A stretch of DNA of 63,557 nt, the filler included, from Bigelowiella natans CCMP2755 (taxonomy: Eukaryota > Protista > Cercozoa), in assembly GCA_000320545.1 (NCBI GenBank). It is 4 parts of 4 records of this genome, joined end to end, with 100 filler letters (N's around TTAATTAATTAA, not from the genome) between each part and the next. Parts side by side here need not be neighbours in the genome. Positions count along the whole stretch, not along the records: positions 1 to 29,132 come from ADNK01000987.1; 3 more parts are not named here. One strand, written 5' to 3'. The notes under the pieces were generated by a model. That model made no database searches. It was not told the origin of the DNA and worked only from the letters and a program-made list of their open reading frames with translations. The translations under genes and the position numbers were made by a program. Each line of letters begins with the position of its first letter. Position 1 is the first letter of the stretch. Positions 1 through 63,557 of the stretch are shown here, one piece after another.

Positions 1-19
1 TGATGATAATACACACCAG

Positions 20-844
20 GCAAGGCGTGGAGGTGTCCCTGCCAATCAACCTCACGCAACAGGAGAAGGCGCTCATTCGACAGTAAGCGCCTCCCCCCCC
101 CCCCCTCCCTAGCCACTGCACAAGCAGAGAGAATACAATAGAGGGAAAAAAGAAGCTACTAGCCAGAAGGGGGCGGCACCTCGTGCCTTCTCTATCTCTC
201 TCACTCACAGCGCTAAACAACCCAGCGCCGCTAACTTTCCTCCCTTACTTTTCCTCCCACCACGCCCCCCCTCCTCCTCATAGGTGCGTGTCTTCCGATC
301 CCAACATGCGGTTGAATGTGCTGCAGGTAGTAGCAGCAGTAGCAGCAGCAGTAGTAATAGTGGTAGTAGCACCCAGCCAGACGACGATGATGATGATGAT
401 GATGACAACGATGATGATAGTGTTGCGCCGCCAACAGCGCAAGCACCGCTACTTGCACGACCGGTGGCGAGAGAAACTATATGTGTGCTCTTTGTGTGTT
501 CTCCTCCCTTGTTTTGACAACGCGTCTTCTTCTTTGTCTTCTTCGTCCTCCTTACCCCTTCTCGCCACCAGATCACGGAGCACCTGGAGATGCTGCATTC
601 CACCCGGTGTTGTGTTGTTTGTCGGCCATATCGTATAGTTTTATCCTCCCCCTCCTCCTCCTTCTACTCCTCCTCCTCCTTTTTTGAAAAAATGAGTGTG
701 TGAAGGGGATATCCATCAGCTCATGATATACCTTTTACTACTGAGGCAATATAACCATAATCGCCGCCACGTTGAGTAACCTCCCCCCCCCCCTCCCTCC
801 TTCGCCCCCTCAGATCTCCAGGCGCGTGTTGTGTGATGTCGTGA
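20..844 (+). CDS. 3' end of a protein kinase (TKL-like C-lobe) ending in a CaaX motif; 5' part lies outside the window
   Basis: GT-AG exons 20-82, 284-326, 572-606 and 814-844 splice in frame to ...VSLPINLTQQEKALIRQCVSSDPNMRLNVLQITEHLEMLHSTRSPGACCVMS*. This resembles kinase subdomains X-XI (LI..C...DP..R...QI..HLE) and ends in CVMS. Confidence 0.6.
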
Positions 845-1106
845 TGGAGGAGGAGTGTGGTAAGGGAGGTGAATGAAGATTTTTCGCCCATTCTTCAGTA
901 TTATCGCTCAGAACACCGCACCAGCGCGAGAGCCAGGCACATAATGAGGATCTTGATAACAACATCTAGTCGTCTCGATATAAGTAGTTTAAGTAATAGT
1001 AATAGTTAGCAGTTGTAGTGTAGTGTAGTAGTAGTAGTAGTGGCAGATGGTCGCTATAGTACTTAAATAGTAGTTGAAGAAGACGGTGGAGAATATAATA
1101 AATTGT

Positions 1107-1148
<42 letters not shown>

Positions 1149-2087
1149 GTTGGAGGTGGATGTGGAAGGAGGTTGGTTTTAAGATAGACCTTAATAATAG
1201 TCGTCTATCGATTCTTACGATTGATGGCTTTTGCAACGAGAGAGTCGCCATCTCAGCAGCCGCGTAAATGCAGAGGAGGCACAACTATAGCAACAACTGC
1301 CGATGAAGAACCGAGTAGTGATAGCGTATCATGGATGTAGCTTGGTTGGTAAATGATAGACTGTCAATCGCAATAACTTGCGGGAGAACCGCCAGCTGAT
1401 CTAGAAATCAGGATGCACATAGTTGTTCGTCGCTGCATGTGGCTCAATGCGTCGTTTAGATGTGATGAAGGCGTTCATATGATGATGTGCGAAAGAAACA
1501 ATCTGGACGCAGTGCTTCGCAAAGCAAGCGCTAGGACTTTCGCTTTAAGCTCGTATTGCTTTGCGAACAAAATCCATCACGCGAGGGCTGACATTTATTG
1601 GCGGCAGATTTTTCTAAATTTTGACATTGCGCGCGTTGCACCGTGCGATGGTGGAATGTGGTTCATCAATGCTGCATCTAAAGATCCCACGGCGCTGCCT
1701 GCATGCATGCACACGTATACAGCTTGAACATTGAATATTTATTAAACTTGCATGTTGCTCCAAACAAGACGATACGCCCCAATATTGACATGCGTTACAA
1801 ATTGCGGTAGGTACATAACGTCGAAAGGTGTTGCCGTGCTAGGCTGAAATAATTGATATGAGCATTTACAATAGTACATCGTATCGAGTTTTAAATATCT
1901 CGCATTTAGCTGTATCTTGCGAATATGTTGGTTCGTCGTATTTGGTAGTGAGGACAATTCCAAATCGGTTCTTGCATTTCCATTATATCTACTGGTTATT
2001 TCCTTCCAAATGGCTGTGATGATAGTGATTCTTTGCAAACATATATATATTTAATACATATCTTGCCCGGCTTGCAGCGATTTAAAT

Positions 2088-3264
2088 TTACGAATCGCTG
2101 GAAGGTGGAGGAGATGCCATTCCATCGTCGCGAGGAGGTACCCGAGCATCTCCGGCTGTAGATTCAGTAGAGCTGTCTTTGTGGATCGCTGGTTCGTCCT
2201 TATTGCGAGGTGAAGGCGACGAGGCAGAATCCGAGGATGAGGGGGGGGCCTATTAATAGTTAGAGGCAGGTATTCGTTTCGATGATGCACGCGCTCGTTC
2301 CAACGCACACGTCTCTCATCACGATCATACGCCAAAGAACCTGAAATCCCAAGTCATTTTCCTCCGCGTACTTGCCCATGAACCTGTTATTGAGGTGTTT
2401 GATTCGGGAGGCAGGAGATCGTCGTTGCAGCTAGAGTGATGGCGACGGCGACGATGATGATGGTGTTGGTGGTGGTGGTGACAGAGAAATTGTGGAAGAA
2501 AGAGCGGTTGCAAGAAGCGAGAAGGTACCATGCATTCTAACAACATCCCCCGCCCGCATTGACTCATTCCTACTACTACTGCTGCTGCTACTGCTACTTC
2601 TACTACAACTCCTACTTCTACTTCTACCGCATGAATCGATCCCAATCTGCCGTTGTTTTCATAACGTATCTATTCGAGGAGGGACAGGGAGGAGAAGGAC
2701 GGCAAGGTTGTTTAGTTAATCAGGGTGAGATGATTACTGCTACTACTACTACTACTACTACTACTATGGTAAGGGCGAGTACTTTGCGTGCAGGTGAAGA
2801 GGCATTCCTTCCTTGAATTGCGCTTCTATATTAGTCGTTTCGAGCACCTACCGCAGATATTGATGATTGGGGCCATCAACAGTAAACATGTCAGAGACGG
2901 AAAGGAGGAGGAGGAGGAGGAGGAGGGAGCAGAGCGATGGTAAGTATCTGAAACAGTGACGCTACAACGCACGCACGCACGTAGGCAAGCAAGAAAAGAG
3001 GCCTAGTTGACAATGCGGTATGATATTCGGCAAAGATTTCCTCCCATATATTGCGTATGGTGGTGCGAAGGAATAGAAAGCCTTCCTGCTGCTGCTCTGC
3101 CATAATGTGGCTTCAGTGTTTCTTACATCCGCGTGCGGGTTGATGCAAAACACTGGCGCGCTGCTACTGTGCATACCCCTTCATCATCCACAAGAAACAT
3201 CCCCGTCACCTAGAATCACATCAGCCTCTTCACCTTCATCATCGTCTTCATCCTCGTCGTCGTT

Positions 3265-3295
<31 letters not shown>

Positions 3296-5587
3296 GCATC
3301 ATCATCCTCAGCATCATCATCGTAATATGATCAAGTAACGACGACTGACGAAACCTTACCATAGCAGCGGTGTCCCCCTGCAAGATGGCAGGGCTTGTTG
3401 TATTGCGATGAGAGAAACAATAGTTATGTTGGGGGGGAGGAAGAGGGAAGAGAACCAGGAGGAAGTGTAAGAACATCGCAACGATGCCAGCGACGATTGA
3501 CTTGTGGGAATGGCATAATTCAGAAGAATTTCTGCTCTTACTACCACTACTACTACTACTTCTACTTCTTCACTATTTCTGCTAGTTACCTCGGGAAGAA
3601 AAAAGACGCCATCCCTTCAATATGAATCAAACACATACCACAACGAACACGGAGGAGAAGGAGGAGGAGGAGGAGGAGGAGGAGGAGTCACTCCATAGCA
3701 AAAAACAGACTAAATGGCGTTGGCATGCAACAACACGCACATACACACGATATACAACATGCGTGATGACTCTCCTCTCTCTTTCGGAGATAATAGCTGC
3801 GAGCAGCTGTGTATTTGATTCTCATTTACTGCTTGAAAATGTGCAAACAAAGATATTCCTCCCTCCTGCCCTCAACCTACGACTCGATGATTGCTGCTGC
3901 TTGCTAGCACTGCTGCTACTGCAACTACTTTGACCTCTCTTCCCGTCACGACTCCTCGTCAGCTTCACCTCTACACATCAAAGAAAACGATCTACTCAAG
4001 ATCATGCCCTCAAGAGCAGCATGTACAGCGGCGTCCTTAACATACAAAACAAAGGCCGGCGAGTCTGTGCGTGCACGCATATATGGCTTCTGACCGATGC
4101 GAAACGACACGATAGCACTAACGACGCGTACATGAAGCGGTGTAGCATATCTGATATATCACTCGCTGGACGTTGACAAAACCTGGCACGGTATTTTCCC
4201 TGATTCCTTCGGCAAACTCGATATGCGCTGAGGGGGCGAGCAGCCTCGCGCCTCTCTACTCACCATAGGAACAAGACAGCAAGAGGAAGAGGAAGAGGAA
4301 GAAGAAGAAGAAGGAAAAAAAGCAGAACCAGATTGAGAGTCATGATGATGAAGGAGACACCATCTTCAGAATGCCTCCACAAATGCTTCTTCATGTTTTG
4401 ATTCACCGATGAACCTGATGCTGATAAGGCCCCACAGCGGTGAAATCCTCCCGGTCCCTGCTGCTGGAGTTTGCGCCATATTGAGGAACACGAAGAAGAT
4501 CATGAGTGACAAATCAGTGATAAAGAATGGCAGGACTACAGTAGTTGTGGAGATGGCGGTAGTATGAGATTATACATTTATCATTATGATTTGTACTGTT
4601 GCTTATATTATCGTATTTTATTTTTCCAAAACGTAAGTTGTACGCACGGGCTTCGTGGAGGCCTACTTAACATATTTCCCGAGCCTGAAACAGGCCAATT
4701 TTAGAGCATTATCATGCGCGCTCGCGATATGCATACAGAAATGCACTGTACACGGAACACAGCTTCACGACAGGTGAAGAGTTTCTCAACCGTGCATTTT
4801 GCCTATTTGCGTAGAAGGGTCAGCTTGAGATGACCTCCACATTCCAGCTTGAATCTGCATTTTTGTTTGTTTTTAAAATCAAAACAAGCAATACAAACAC
4901 ACACAAACACACACACACACTCATGTTGTGTCCTGATCACTGGTATTTTGTTTCCCCTTCTATAGCCATGAATCGCATGGATATGAAAGGACACAAAGGT
5001 CATGATGCATGCATGCGTAGGTGATAATCGCGTACAAACTTCACCATATGGGCGGCCATTCTATTTTCACGCGAGCACCTATGCCTCAGAAACAGAATTG
5101 CCTGCAACGAGGAAATGGCAAGCGGAGGGGAGCATCGTCAAGGTGTAATTCTGATGATTGAGCGGTTCATTTAATAAGACAGCGGCTGACCAGGACAGTC
5201 GACATCAAAGCAATGGGACCCGCAGCCTATATTGTGAACAACATCACCTCACGCCTTGACAGTCATAAATGGCGCTGTATGAGAGGGGACACGATATACC
5301 GCAGGTACGAGTTGGAATTCGAAGTTACCTTTCTCATCCTCCCCGGACGGCGCATCATAGCAGCCATATTCAGCCGTTCGTCGTGTGGATTGTATCTTTT
5401 TCTTTCTAGCGGTTGAGCAGATGGTGGTTGTAGTGATGTGAGTTCATCCCTGTCGCTGCAGTTGCTTGGAGGAGGGGAGAGAGGAGAAGCAATCATCGAC
5501 GACGTTGCAGAACTCGACGTGAGCACCTGATTTACGATATTTATTTTTCTCCGAAGAATGTGATTGCTACTAACTTGCGCTCACCAT
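2088..5587 (-). CDS. psb28: Photosystem II assembly factor Psb28, nucleus-encoded and multi-exon; 5' leader exons uncertain
   Basis: Minus-strand exons between ~4250 and 2088 splice to AHIEFAEGIRENTVPEVKLTRSRDGKRGMASFFFPSPAILQGDTAAMVTGMFLVDDEGVLETTNIEAQFKEGMPLHLHAKYVMKTTADWDRFMRFMGKYAEENDLGFQ..., carrying the Psb28 hallmarks VKLTRSRDG, TGM..DDEG and WDRFMRFM..YA. Stop TAA at 2088-2090. Start at ATG 5587 is tentative. Confidence 0.88.
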
Positions 5588-6159
5588 TAGGATGCGTCTC
5601 GGTGCTCTTCTAATCAGAGCAATGGACCATCCCTCCGTTCCACTCGCTTCTCTTAGTTCTTTTAGGTTCTCTTTTCGGGTCGGCCGGGTGGGACGCTTGC
5701 TTTCTTTTGTTTCATAATCACAATTCGATCGACTTACAGGAGGAAACATCGATGATTCTTAATCTACGACAACCTAAAAGTACCTGTCACAGGACGCAAA
5801 CCGCAACGATTGCACCGGCCGTCAGATATTCGTACTGGTCGACAAGTGCTTATTATTAGCACATCCTCTTTTTCCTTTTTTTTCTTGTTCGAAAACGAGG
5901 CATTTCCCGGAAAATCATGCATCTTCCTCATGTCGTACCAGTTAGATCGAACTCGTTTTCCCGCTTGCGTGCACAGCGTTGCACATCGGTCCGGTTTTCG
6001 AGCGGGTCGCTGCCGAGTTCGCAGACAAATCGTCCATGCACTCCGTGCGCGCGACTTCGGTGGGGCCAGAGCGAGAAAATACAGGCTAGTAGGTGGTTGC
6101 GACAAGTAATATTACCGACGAATTGTTGTCCCTGTTGTTGAAAAGAGCAGTGCAGACGA

Positions 6160-7411
6160 ATGGAAGCCGCCGAGTTCCTTTCCGACACGAAGAAGCCGAC
6201 GTATCGCCGCTTCGTGCTCAGCAACGGCAACAAAAGCGGAGATGGCGATAGCGCTGTTCTGGGTGGATTCAATCGAAGAAATGACTATAAATCGGGGGCC
6301 AAAGGGCCTCGATTCATCCACAGGTACCACAGCCCCTTCAGCGGATCTGGCTCGGACGAACATTTACACCTCCGTTAGGTACATCGCGGACGTTTTCTCG
6401 TCGTTATTCCTGCCGAAGGGATATCCAGATTCCGTCACTGAGGACTATTTAGGTACTGCGGACGCAGACGCCATTCCCCCCCCCCCCCCTTCTTCTTCTT
6501 CTTCTTCTTCTTCTTCTTCTTCTTCGATAAGTACATTCCTGCACAGAATACCAGGCATGGGACACAATACAAGCGCTTTGCAGCTATCTTCGCGGAGTTC
6601 TTGCTACCAAGGTCCGAAAGCCGATGAAAGTAGAAGAAGACCTAGGGCAAGATTAGATATTTTGCGAAAAAACAGTGCAGAGTGAAATGATCCCTCCGCC
6701 CCCCCCCTTCCTGACAAAGGCGTGGTTCGAGGGGGTTGGTGTTGGGAGGAAGGATGCATCGGCCGCTGGGGCGACTCTACAGGTGGACCTTGCCAATACA
6801 TGTTGATTGCATTAAAAAGAGGTATCTAGCTCTTCTGATATTGAGATTCCCTGATCATCCTTCAAACGTTAAAGTTTGCCATCACATGCAGCACCATCCT
6901 CCTCCTCCTCCACCACCACCTCCTCCTCATCATCATCATCATTATCGATGGTAACAACATGAGTGCTGCACGTCATAACAATACAATGTATGCCGTTGTT
7001 GTGTGTCGCATAAATGGATACTAAAAGACGGGTGCGGCATGGTGGGCAGCTTATTTTTTGCTTCAACTTGCGGTCGCAAGTTTGATGCCAACGGTTGTTC
7101 GAGCGACTACGATGCACATGCTCTTCTGCTGCAGCCTCATGATAATGATTTTGATGCTGACAAAGAAGAAGATGATGATGGTGGTGGTGATGGTAGTGAT
7201 GATGATCGTGTCTCTTTGCTTTGTAAGTCAGCACTATTTATTTTCTCCTCGAAATCCCCACCCGAAAAACCGTCTAATAATGGATGATAAGTTGTTTTCA
7301 TTCGTGGCGCTAAACAGCGCTCAGATCTTTCTCTCTTCCCCTCTCTATTACCTCCACATGATGTATTGCCATGGCACGAGCAGTGCAACTACTCCTACTA
7401 TTACTGCTGCT

Positions 7412-7445
<34 letters not shown>

Positions 7446-7821
7446 GCAGTGAAAGCTTGGAGGCTATTCGCAGATTTGATAAATAACGTGGGCCTTTTTC
7501 TGGACATGCTCGCTCCTCTAGCCGGGGTTGGTGACTTCAATCACTATCCAAATGTTCTCCCTCCACACGCCGTGCTTGCATGGGCATTATTTTTATTCTG
7601 CCTTCTTTACATGCTTTCCTTCGTTCCTCTGCTGCCTTCTTCGGATGCTTGCCATTGTTGCCACCGCCTCCTCTTACTGTTCTGTTATTCCCATTCTTGA
7701 TTGCTATGGCCATGGGCTTGCAGAGATATTTCCTCTTCGTCGTGTGCTGCGCGACCGTTTGCAAGGCCATGTGCGGTGTCGCAGCTGGAGCAACGAAGGT
7801 CAGCAAGCATACAAACTATAT

Positions 7822-7890
<69 letters not shown>

Positions 7891-9166
7891 ATAGCGATGA
7901 GATGTGATGTTTTGTGGTGTGATGCAATGTGCGTATTATTCTTTTCTTCTTCCTCTACTTCTTCTTCTTCTTCCTCTTCTTCTCCATCATCACATCATCC
8001 TGGCCATCGACGCTCAGGCAGCGTTAACCGGGCACTTCGCTCTGAGGAATAATGCAGCCGACGTGCAAGCTAAGGAATCATCCCAGGAGACGTTTGTGTA
8101 TGTACCGCAGCGATTACGATTCTTTCCGTGGAAAAGGATGGGGATGATGATGTTGCTTCCTGTGCTGTTGGCGCTGTTGATGATGAGAAATAGAGTTTCA
8201 TACCGTTGGCAGCATGCATGGAGATGGGGGGGGTCATCACATCTTCTGTCTTCATTATGTGTAATCACGATTACAGAAACTTGTTTCGGAGTGTATTGCC
8301 GATATGGAAGGCGTTGAAAACTTGTGTTGCATCCCCCCCCCCCCCCCTTCCCTCCTGCTTGTTGATTAGAACGCTTTTGGGACTTGTTGCTGGGTCTTTA
8401 TTGGCGTCGTCCACGCATGATACGATGATCTTCGCATGGTGTGTGAATTAGGAAACGATGGCTCGACAATGATGATAATGATGACGACGATGATGATGAT
8501 GATGATGGCAGCTGACTGTGAAGCTGATTCCTTTTATCACTCCTTTCTACGGCAGGATGTGGTTCATAGGCCTCACGATCGTTCATGTGTTTGCGAACTA
8601 CAATGGGGTCCGGGCACTGCTCATCCCAACGTCCGGATTGATAGTACCCAAGAAAACAACCCCAATAGAATAGAGCACCGCTCTCAGCTGGCCATCAGAT
8701 CACCGTTCTACTCGCAAGCTGGCATCCTGTGCGTCATCGCTTTATGCTATGCTTCTGCTCCCCTCCCCCCCCCAGGCTGAACGAGACGCGCTTGGAGTTG
8801 GTTTTCGAGCGCTTTATCTCTGCGGCGACTGCTCCGGACGAAGCCGACGTGCGTAGTTGCGTGGTTATAGGGTTGTAAATGTGTCTTCGTGTCGTGGCGG
8901 CGCCGCATGATGCCGCGCTGCTGCCTGTTGTCTTTTCCCATCGCATTCTGCCATTCCCCCCCTTCATCTTATGACTAGGTTGGCGTGCGTGCCATCTCAA
9001 AGATTGAGCCGCTGTTTACGCCTCTACTCGACAGCATCCACTACTACAGGGTGGTGATTGACTGCCGTGAGATAAAATAGAGGGGGGGGGGAGAGAGAAG
9101 TGAGAGGGTTGGTCAAATACAGCCCATTTGAAACTCAAGCCCCAAATCCATTCAATCCAGCACGTC

Positions 9167-9210
<44 letters not shown>

Positions 9211-10636
9211 CCTCTCCCTCTTTCTCTTTGTTCTCACACATCTAAACCTAATTGTAAAGCGCAACATCAATATCGGTGTATCTTGGGAGGAGTGCATTAC
9301 GTCAAAGGTAAGTTTGTGTGTGTGTTTATTTGTGTGTATTTTTCCATGGCTCCTGAGCTTAGCTGCCCGTGCTTGTGTTTGTGTGTGTTTGTGTGTGCGT
9401 GTGTGTGTGTGTGTGTGTGTCCTCCTCTCGCCCCTCCCCCCATCCGCAATAAACAGGAGGAATGGAAGTGGATGAGGGAGTTGTACACGCGGTACAAAGG
9501 GGAGAAATATCTGCTCAATCTCTCATCACAGGGAGGCCCACGGTATATGCACGTCAAACGTCATAACTGACCTGCAGCTGACGATGCTAGAGGAGATGGG
9601 GAGAAAACACATTTTTCGCAAAATATTCCAGTGCACGGTGATGTTGTCGGTTTATGCACCTTGTCGAGAGGGCACCCTCACGTACCTCTCTTCCTTTTGC
9701 GGAGCAGGGAACACGGCGGTGGCAGCGGTAGTAGTGCTGTTGTGAACGTCGTGGTCTTCAAAGATGCGAAAGCGGAAGATATATATCGTGCTTACTTCCA
9801 GGTAGCAATGGCGGTGTGCTCTGCACTGCATGAGTGACCTTATCGAAATGCTGTTATATCTATCTCCCTTCGCTCTCTAATCATGCTGGTTGTATTATAT
9901 GTTTTGGTGAAAGTATATACCTGGCCTTTAAGTATAGATACAGGTTCGCTGAAGTGAATCTTTAGTGTGTTTGATAACGACTGAAATGGTACTACCTCCT
10001 TCCTCTCCTCCCCCCCCCTCCCCGTTCGCTCTCGTCCCTCTGCATGTATCTGGTGAAAATCTGATCAGGGATTGATTCTCCTTCGCAGCTGTAAGAAAAA
10101 TGAAAAAGGTTTGGTTGTTTATAGCTATCGATTATTTCTCAAGATATTGACTGCTGAATTAAGCATTGCCTTGTTGCCATCATCGTGGATGCGAGTAATA
10201 CCAATAATACAACGAGAGATGCTACTACTCCCTATTCTCCATCTGCGATGTGCTTTTCAGCTTTGTGTTAGTTTTTAATAGTCGTATAGTATATAGCTGC
10301 AGTAGTAGTAACACGAGGATATTGCTTAGTCATCTTCTCAAGGGTCCAAGTAGAAACGAGCTATAAAGCCATGACCAAAACGTAATAACACGCTAGTGCA
10401 AAAGTTTCATTGAGCGAGAGTCGGCAGTGGGGAGGGGGGGAGGGTGAGGTCAAGAACACAAATCATCTTCTCAACAAGTAAAGACTGCACAGGTGGTGCT
10501 AATGACGCACGTATTAAACTGCTGCATGAGCAGGTTCGCTTCGTTTCAAAAGTGCGTGAGAGACTCGGGGTGGGACATGAAAACGTGCCTCATCGGGGGG
10601 AAGTACATTTATGAGTTTCACCTAAGCGAAAGCTAG
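6160..10636 (+). CDS. RUS1-like / DUF647 (root UVB sensitive) family membrane protein, multi-exon
   Basis: Spliced motifs LFLPKGYPDSVTEDYL-EYQAWDTIQALCSYLRG, WILKDGCGMVG, KAWRLFADLINNVG, CKAMCGVAAGATKAALTGHFALRNNAADVQAKESSQET, HVFANYNGVRAL and RLNETR. Last exon ...SGWDMKTCLIGGKYIYEFHLSES* with TAG at 10634-10636. Confidence 0.9.
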
Positions 10637-10739
10637 CTAGAGTGCTGTTGTTGTACGTGGTCTTCGAGTGCATGGCCGCTCCGATGAACAGAGCCGAACG
10701 AAGCCCGTGAACATACCATAGAGGTCATCATCGCTCATC

Positions 10740-11400
10740 CGGATATTCAATAACTAGAAGATTGTAACCTATCTAGCTATGTATCCATGTGAGCGAATAC
10801 ATGTGTACGCACATGCATGATGTTAACGCGTATATACGTAGCCAGACACACCTAGACACGTCAACGCGTACCCAGATGTGATAGACACATCTAGACATGT
10901 CGATGTAGATGTCGTCCATGCTGGCATGTCTGATGTGTCTAGATCTGCTAGCTAGCTAGAGATGTCTTTCACACTCTAGCACTGTCTAGCTGTGCATGCA
11001 AGGCTAGAAGGCCTCTCCACATGCACTAGTGCAGCGTGCACGTGCTGTTGTGCATTATAGACATGTAATACCTATTATGTGCGGTCTAGATAGTTGCTTA
11101 CTGTACTTTCCATGTCCAGATGTGGACACGCAAAAAAGCGAACATTTCGTTGTAGATGACACTCTTTTCTAGATTCTCGATTTGCTGCTCTGAATTCGCT
11201 GCATGAATCAAATCAACATGTTTCACATGCACATCGCAATCAACAACGTTGCATTCACATGTGTCAAGATGAGCAAAAAGTAGAAGCAATGTGCTAGCAT
11301 GCTTCATTGATCGATGATGTGGGGCAAGAGTACGAGCGATGATGACAATGATGGAGATGCTGCGCCCATGCAACATCAAAGTCATTACAAACGTGGCATG
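10740..11400. other. TpG/CpA-rich degenerate intergenic island with dense NNNN-CTAG-NNNN insertions
   Basis: Eight perfect 4-bp-duplication/CTAG motifs plus one CTGG variant in 10769-11033; rich in CATG, TGCA and ACAC. Confidence 0.85.
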
Positions 11401-11543
11401 GAGATCACTGTATTGGTGAACACTGACATTCGTTCAACTCCAGAAAAATCGACGATCTGAACCTATGGCTTCTTGGCAACGACACCATTGCTCTATGAGT
11501 TCACTCCTGTGGTCCATTTAAACTCTTCTTTCGCTACCCTTTC

Positions 11544-12197
11544 CTATATCTTTCGAGATTTTCCTTCGAAAATGGCTGTGTACCGGCTCTCTGACCGGCG
11601 ACTATCACCTCGAGCCTCTTGGATCAATGTTATTATCAATATGAGTGCCACGACTGTCATCACAGTCGTGATGATGACCACTACTAAGGCTATCAAGGCC
11701 TCCCAGAAATCCTTGTCATTCAAGCCCTGTCGGTAAGTTTTCGGGTTTTTGATGATTTCAAAGAGTGTTTTAGCTGACTGGGGAATTCGAGAAAATTGGG
11801 AAAATTGTGAATGCCATGTAGCTGCTGCAGGGGAGAATGCCGATGTGGTCAGCTGCGGAGTCTCCTCTTCTTTCGTCGTTTCTGGACTTTGACTTTTGAT
11901 GGAAACCGCATTCTCTTCGTTCCATGACTCACTATCGGCAATTTCAGTGTTTTTATTGCGAAGGCTGTGCTCCCGTAGACGATTCTCGCCTCCAACCTTC
12001 ATCTCTAGCGTCCTCAGGGCGCTCGGGAAACTGAAGGCCTCCCCTCCCCCCTCCACCTTCACGTCGCTCGAGAGCTCAAGTCCCGTTCCAGCGGAAGCTT
12101 CCATTTTCCCGCTTCCAGTGTCGTCGACCCAAGCGCACTTCACAGTGAGGACAACACCAAGGAGGAGGAGGGCTAGCCTCATCGTCATGACGCCCAT
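11544..12197 (-). CDS. Intronless type I membrane protein (217 aa), unknown function
   Basis: First true ATG at 12197 gives a signal peptide (MGVMTMRLALLLLGVVLTVKCA), an acidic/Ser-rich ectodomain, a C-terminal TM helix (ALIALVVVIITTVMTVVALILIITLI) and a short tail with a YxxPhi motif (YTAI). Confidence 0.7.
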   Translation of the reverse strand: MGVMTMRLALLLLGVVLTVKCAWVDDTGSGKMEASAGTGLELSSDVKVEGGGEAFSFPSALRTLEMKVGGENRLREHSLRNKNTEIADSESWNEENAVSIKSQSPETTKEEETPQLTTSAFSPAAATWHSQFSQFSRIPQSAKTLFEIIKNPKTYRQGLNDKDFWEALIALVVVIITTVMTVVALILIITLIQEARGDSRRSESRYTAIFEGKSRKI

Positions 12198-12479
12198 TGC
12201 AGCCTCTTGATGTTTCTTGGGAGGAGCACCAACGCCGAGTGGCTGCCGAGCACTAAGTTGCGCCAGTGCCTTGGGTTTGAAGCATCGCGACACAAAAAAA
12301 GAGTTGTCGCAGGGGACAACTCGATCTCAGTTTCTCCTGTGCGCTGCAAGAAATCTTCGAGCACGGGCAGCGGGTGCGCGTCCGATCATCCTTGTTCACG
12401 CTTCTTCTTTCTTTCTTTCCTCCTCCTTTCAACTCATCAACCTCAATGCCGATGTATTCATTCTGTCGTTTCACGTGGC

Positions 12480-13400
12480 TATGTGTGAACCCTTTCTTGT
12501 GTAGGAAAGTCTGCACCATTGGAATTGCTTCATTCCTTGTGACAAATGGAGTGAGCAGGCTAGCAGGGCCCAGAGGGCTGCACAGGGCTGCATGTTTGTT
12601 GAGCAGATGTTTGTTCAGAGGTGGCACACATGCAGGGACATACATGTCCATCCATGTGCACATGGGTACAACACACACAGGTGTGTGGGGTGCGTGTCCT
12701 GGTTGCATCACGCGTGCGCGCCTGCGAGCCTTGACCTCACATGGTTGGGGATCGAGCTTCGAAATGAGTCAACCCCAACAGCATGCACAAACACGTCAAG
12801 TCCCCGCGGTCTACCGCGGTCTAGCTGGACAGTTTGCACTGAGTGCATTGCTCCGGTTTTTGCTTCACAGGCTTGTCCAGCTTGTTAGACTTTGACACAC
12901 AAACTTTGTTGGATCTTGGAAGTGAACACAGAACCAACCGATCGACCAATGGTTCTAGCTGTGATTGTTGAGCAGTGCAGTGTGCGCATTTTGCTGCTAG
13001 ACTGTGCGCGTGTTCATTGTCAATAGTCATCAACATCATGTACAAATGGCACAAAACTGTGACACCACACTGTCAATTTGACATCGCATGCACACATTAT
13101 GTTGTGAACGATGGCACACGCATGTACGTAGACATTGCACGCATGGCAAAATTTGGTTCGCATTCAAATGTAACAACTGACGGCACATCTTTCCTTTGAA
13201 TGCACACGTCTACGTGCACACTCGAATCGAAAATGCGACTGCACCACATACATCATACTTATATCACATTCTTCTTTATATTTGTCTGTTGTACATTGTA
13301 TTGCAACACAGATTTTAGACTGGAGAGTAATCTCATTTTCGAATATGTAGAGCATTGCTTTCAAATTTCCGTAAGGCTACAATGTTTACTCACATGATTC
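12480..13400. other. TpA-depleted degenerate intergenic island
   Basis: TA is scarce, TG/CA and CpG are abundant; CAGG-CTAG-CAGG at 12556-12567 plus several 5-10 bp duplications. Confidence 0.8.
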
Positions 13401-13543
13401 TAGCAGTAGGATGTAACTAGTTGATGATGACGTCGTGAATGGAGGGGAGGAAGGGATGGGATATATCAGCAAGAGGAAAATCGCGAGTATTAGAAGTTGA
13501 ACCAGCATAAATAATTACAGGAAGGAGGAGAACCTCCTGCTAA

Positions 13544-15310
13544 TCAGCCGTTGTGCTGGTTCCACCTGAGTGTCTGCAAGCTTGGGTAAGTATCCCATAT
13601 CTTCTCCTCTAGATGGATGTTGGGCTCACCAATATCAAGGTAAAGTTCTTTCAGCTTAGGTGCCTTTGGTAACGATCTAAGTATATCCTCTTGGGTCAGA
13701 AAGAAACCATTTACCTTCAGTTCTGTCATCGTCGACAACTGCTGTTGCTGCCCCTGATGGTGCATAATCTCGTCGTTCCTTTCTATCCCCCCTCTTCCGG
13801 CTCCTCCTCCTACAATTCTTCTAATTTTCACTTCCTCTTCTTCTTCTTCTTCATCTCCTCCATAGCTCTGTGGGATCTCCCCCCTCACCTTCAGCGCCTT
13901 TATCACATTCCGACCGAAGTCATGGGCAACTGCGTTCATGACACACTCGCTGCATAGCGCCCAATGAAATATCTCTAAATTTGGCATGATCATCGTCGGT
14001 AGGATGCTTCGTATGTCTAAGAAGATGAGAGTGCGTAGTGTCCGATGGCGAACCGTGTGCTTACGGTGACAAATCTCCTCGTTTTCAAGATGCTCGCATT
14101 TTATGAGGAAGAGGTCGGGATCATCGCATGCTATTTTAAGCGACTCGAGCACACTGCACGTGTCCAGTAGGCTGCTAAGCGTATTCATAGTGAGCGCATC
14201 GTTCAATAAAAGCTCAAGGCTCCGCAACTTTGGAAACAGCGGTAGGAAAGGCAGCAGAGAGTTGGTAAAAGGAACCGTCAGTTTGAGGAGCTGTGAGAAA
14301 TTTTGGCAGAATTTCTTCGTGAACCTTGAGGCGCATATCGGTCCAATGTCGAGGGACCGCATACTTGGCAGCGGACATTCTGCTAGCAGGCTGATGATCT
14401 CTTGACACGTCTTCGAGCTGACATCCCTAGCCTTCCCGGCAAGTTGGAGGTGTTCCAAAGCGCGTTGGTTTTGAGTGATGAGCGTTCGTAATGCCGATAG
14501 GCCTTCGATGCTGTCGTTGAAGCTCGACTTTTTCAGCATCTCCCAGCCGCTCACTTTACCCGTTCTCATATCCACCAAATCCCGCCCTTTCCTCATCCTC
14601 GGCTCAAACCATTCCAAGGGGACACGGATACTCCTGAGATTTCGGAACCGCCGCCACAGCATCGTCCGCATAGTGATTGAAGGCCTGGGTAAGGGTGAGA
14701 GATCTAAGACCTTCTTTTCGGCGCAAAATCTTTTGACCGCGTGGCGAAAGTACTTGCAAGATGCCTCGAGATTACCGGTGTGCGGCCATAAGAATACCAG
14801 AATCGGCGCTAAAAGGTCATATTGGACCTTATCCAGTCGCTGCGGAGGAGAACTGCTAGACAAGGATGAGGAGGATGAACTCTTCATGTCATCGACGTCA
14901 TCGAAAGGGACTGGAGTGTCTTCATACCGCCCCGTCAGGGTGTCTATGCTGTCATCACCTCTATTTCTTTTTTTACCCCCATTTCTTACACTGGGAAAAT
15001 CATTGATCTTTCTCTGTTTTTTTTTGTCGCCACGATTTCTCTGGCAGAACGTAGTCTCTTCATCAGCTTCATACCATGGAGGCGTTCTAGCCTTCGGTTC
15101 GTTCACGAGAGGAGTCACGGGGGGCTCAACTTTCATGTAAGAACGACGAGGTGAAGGAGTTGAGTAATGGATGTTTCTCATCCGCTTTCGTTTTCTTTCC
15201 CGAAAAACGCGGGGATTGTGCATACAGCCTCCAGGACCGCAAACACTATCGTCCTGTGCCTCAATGTTCCCCCCTCCGTCATTAGGATGGGGAAGCTTCT
15301 GCATCTGCAT
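13544..15310 (-). CDS. Intronless 588-aa leucine-rich-repeat (RNI/F-box-associated-like) protein
   Basis: Long uninterrupted ORF with a basic, NLS-like disordered N-terminus (RERKRKR, KKKQRK) and repeated LxxLxL motifs (NLRSIRV, ALEHLQL, SMRSLDI, KLRSLELL, VLESLKI, TLRTLIF, KLKELYL, SLQTLRW). Confidence 0.7.
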   Translation of the reverse strand: MQMQKLPHPNDGGGNIEAQDDSVCGPGGCMHNPRVFRERKRKRMRNIHYSTPSPRRSYMKVEPPVTPLVNEPKARTPPWYEADEETTFCQRNRGDKKKQRKINDFPSVRNGGKKRNRGDDSIDTLTGRYEDTPVPFDDVDDMKSSSSSSLSSSSPPQRLDKVQYDLLAPILVFLWPHTGNLEASCKYFRHAVKRFCAEKKVLDLSPLPRPSITMRTMLWRRFRNLRSIRVPLEWFEPRMRKGRDLVDMRTGKVSGWEMLKKSSFNDSIEGLSALRTLITQNQRALEHLQLAGKARDVSSKTCQEIISLLAECPLPSMRSLDIGPICASRFTKKFCQNFSQLLKLTVPFTNSLLPFLPLFPKLRSLELLLNDALTMNTLSSLLDTCSVLESLKIACDDPDLFLIKCEHLENEEICHRKHTVRHRTLRTLIFLDIRSILPTMIMPNLEIFHWALCSECVMNAVAHDFGRNVIKALKVRGEIPQSYGGDEEEEEEEVKIRRIVGGGAGRGGIERNDEIMHHQGQQQQLSTMTELKVNGFFLTQEDILRSLPKAPKLKELYLDIGEPNIHLEEKIWDTYPSLQTLRWNQHNG

Positions 15311-15835
15311 AAGGCCTCTTTTACGAGTCCAGGCCCATTACTCAGGAAAGCCTTCCTGGAAACTGACCCCAAAGTTGCATGGAGCTTATCATTTTTCAAG
15401 TCGTAGAATAAAAATCCATCATAATTTTGGATGTTTTCTCTTTGTGTGACTTCTCGTGGCATATTTTCACTAAAGAGGCTGACTCCTGCGGCATCGCGAC
15501 ACGATTTTCGCGTGTCCAAACGAGGAAATGCCATGCACATTCACATTGTACGATTTTGACTCCGTTCTTTGCGCGCGGGCCGTTCGCAAAAAACAAGAGA
15601 AAACCGCGCGGAACCACCTGCTTTCTGGAAGAAAACCGGCCGCCAATTCCCTTTTTGCTCGGAAAACGCATTGGGTACGAGAAAAGGGCCCTAGAAGATA
15701 CCAAGAGATCACACCGATTGTTAAACAGGCAAAATAAGAGTTTGCAAAATAACCCCTGCCACTAACGGTTTTTTTTTTGCACGAATTTGTTCTCCAGCTA
15801 AATGTAGTTCTTGTTACATTTTGGAAATGTAGTTC

Positions 15836-15997
15836 TTCATCATTGTTCATTGTTCAACCAGTTCGAGGCACTGCATTTTGCACGCTGCAAGTGTCTTGCA
15901 ACACTTTGGAAATGTAGTTTTTCATCATTGTTTCATTGTTTCATTGTTTCATTGTTCATTGTTCTTCATCATTGTTCATTGTTCATTGTTCATTGTT
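15836..15997. repeat. Degenerate (TTCATTG/TTTCATTG)n tandem repeat
   Basis: Direct reading of the sequence: ...ttcattgttcattgttcattgtt... Confidence 0.85.
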
Positions 15998-16108
15998 CCA
16001 GCAAGATTCAAACTCCTCGTCTCTCCTCTCCCCAATTCAACTAGCTGAACGCAGCTAAGCGTCACTTCCCCCGTCCACGCTTCGACACAGTCTCAACACT
16101 GTTCTCTC

Positions 16109-16540
16109 ATGGGGGCAAACTTAGCCAAAGCAGCCAAGAATGCAGAAAGGAACAAAGATTGGAGCAAGGTGCTCAAGCTGTTGTCCAAGCGTGCAGACAT
16201 CGAGCAAACGGACAAAGATGCGTCATGAAGATGCTGTTGGAGAAGAAGACACAACCTCGAAGCCGTTGATGCGGATGTTCGAATTCTGTTGAACGGGGCG
16301 TCTCATGAGGGTCACATGCTGGACGTCGTGAAGACGCTCCAGCGCTGTTGCTAGGTTGGAGAAGAGTGTTCCAGTGTTCACAAGGCATGTCAACATCGAA
16401 CCCGCATTGATGCGGACGGTTGGACTCCGTTGTTTGGTTGTGTTCGGCGTCTCGGAGGGGTCATCTGCACGCTCACGCCGTGAAGACGCTGTTGGAGAAG
16501 AAGGCCAACATCGACTAGTCGAGACGACCGATCGATGAAT
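16109..16540 (+). pseudogene. Ankyrin-repeat pseudogene disrupted by small insertions
   Basis: ATG 16109 gives MGANLAKAAKNAERNKDWSKVLKLLSKRADIEQTDKD. Frame-broken fragments follow: VVKTLLEK, NIE..IDADGWTPLF..ASRRGHL..AVKTLLEKKANIE, matching the ankyrin consensus G.TPL..A...GH..VV..LL...A.I. Confidence 0.8.
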
Positions 16541-17182
16541 TCGGTGCGACCATCATCAAGTTTCTTTCTTTTTTTCTTTCTGAGAACTCCTGGGGACAGC
16601 CCGCTCCATGCTAGCATGAACTGTCATGGACAACGAAATTCATTGTGGACAATGCTAGAATGTGATGCAACATGCATTCAATGTGTGTCACGTTGCCATG
16701 TCCATGATGACTTGCTGTGCTCGCAAGTGTCCAAGTGCATCCAACTTCGTCCGCAAATCGTGATGCTGTGCGTGCGATGCGAAACCAATGGCTGCCAAAA
16801 ACTCCCTTCGAGTTTGATCTATGCAAAGATGCTGTGTGGTGTGACTGACACGGCGTGCATGCGGCACGCACATTGCCAGATTACGTGATTGCACATGCAG
16901 TTGATCTAGCGATGCGATGGCCGTGCTGCGCACTGCTGAACACAAATTGCATTGAATCGATCGAACGACGACCACGTGTGCAGTATGGTAGCTAGCCATC
17001 CATCTAGCGGAATGCTGGACAGCATCAGAATGGCGTGACATGCTTGACACATGCAGTGCACCCCAGCTAGCCAGCATCCCAGCATGCACATCAAGATTCC
17101 TGCACATTGCACATGCACAGAGCAAGCTAGCAAGGGATGCAATGTCGGGCAACTCCCTGATGACCATCGATTTTGTTGCTCA

Positions 17183-19276
17183 TCAATCTATGTTGTCGCC
17201 ATCGCACCAATGAGGACCATTGCCATTGTGTCTACCCGGAGTGAACCAATCACGGCAACTCTCTGCTGCATCCCGGCATGAACTCAACTTCATGCTGTTC
17301 GCATAGATCTTGCAATTCCCCATGTACTCAATTGCTGGATCCATGGAGTATTGCAGATCCAAGTCATCTGGAATGAACAAGCCGCGGAGACCGCAATGCT
17401 GAGGAAAACTTGTAATCACGTTGTCAGCTTTACCCATTCCATGGCTCCCTTTGAATCTGTGCCCATGATTGAAAGCCACAACAATAAGCGTATCACCGCG
17501 TTTCGGTGTCCATCGGCGACACTGGATGTGTGAACGACGATCGTACCACCCATAGCTTCCTCTTTCTTCTCCGTTCCCTACTCCCGCAGCTGTCGAGCCC
17601 CTCATCGCAGCCGGTTCCTTTTCTAGGCAAGGAGCTTCTATGACACACACTGGAGATAGCTGTTCCTTCATACCCACACCAGATTTTGTGGATGGTGATA
17701 ACGACGACGATTTTGTGGCTTGGACAATGTGGTCCAGTATGTGTTTTTTAACATCTTCAAGTGTAGATCCGAAATGCTCAGGAATGTACGGAAGTTTGGT
17801 TACGTGCGAGGAATTTGGATGTGCTTGCTGCTCAAGTTTCGTGAGTCCTAAGATATCTCGGGAGACATCTGGTCCGGAAAATGCCCAGAATGACTGGGTA
17901 CGACTCTGGTGAGCGTGAAATACAAACTGTCCAGGGATAAATGAGCCGTTGTGTCGAAATGTGTGGGAGTACCAAAATACACATGACTTTTGAGGGGGAA
18001 TTCCATATACTAACGGACCATGCCTCTGAGCTGGAGCAATAAACGATATCTTTGAGCTAACTCCCTTTTGCGGCCTCTTTCGTGTCCAAGCGATAGCAAT
18101 CTCCATGTAGTATTCCATTGTTGGGGATCCTTTTGGCCTTACATCATCGAGAACAAAATCTACATAAAGCGGGCTCGTAATGCGATGTGCTACGCCATTT
18201 GGAAGCATGCGCACCAAACAGTTTATCCCACCATAGGCACCGTGGCATTCAGAATCTCCATGCGCTTCAATAATCGGGGCAAGCCATGATTTCCGGGTGT
18301 GTATGTGGAAGTGGTGGATGTGAATTGGAGGATGGCCTAAAGGTTCTCCGTTTTTGTCGGTGGGAAAGGTTGCAGAGCCTACCACGAAAAGTTCTCCTCC
18401 ATTGGCTTTGATTTCTTTGCTGAGTAAGCCGATATTCTTGATGGAGCCGCCTACAGACCAGTCATAGCCTCCTGTTCCAGATATTGGACCCACACGTTCA
18501 ATTGTCCAATGTATGGTCTCATTGCCGCCCCTAGTAAACCCGTTATCTCGTGACGACGAATTGGAGAAAGAATACCCACCTGTTCCTCCAAGATTATTAC
18601 ATCGCTGCCTAAACATCCTTGATTGTTGAATAGCTTTGGCAGATCTCATTGGACAGTGATTGGGAGGCTGACACAAACCCCAATAGTGATACTTATTACT
18701 GTTATACGCATTGTCGTCTGTGTAATGGTCGAGAGTGGAATGATGATCCTTTAGGGTGGTCCATCTGCAACTTGACCGAAGCTGAAAATACGCCCTTGCA
18801 TTCGAAAAATTTTTGTCACCGCCATTCACCCAAGGTACCCAATCTTGTTCTGCTGCGGGATCATTAATCCCGGCCGCTTTGGTAAGACGTACTATCTCAG
18901 CTGTTGGGCGGTCACTAAACATTTTGCAATCGAATTTCATTCCAGAAGGTATGTCATCTTCCAAAGGCGAACTCACCATCGAACCCATTATAATTGCAAG
19001 AATTGTGAGAAATGATGAGAAAATGAAGACTTTCGATGCCATAGACGTGTGATTGACCTCGCAGCACCATCTCCCTAAGTTTTTATTTGAAGATGGTGAT
19101 GTTTCTATTTTGGGCAGCGCTTTCTTCTCTCTGACTGATTTGTCGAGAGTCTTCGTTGGAGAAATGATTTTTGGTAAGCTGACAGAAGGTCTCAAAAGAG
19201 CACCATTTTCTGAGTCATCGCTTTCTATATCTACTAGGCTGCCCTGCGGGTCAGCACTCGTTTCCGCTCCTTTCAT
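17183..19276 (-). CDS. Intronless 697-aa type II membrane protein with His-rich metal-binding motifs (possibly copper monooxygenase-like)
   Basis: N-terminal cytosolic tail, one TM helix (VFIFSSFLTILAIIMGSMV) and a Cys-containing lumenal domain with HPPIHIHHFHIH, AHGDSEC, FHAHQ and FPQHC motifs. Confidence 0.65.
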   Translation of the reverse strand: MKGAETSADPQGSLVDIESDDSENGALLRPSVSLPKIISPTKTLDKSVREKKALPKIETSPSSNKNLGRWCCEVNHTSMASKVFIFSSFLTILAIIMGSMVSSPLEDDIPSGMKFDCKMFSDRPTAEIVRLTKAAGINDPAAEQDWVPWVNGGDKNFSNARAYFQLRSSCRWTTLKDHHSTLDHYTDDNAYNSNKYHYWGLCQPPNHCPMRSAKAIQQSRMFRQRCNNLGGTGGYSFSNSSSRDNGFTRGGNETIHWTIERVGPISGTGGYDWSVGGSIKNIGLLSKEIKANGGELFVVGSATFPTDKNGEPLGHPPIHIHHFHIHTRKSWLAPIIEAHGDSECHGAYGGINCLVRMLPNGVAHRITSPLYVDFVLDDVRPKGSPTMEYYMEIAIAWTRKRPQKGVSSKISFIAPAQRHGPLVYGIPPQKSCVFWYSHTFRHNGSFIPGQFVFHAHQSRTQSFWAFSGPDVSRDILGLTKLEQQAHPNSSHVTKLPYIPEHFGSTLEDVKKHILDHIVQATKSSSLSPSTKSGVGMKEQLSPVCVIEAPCLEKEPAAMRGSTAAGVGNGEERGSYGWYDRRSHIQCRRWTPKRGDTLIVVAFNHGHRFKGSHGMGKADNVITSFPQHCGLRGLFIPDDLDLQYSMDPAIEYMGNCKIYANSMKLSSCRDAAESCRDWFTPGRHNGNGPHWCDGDNID

Positions 19277-19917
19277 GTCAGTGATTCTTAGTCTGATGAT
19301 TTCAGTGCCTACTCTTTAGTCCTGGCAAGAGATAGAAGAGAGAAAGAGAGAGAGAGAGAGAGAGAGGAGAGGGCACTACAAAATGTGGGTGGAATCCATT
19401 TGGCTGCTTATGATCTATCCATGGATCTATTTACATGATCGACTTCACTCCTACCTGTACTCCTTTTTCATCTTTGTTCCTGTCGTTCGCTTGTCGCGAA
19501 GCGAAATACTCCTTGACGCAAGGTATGAAACGCATTCCAATTTTTTTGAGAGGACACGTTTGTACGTTACTAGAACATTTCCTTTCCTGGAACCGCGAAG
19601 TTCGTCCACCAATGTGCGAACCCTAAACGCAAAACAACGACAATGAGCACTCAATGCATCAACACGAGCTATTTTTCCCAGCCAAAAAACAAGGCAATCT
19701 TTTCCACAATGGCCTTTAAACGTATTAATAACAACAACCACATTTTAACATTTAACAACAACAACAACAACAGCAACAACAACATTAACAGCAGCAGCAG
19801 CAGCAGCAACAACAACAACAATTTTTGACTTTCGCAATGTCCGTTATGAGACAACATCCACTATGAAAATCACTTCGGTGAAAAAACATAGCTGGGAAGT
19901 CAAGGACGCGAACAGAA

Positions 19918-19953
<36 letters not shown>

Positions 19954-20058
19954 AACAACAACAACAACAACAACAGCAACAACAACAACAGCAACAACAA
20001 CAACAACAACAACAACAACGGAACTGACGATGGGGGCTGTTGATGATTTCTTCAGCTG

Positions 20059-20892
20059 ATGATGAGCAAAGGCCCGGAGAGGGACGATGATGGGGAAGCA
20101 CAGACGGGAACACAGAATGAGCGCGAAGCGACGGCGGTCGTAACGTGGAGATCGTTCACTTTTGACGACCACGACGACGAGAAAGCGGAGGAAGGAACGA
20201 TTCGATTGCAGATACGCGAGGTCAGAAATGTATTTTTTTGGGGACACTCATCCCCCCCCCCCCGTTTCATTCGGATGCGATGAGGTATTTCGAGGATTTT
20301 GATCGCCATGAGTCATTCTGACGCCTACTACAACACGAAATGCTCGGATTAATCAGGAAATGTGCGCAGATTATGGGCTGTACGTGTGGCCTTCCTCAAT
20401 TTTCCTCGTAAGAGAGACATTTTGTCATATCAGTAGCTTTGTTATTCCCGGGAAATCTACGTTTGAATGATCGGTTTCTCCTCCGCGGGGTGATGGTGTG
20501 GATGAGTCAGGCAGCCTATTTACACACTATCCGCGAGCACATTGCCGGAAAGAACGTGCTGGAGGTACTCTACCTCTCTCTCAATAATACTCTAAACACG
20601 GTTTCACTTTCCACGTGAGAATATCTCGATCTTCTGACTTTTGTTGACTGAATAAGGGGGAATTATTCAACAGATCGGTGCAGGGACCGGTCTGCCTGGA
20701 ATTCTCTGCGCAAAGGTATGTAGCATGAGATGGATCGTTGTGGCGACGACGATGGCGTCTTGATATGACAGGAGCAAAATTATACGTTATGTTAAGATGC
20801 ACACACTCGCACGCACACATACACATGCACATGCACATGCACATGCACATTAGAATGGGGAGAGAGAAAGAGAAAGAGAGACAGAAAGAGAG

Positions 20893-20928
<36 letters not shown>

Positions 20929-21542
20929 TTTAGATGGCAGAGTATACACGCACGCACGCACCGTCGCGACAGTGGCTTACCATCATCATCATAATTGCCT
21001 TTTCGGTGCAGCTTGGCGCCACAAGCGTCTCCCTTACAGACACTGGGGCGAACTCGAAAGTGCTGGAGAATTTAAGGTGAAGCTGATATCTCCTAGCGAT
21101 TGGCACGATTCCGAACTCCTCCTCCTGCTGCTGCTGTTGCTTGTACGCCATAATTGTGTCTCGATTGCATCGTTACCATCCAGGACAGTTTCTCGAGAGA
21201 ACAAAGTCGATGATGTCTGCAAGGTCCAAGAGCTATGCTGGGGTACGCGCGTGCATATTATCTTTATCTGTACCTCGGGAAGAGGGCTGCGAACACGTGG
21301 AACTTCGATTCGACTTTTATTGTTACCTTCGTCGATTGAGAGGCATACGATGCAGGGGAATTCAGCCTGGATACACTAGCCCTAACCCCCGATTTACTTC
21401 TCGGTGCCGACGTTTTCTATGATTCAGAGGGTAAGTGCACACTCTGCCGCGTCGTAATCATCAGCATTTTCCGTTCAAAATAGTATACGGTTTCGAATCA
21501 TTATCTGACTTAAATATATACAATACATACACACACACACAC

Positions 21543-21579
<37 letters not shown>

Positions 21580-22357
21580 AGTGTATATACTGCATTTGAA
21601 GCATGGAAAGAAATCCCTTCATTTGAACCAAAAATCCAGTTACTGCGATATAAATAAGTCCACAGCTAAGTGTGACGAATAGCTATGTTATGAATGCAAG
21701 CCTTCGAGGACGTCTTGGCAACGCTGAGGTACTTTTTTGACCGAGAGAAGGCGCCGCTATCACGCAGCAAAAAGGAGCATTCTTCCTCGAGAAGAAAGGC
21801 TCGTCGCCTCAACGAGGAAGATGGCGACAGAAAGGCTGCATCAACTATACGTTTCATCTCGGTTTTCCAGGTAGGTAATAACGTCAATGTAAACAACGGA
21901 AAAGCATTGATAAAGGTGTTTCTAGATTGCCGCGAAGCAACAGCCGTGCAATAGATAATGTTCTAAAAACTACCTTTGTCCTTTGGCTATTATCACTTCT
22001 CCGCAGAAACGGAGCAACACCATCGCGCTGTCGGAGCTGCTCCTGAGATGGGGCATGAGGATGGAAGCTGTAGCTTTCGAGCCAGACGCTAGCTTTCAAA
22101 TACCGGAAAGGTAAATCTGAAAGTGTGCTTCAATATGAGCGGTCCTCAGATAGTATTCGTAAAATAGATGAAGATTGCCGGTTCATTTCTCCCTCGATCG
22201 GACGGAATATGCCTGACATTTGCAATTCCTTCTCATAGTTGAAACGCATTCATATGTTAGGGACAGCCTAGAACTGGTGGTCATCGAGCCTATCCAGCGA
22301 ATAAGTCACCGTCGTAGCCATGACAAGGTTATTATGTCAAAAAGCGGCGAGCGATGA
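20059..22357 (+). CDS. METTL23-like protein methyltransferase (Methyltransf_16 family), multi-exon
   Basis: Spliced motifs DYGLYVWPSSIFLAAYL, GKNVLEIGAGTGLPGILCAKLGA..VSLTD, LCWG, DLLLGADVFYD and FEDVLATLRYF. Last exon ends at TGA 22355-22357. Confidence 0.85.
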
Positions 22358-23434
22358 TCGATGTTTGCTATGGGTACCAAACCGAGGAATGCAAGTCTAC
22401 TTGCTGGAATTATACAGTTAATAAGATAAATGCGAAGACGCATCAAGACCCGGTGCTTTCATAATGTCATTCATTTCCTTATCTATGATCTAATAATGAT
22501 CCGTTCCATGCCACCTGTAGACATCGCAATATATTCGTAATTTTGTTACGCGTGCCTGCATGCATTCAGCAGCGCCACATACGACTACAATTAAAGCAAG
22601 CATGTAATAAGAACAATATTGAGTCATGACTGATTACTAGCAATGTAGAATAGCTTGTTGCTCATCACTGAGCTATGCCTACATGAGCTTCAATATATGA
22701 GACGGATGGCAATGAGCTGATTAGATTTCTAATGGCTCTAGACTTCAGCGCTTAAGTTGTATCTATAATGTGATGCATCACTGGCGTCGGGAACTTGGAC
22801 GCATGCAGTTTCCACTGTACGACATGCGGGATCACGGACTACAACCATGGACTATTTATTGAGCTGCCCGGCGCATGCTCACAAATAACGAACGACTATT
22901 GTAACGAGACTCGGTAATCAATTGACTGTCATCATGGAGAGAGATGACGAAGCCAAGCGACTATTAGATGGGAACAGGCATAAACATAGTAGACATGCAC
23001 TTGTGCGCGTGCAGCACGTCGCACACGCCTCCGCTCAAAATTTTCTGCATGAAAGACATCACAACAGAAACGAACAACAAGCTCAATTTAAGCGTTGCGG
23101 ACTGCCGCTGCTTTGCATGGCTACGTATACATGTAGACACGCAGTAGCAGGGCGCGTACTTTGGCATGCCGCGCGCTAAGACCCATCGTGCAATTCGTCC
23201 GCACGGTTTAAAATGGTGTCGTGTCATACTACATGTGGTGAGCACGCAATAACACCCAAACAAACACAGAGAAACAATTATTCCACGTGCAACTATGTAT
23301 ATGCAACGAGTAGCGTGATGCGAGAAGATACTTCTGCACTAACGAACTGTGGGTGCACACGTACTCATGCAGTCGCAAAAGGAAAAGGGCCACTACTACT
23401 TGATCCACCCCATTCGTTGGTAACCTCGTTCGGT

Positions 23435-24403
23435 CTAGACCGCAGTAGCCACAAGCATTCCCATCAACCCCCCGGCGATGGGAATGAATTCCGCGCTCTG
23501 CAGAACACAGAAATAAATGAGAAAAAAATGAAAGGTCCACGGGGGGGAAACAACGACGGACTCATTTTAATTTGATCGCCCATACACCTTGAAGCCGTTC
23601 TGCAAGGCCATTGACACCAATTCGCCCCCCTTAGGGTACCTATTTGGGCACACACAATATCAGTGACCGGTCCTTCTCCTCTGTCCTCTCTTCTCTTCGC
23701 CATGCTCGATAAGCGCGGCGTCTTATTACTACCTCTCGATCGACGGTTTCAGGTAAGTATACTCCTCCCTCGCCCCTAGCAGCGTAGCCACGGGGACCTA
23801 CATGCAAAAGCGCACACGATGTGAGAGGGGGAGCGTCGAGAGGCACGATGATTTCTCTCTTGCCCTGCGTCGCAGCGTGCTTCACAAATTCCACACATGT
23901 TTACCAACCCTCCATTCACCATGCATAGAAGATGCCATCCATGCACACGGTACTGGCCACGACAGAGCGTACCACGATGTTTTGCAAGCAGAAGAATTGG
24001 AAGGCCCTCACGAATCGGCTCTGCGCGTTGTTGAAGTCGAGCACAACAACCTGGGGGCATGTACGTTTGGCCAGGCATCAGGCTCGGATAATTCACATCG
24101 GATTAGATTGCGAAATGCTGCTGGGGCTGCCACCCCCCCCCCCTCAAAAGAGCACCAGGGTCGAGTCATGCATTTCTCTTAGAATGTTTGTTTTTGCGTT
24201 CGTTTGTTAGTTTGTGCTGCGCCGAACCATCAATATCATTACTGTCATCATCACCATAATTATCATCATCACAATCATCAACATCATCATCATCATTACT
24301 GCTCTCATCCTCACCATCTCACTACCTTACGTCCAGGTTTGACGACTCTGCTCAGCTCTTTTAAGCACTGATAAGATATAGTATAATATGTATAAATGAA
24401 AAA

Positions 24404-24446
<43 letters not shown>

Positions 24447-24753
24447 TATACACATATATTTATTTATTTATTTAAGAGCACTTCCATCATAATAGAGCAC
24501 AAACATAACCTTAACATGTGAGTTTCCAACACTACTACTACTACTACTACTGCTGCTACTATAACAACAACCTCTGCAGGCGATGCGACATTCCGCAAGC
24601 CATACCCAACAGTCACGCCATCGAACTACACAACGAAAACGACGGCATCAGCGAGTAACCAACGATATCAACAATAGTTGCAAGGAGCATCACTCTGCAC
24701 ACGCACGCATACAGACGCACACGCACACACGCACACACGCACACACACACACA

Positions 24754-24793
<40 letters not shown>

Positions 24794-38730: not shown

Positions 38731-38888
38731 GAGAGAGAGAGAGAGAGGGGGGGGGGGGGGGGGAATTATGAATCACATCATATCTCTTCACAAAATGTTA
38801 AAATACTGAAATATATGAAACGGCAAAGATCCTTTTTCTAGCAAACAAAACATGGGGAGAGATTGATCTACAAATGGGCTGAATATAA

Positions 38889-38941
<53 letters not shown>

Positions 38942-39919
38942 CATATATGCACATAAGAACCTGTACTCTGTAGGGACGGTTTGCACAAGGCCTGATGAAT
39001 TTTTAGATATCTGCGATGAAGAACGTGCGTAAACTAACGTATCTAGAGGCGGCCGCTCTCCTTCTATCCATCTTTCTTGCCTTGGAAGGGAAGATGGTGC
39101 TGCTGCTGCTGCGACATCTGCTGTTACGGATACTGGTGATGGTGGTGATGGTGGTGGTGATGATGATGACGACGACGAGGATGATGATGATCTCAAAGGG
39201 AAGGGTGAAGCGGATCGCCATAGTTGTTGCTTTTCTGCTGCTACAATACCACCCTCAGCTGCTGCCTCATCCTCAGGTGTGAAAAAGAGCGTTTGCATCC
39301 CTGTCAAATCCAGCCCGAGAATGTTGCTGCCATGAAGAGGATAAATGCATGCATACATACACACGCATATGCCGCACGAAACACCCGTGTCAATTTCCAT
39401 ATCATACCCATATGTTCACGAGAAAGTCAAATGAAAAAACAATATAGCAATAGTAGCAATAATGGTAACAATAAAAATTTAAAAGGGTACGACGTATTCG
39501 CTGCGCGACATCATCATGTTGTAAAGGCATATAAAAATAGTGAAGCATTCAAATCTTATACGAAGGAAAGGTGTGTATGATTAGAGTTTCCTTTTTATAC
39601 TCTATGTTTATGGATTATGCTACGATGTTGTTGTGTGAAATTACTGTTCGCAATTGTCGTCGCTCAAGTGACAGCCACCAATTTGAACCAAAAACCGATT
39701 TTTCAGGATAAACCCGCCAGCGCCACCCCTCCCCATCTTCTTATTCTGTCGTCGCCGATGACGATGATGTGCATGATGCTGTGCCATATTTAGCTCCTAT
39801 ACACAGCAGAACGATATCATGCTACTACAAGTTTATCACTCCCTCTCTGTAAGCTTCATTCCATCATTATTACTTATGTCTGATGCTGCATTCTAACGCG
39901 GGTAGGCATTGTTATTGTT

Positions 39920-39951
<32 letters not shown>

Positions 39952-41142
39952 GTCCTTCATCAACATCATCATCATCGTCATCATCGCTTCGATGACTGAC
40001 TTGCATTGTCGGGGTAGTTTTAAGGAGCGATTCCTCTATTGTGAGCCTTTTCCCACTACTCTGCTGTTAAGAGTAGTATGTAATAATAAAGCATGTCTCA
40101 GTAAATTGTCCATCATGGCCTCCTTAAAGGCGGAGGAGGATGATATACATGATAGATAAACAACACTAGGAATAGATTTCAACAGATAATATGCACACAC
40201 ACACACGCACACACGCACGCACGCAAACACCTCACAAATACTGCCACTGACCTCTGAGCGACTCGCCGTTGTTCCAATCCAATCATCTATGCTTGGTCTT
40301 TGAGATACTGAGATTTCGGAGTCATCATCGATATCATCATCGGTATTATCATCGTCACCATCACTATCGTCCCATTTTTCTTCGTTTTGATGATTTCTAT
40401 GGCGGCCATTCTTTGTACTCCTCTTTCTCCTCTTATCTACTGCCGAAGAAGACAAATGATAGTGCTTGTTTGTAGGAATCTTGCGCCACACTAGATTCTG
40501 AAATGAATACGCATCATCGATTTGATGGAGAAGATGAAAGATAGGAAGGGAGAGAGAGGTGTGTGCTGTGTGCTGAATGAATGAATGAATGATTGATTGA
40601 TTGATTGATAAAATCCATATTCATAAACTCATACTTATTGAGTGTTGATCGACGAGCGTAATAGGGAGTGTAGGTATAAAAACCGATATTATCGGCTGAT
40701 CAACAGCTGATCAATCAACCCGGGAGAAATGTACAATATACATCTACACGCAGATGATGTGATCTATTACTACCTGGAGATTCAAGACCCATGAGTCAGT
40801 GTAGCAGCTGTGCACTCGATAGTCACAACCCCCCGTAATTACCATCATTGCGGAAGGTGATAATTCCTGATGATGATGCTTCGACGATTCACTCGCAGAT
40901 GGCATTAATGCAGCTACATGAAGACTCTAAGTAGATATGAGGAAGGAAACATGGTGATCTACATGATGACGATGCAGAATTGCGGTATAAAGAATAAGAT
41001 CAGAGTCGTAATCATGTGAGCGGTTTGTGTGGATGAGCCGAGGGGCTGTAAACACTGAAATGTTGTATATATTGCAACGCACTATCGTCTCATGCACATC
41101 ATCAATGCCAAGTTTTGTCGCAATGGTACGTGGCGAGATGAT

Positions 41143-41218
<76 letters not shown>

Positions 41219-41719
41219 TATGCGTGTGTGCAAGCATAGCAGCTACAAAATATACCCTTGGGTTAGGCTGAGGGGCTATTGGATAATGGCCGGTACTGCT
41301 GCTGCTGCTACTGGGACAGAACCATACTCTTAAGAGAAGGTCAAGAATGCAGAGCTGCCAGTGTTATCACCACAAGGTTGTAGCAGCAGTAAGCACCAGT
41401 TAGCCATAATATAGAGGTTTGAAGAGGGGAGGAAGGACCATAAGAGGGATAACAAGCAGTAGAAGAAAGGAAGGAGGGGACACAAGAGCCCGCATCGCAG
41501 CAGTGCGAAGTGGTCATTATCATATTTACAACAGTTCTTTCCCTAAATCTTTCTTCTAGCTGCTCAGTAGAAGATTGTGTTCTCCTCGCCCTCAAAATAA
41601 GACAAAATAGACTGGCCCCAACCTCCATCATCATCATCATCATCGTCGTTATCTTCATCTTCGTCATCCCCATGTATACACTCATTAATTAAGATCACCA
41701 TCTCCACTACTGCTGCTGC

Positions 41720-41757
<38 letters not shown>

Positions 41758-43397
41758 TAATAATCATACTTCCTGTAGCGTCTCCCTTTCATTTGATCCC
41801 CCAAACACGTACATGCGGTCGTCCCACACAACAGCGCTGTGACCTCCTCTCGCCTGGGGCTTTTTGCCTCTAAATCTAATGATGTAAGTTACAACGATTT
41901 TATTTGCTGGCAAATCAACCGTGTGTGTGTTTGGGACGTATGTAGAAATATGTATACCATGCAGTACGCATGTGTGCATCGATAATGTGTGTTGTAATTC
42001 TTGTATGCTTGATTGTAGCACATCCAAGCATTGCTGCTGAACGATCCCTGCTACTACGCTTTGCTGCTAGTATGATGGAATAGAACCGGAGGATGATGAT
42101 GGACTTTAGATACATGTGTAAGAATAATAACAATAGCACCTGAGCTTAGCAAAAGAACTGGTTGACGTGTCGAATTCCCACGTCTCGTCCGAGTACTGCC
42201 CTCCATTTTCCACAGTATAGCCTCCAAAGATAATGATACGGTTGTGCCATCTTACAGCTGAATGCCTGTCTCTTCCCGATGGCGCAAGCGGCGATGACGA
42301 CAACTCCAATTGTGATGACGACGATATTGAAGAAGTTGATGAGGGACGCTGCAGATGACCAGCATCTGCGACTTGGAGCTTAGTCCACCACAAATGCGGA
42401 TATGAGAAGGCTAGGATGTCGGAGAAGTACTGCCCATTATTCGACCCACCAAAGAAGTATACTGTATTTCCTATACGTGTTGCAGAATGATGGCCTCTAG
42501 CTTCTGGTCTATAAAGAGGGAGGCTATTGCTGCTGCTGCTGCTGCTGTCTAAGTGTGCAAATGGGAGAACGCCTTGGTGTAGATGAGGAGGAAAGGAGGA
42601 CGGCCGCGTAAGCGTCCACTGCGATGAAGACACCGAGAACATCCATATCTTTTACGTAGTAAATCAAATACATAGTACCGACCTTATTAGGAGATACACT
42701 GCGAAAATCCATAATACTAACAATCGCAGAAATCTAATAGGTGCTAAAAAGAAAAGTTCCAAGATGTGGTAGAATATGACACATCTTGAGACATTCTATT
42801 TATGATTATAGGAGGAGGAGGAGGAGGAGGAGGATGATGATGATGATGATAATGATGATGACGACGACGACGGACACAATATGTATCGTGTTATCCTAAC
42901 AAAAGATTTCTTAAATTGAGATAATTTGATAGTATGTATGACCTCATTGAAGCACATCATATCGGTATAGCATCCACCGAAGACCTGAAAATTGGGGAAA
43001 TGGCGAATTGTTACCAATGTTCTACATGTTTCTATGTGTTATGATTTATATATAAGAGATCTGAAGTTGTGGACAGTGAAAGTACCATGATCGAGTTTAT
43101 ATCAGGGAGAAATGTTGCTGTATGGCCCTGCATCCCCATTGGGTGTACGCTTCCCTTAATTGGGACTCTACCCCAGCTCCATATTTTGTTATGATGATGA
43201 GAATTAAATATAAATCCTCCACGATGATGATGATGCGTGCCATTGTTATTCACGTGTCCATCCTAACAAGGAGAGAGCCACTGCATGAATCGCCTAGTCG
43301 GAAGAAAATAAACCATGACGTATACCTTGTTGCTTCCCCTAATGGTTGGTTGCGCTGCACCCGCCACCGCCAAAATGCAGAGGAAAACGAGCATCAT
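38214..43397 (-). CDS. Kelch-repeat (beta-propeller) type I membrane protein, multi-exon
   Basis: Signal peptide MMLVFLCILAVAGAAQP from ATG 43397. Kelch repeats GMQGHTATFL..IMVFGG, RGHHSATRIGNTVYFFGG, RDRHSAVRWHNRIIIFGG and RGGHSAVVWDDRMYVFGG. C-terminal TM ALMVAVLIIFTLFVWNMYL; stop at 38214-38216. Confidence 0.8.
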
Positions 43398-43810
43398 CGT
43401 GCAGCGGCCCTGAGCTCCATTGCGATCCTGGAGCGTTGAGGGGTTACTATTCCATTATTCAAAATTTCAAAAGCCCATGATCGTACTCTCCCTCGGGATT
43501 TTCGGGGATTTAGTCAAATTATGTATGGAAACAAGGAGAATTATAGTCTGCGACAACCTATTCTTCCCCCTCTACTATGTCCCTTGTCGCAAGTTTCGAA
43601 CTGTTCATACGTGTAGCCTCATGCCACCGAGGCTCGCACAAAAAAAATGTTCTACAAGCCAAATACGTCACATTGTCTGCATCTTGTAGAACACTTTTTT
43701 TTTGGTCGAAGCACCTTGATGATCAAACCAGAATTCAAACTCTTCACTGAGAGTGATGAGTTTGAACACATGATGTTAGCAAGAATCATGCACTGTCAAC
43801 AACATGCACA

Positions 43811-44136
43811 TGTTGCGCGTAAGGTGTTCACAGGCCGAGGCGCTACGTGCACAAGTAGGCAGGGGGGGGGAAAGGCACGTTTGCTTCCTTTTGAAGAGTT
43901 TTGTTTATTTTTATTAAAGATTATATTTTTGTTAAATCGTGCACTGCGTAATCATTCGCGAAGCTTTCGCGAATGCCGCCGCACGTGGGGCAGCACACTT
44001 CCGGTGTGCTGCCATGAGTCCCGCCGGAACCCACGTGCCTATGCTGTATTAATATCTACGTTATCTATATTCTATATCCGCGACAACCCCTTTGTTGTCG
44101 CACGTGACTTGTGCCCGCGTAGTGGTACGCGCTACA
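43811..44136 (-). repeat. 3' LTR (326 bp)
   Basis: Begins TGTAGCGCGTA right after the PPT and ends TACGCGCAACA (11-bp inverted termini, one mismatch). Contains AATAAA on the element strand. Confidence 0.85.
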
Positions 44137-44187
44137 CCTCCCCCAAGTCACGTTGCTCCTTCCTTCCTTCCTTATTCCCTTAGACCT

Positions 44188-46195
44188 TCATCGCTTTCGG
44201 AACTTCACCAACCACCAGGTAATAGATTCCTCTCTAACCTTATCTCCTTTGTCGCTTACCCAGAACTCACCTTCGTCCTTAGGTTCGTGTCCATACCAGC
44301 CCTCTGCATCAAGGTCCCCCAGGACCTTATACCAGTGCTCAAAGGGTAAGTCGGGAACAGCTAGGTAGAGTAGCTGATATTTTCCGTCCTTTATTTTCAT
44401 AGCTACCCTCTCCATATTTCGTAATCCAGGGTAGCCTAGATAGACAATCTTCATGCGCCAATCGTCGTTCACCCTGACCTTATTGTTTCCATATTCCACA
44501 TCGAACTTAGGTCGGGGTCCTAAACAAGGCATTGCTCGCTCCCACACAGTAGGGTTTACTTTAACATCCTCTAGGAGCTTCTCACCGATATCATAATTCT
44601 TTAGGTGACTGATGTGGCGCAAGGTGACCCTGTTCCCATCATAGATGTAGTACTGCTTCCTCCCCTTCCTCTCGGTAACCTTTGCAACGCCACCCCAGAA
44701 GGGGTCTTGTTTATTTCTCGATCTCAGATTTACCTTGGCCCTAACATACTGTCCTTCCTTTAGAACTCGGCCATCGTACGGGACCTTCTCGTCTTCGCTC
44801 TCGGTATCGTCGTCGTTGTCGTCGCCTTCTTCCCTCTCCTTATCCTTGATACCTCCCCCAGACGTGAAGGTGTCGTTTACTAACCCTTGTATCTTGTCTG
44901 GTGTGGTGCTATTTATCCTGCTTAGGTTGGCCAAGGTGCGGTGGAGTCGCTCTACCTTGGAGTTGGACTGGGCATAGTATACAGGTGAGGCATCAATATT
45001 AGGGTGTGGTAGCTGTAGAAGAGAGGTCTCATTATCCACATGTAACTTCTTTGGTATCTTGTTTATGCTAACTTCATCAGGGATAGCCTGGAGCTCAGAC
45101 TCCCAGGTACGGTAGCAGTTAGTAAGCCTCTGCTTATATAAGCCTTTGTTCTTCTTAGCAACGTTGACCTTGATAATCTTTTTAACCCAGCACTTTCCAG
45201 TGGCCACATCAACGAAGGTAAGGTAGTGATAGCCATCGTACTTATAAACATCAATTTGCACGATATCTAAGAAGTTCCTTGCTTTGATTTTCTTAGATGC
45301 ACGGCTCTTGCTGGACTCCTTGGTGGCGACGCCTGCCGCCTTCAAGCTGGAGCACCTGCAGCCACGCAGGTATGTCCTTATCTCTTTTAGCTTGTAGGGC
45401 CAGTAGTAATGGTAGAGTAGAGCAGTGATATGGTTTTCTCCTACGTGTGCAGGTCCATGGGCGGTAAAGAGAAGGGCTCCCCTGGTCCGCCGTGGCACGT
45501 AGGTACGCCTAACATTATTAGTGTATACATATATCCTATCACTAAGTACCTCATGCTTGTGTTTGTATTTATCCAGGTGTTCTTGAAGGTGCTGGAGCTC
45601 CTCTGGCTCAGGCAGGAAGTCGCCGTCCTCGAAGGTAATCGCGTTAACCATAGGGGTGACCTGGGTAGGGACTTTCTTTTCGAACAGCCTGCTGAAATAG
45701 TCAGCAAGCTGCTTGTCTCCTGGTGCGTAGACCACTGTCCTCTTGTCCCTAAACTCTTCCGTGTCCGCCCTCATAGCTGCATACTCATCGTTAGGCGCTT
45801 CGAGCTTGCGGTCGATGCCTAGGAGGGGCTTGTGGTCAGTCATTAAGGTGAAGCTGGGCACCGACAGCAGGTAGTATCTTAGTTTCCTCTGCGCCTCAGT
45901 CATGGCTTTATACTCTCCTTTTGTAGGGCTGTACTTGGCCTCAGCTGCTGTGCAGGCCCTGCCCCACACCCGTATGATCTGCTGGTCTTGGGTAAGTACA
46001 GCAGCCATACCTAGCTTAGACCAGTCTGTCCATAGGGTAGCTGGTCTAGTAGTGTCTAGCTTAGCATTCAATAGGGTGTTGCTGCATAACTTTATTAGGT
46101 TATCGAAGTGGGCATCAAGGCCAGCCTTGGCCCACACCTTAGCGAAGCTGAGGCCTACAGAGTTCTCCTTCCGGTAAGCAGTAGTAAAAGCAGCT
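44188..46195 (-). CDS. pol: Gypsy Pol (partial): RNase H, HHCC-integrase, SH3-like domain and C-terminal adenine-MTase-like domain
   Basis: RNase H: WTDWSKLGMAAVL, YSPTKGEYKAM, TDHKPL, ADYFSR. Zinc finger: H..AHVG...C.C. Integrase core: VQIDVY, YLTFVDVATG, HVDN, QSNSKVERLHRTL. The frame stays open up to the gap. Confidence 0.9.
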
Positions 46196-46295
46196 NNNNN
46201 NNNNNNNNNNNNNNNNNNNNNNNNNNNNNNNNNNNNNNNTTAATTAATTAANNNNNNNNNNNNNNNNNNNNNNNNNNNNNNNNNNNNNNNNNNNN
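46196..46295. other. Assembly gap with artificial TTAATTAATTAA linker
   Basis: N44-TTAATTAATTAA-N44. Confidence 0.95.
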
Positions 46296-46369
46296 GAGAG
46301 AGAGAGAGAGAGAGGGAGAAATCCTACAACTATTACAACAACAACAACTACTACTACTACTACTACTAC

Positions 46370-46776
46370 CGGTATCTTCGATGATAAGGGTGCGGGCGTC
46401 CTTTATTGGGAATAACCTGTTAGATAGTTTGAGTTGTCAGACAACAAGTATGCTGCAAAATCTTCTACTCAGTCCGACAATTTATTGATAAGTAATATAT
46501 CTAGCAAAAAGACTTTAAAAAAAAAACTAACATCCTCGCCATAGTCAGCCGTCATTCACCAATGCAATATCCCTTTGCTATCACCGAGAATAAAAAACAT
46601 CTCCCCTCCCATCCTCACTCAGCCCAGGTCTCACCCTAATGCCAAGCTTCTCGGAGACATCAGCGTTGGCTGAGAAGAGGGGGGGGGTGATGATTTAGAA
46701 TTACTATTCAGCCTCGTCTCCGTGAGCGACGAACCCACATCGATACAATATGTGGTGCGTGTGTAAGTGAGTGAGT

Positions 46777-46835
<59 letters not shown>

Positions 46836-47956
46836 TCTGTGTGTGCATTGTCTATAATAATTACGCTTCGTTGATAGTGCTAAACAACAACAGCAACAAC
46901 TACATCCAACTTCCATCGCAGTTCTTCCTCAGTAAAACAGCACGAATGCTGAACAGCAGCTCCCCCGTTCGTGTCTTCTTATTCTTCGGTGTGTTTTATC
47001 TGTTCTTCTTCTGCTGACACAACATGTACCGAACCTTGGACTCGAAGGAAACGCTTCTTGTCGCACGCGTCTGCGGCGTTTGAGATCATCTCTCGGAGGA
47101 ATACCTGAAAGGAGGAGGCGGTGGAAATTCGTTCAGACGAATCTCTCGTGCAGCAGTCAAGCAGCGTGGCACGGTTGCAATAAGCAAGATGACTGACATC
47201 GCGATTGGAGTAGAGCGAATTGATGATGATGTCCATGACGCGCCCAACTTCTGCCTGAAACTGGAACGTTTCTCCGTCCTAATGATGATGATATAATAGC
47301 TTTGGTTTTGTGATGACGAGAGCTTGCGGTAGCAAACAAATGGGGTAGACGGAGGTACTACTTGCTGCCCCTATGCTAATATCTAACACGTCTGCTCATC
47401 AGCATCAAACAAATATTAGCGGTTTTTTTACCGTGGAGGGAGCGGCGTCCTCGATTTCATCAGCACGTGGCCTCAGTAATTGAATGGAACGTGAAGATGA
47501 CGAGTCCTGGAATCTTCTATTCCAAACGAATCCAGAGCTGGGCTGTCGAAATCTACCCCGGATGTTACCTCGTGATGGCGATAGCATCGTAACCCTACAT
47601 AAAGGCACACACAAACACACAAACAAACACACACACACACACGCACACGGGCGCAGATTATGACACCGCTAGAATTCAGCATGGTAAGTAATGTACGCAC
47701 GATGGTAGTGAAATCCTAGCTCGATGTGCCAGCCCGGGGCCTAGTAGGAAAATTCACGTGAAACAGCATAACCGACTCAGATCTGGATCAAGGCGAACTT
47801 GGAAGGCAAAGTAGTTTTACCACTGCTCAGGGAAGAATGCGACTCGAGGCCGCCATTGTGGTTGGCTTGGAACGTGGTGAGCAGAGCCACGGTGGCTGCG
47901 ATGGCCAGAAGAACGAAGGCCTTGGGGTGAGTTGAGTCCATAGCGGTTGACCGCAT
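46370..47956 (-). CDS. HSP90: HSP90 with a bipartite (signal plus transit-like) leader, probably plastid HSP90C; 3' part lost at the gap
   Basis: Exons [45 protein letters not shown] and [16 protein letters not shown]. Leader is [26 protein letters not shown] followed by an R/S-rich segment. Confidence 0.88.
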
Positions 47957-48349
47957 CCTCTTCAATCGCGAGTACACAGGAGGTAGGCAACCCGAAAAGT
48001 CCGTGAGGTGTGAAAAGAGGAAATCCCTGTCGTTTCCATACGAAAGCACCTTTATTTCATTGTCGCAGACCTGAAAGGGATGAAAGTATCCCTCTCGAGG
48101 AAACTGTGGAACTCCGTTAGCCAGCTGCTGCAGATATGTGGAACCAAATCGAAAAAAATCACGAAAATGGCTTTTTCGGCAGGATGTTTGAGGCGCAGGC
48201 GACAAACGGAATGCGTTTTTCATTTTTATTTTTTTGTGATGTTTTTTTAGATCTTACCTCCACCTGAAATTCGAGCAGAGCACTGTTGGACGTTATTAAC
48301 CCGCTAATACCGGGGGGAAAATGGCCAGAAACCGATTTCGCTGGAAAGG

Positions 48350-49200
48350 CATTCATGGGGTGAGCGTGGCTAGTGGGTCAATGAGCAGCACTGACAGCAC
48401 ACACACAACTTCTCGAAGCTGATGATCTGGCCGTGACGAGAAGATGAACAAGAGAGTGAAAGAGGAGTCAATGTGACGACACACAAATCGGTCGAGACAT
48501 GATGGACGTGCAATGTGTTGTGCGTGTCCCGCCGCGATCAGCGATGGATGACTGACAAAGCTGGCAAGCCTGGAAGCATCAAGTGCTGCCTCTCGCCAAC
48601 TCGTTCGCGCAGGACACACTCCAGCACTGCTTGCATGTCTAGCCGCAGCGCCAAGTGCACACGTCTGCACCATCCACAAAGCTGTGCAGCTTGATCCTCT
48701 GCCATGTTGTGCATCAGCATGCACGTGCAATGTGTGGAACGAATGACAACACGCACGGCTTGTGTGTTGCGACGAAAACAATGTACGCTGGCACGCGTAT
48801 GAGTGCGATGCGCAGCGTGCACACACCATGACCACGCCAGCACGCATGCTAGACAATAGACATGCGTATATATGATGCATATTATGCATATCATGCATAC
48901 TGTAGTCTAGCATGCTGGCGCACCCGCTAGTCCGGCTAGCCGCGGACAACACTGATCTTCTTTTCACAACATGCGCACACATCATGGATGCGATGATGAC
49001 TAGAACATCAAGAAGCACGTGCGAACATCGCACAAAGCGCCTGCATTGATTGATGAAGATTGCACGCACATGAACATTGTGGACATCTTTGGTCATGGGT
49101 TTCGAGCTTCCGATCATGTTGCAAATTGTCACCGTGGGATTGCTCGGTCTATGTAAATGCAGGCTCAAGCGCCAGCAGCTAAATGATGGCTTGTGACCCG
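48350..49200. other. TpA-depleted degenerate island
   Basis: Hand count: 2 TA (both in CTAG) in 48361-48780 (420 bp), with CpG abundant. CCAG/CTGG insertion variants at 48566, 48617 and 48833. Confidence 0.88.
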
Positions 49201-49229
49201 TCCAACGTAACACGTAACGAATGCCTCAT

Positions 49230-50371
49230 CTAATTCCTGTTCTTGTAGTCTGCTGCAGAGGCAGACTTAACAGCGATCTGCCTGATGTCCATGCGAGCGG
49301 CGAGCCTGAGCTTCAAAAAGGATAACCGATCCCGGTAGTTCTTGCACCTCGCGAATACGTCCGTCACTTTGTCAATGTGCTGTCGAGGGTAGCCTCCGAC
49401 CGACGAGCGGACGTGCACCTGCATGCGCTCCAAGAACTCCTTGTACAGCTTTTGGAGCCCACGTATATCCGTAAAGAGAGAGAGAGAGAGGGAAAGTAGG
49501 GAGAAAGAGAGAGAGGTGGAGGGGTGGGAGAGAAAAGGGAGATCATCATATGTTCTTATACGAGCGTGTATATAATGCCAATACTACTCTTGCAACTAAA
49601 AGATCATTCTTCCTATGAACAAACAATCACTGCTGCTGCTTCTACGTACACGCAGGTCCTTTACAGCGCCATCCACGCTCTCCTGGAGCTTGCCAAGAGA
49701 TTTCGGCTTCTCCATCATGTCTGGTCACAACATGATACCATGAGAGTATTGGGGGATGATGAGCGAAGACGCTGCTACAGTGATTATGAAAGCAGATGCA
49801 GAGCTGCAAACTATTTGTAGAAGCAATTACATAGAATAGCATTGAAGTACACACGCGCGCATATACACAGTAGCACCACACACACACACATGCACAGAAA
49901 TATAAATACAAACACAAATGTAGCGTGCTATTAGACCCCACCACTTTTCAGAATCCGGTGGCATTTCTCAAACACGATGATCGCCTAAGTTTTGCAGCAG
50001 ACGAAGGAAAGATAACAACAACAAGAATGTACTGCTTCAACGCCACGATTGAGGGACGAGTAAGAGCGAGTGTGCATGTATTGAGAAGTGCGGATTATAG
50101 AAACCAGAAAAGCGCAAGGAAGGATATTTTTAAGAACAACTCTCTCCCATTCTCCCCGCCACCCCCATCCCCTTCTCCTCTTCATCACAGCTCGAAAAAT
50201 AGAACAACGACTACCATTACTACCACCACCACCTCTACTACGACGCTGCTGCTACTGCGTGTGAGTACCTTCTCAACCAAGGGGATATCCAGCATGACCT
50301 TTTCATCCTGATGTGGATTGTGACAAGTGATACAAATGATTTGATATTATATATGTGTATATATTTATATA

Positions 50372-50415
<44 letters not shown>

Positions 50416-50468
50416 ATATTTGCTGCACGAAGTGCTCTCTTCCACCAAACTACTACTGCTACTACTAT

Positions 50469-50500
<32 letters not shown>

Positions 50501-50776
50501 TTACTCTGCTACTACTGCATTCGAATATTGAGTCCTCTCTCTCTGTATATCACTTGTGGAAGGGGGCACATCGTCTGTTTTATTCCCACAACCTTATCCA
50601 TGTGCAGCCCGCAAGTGGAGATGTCCCCAAACTGCAAGAGAACGTCGCAGAGGCCAGATTCCTTCTTCTCGGCCGTGTTATCTTCGTCCCTTCTCAAGCC
50701 CGAGCGATTCAGCGAAGACCTCCCTTCTTCAAGGATCATGCCTACATCAATCTGTACCCCCCCACACACACATGCG

Positions 50777-50812
<36 letters not shown>

Positions 50813-52492
50813 GTGTGTGTGTGTGTGTGTGTGTGTTTGTGCGTGTTATCTAGGCTCTATATTTTGTGCCGAACTTGATGGGGACCACTCCTCTCCCCTC
50901 CCTCCCTGCTTTCTTCTCTCATTCATTACAGGCTCTAGGAGTATGTTGGGCGGGGTTTCCGTCAGCGTCTCACCAAGATTCCCCCTGCTGCAACGATGCA
51001 AACACGTACATGGACATCAGCAAAACAATGCGTTTCTGTCAGCAGACACCTACACAAGCCCACCCGCACACATGCAAGTGCAGACGTACACGGGTACCTA
51101 CATGCAATGTATTTCTCCCCCCCCCCGGTTCTCTCCCTATCTACGATTGACTAGCGCATACATCCTCAGAGGAGAGGTAGCTGGAGAGTGCTGCTGCGAC
51201 TGATGGTGTATGTCATCGTCAAAAGCACCAAGGGTTGAGGCACTTTCATTCAGCATTCCCGCTGAAGGCTCTCTTCCATGCTGCCGAGCCGCGTTGTGAT
51301 GATATACTGTCGTATCAACGGACAGCCTCCCTGGCGAGGTGGAGGAGCTTTGCCGGCTGCTCGCTTTGCGGTGGAGAAGTCCTGAGGGCGATGTTGGTGG
51401 GCGATGTACCATCACCCTCCTCGCTCGCTCATCGTTTGAAGAGAAGGAAAATCTTCTCGATTTAAGCCTCATGACCCCCCCCCCCCCGTCCCCGGTCCCT
51501 TCCCCTGGCGCTCCAGAAAACATCTTCTTCGCCACTGAATGGTCGGTATTGGCTGAGGATTGGGAGTAGGAGCTGCTCGTCCTGGGGTGGAACGTCACCC
51601 CTCCCCTTTTAGAGTCCCCGCTGCTTACTTCAATGTGATCGTTGGATATCTCCTTCAGCGTGCTAAGCGGCTCGTCCGACAGCCTGGAGGAGCGCAGGTG
51701 GGCAGAAGGAGAATACCGTCGCTTCCCCCCGCACATCGATGCGGCGCTGTCCCCAGTATCACCCCGCCCCTCCCCACGCGAGGAGGAGCCTGCAGCGGCA
51801 GCAGCGGCGGCGGTGGGGGTGGCAGCGACGGCGATCTCGGGCGGAGACGCGTTCGGGGGGAGTCCTTGGAAGGCGTGGGTACCGGTGATGTCCTTTATCT
51901 CTTCAAATAGCTGATCTAGGTCGAAGACTATGTTTGGATCGCTTCTTGAATTTGGCTGGCTGGAGCCGCTGCTGCCTGTCTGATCAGCAGTAGCAGCAGC
52001 AGCAGCAGTCGTCGTCGTCGTCGTCGTTGTTTCTTTGCTAGAGGAAGCTGCCTCCATGGTGTGGGCGTCCTCCATTGCCAAACTAACGCCTGGCTGGCCA
52101 CGCGTGTCATCCTTATCCCCCCCTCCTCTCAGAAGGCGGCCTCGTTTGCGGGGGGAGTTGCTGGAGAGGCGACGAAGTTTGAGGGAGACCTTTGACTTCC
52201 GCCTGGGGGAGGGGCGCGGGGGACCGACACTTCGATGCCTCCTCGCCATTGACATCTCGGCCAATGGCGAGGACAGCCGATTCCGTCCCCGTGCTATTCT
52301 CTGGGCGAGGCTCTGTGGAGAGTGTTCGCGGTTGAATGTCATGCGCCGAGGGTGGGCGCTGGGCAGCGCGGCCGAGGAAGCTGATGGAGATCACACGGGG
52401 GGGGGGGGGGGGGGGGGAAAAGAGAGTAGGAAGATCCAAGTGACTGGGCTGAAGAAAGAGGACTCGAGGTTGGAAAAATTCGGACGGATGTT

Positions 52493-52565
<73 letters not shown>

Positions 52566-52993
52566 TCTGCGCACGAGCGCAATCACGATAAAGAAGGAAC
52601 ACATGCCAGCAAATTAGCCCAAAATCCCATCAGAGCTTCGCCTCAAACATCCCGCTACTAATGGAAAGAGAAAAACCCAGAGCTTCTAAGATCCGCGCAC
52701 CTGAATGGCGCTCTTTCGCGTAAGATCGACTATCACTGGAGCGAGATCGTTTGCTGGGCGCGGCAGGGACCGCTAAGGAGTTTGCCGACACGGAAGAGCA
52801 TCCCTGTATACGCAAAGGGTGCAAAAACATCTTGTGAGGGAATGTGACTGAAATGCACCTTTTTTATTTCTTCTGAACGAGCGAGAAGAATGTGTAGAAT
52901 CATCATCGTTATCATCATCATCATCACCAGCAGCAGCAGCAGCAGCAGCATCATTGGCCACCCCGGCCCTCCCCCTCGCACACACACACACAC

Positions 52994-53027
<34 letters not shown>

Positions 53028-54205
53028 CACAACCATGACGCCCCTCCTCCCCTTCCACCTCCTCATCACCGCCTTAAGCTATTATCAATACTATCATTAC
53101 CACAATCATCATCATCATCACCATCCTCCTCCTCCTCAATTCTTACTAATCTTATCACCCGGGTGCTGCCCATCATCTCCCTTCTTTCCTTGTGATAGCG
53201 CTCCCTATATGGTCTCGTGGGTGGGACGTCGTGCTGCACGCACCAATCGATGAAATCGGAAGGGTCAAACCTCTCCACTTCGTTGCCTCGTTTCTCTTCC
53301 TTATCTTCCTTCTTCGCCTCCGGCACCTTCTCGTGGTGGCTGCTGTCTCCCCCCCCCCGCTCCTTCTCCTCCCCCGTCTCTACGCATTCCCCCCCACTTT
53401 CCTTCTTCTTGCCGCCAGCCTCTTCGTCGTTGTCCTTCTTCTTCCTCGAGCCATCACTTGCATCGCTGCTGGTGCTGCTATTGCTTCCTGCCCGTTTGCG
53501 GAGTCCATCGATGTTGCGCGCGCTGCTATCGTCATTATCATCGTCATCATCACCATCATCCTCATCCTCATCCTCATCGTCGTCGTGGCTGTCATCATGG
53601 TGTACCTGCTCTAGTAAATCGCGTCTCCGCTCCTCTTCCGCATCAGTAGCAGCGGAGTTCTCTGCTGCTGCCTCTTTTCCTCCTCTATTTCCTTCGCTAT
53701 CGCTCTCATCATGTTCTCTTCGCTCCTGTAACTGCACGCCGCTCTGCTTCTCTTCCCCCCCCTCATCCTCCTTCTCGCCCCTCCCCCTACCCGCGTCGGT
53801 ACTGGAGGCCGAATGGATCTTGTGCTCGACGGCGTGCCCAAGAATCAAGATCTTCTCGTAGAGCTGATACGATGACGATGATGATGAGGATGATGATGTA
53901 ATACTGCTATCGTCGTTGTTATCATCATCATCATTGTTGTTGTTGTTGCTGTGGGAACATCTGAGCGCGGCGCTTTTCAGCGTGCGAATCGTCGTCGTCG
54001 CAACATGACAAGGAGCGTACCTGCTGAATGATCGAGTGGGATTCTTGCTTGTCGTGCAGGAGGGCTGCCCACGCCTTGTTGGCCTCCGTGATTTTCTTGT
54101 TCATCTGCACGATTTGTTGGTGCAGCATCCAAACTCTGTGTTGCTCCCGGTCTCGCGCAGCCTCCGCAGCTCGGGTCTTCCTACCCCTGCATGCCAAGCA
54201 TATGT

Positions 54206-54242
<37 letters not shown>

Positions 54243-54797
54243 GGATGTATTTTGTCAGGTGTTGTCTTTTTTGTTTTAAATTGATTCTTTTCTCTTGGTA
54301 TTTTCTTCGTTCGCTTTCCTCCCCGCACTCACTGTTCCAGAATCTTGCTTTGGAGGTGGCCAATAACATCGACGGTGGCGGCCTCATCCGCAGCCCCCCC
54401 CTTCTTCCCAACGTTGATCTGGTCGTTGGAGATGTTGAAGATGCTGTTTGAGGGGGATCTCCGCGCGGTGATGCTGGGGGCTGACGAGGAGGAGCTGTGC
54501 CGCTTCTTCTGCCTCTTCCTCATCGGGTAGTGGAAGATAAACTCACACCTACAAGACGGCAAGGAATCATACTACCGACGCTCATCACATCTCCATGACA
54601 ACTAAAGATACTGCTGGTAGTTGAGGTCGCCCTGTCATTGCTGCTGCTCTCTTACACTACCGCAACCATGCTATGTTTACTTTCTCCTATTCTGCGACTA
54701 GAGAAAACACGGCTGCTGCCCTCCCACTACAACATCTACACGGAGACCAAAGCTACTACAACAGCTTCCACTAATGCTCTACCACCACCACTACCTG

Positions 54798-54831
<34 letters not shown>

Positions 54832-55048
54832 GACTACTACTTCTGTTCTCAGTACATGAGTCGTTTGAGGACGAGGAGGCTGCCAAACACTTTCATCCGG
54901 TCAGCCATGCTAGTGCTGGAACGGGTGAGCTCGCGCACCTCAAGGACGCTGTGGAGGAGCGAGTTGAACACCATGCGAATTACACGCAGCGCCAGCCGCG
55001 CTCTGCTATACTTCTTCTGGATTAGTTGGAACGTATGCATCGTGTCCA
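49230..55048 (-). CDS. Large multi-exon protein with coiled coils and long acidic/Ser-rich low-complexity regions, unknown function; 5' end lost at the gap
   Basis: Exon-like ORF pieces such as IGHLQSKILEQ, WMLHQQIVQMNKKITEANKAWAALLHDKQ, the long exons at ~53200-53860 and ~51200-52400, and a terminal exon LYKEFLERMQ...YKNRN* (stop at 49230). Confidence 0.6.
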
Positions 55049-55148
55049 NNNNNNNNNNNNNNNNNNNNNNNNNNNNNNNNNNNNNNNNNNNNTTAATTAA
55101 TTAANNNNNNNNNNNNNNNNNNNNNNNNNNNNNNNNNNNNNNNNNNNN
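55049..55148. other. Assembly gap with artificial TTAATTAATTAA linker
   Basis: N44-TTAATTAATTAA-N44. Confidence 0.95.
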
Positions 55149-55202
<54 letters not shown>

Positions 55203-55207
55203 TCTGT

Positions 55208-55238
<31 letters not shown>

Positions 55239-55362
55239 TCATGTGGTGTCGTAGCATGCATTCGTTAGTGTCAATTCCTTAAGCTTTCAACTAATTTCTT
55301 GTCCTGCTGTTTGCACTTGCCGTGCTGCATCGTCCTTCCTCGACGATATACGATGCTGCTAG

Positions 55363-56251
55363 GTACGGGACAGAAGCTTTCGAGGACATGTTCCTACTCG
55401 CAGAGTGTGATCACCAAGTTGGAACGATCTCCTCTCATTTCAGGTAAGAAATTGCACGAATTGTTTCACTTACTCGTTGTGTGCAGGGATGTAACAACGG
55501 CGTATACGAGTTAGTGTCATTTCTATGTTATACTTTGTGAGTGCGTGGTCTCAACGCGCCATGTCTTTGTTCTTTTGTCGCTCATCTTCTTTGTCGATGC
55601 AAGTGTTGCTTTGATTTGATTTTGCTGTCTTTTCGTGGTAGAAATTGCAATCATCATCATCATCCTCATCCTCATCATCATCATCATCGTCAATTATCAT
55701 TATTTTATTAATAAATGCTTATCATTAGTGTAATTCCTGCATTGCTCCGTTTTCTTAAAGGGCATAACTCTTTGCCGGTCAGTCGGCCATCACGAGGCAA
55801 AGGCTTGTTTTGTCGTGATGTAGATTATGATGTATGCGTCTATTTAGCGCGTTGCGTGTGTGTGTTTTGTTTAACATCAACTAATTATTGTTAGGTGTAT
55901 ATGGACATTGAGGGTGCCTCAAAGAAGAAATATCAGGCATCTATGCACACAAAATAGTATCATAGATCTTCATATTATTATACATTCAATTTACTTAGCA
56001 GAGAAAGGAGGGGGGGGGGGGAGGGGTAGGCCGGAACAATTGATTGAAATATACTTAGATTATTTCGAGTATAATTCACGCCTTGTCCTCCTTTATTCCA
56101 CCAGATTGGAATGCTTAGGAGCGCGAATTTGGGGAGGGGGGCTCAGGCTGACGCACGGTAGAAAGACAGGACAACTTCTCTCATCTCCCCTTACCTCGAA
56201 GAAGCTGACTATACACCTCTTTTCTTAAGCGCATGATGAAAGCGTTGCATA

Positions 56252-56287
<36 letters not shown>

Positions 56288-57189
56288 TCAAATTACATCC
56301 TTCCCCTACCCCCTACCCCCTACCCCCCGCCCCTCTTCTGAAAATCGCAGTATTCCGTTACGATGGCATTCCTTAGCTGAGCGATTTTTCCCTTTCGACG
56401 AAGCGAAGCAGGCATGAGACAGCAGCCACACCACAGACAAACACGCACTAATCCACGTATGTTTCTCGCTGAATGTTCCAACCAAAAACATCTTATGGAC
56501 TAGAGGAGTTGTGGTTGTGGTGGATGCTTGATTGAGAATGCGAGTTTTAATAAGCTTCGAATACGAATTTTCGTGAGAATTCTCGCCGAAGTGAATACAT
56601 TGTTGATCATCGTCCCTAGCACTTTCCTAAAATGAGCCCGACGGCCACGTATTTATTCCTTAGCGGAATATTTCCTAAAATAATAGCCATGATCGATGAT
56701 GATGTTGTTCCCGTGTGAGAAGAGCATTTGGTGCGAAGTGGGGTCTTTAACAGTGTGTAATGCCTTTTTGTTTTTGAGGAGCCTGTTGTATTTTGGTGCT
56801 AAATCTCGCATGGTCAGAGAGCATACGCGGAAAGCTTTGCAATTCCGATGGAAACTGGCCTTCCTGCCCCTCCCTACCAATGTAACAACTCGCAGGAGAT
56901 GCAAGATGCGGATTTGTGCATGTCTATGTCGCGGAGGAGCTCAATAACAATCGTGTTGGTAGGCATTGCATTGAGTATGTTTTATTTATGTTGGCAGCAT
57001 TGGACGAGAGAGTCTCGGAGTGGAATGTCCAAGTGCATCAAAGGAAAGGTTCGGTTGCAGTCTCAACGATGTTTTTGTATTCTTTGCGAATACGTTTCTC
57101 TCTCGCTCTCCTCTCTATCCCCCCCCCCCCCCCCCTCCCCCCTCCTCTCTCTCTCTTCTTGCGAACATGTTTGTTATTGTGTGTGTATT

Positions 57190-57220
<31 letters not shown>

Positions 57221-57561
57221 AAGAGATTAACAATGCATATATTATAAAGGGGCAGCTCCTTCACATGGTTGCGGTGGGTTGCAAGGTCGTCTTCCTTGTA
57301 TATAACCCATGCTCAATATCTTGCCTTTGTTGTTGTCCATGTTCTACACTCTAACGTTCCAAGCACTTTAAGCATCATATAATGGGAAAACATGCATGCA
57401 AGTGCTTGGTGCCTTGGGTCAGTGCAGATAAGATACAATTAGTTGCGTTGTCAGTCAAAATATCGGTTGAAGAGCTCCTCAGCCGCGGACATGCCATGTT
57501 TACGAAAGGACACCCGCATGAATGGTGTGCTCCCTCTGTCTCTCCCTCTCTCTCTCCCCCC

Positions 57562-57599
<38 letters not shown>

Positions 57600-57642
57600 T
57601 TATATACACAGAATATACATATAAATATGACCCCCCCCCCCT

Positions 57643-57681
<39 letters not shown>

Positions 57682-59025
57682 ATCTTTCTTTTTTTTCCCC
57701 TTTCCCTGCCCCCTTCCCACACATATACCAAAATCCATTTATTCTTCAAACTCTGTCGCGTGTGCAATGAAAACTGCATATCAGTGCTGAGTGCCTTTAC
57801 AAGGCCCTTGAGAAAGTCAACAACCGCGACAAACGGGTAATGATACTCCCTCTCCAATCATGCAAACATGCACATAGATGCGCGTTCCTTGTGTATGCCA
57901 ATGCGGGTGTGTATGTGTGTTTGAGGGGAGGGGGGGGCAGACGCATTGTTTCCTCCGGCTATTTACGTGTAGTCACGGAACATCCGCATTCATCTAACGA
58001 TCAATACTATCATCGGTCAGGCTGCGAAGAGAGGGAAATCAGCATCGAAGGTATCATTGCGTAACTACTCTCTGTATGGCGGATAGTAATAGACGAACTC
58101 TAGCTGTGCGCTGCATCATCATCGTCGCGTCGTCATCGCATAGCCTCTGATAGAAATCATGGACATGACTAAATTCTCCAGGAGTCGAAGCGTTTTCGGA
58201 GAAATATCATGCACACTCTCATGGCGCTGAAGGCAAATACCGGGTACTAGTGACTTTTGTTTGAAAATCCCAACGTCAACGACGAAGGGCCAGCTTCTTC
58301 TTCTTCCTTGTTAAAATGTGAAATGTGAATTTATAACCATCCGTTGATCTCGTTTGGCCCTGTGCTCGATCTACAGGGGGCTGATTGAGGCATACATGCC
58401 TCTGCAGATACGGTTGGAAGAAATGAATTGTTTGCCACCAGGTCAGTAGTTGTTTTTTGACTGTATGCTTGTATTATGTAGATAAGAATACCTTTATGTA
58501 CATATATGCACATTCTGGGTGAGCTCATGGCTACACACACACACACACATACACACACACACACTCGCATCTTAAGGATTATTTTTACAATCATAAGGGG
58601 GTAAAATGGAGATCGTATCGGTGGCAAATCGTGCGGTACATAATATCTTTTTCTTTTTTTAAAAAACGGATGAAGCACACGAAATTGAAGATTTTGTCAA
58701 GAAATACACACAAGCGCGCGCGCGCATGCATGCCTTCATGCATAAAACCATCGCGACTCAGAGCACGTGTACTGTACATTCTGCAAATTTAGAATTTTTT
58801 GAGAATTCACGATACATTTTCAAAGGCCGATTTATTTGACGCTGGTGACAGGGATTGGTCACGGGCATGTTTTGGGTAAGATTTCTTGCAAGCAGCATCC
58901 TTAAAGATCTTGGGAAAATAGTCTTTTCGTCCTATGTCTTTGCCTACTGCTGGTCGCATCTTGGTTGTCTTCTCTCTGTGATGCATTGATTTGTTTGCGT
59001 TTCACATATATCGGAGCACATGAAT

Positions 59026-59072
<47 letters not shown>

Positions 59073-60273
59073 AAGGAGGAGGGATAGCTGCTTATATCGT
59101 CTATCTTGCTATTGTTTCTGTATGCTCTATTTCCAGCCTCGCTTTACTTCTTCCTGGTGCGGAAGAGCACAAGTCTCAGGTGAGGAATACCAAGATATGA
59201 CGTCAATTTCTGCACTATCACCACCATCATCATGGCTGCCATCTACCTCAGGTCCGAGAAAACTTCATCGCACTCGGAGGCAAGTTGGAAGCGCTGAAGC
59301 CAAGCAGAGGGGGGGGGGGGGAGGTTCAGAAGGATTCATCTGCAACACAAGGGCAGCGGGACGAGGAAGAAAAAGAAGAAAAAGAAGAAAAAGAAGAAAA
59401 CTTGGGTGAAGGAGGAGGAGGGAGTCCCTCGCCGTCTGAGTCAACTTCCAAGAGGAGAAGGGCCAGGAAATCGGCGAGGAAGAGACGGGAGAGAAAGATG
59501 AAGGACGAAGACCAGGCTCCTTCATTAGCTGCTGCTCACTCCTCAGAAAACGAAGAGGCAACGACCTTCATGAAAGAGCCATCGTCGCCTTCATCTAGAA
59601 GCGCAGGGAACGGCGATGTGAAGGAAACAACAGGCAGCAGCAGCAGCAAAAGTACGCCGCGCCGCGCATTTTGTTGTGCATGCATGGTGCTCTGTTCCAA
59701 TGTAGGCCCCTTGTGTTTGCCGTTGTGGTGCATTTCGTCGCGAATGCTTAGACTGAGAAACAAGAGCAGGCTGTTGTGGCGATACAATAACCTTTCCACA
59801 CGCACACAGCTCACTCACTCACTCACTCACTCACTCGCTATTGCTGGTAAGGACGGAAACGACGCCGGAGACGAAGAAGGCGGCAAAGCAAGCCGTCGCC
59901 TTCCGCAGCTAGTGAAGGCGACGAGGGGAAAGTACAGAACGAAGCTCGCCAGCAGGATAGCGCACAGGCTGCGGATGTAGTACTATGGCGCTCTAAGAAT
60001 GCGCCGACACACATTACGACACAACATAAACACACACACACAGACACACACACACACTGGCCGTTGTTTGAATACGTTAAAGAAACGTACCCTAAAATCA
60101 TCGCAAAAGTCTTTGTTTCTCTGCTGCAATGCCCACCTCTAATGCCTGGTATATATATTCCATAGGTCTTCTCTACTCGCAGATCAGGGAGGAATCTTGG
60201 CGGAGAAGACGGTTATTTGCTTGGTGAGCATGGGAAGTGGCCGCAAGTAAATCGATATAGAGATTATTTTTAA
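55363..60273 (+). CDS. 3' part of a GT23 (FUT8/NodZ-like) fucosyltransferase-domain protein with TPR-like helices and a charged tail
   Basis: Spliced EAFEDMFLLAECDHQVGTISSHFSVIPALLRF...PVYMD fits the GT23-type D..LL..CD..VGT.SS.FS motif. It is followed by helical segments SVEELLSRGHAMF...AECLYKALEK and DWSRACFGLALL...VRENFIAL. The 3' end is approximate. Confidence 0.5.
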
Positions 60274-60428
60274 TTAATAAGTAAAGTGATAATAGAGTTT
60301 ATTTTCATTTTTATGTTTTCCTTGACAAAACCATGTTTCTACGCTTCCAAGTTTACGATATTAGTAGGGGTGCCGATAATGGGGTGCCGATAATGAGATG
60401 CTGTGTCATGTCCACGAAAAGGAAAAAC

Positions 60429-60466
<38 letters not shown>

Positions 60467-61703
60467 ATGCGTATCGTATGACACTCAATGAAATATTGTC
60501 TAGGTGGAAAGCGAGAAGAAATGCCAGCAATTGTGCATAGAAAAGGTAGGTACTCCACAAAAATGCAGCAGGCACGTAACATATCCACGACATCACCGCA
60601 TAAAACAAACAGTTTTGCTCTCGACTCTGTGTTTGGCAATGCCAGTCATTTAATTGGCCGGATTGTTTTGTACCCATGACGAATGTTGGCCGGTTGCACC
60701 CCACCATCCAGGGCTCTGAGTGCCATGGCTACGTGTATCATTCCGAGAAGATGGCAAAACCGTGGCAAAGCAGGTGTTGATTCGTTCAAAAGCACGATGA
60801 CACTTCCACGCGTAGCAGTGGTCAGGAATGTGAAAGTCTAATCGCCTTCAATTTTTGATGATCCAGGTGCGCATATCTCGATCGCGACACGATTCGTTTC
60901 AGTGGTTTGTTGCTTCCTGACAGTTGGCTAAGAATGGAAGGCGTTGTCTCTGCAACCAAAGAGTAGTGCGTATCAACAATAGTAGCAGTAGCGTATGGTA
61001 TAGCAAGATAGGGCAGCAGCTAAGAGCAAAGGATCGATTATTAACTCAAGCATCTTGGGCTGCCAGTTGTTTGTTGCGGTGGGGGTGCTATCGTAGCAAA
61101 TAGCAAATGTGTAAATAATGATAAGAGTTGCGTAAGAAAGGCACATACGCACTTTAAGAGTAAAAGTTTGTAACAACGGTGACAATGATAAATCTCGCCA
61201 GTGCAATCACTGTGGCTATCAGTATTTGCTGAATTTTTAATACGGATCGCGCGACCTATCGTAGTGTGCATATAAATTGCTTGATCAGAACGTGGATACC
61301 GCGCTGCAATCGAAATCACGTGAAATTATACGACAAGTACGAGTGTAACAACGGGCAGGTTTGGCAAGATGCACATACGCAATTTGACATGCGATGACGT
61401 ATCACACCATGACAATGGACTGCAAAAGTTCGCAGAACACTGCAAATGATGCTGCGCTCAGCCTCTTGCGAGCTAGATAAGCATATAAGATGCACGTGCA
61501 GGATATCAGTGGCCTGTGAGCTTGGTAGCTAGCTTGTTCATCATTACGCTCATTGTGACAGCTCGGCGAAGCGAATAAAGACTACAGAAGAAAGCAAAAA
61601 CGAAGAGAACCCTCTATCTCGCTATATTAAAGGCTGCACGTGTTGTGCTCAGACACACACGAAGAATCCTGTCAACAACGCGCGGAGATAATGTCGTGAG
61701 GTC

Positions 61704-62839
61704 TCACTGTTGCGATGCGGCTATGCGCTCTGCGAGTTCTACCCCCTTACAGTAGTACGCCTCTCGTGTGATAGTGCCACCCACAAGGACTCGAGATGGC
61801 GTCGCGGTATTTGCCTTTCTTCCATGCAGAACCCTCCAGTTGTTCATAATCAGCATTTTCCCTTTCTCCATTGGTACCTTATATATCCCAGAAAAAAATA
61901 CAAACCGACGATGCATTAGTAAGGCGCTGATGGTTATGAATGATCGATTTGTGCGTCGATCGGCGTTGGCAGCCGACGCCGGAGAAAAGGTTTTTAACAA
62001 GCGGAAGCCTATGAAACTAGGCGTTTCGACTGCATCGATGCTTTATTTTAGCACCCTGCTACAAATGGTGGTGCTAATATGAAGAGGGACACTCTTCAAA
62101 TGATTTGAAGCGAATGATAAATCATCATAAATCTTGAAAACGCAAAATAAGGTACTTATCGCTTTGTGAGTCATCCTACGACAAAATCCCGTTAGTCGTG
62201 CTAGCTAACAGTGTTTTTCTAATTTCAACTTTTTTTTGAACGCGGATTCATCATTATTCGCACATGGCAGGTCTTCCTACCGAAATGCTGAATCGATCGT
62301 CGTGAATTAGGTGGACAAACTTGTCCAGGGCTTCGATGTATCTTTGAATAAAACAGCACGTACACAGAATAAATGTATGAGGCAGAGGCTGACGGCGAGG
62401 ATGAGTGCGTATAAACCATCAGCTGTTATATCTTCGTCACCACCAACTACGACAACTGTGTTTTCCGTCGTCATCGTCGTTACTGTTCCGAAGAATTTGC
62501 ATCTTTTTTTTTTTTCCACGGTTGCGACTGCTTCATTCTCTATCAACTCTCCCAGCCATATCTACAGGGTCGTCTTACTTTGGGAACACATCAAATGGGA
62601 GCTGCAGGGGTGTCCGGAACACCTCATTGTACATGATCTGGTAGGAAATTCAGGATGATGATGATGATGATTATGATGATGATGATGATGATTATGATGA
62701 TGATGATGATGATCGTGCTAATGATAAGTGAATCGAGTATAGTGAGGATGACTTCCAACATTCAATATATCCATGTTAAATATATGAAAACAAATGCAAA
62801 TGTATTTACGTGACACAAGCCTGAAAAGACATTGAAATA

Positions 62840-62875
<36 letters not shown>

Positions 62876-62961
62876 ACACACACATATACATATTTAATTA
62901 ATATTCAACCAACTTCCGCTTCTAAACCTATACCCTAATACTGGCAATGCAATGCATACAT

Positions 62962-63006
<45 letters not shown>

Positions 63007-63242
63007 CACCTTCTGCATGCGTCCCTTGCTGTCAAGTTGGAATACGTGGTTTCTCCTCGTCACGAAGTAGCGCTTATCATGATTCTGCTTTGAGTCAACA
63101 CGAGAAGATTGGAAGTCTCTTTCCGCGTCGTATCCGTACCTGGCGTTAGATGAGGATGAACGATGCTTCTTCTTAGATATTACGCTACTCTTCCTTTAGC
63201 TGTTTCCTGCTCATGAGAGGTTCAACTCAGAAAATATGATAT

Positions 63243-63285
<43 letters not shown>

Positions 63286-63400
63286 ATACCCCTCGCGGAG
63301 CGATGACTCACAGCGCGAGGGAGCGAGAGGGCGAGGGGGGATTTTTGTGTATGTATTCAGCATCTTGGAACCTCTCTAGCTAGAGAGGGCGGCCGAGGAT
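61704..63400 (-). CDS. TauD-family Fe(II)/2-oxoglutarate dioxygenase (gamma-butyrobetaine / trimethyllysine hydroxylase-like), 3' part
   Basis: Spliced RRNHVFQLDSKGRMQK-IMYNEVFR...KYIEALDKFVHLI...VPMEKGKMLIMNNWRVLHGR...RVLVGG, with the NWRVLHGR Fe-ligand motif. The upstream exon near 63290-63400 looks like low-quality sequence. Confidence 0.8.
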
Positions 63401-63557
63401 ATGGAGACATCAATGTGATGAGAGGACCAGGACGAAGAGGACGAGGACGAGCATGAGGGAGAGGGAGAGAGTGTGTTTTTCGTGTGAGTGCGAGGGGCGC
63501 GTGCAGAGGGGGTGTTTATATATATATATATATAAAAAATATATATATATATATATA

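Follow-up and report, generated by a model that had tools for sequence, protein, structure and literature searches.

When Tc1/mariner transposons are excised, both copies of the target-site duplication are kept and the terminal 2-4 nt of the element ends stay between them; cleavage of the non-transferred strand falls a few nucleotides within the element, and the canonical footprints arise once the ends are joined (PMC6943129). Examples from this family, which includes pogo, are TA-CAG-TA and TA-CTG-TA of Sleeping Beauty or, for a 2-nt offset, TA-CATG-TA, and the TA duplication is one of its defining features. Eukaryotic superfamilies with a 4-bp duplication include Sola1-3, Ginger1, Chapaev and Academ (3-4 bp in the last case), and in yeast trapped topoisomerase II cleavage gives de novo duplications of 2-4 bp. 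For piggyBac, the target is TTAA and excision is seamless, so that no footprint remains (PMC7351741). Retroviral integration generates 4-6 bp duplications at weak palindromes (PMC4422553).

The DNA of the cercozoan Bigelowiella natans consists of exons, introns and intergenic sequence in roughly equal thirds, and eight DDE transposase genes have been reported in it (PMC12730881). We analysed the assembly of strain CCMP2755 (GCA_000320545.1; 91.4 Mb in 3,736 contigs), starting from a stretch of 63,557 nucleotides that joins four parts of four records (hereafter the window). The original prediction, made from this stretch alone, pointed to a dense series of CTAG tetramers, each lying between exact copies of a 4-mer that differs from site to site, and proposed that they are excision scars of an element with 5'-CT...AG-3' ends and a non-specific 4-bp target-site duplication. 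In what follows these sites are called scars, canonical when the centre is CTAG and variant when it is CTGG or CCAG.

Scars in the window and in the genome

Each of the nine sites predicted at 10769-11033 was found exactly as written, and the recurrences at 12556 and 16335-17134 are also present. The scars of the window are as follows (sites within island 1 are given by start position and duplicated 4-mer).

10769-11033, unstranded: island 1, eight canonical scars and one variant; single-copy, the same in contigs of two DNA runs
10769: canonical scar CTAT, island 1
10848: canonical scar ACAC, island 1
10887: canonical scar ACAT, island 1
10917: variant scar CATG-CTGG-CATG, island 1
10948: canonical scar in which the duplicated 4-mer is itself CTAG, island 1
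10972: canonical scar CACT, island 1, overlaps the scar at 10982
10982: canonical scar CTGT, island 1, overlaps the scar at 10972
11000: canonical scar AAGG, island 1
11022: canonical scar TGCA, island 1
11112-11123, unstranded: variant scar ATGT-CCAG-ATGT, at the edge of island 1
12556-12567, unstranded: canonical scar CAGG-CTAG-CAGG
12565-12578, unstranded: variant scar with 5-bp duplication, AGGGC-CCAG-AGGGC, overlaps the scar at 12556-12567
12872-12885, unstranded: possible variant scar with 5-bp duplication, CTTGT-CCAG-CTTGT; single and isolated, could be chance
16335-16346, unstranded: variant scar CGCT-CCAG-CGCT; two paralogous repeat units lack it in the alignment
16347-16358, unstranded: canonical scar GTTG-CTAG-GTTG; two paralogous units have GTTG only
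16367-16378, unstranded: variant scar TGTT-CCAG-TGTT
16511-16522, unstranded: canonical scar TCGA-CTAG-TCGA, kept in an RNA contig covering 16002-16650
16607-16618, unstranded: canonical scar CATG-CTAG-CATG
16651-16662, unstranded: canonical scar AATG-CTAG-AATG
17063-17074, unstranded: canonical scar CCAG-CTAG-CCAG
17123-17134, unstranded: canonical scar CAAG-CTAG-CAAG, about 50 bp past the stop of a minus-strand ORF at 17183-19276

The window contains 79 CTAG sites, 15 of which sit between exact 4-bp direct repeats, as compared with an analytic expectation of 0.3 and a mean of 0.295 (maximum 2) in 200 dinucleotide-preserving shuffles. The looser centre C[TC][AG]G adds four sites with 4-bp flanks (10917, 11112, 16335 and 16367), and the resulting 19 sites against a shuffle mean of 1.3 bear out the predicted excess over shuffled sequence. 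Three further sites have 5-bp repeats: those at 12565 and 12872 are likely scars, and the one at 2062, with a CCGG centre and remote from the islands, may be a chance occurrence. Systematic comparison of all 256 possible 4-mers as centres showed that the enrichment, 35-fold, belongs to one of them; the other enriched centres were dinucleotide microsatellites and frame-shifted CTAG arrays. A wider scan, in which duplications of 2-9 bp were combined with centres of 0-6 bp, singled out CTAG with 4-5 bp, the remainder being microsatellites.

The same signature extends to the rest of the genome. In 200 kb chosen regardless of the motif, 68 of 529 CTAG sites are flanked by exact 4-bp repeats, and 2 would be expected. 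Genome-wide, CATG-CTAG-CATG occurs at 3,828 sites versus 7 for its control, and ACAC-CTAG-ACAC at 141 versus 18. CATG makes up about one tenth of the duplicated 4-mers in the sample, and extrapolation from either the sampled sequence or the genome-wide counts yields an estimate of about 3-4 x 10^4 canonical scars per genome. With the variants, sample-based extrapolation gives about 4-5 x 10^4 scars in total (40,000-50,000), or approximately one per 2-3 kb. We know of no precedent for scars at such density where no element is visible.

Duplication, target and insert

The repeat abutting CTAG measures 4 bp at 82 sites, 5 bp at nine and 6 bp at two, whereas 3-bp repeats occur at chance level. The predicted 4-bp length is thus correct for most sites (about 89%), except that about 10% carry a 5-bp duplication and, rarely, there are 6 bp. 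Other palindromes examined as control centres (GATC, CATG, TCGA, CCGG and AATT) gave no signal. Among insert lengths of 1-300 bp between the repeats, none is enriched but the exact 4-bp centre; within the islands, plain 4-bp tandem duplications show no excess, nor do centres of 1-8 bp, save CTAG and its frame shifts.

The target, reconstructed from 152 sites, has weak two-fold symmetry of the form c/M-N-N-K/g, where slashes delimit the duplicated bases. In particular, the first position is C in 55%, A in 30%, T in 12% and G in 3% of the sites, and the fourth mirrors it (G 56%, T 26%, A 13%, C 5%); the base immediately preceding the duplication is preferably C, and the one immediately following it G or C. 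Although 49 different 4-mers are duplicated among 83 sites, with CATG and CTAG the most frequent, these base preferences mean that the duplication, predicted to be non-specific, keeps its predicted size but is not wholly without specificity. Symmetry of this kind is typical of strand transfer by a transposase or integrase. Palindromic flanks of the hairpin type were considered and rejected, as the excess (about 21 of 26 sites) comes almost entirely from duplicated 4-mers that are themselves palindromic.

Sites with one mismatch between the flanks number 54, about twice the 28.5 expected by chance, and in a larger sample the mismatches are spread evenly over the four flank positions, as ordinary decay predicts. 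The ratio of perfect to one-mismatch sites suggests, as a rough measure, a mean scar age that corresponds to a few percent divergence.

Variant centres CTGG and CCAG

Among the twelve one-step variants of CTAG, CTGG (21 sites) and CCAG (33 sites) alone are clearly enriched. They co-localise with canonical scars, 61% lying within 300 bp of one when islands occupy 14% of the sample, and share with them the preference for CATG. The remaining one-step variants are neither enriched nor co-localised with canonical scars. For the CATG duplication, the genome holds 3,828 sites with CTAG, 1,013 with CTGG or CCAG and 9 with CCGG. These counts confirm that the centre behaves as C[TC][AG]G, and within that pattern as two classes, CTAG and a one-sided CTGG/CCAG class that makes up about 20% of cases, CCGG being almost absent.

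If each half of the centre varied on its own, we would expect about 67 CCGG sites, not 9; therefore the variant is one-sided. Point mutation is also an unlikely source, since the CTGG/CCAG sites reach about 26% of the canonical count, as compared with about 4-5% expected from the decay of the flanks. A one-sided variant fits an element with one altered end or with two distinct ends, and argues against both a single symmetric oligonucleotide and independent errors on the two sides.

Empty sites and interrupted reading frames

The direction of change follows from three comparisons with paralogous sequence. In a dispersed repeat, one copy reads AGAA/CCAC and another AGAA-CTAG-AGAA-CCAC. The window also contains an internally repeated ORF remnant, three units of which could be aligned: two read GCT/GTTGGAGAAG, and the third has 16 extra bases, which are CGCT-CCAG-CGCT followed by GTTG-CTAG-GTTG, two separate events side by side, one variant and one canonical. 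As the paralogs have a single NNNN and no CTAG, the scar is the derived state and a true 8-bp insertion. The proposal that the sites are genuine 8-bp insertions with duplication of the target is upheld by these empty copies.

In the same ORF remnant, the TAG of the GTTG-CTAG-GTTG scar closes the ORF piece 16289-16354, and the TAG of TCGA-CTAG-TCGA closes the piece 16420-16518. The interrupted ORF looked ankyrin-like, but Pfam gives no support for this identity from the pieces.

Islands and their genomic setting

Scars are strongly clustered, neighbours being less than 50 bp apart in 37% of cases and less than 200 bp in 77%. The islands they form are 0.2-0.8 kb long and, on a long contig, are spaced roughly 7 kb apart. 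Many events within them are nested or overlapping, later insertions using bases made by earlier ones. At 10972-10993, for instance, the sequence CACT-CTAG-CA/CTGT-CTAG-CTGT shows that 2 bp of the copy duplicated in the first event were reused in the second. Short (CTAG)3-4 runs, the sole tandem elements, are consistent with insertion into an earlier CTAG. Such nested and overlapping scars show that the process acted repeatedly on the same places.

The islands are about 2.5-fold richer in CATG, TGCA and GCAC/GTGC, which is too small an enrichment for target sequence alone to explain the clustering. An open frame of at least 200 codons spans 7% of the restored sites versus 27.5% of random positions. 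A crude test of neighbouring ORF orientation (8 convergent, 8 tandem, 4 divergent and 9 within an ORF) revealed no strong rule, and RNA coverage in the window suggests that islands 1 and 3 overlie the 3' ends of transcripts. The original prediction had noticed no scars in exons, introns or promoters; long ORFs are indeed depleted of them, but two scars lie in a decayed ORF and several probably in transcribed 3' regions.

Search for an element and its transposase

We searched for the corresponding element in the window and 40 loci, about 0.29 Mb or 0.3% of the genome, which hold about 160 scars. In this sample, N4-CT...AG-N4 configurations are not enriched at any length up to 300 bp, N4-CTAG...CTAG-N4 stays at the control level, and no inverted-repeat element that starts with CT and has a 4-bp duplication was found. 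Combined searches for inverted repeats and duplications in the same 0.29 Mb, with and without the CT start, gave nothing above control, and copies framed by this duplication and these termini, whether intact or with internal deletions, were not detected there; within the islands, no short element remnants were found. Multi-copy termini were absent among the candidates from the 0.29 Mb apart from those of one unrelated high-copy retroposon-like family, and self-comparison showed the sample to be repeat-poor save for that family. Its copies are truncated to varying extents at the 5' end and carry a heptamer tail instead of CT...AG ends, and it was rejected as the mobile partner.

Whole-genome profile searches found no match to the piggyBac profile PF13843, for which the positive control was uninformative, to the Tc1-type DDE_3 profile or to the mariner Transposase_1 profile. 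They did detect hAT-like ORFs at three loci. A pogo-like DDE_1 ORF, 594 aa long, was present at two loci with 99.4% identity and is the only multi-copy DNA-transposase gene found. Two further contigs have matches to the right-hand flank of the repeat that carries this ORF. The visible boundary of the repeat begins with CG and has no flanking TA, and an inverted partner of this boundary was not found within the locus. With one visible boundary that starts with CG rather than CT, and no terminal inverted repeat in the locus, this repeat was judged an unlikely source of the scars. Metagenome contigs contained no relatives of the pogo-like transposase. Of the proposed excision scars of a CT...AG element, then, the 8-bp insertions with their duplication stand, and the element was not encountered in about 0.29 Mb; nor could any transposase be tied to the scars, the piggyBac, DDE_3 and mariner profiles being blank genome-wide.

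Comparison with known systems

The Tc1/mariner footprint has the same form as the scars, N4 + CT + AG + N4 (CT + GG in the variant), if the central dinucleotides come from the ends of a putative element, and a palindromic 4-nt centre is the product expected of a 2-nt offset on inverted-repeat ends. The original prediction was right in drawing this analogy, since Tc1/mariner excision is the only established chemistry that gives a duplication, 2 nt, 2 nt and the duplication again (PMC6943129). However, the scars have 4 bp (sometimes 5-6) of almost any sequence in place of the defining TA, no DDE_3 or mariner transposase was found in the B. natans genome, and the visible boundary of the pogo-like repeat has no TA and does not start with CT.

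The piggyBac elements share with the scars a 4-bp duplication and precise, single-product excision chemistry, but the scars have an M-N-N-K target and retain 8 bp. We rejected them as the source because TTAA is absent from the 49 duplicated 4-mers at 83 sites, 8 bp remain and the PF13843 search is blank. An origin from hAT elements was likewise rejected: an 8-bp duplication and hairpin-derived, flank-dependent footprints were not found, the scars having 4 bp and a centre that does not vary with the flank. Sola, Ginger, Chapaev and Academ match the scars in duplication length; to our knowledge their termini are not CT...AG, and no excision footprint has been described for them. Topoisomerase II duplications resemble what is proposed for the scars in the 4-nt 5' stagger, the weakly symmetric site and the fill-in of both ends, but they are plain tandem duplications with no CTAG, a type that is not enriched in the islands. 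We know of no superfamily in which such a footprint goes with a 4-bp duplication, and a full-text literature search, Bigelowiella queries included, returned no description of the scar signature.

Proposed origin of the scars

We give about an even chance to the reading that the scars are excision footprints of a putative cut-and-paste transposon with a 4-bp duplication and 5'-CT...AG-3' ends; that such an element existed, with these termini and a 2-nt offset of cleavage, is what we infer. Where a duplication has a fixed length and its target is symmetric, the signature is that of a dimeric DDE-type enzyme making two strand transfers. The duplication and the symmetry of the target thus point to an insertion step in which the two transfers would be staggered by 4 bp (sometimes 5, rarely 6) on a weakly palindromic c/M-N-N-K/g site, CATG and CTAG being favoured. 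On excision, cleavage of the non-transferred strand 2 nt within each end, in the manner of Tc1/mariner, would leave the element's terminal dinucleotide on each flank; joining of the ends would then produce the duplication, CT, AG and the duplication. A sub-population of elements with one changed terminal base (CT...GG) would produce CTGG and CCAG, but not CCGG.

Every scar would create a new CTAG and often a second CNNG, both of them preferred targets, and these new targets, together with local re-insertion or open chromatin, could concentrate the events in non-coding islands of 0.2-0.8 kb. In a clonal lineage, a few copies hopping conservatively for a long time might accumulate about 4-5 x 10^4 scars and never rise in copy number, which would reconcile the number of scars with the absence of visible elements. 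The element may now be rare, unassembled or extinct. Against the transposon stand a footprint far more uniform than end joining usually leaves, the missing element, the lack of a matching transposase and the absence of polymorphism: no 8-bp insertion or deletion alleles were seen in two DNA runs, which share 99-100% of sampled words and possibly come from the same strain.

The main rival, which we regard as unlikely, dispenses with a transposon. A host nuclease or domesticated transposase would make 5'-staggered breaks of 4 nt (sometimes 5 nt) at weakly palindromic sites in chromatin islands; the overhangs would be filled in, a fixed dinucleotide added to each 3' end and the ends ligated. The failure to find an element despite about 160 scars in the sample, the extreme uniformity of the product and the regional character of events that recur within a few bp would all be explained, and a symmetric target suits any dimeric nuclease as well as a transposase. 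Fill-in alone, however, should give plain NNNN-NNNN duplications, and the islands have no excess of these; moreover, one-sided CTGG/CCAG centres with 9 CCGG where about 67 are expected are awkward for symmetric addition to both ends, and we know of no enzyme that adds a fixed CT to DNA ends. If a host or domesticated enzyme did write a fixed CTAG between filled-in ends, a possibility to which we assign a similarly low probability, it would amount to programmed insertional mutagenesis or marking, for which we know of no precedent; in a slightly milder version, some 5 x 10^4 uniform scars would be the sole visible trace of a transposon that is hyperactive, very low in copy number and a member of an undescribed superfamily. 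Still less probable is an rve-type integrase, of a retroelement, virophage or Polinton-like element, that would insert DNA with a 4-6 bp duplication, the insert then being lost but for its terminal dinucleotides, or would integrate a very short substrate abortively. The spread of 4-, 5- and 6-bp duplications and the weak palindromic target resemble integrase behaviour, and endogenous virophage-like elements have been reported in B. natans. Yet the ends known for elements mobilised in this way are TG...CA or AG...TC, not CT...AG, scar positions in the 0.29 Mb sample show no solo terminal repeats or partial remnants, and we know of no route by which an integrated element is removed leaving exactly 2+2 nt.

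The two readings that involve no dedicated enzyme, even when combined, have very little probability left. Slippage or point mutation, by micro-duplication at a pre-existing CTAG or in the form of a degenerate tandem repeat, is highly improbable. It would agree with the (CTAG)n arrays in the islands, but the centre is constant while the flanking 4-mers differ at nearly every site, the enrichment concerns one centre out of 256, Tandem Repeats Finder reported no array over the islands, and the empty paralogs, which have no CTAG at all, effectively refute it. A microsatellite or other tandem repeat was rejected for the same variation of flanks from site to site, head-to-tail copies of one unit not being found; derivation from a single amplified repeat, allowed for in the original prediction, is excluded by the lack of a tandem array and by the 301 bp around island 1, which occur once in the genome. 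That the sites arose artificially during sequencing, cloning or assembly, for instance when adaptors or linkers were ligated, has a negligible probability, even though several common cloning enzymes leave a CTAG overhang. Contigs from two Illumina-era DNA runs (2021 and 2025), either of which may derive from the assembly's own strain and one of which may be the source sample, agree with 10700-14229 and 15970-16699 throughout, showing zero differences or gaps. A contig of a run presumed to be RNA spans 16002-16650 unchanged and carries the scars, which hence stay in transcripts. The sites also show mutational decay, target preference, nesting and co-localised variants. A library artefact, likewise raised at the outset, is thereby excluded, and the artefact reading as a whole is for practical purposes refuted.

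Implications

We rate the scars as excision scars of a putative element, with a real chance of something more unusual. If they are excision footprints, they would form the densest and most uniform record of cut-and-paste transposition known to us, with an estimated 4-5 x 10^4 events that inserted about 0.4 Mb, in a genome where DNA transposons are otherwise scarce. They would then point to a type of element as yet undescribed, which duplicates 4 bp, has CT...AG ends and leaves its footprint with almost perfect fidelity, and would provide a natural map of where it could land. If there is no element, the signature would be that of a hitherto undescribed activity which breaks and repairs DNA. By introducing a TAG stop into both strands and shifting the reading frame, the scars disable whatever is struck, and between genes they build islands rich in CTAG and GCTAGC. 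The expression N4-C[TC][AG]G-N4 offers a simple marker for comparing strains, dating events and examining other Rhizaria.

High-copy dispersed family and neighboring ORFs

A dispersed repeat family is represented in the window by a copy at 15809-15998 (core 15858-15932), with further copies at loci L031-L041 elsewhere in the B. natans genome. Its read depth is 15,000-43,000, compared with ~80 in single-copy DNA, and a genome search yielded at least 663 candidates, many of them 98-100% identical. The copies have their 3' end in common, where a (TCATTGT)n heptamer tail follows; on the 5' side, truncation varies from copy to copy (up to ~330 bp or more). The family resembles a non-LTR/SINE-type retroposon and is transcribed. 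An ATG lies shortly downstream of several copies; in the window, the copy is ~110 bp upstream of the ATG at 16109. Two ORFs of the window are the following:

Window 16109-16700, plus strand: decayed, transcribed and internally repeated ORF, N-terminus MGANLAK
Window 17183-19276, minus strand: uninterrupted ORF, 697 aa

The decayed ORF is interrupted by stops and at least two CTAG-type scars (8-bp insertions combining CTAG, CTGG or CCAG with a copy of the adjoining bases), and its internal repeats read ...VVKTLQRC... and ...AVKTLLEKKANID. An ankyrin identity, which had been an impression by eye, was without Pfam support. The 697-aa ORF has no match in Pfam; in the protein atlas its nearest neighbors, weak ones with scores of 0.81-0.85, belong to the SURNod19 / copper type II monooxygenase-like proteins, which may serve as a lead only.

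Candidate transposases

Genome-wide transposase profile searches for a putative scar-making element identified pogo-like and hAT-like ORFs:

L042 1096-2880, minus strand: pogo-like transposase, ORF intact, 594 aa, Pfam DDE_1
L042 3200-3258: perfect palindrome, 29+29 nt, at the pogo-like locus
L044 193-1803, plus strand: hAT-like ORF with hAT dimerisation domain
L045 1411-3222, minus strand: hAT-like ORF with hAT dimerisation domain
L046: hAT-like ORF with hAT dimerisation domain

The repeat bearing the pogo-like ORF is found at two loci, L042 and L043 (contigs C2661 and C2845), which are 99.4% identical, and a 457-bp portion of its flank matches two more contigs, C1948 and C2335. The visible boundary of this repeat begins with CG, without an adjoining TA. 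The hAT-like ORFs, one of which has a weak match to DUF659, each appear to be single-copy and may be either mobile or domesticated.

Scar islands

At island 1 (window 10769-11033), one contig lacks three letters at 10945, beside a (CTAG)3 run, in both DNA runs (2021 and 2025), and another contig links 10791 to 10975, omitting 183 bp, with only 21 letters on its shorter side. Such differences might stem from minor alleles, from paralogous k-mers or from noise in the assembly graph.

The words CATG, TGCA, GTGCAC and TGCATG are 2-6-fold enriched in the scar islands, the scars themselves not being counted. Examples of such motif-rich islands are:

Window 10780-11060
L017 3660-4260

These stretches may be terminators, regulatory arrays or open chromatin.

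Follow-up and report, generated by a model that had tools for sequence, protein, structure and literature searches.

Among described systems, those closest to the scars reported here include the excision footprints of Tc1/mariner transposons (for example, TA-CAG/CTG-TA for Sleeping Beauty), in which both target copies are kept around a short constant insert ascribed to the element's terminal 3' overhangs, with variants explained by mismatched overhang pairing. piggyBac elements also make a 4-bp staggered target cut and duplicate TTAA, but they require that sequence and excise precisely, leaving no scar. Topoisomerase II-type de novo duplications of 2-4 bp are plain tandem duplications. Groups of the PIF/Harbinger type (PHIS) duplicate TWA, AT, ANT or CWG, or target C-TNA-G (PMC4482050).

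The scars of the alga Bigelowiella natans have the form NNNN-CTAG-NNNN, in which the two outer 4-mers are identical. Like Tc1/mariner footprints, they keep both target copies around a short constant insert that comes in variants, but the duplication is 4 bp at [A/C]NN[G/T] rather than TA, the core is CTAG, no Tc1/mariner transposase matched in the genome and no donor was found in the sequence searched. Unlike piggyBac, they have [A/C]NN[G/T] rather than TTAA as target, in a genome that gave no piggyBac transposase match. As in topoisomerase II-type events, the 4-bp duplication fits a filled-in 4-nt staggered break, but here a constant CTAG separates the two copies. PIF/Harbinger elements are present in the genome, in several families with open frames, and their ends and duplications are unlike the scars. 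The number of fixed scars, ~4x10^4, is far above any case that we know of. Excision footprints as such are a known kind of lesion; what is unusual here is the form (a 4-bp duplication plus CTAG), the uniformity, the number and the lack of a visible donor. A full-text literature search, with the genome paper and the provirophage paper outside its scope, returned no description of such scars in Bigelowiella or elsewhere.

The assembly comprises 91,405,885 bases in 3,736 contigs, includes 18S genes and derives from a genome reported to be haploid and sequenced with Sanger and 454 data (PMC12730881). We refer to the whole stretch of DNA analysed (63,557 nucleotides, filler included; contig C2750) as the window. 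Statistics were computed on a sample of 226 kb, made up of the window and 197 kb of five other contigs and extended to 260 kb in some searches (~0.25% of the genome), with a G+C content of 45%. Within this sample, 96 of 634 CTAGs (15.1%) were flanked by identical 4-mers, compared with 2.5 expected, while matching flanks were found for at most 2.8% of occurrences of any of twenty control cores. Flanks of 3, 5 or 6 bases around CTAG matched at chance level, cores of 5 to 40 bases starting with CT and ending with AG showed no enrichment in the sample, and a blind scan of all pairs of core and duplication length revealed, besides CTAG, plain tandem repeats only. Both copies are thus kept and the duplication is exactly 4 bp, a fixed length as expected of an excision footprint. 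Genome-wide, the 12-mer CATGCTAGCATG occurs 3,828 times versus 7 for its reversed control, an over-representation of ~550-fold. Scaling this count by the share of CATG among duplicated 4-mers (8 of 96) gives a total of ~46,000 scars and the sample density of 0.42 scars per kb gives ~39,000, so that the genome contains about 40,000 (about 39,000-46,000). Together they contribute 0.3-0.4 Mb, and ~15% of the CTAGs in the sample belong to one.

In the window, the scars were read against an ankyrin gene, whose features are as follows.

16109..16545, plus strand: ankyrin-repeat pseudogene, from three-frame translation; 85% DNA identity to the 5' end of a paralog on contig C867
16335..16346, no strand: scar CGCT-CCAG-CGCT (variant core) in ankyrin repeat 2; neither repeat 3 nor the paralog has it
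16347..16358, no strand: scar GTTG-CTAG-GTTG in ankyrin repeat 2, from sequence and paralog alignment
16367..16378, no strand: scar TGTT-CCAG-TGTT within a 16-bp insertion, of which the scar explains 8 bp, from paralog alignment
16511..16522, no strand: scar TCGA-CTAG-TCGA; its deletion gives KKANIETT, as in the paralog

The pseudogene starts with MGANLAKAAKNAERNKDWSKVLKLLSKRADIEQTDKD and continues with frameshifts and stops, all frames being disrupted on three-frame translation; its translation begins MGANLAKAAKNAERNKDWSKVLKLLSKRADIE and includes the fragments DADGWTPL and VKTLLEKKANI. An imperfect (TCATTGT)n / (TTCATTG)n microsatellite lies at 15925-15997, ~110 bp 5' of the start codon. Searching the same genome at the DNA level identified the paralog (G000:C867:6925-7988; L010 1508-2571), a near-intact ankyrin ORF of ~350 amino acids that carries none of the window's 8-mers and has a scar of its own, CGTG-CTAG-CGTG (L034 7260-7271). 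This scar is the sole frameshift between the two long ORFs of the paralog, with Ank_2 (Pfam) matched on both sides (E = 4e-35 and 3e-12). Because this single defect is one scar, inactivation of the paralog looks recent; no transcript product of it was found in the protein collection searched. The window copy, with its homology to this gene and no intact frame, is an ankyrin pseudogene, as a first reading made from the sequence alone had proposed.

Ankyrin repeat 3 of the pseudogene reads gtgaagacgctgttggagaag at 16480-16500 and contains no 8-mers, while its interrupted counterpart in repeat 2 is present as described earlier, beginning at 16328 and not 16329. Deleting CTAGTCGA from the window copy yields aaggccaacatcgagacgacc, which is the sequence of the uninterrupted paralog (L010 2380-2400), and the two adjacent 8-mers of repeat 2 form a 16-base gap when aligned to it. 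Their removal therefore restores not only the repeat-3 sequence, as the sequence-only reading had stated, but also the exact paralog sequence. The same reading held that ANIE reappears once the TCGA-CTAG-TCGA 8-mer is taken out, and the resulting KKANIETT does match the paralog. The TGTT-CCAG-TGTT scar reported at 16367 is there, but it is embedded in a 16-base insertion of which the other 8 bases (gtgttcac) depart from the pattern. Alignment to the paralog showed the predicted 8-bp NNNN-CTAG insertions, but the indels also include +4, +6 and these 8 odd bases and are not all of the 4+4 type. All of the sequences quoted in the earlier reading were found in the window.

Diverged duplicates elsewhere in the genome extend the comparison. 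The pair L045 and L046 differs by the 8-bp indel AAGT-CTAG-AAGT, and the pair L039 and L044 by ACAG-CTGG-ACAG and two decayed-looking ones, three of six indels being 8 bp long. An ancestral empty site, with one copy of the 4-mer and no insert, is thus represented by repeat 3, the C867 paralog, L039/L044 and L045/L046. Three independent comparisons (with repeat 3, with the paralog and between the diverged duplicates) thus show the 8-mers to be insertions, each made up of CTAG (or CCAG/CTGG) and a duplicate of the adjoining 4 bases. This is the polarity originally proposed, and neither of the observations named in advance as speaking against it was made, as the paralog lacks the window's 8-mers and the enrichment is confined to the 4+4 form. 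In the alignments of L039/L044, L042/L043 and L045/L046, transitions make up 77% of substitutions (141/183), with changes from CA/TG to CG prominent, a spectrum that would be expected under CpG methylation and deamination.

Across the window, identical flanking 4-mers were found at 15 of the window's 79 CTAGs, versus 0.3 expected, and these scars fall into two patches (10769-11033 and 16347-17134) and one lone site at 12556. The four further scars that the sequence-only reading had listed proved to be exact NNNN-CTAG-NNNN sites.

16607..17134, no strand: patch of four scars in the interval that separates the pseudogene from the neighbouring gene's stop codon
16607: scar CATG-CTAG-CATG
16651: scar AATG-CTAG-AATG
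17063: scar CCAG-CTAG-CCAG
17123: scar CAAG-CTAG-CAAG
10769..11123, no strand: second patch, eight CTAG scars at 10769, 10848, 10887, 10948, 10972, 10982, 11000 and 11022
10917 and 11112: second-patch variants CATG-CTGG-CATG and ATGT-CCAG-ATGT, respectively
12556..12567, no strand: isolated scar CAGG-CTAG-CAGG
17183..19276, minus strand: intact, expressed gene of 697 amino acids, function unknown, from the ORF list

The second patch (10769..11123) is single-copy in the genome, which rules out a repeat family as its origin. The 697-aa protein is identical at 692 of 697 residues to an MMETSP transcript product, from which we conclude that the gene is expressed; the transcript probably comes from another strain, which would account for the five differences. 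No Pfam domain was found in this protein, and the scar patch starts 50 to 60 bp past the stop codon of its gene. The gene is intronless. Its product contains several cysteines and the motif HIHHFHIH, and is related only to two proteins from metagenomic or Logan data (25-32% identity). A 588-aa ORF at 13544-15310 on the minus strand had no Pfam match; its N-terminal part is basic and of low complexity, and its C-terminal part is rich in leucine. A search of metagenomes for orthologous contigs found none.

The duplicated 4-mers reveal a clear target preference. Of the 96 sites, 81 carry A or C at position 1 and 81 carry G or T at position 4, and 68 fit [A/C]NN[G/T] as a whole, a pattern matched by 23.6% of 4-mers overall (p = 2e-22). 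As targets, CTAG and CATG are enriched 33-fold and 15-fold, respectively, and 25 of the 96 flanking 4-mers are palindromic. Such twofold symmetry is what would be expected if a dimeric transposase or integrase made a 4-bp staggered cut. Scars are also strongly clustered, with a median distance between neighbours of 70 bp in single-copy DNA versus 840 bp under random placement, and single sites were hit repeatedly, as in ATCT-CTAG-ATCT-CTAG-ATCT, CATG-CTAG-CATG-CTAG-CATG and runs of CTAG. Because every event adds CTAG and a second favoured 4-mer, the process makes its own targets, which can explain the patches. Those that we looked at (the window patches, L020 1238-2072 and C867 8371-8715) lie just 3' of ORFs; the last is a dense patch 380-730 bp 3' of the C867 paralog.

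Core variants are too frequent to be mutated copies of CTAG. Genome-wide, 4,850 CATG-flanked sites have a C[CT][AG]G core, of which 1,022 (21%) are not CTAG, and the first 50 sites listed include 16 with CTGG or CCAG and none with CCGG. The like T-to-C change at a T:A pair of the flank accounts for 77 + 61 = 138 sites, an upper bound because CACG-type scars decayed at CpG contribute too. Comparison of 1,022 with 138 makes CTGG/CCAG ~7 times too common for decay, so that of the two origins offered earlier for CCAG, variant or decayed CTAG, the first stands and the second fails as the main source. CTGG/CCAG belongs to the same process and is mostly a primary product. The ratio 138/3,828 further implies that the scars are young, since per-site change of this single type amounts to at most ~1.8%. 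CCGG as a primary core decaying through CpG was rejected, as it was found at 0 of the first 50 sites listed. Six-base CT[AG][CT]AG cores between CATG flanks number 47 genome-wide versus 1 for the control and consist of 29 CTATAG, 10 CTGCAG (21%) and 8 hybrids. Independent mutation of CTATAG cannot yield doubles that outnumber singles, so CTGCAG is taken here for a further primary class, with a share (21%) equal to that of CTGG/CCAG among 4-base cores. In the sample, X4-CTATAG-X4 was found at 2 of 32 sites, not significant against 6-mer noise, and the genome-wide count decides the matter.

From the polarity, the 4+4 form, the symmetric targets, the clustering, the genome-wide scale and the core-variant ratios observed here, we infer an element, its end sequence and its cleavage geometry. 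We lean, with confidence only slightly on the positive side, to the view that each 8-mer is the footprint left when a cut-and-paste DNA transposon was excised from a haploid nuclear genome, the element having 5'-CTR...YAG-3' ends and duplicating 4 bp of its target. Such an element would insert at a 4-bp staggered cut, preferably at [A/C]NN[G/T], and so duplicate 4 bp. About four fifths of events would involve 5'-CTA...TAG-3' ends, and the remaining fifth or so 5'-CTG...CAG-3' ends. When mariner and Sleeping Beauty excise, the cut in the non-transferred strand falls 3 nt within the element; a cut of this kind inside both ends would here leave a 3-nt 3' overhang (CTA or CTG) on each flank, and it is this geometry that predicts the 5'-CTR...YAG-3' ends. 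The overhangs may then pair over 2 nt, CTA with CTA through TA/TA to give CTAG, and CTG with CTG through two G.T wobbles to segregate as CTGG and CCAG in the two daughter strands, while rare joining without overlap would give CTATAG or CTGCAG. A haploid cell has no homologue as template, so end-joining would fix the scar. Since each scar adds CTAG, the most favoured target, and a favoured 4-mer, scars would draw in more insertions, so that CTAG-rich patches build up between genes; within the ankyrin gene, the scars act as frameshift mutations. Several points count against this view: end-joining footprints are usually more variable than the ~99% uniformity seen here, a non-specific 4-bp duplication and CT...AG ends are combined in no superfamily that we can name, and the families that lend their chemistry (Tc1 and mariner) have no transposase in this genome and duplicate TA rather than 4 bp.

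No donor was recovered in 226-260 kb, whether from exact 12-nt inverted repeats accompanied by a 4-bp duplication, from 10-nt inverted repeats with one mismatch allowed and grouped by starting dinucleotide, or from CTR...YAG pairs up to 8 kb apart, none of which delimited an element with a 4-bp duplication, CTR...YAG ends and inverted repeats. Recurrent words adjoining CTAG were absent from the sample, and longer cores between CATG flanks, searched genome-wide, were compound scars only, with no common inverted repeat. A resident element with scar-matching termini and duplication was thus absent from the 226-260 kb and from the longer CATG-flanked cores, but a low-copy element is expected less than once in 0.25% of a 91-Mb genome, which makes its absence weak evidence. 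For the genome as a whole, eight DDE transposase genes and no more have been reported (PMC12730881). In our searches, Harbinger-like (DDE_Tnp_4) transposases gave the most numerous DDE transposase matches (15, in at least three families), followed by hAT-like (three ORFs, at C2149:11338, C2351:208686 and C2036:88857) and pogo-like (two ORFs, at C2661:202080-202535 and C2845:6046-6501) transposases, while Tc1 (DDE_3), mariner (Transposase_1), piggyBac (DDE_Tnp_1_7) and MULE transposases had no match in the genome; control genomes likewise had none for piggyBac. The Harbinger-like genes (L039-L048) lie on C777, C1193, C2929, C1777, C1458, C891, C2101 and C2246, with three matches on C2929, open frames of up to 527 amino acids and copies 90-95% identical.

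No link to the scars emerged for any of the transposases found. The ends of the Harbinger-like copies, taken where inter-copy homology stops, read ...ACAATGCCC or ...CAATGC and not ...YAG (in longer form, ...GATTTRACAATGCCC or ...TTGTRCAATGC), and both these ends and the duplications of known PIF/Harbinger groups differ from the scar. Membership of Tc1/mariner was rejected on the duplication, 4 bp of variable sequence rather than TA, and on the lack of a transposase match; that of piggyBac on targets of [A/C]NN[G/T] rather than TTAA, again with no transposase match (the control genomes giving none either). An 8-bp, hAT-style reading fails because the added bases are 4 from the target plus a constant CTAG and the flanks are not AG...CT as required.

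The empty donor search, together with the extreme uniformity of the product and the absence of Tc1, mariner, piggyBac and MULE transposases, is what would be expected if no donor took part, an origin that we nevertheless regard as unlikely. A free-standing (domesticated, viral or other) nuclease or transposase would then break [A/C]NN[G/T] with a 4-bp stagger, and the 3' ends would gain CTR and join, either by copying of the last 3 nt of an RNA ending ...YAG (abortive target-primed reverse transcription at both ends) or by integration of a minimal end fragment. The few transposase genes reported for the genome (PMC12730881) and the lack of a donor element in 260 kb point the same way. The symmetric target preference, however, speaks against an endonuclease of the LINE type, given the asymmetric action of such enzymes, abortive reverse transcription predicts a ladder of longer copies of which none was seen, and the correlated ends (29 CTATAG and 10 CTGCAG versus 8 hybrids) better fit the paired inverted ends of an element. 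We also know of no enzyme that adds a fixed trinucleotide to DNA ends. Somewhat more doubtful again is that the scars arise with no resident mobile element at all, through an enzyme that cuts [A/C]NN[G/T] with a 4-bp stagger and repair that adds CTR to each 3' end, as an undescribed, self-reinforcing mutational process. A donor-free origin would mean ~40,000 identical 8-bp insertions, CTAG-rich intergenic patches and ongoing gene inactivation in a haploid alga.

An abundance of uniform scars in an assembly without donors would also follow if the sequenced nuclei had previously lost tens of thousands of germline-limited elements by excision, with duplication-CTAG-duplication remaining at every site, but such programmed or somatic DNA elimination is very improbable: the scars frameshift coding sequence, their flanks are mutated and they differ between old duplicates, which marks them as inherited, ageing mutations and not as junctions remade in each generation, and nuclear dualism is, to our knowledge, not known in chlorarachniophytes. 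We give equally little credence to palindromes such as CATGCTAGCATG being selected cis-elements (for example, terminator or protein-binding sites) rather than mutational scars. The ~550-fold excess of this 12-mer and the position of the inspected patches just downstream of ORFs suit that idea, and patches may have a secondary function, but the flanking 4-mer varies, with only 25 of 96 palindromic, the same form frameshifts coding repeats, and tandem reuse (ATCT-CTAG-ATCT-CTAG-ATCT) resembles repeated insertion. Least credible of all is replication slippage, which would duplicate 8 bp in tandem, or an artefact of sequencing or assembly. Period-8 tandem repeats do yield a 3- to 5-fold background for many cores and the assembly does combine Sanger and 454 data, but CTAG stands 36-fold against that background and most sites hold a single CTAG, with no prior CTAG-NNNN unit to copy. 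Target preference, clustering and age-dependent decay at the sites fit neither slippage nor artefact, and we know of no artefact that duplicates 4 bp and adds CTAG.

If the scars are indeed excision footprints, they would form a fossil record of ~40,000 excisions that gives the ends (CTR...YAG), duplication length and target preference of a transposon outside any superfamily that we can name, one not found in the sampled sequence; should there be no donor, the novelty would lie in the process itself. For a haploid genome, they describe a route by which frameshifting scars build up, and they may seed hot spots that shape intergenic DNA. Scars are also usable as presence/absence markers between strains.

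Several smaller observations accompany these results. A dinoflagellate origin of the DNA was rejected, as the spliced-leader motif was not enriched (7 versus 4). The rDNA copies were uninformative as an internal control, because the six 18S-bearing loci diverge outside the gene: complete 18S genes lie on at least six contigs (L001-L006: C508, C1247, C1914, C1917, C1918 and C1238), beyond the rDNA the sequence differs among loci, and the units look dispersed or located at different chromosome ends rather than arranged in one uniform array. A third relic of the ankyrin N-terminal region, strongly decayed (…SKVLQLL…KRADIG…), was found on the minus strand at G000:C1794 ~7940-8070 (L037), with scars nearby at L037 7291 and 7835. 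On the reverse strand of L044 at ~2594, one scar has a 5-bp duplication, CCGTT-CTAG-CCGTT, and lies exactly at the end of the L039/L044 homology.
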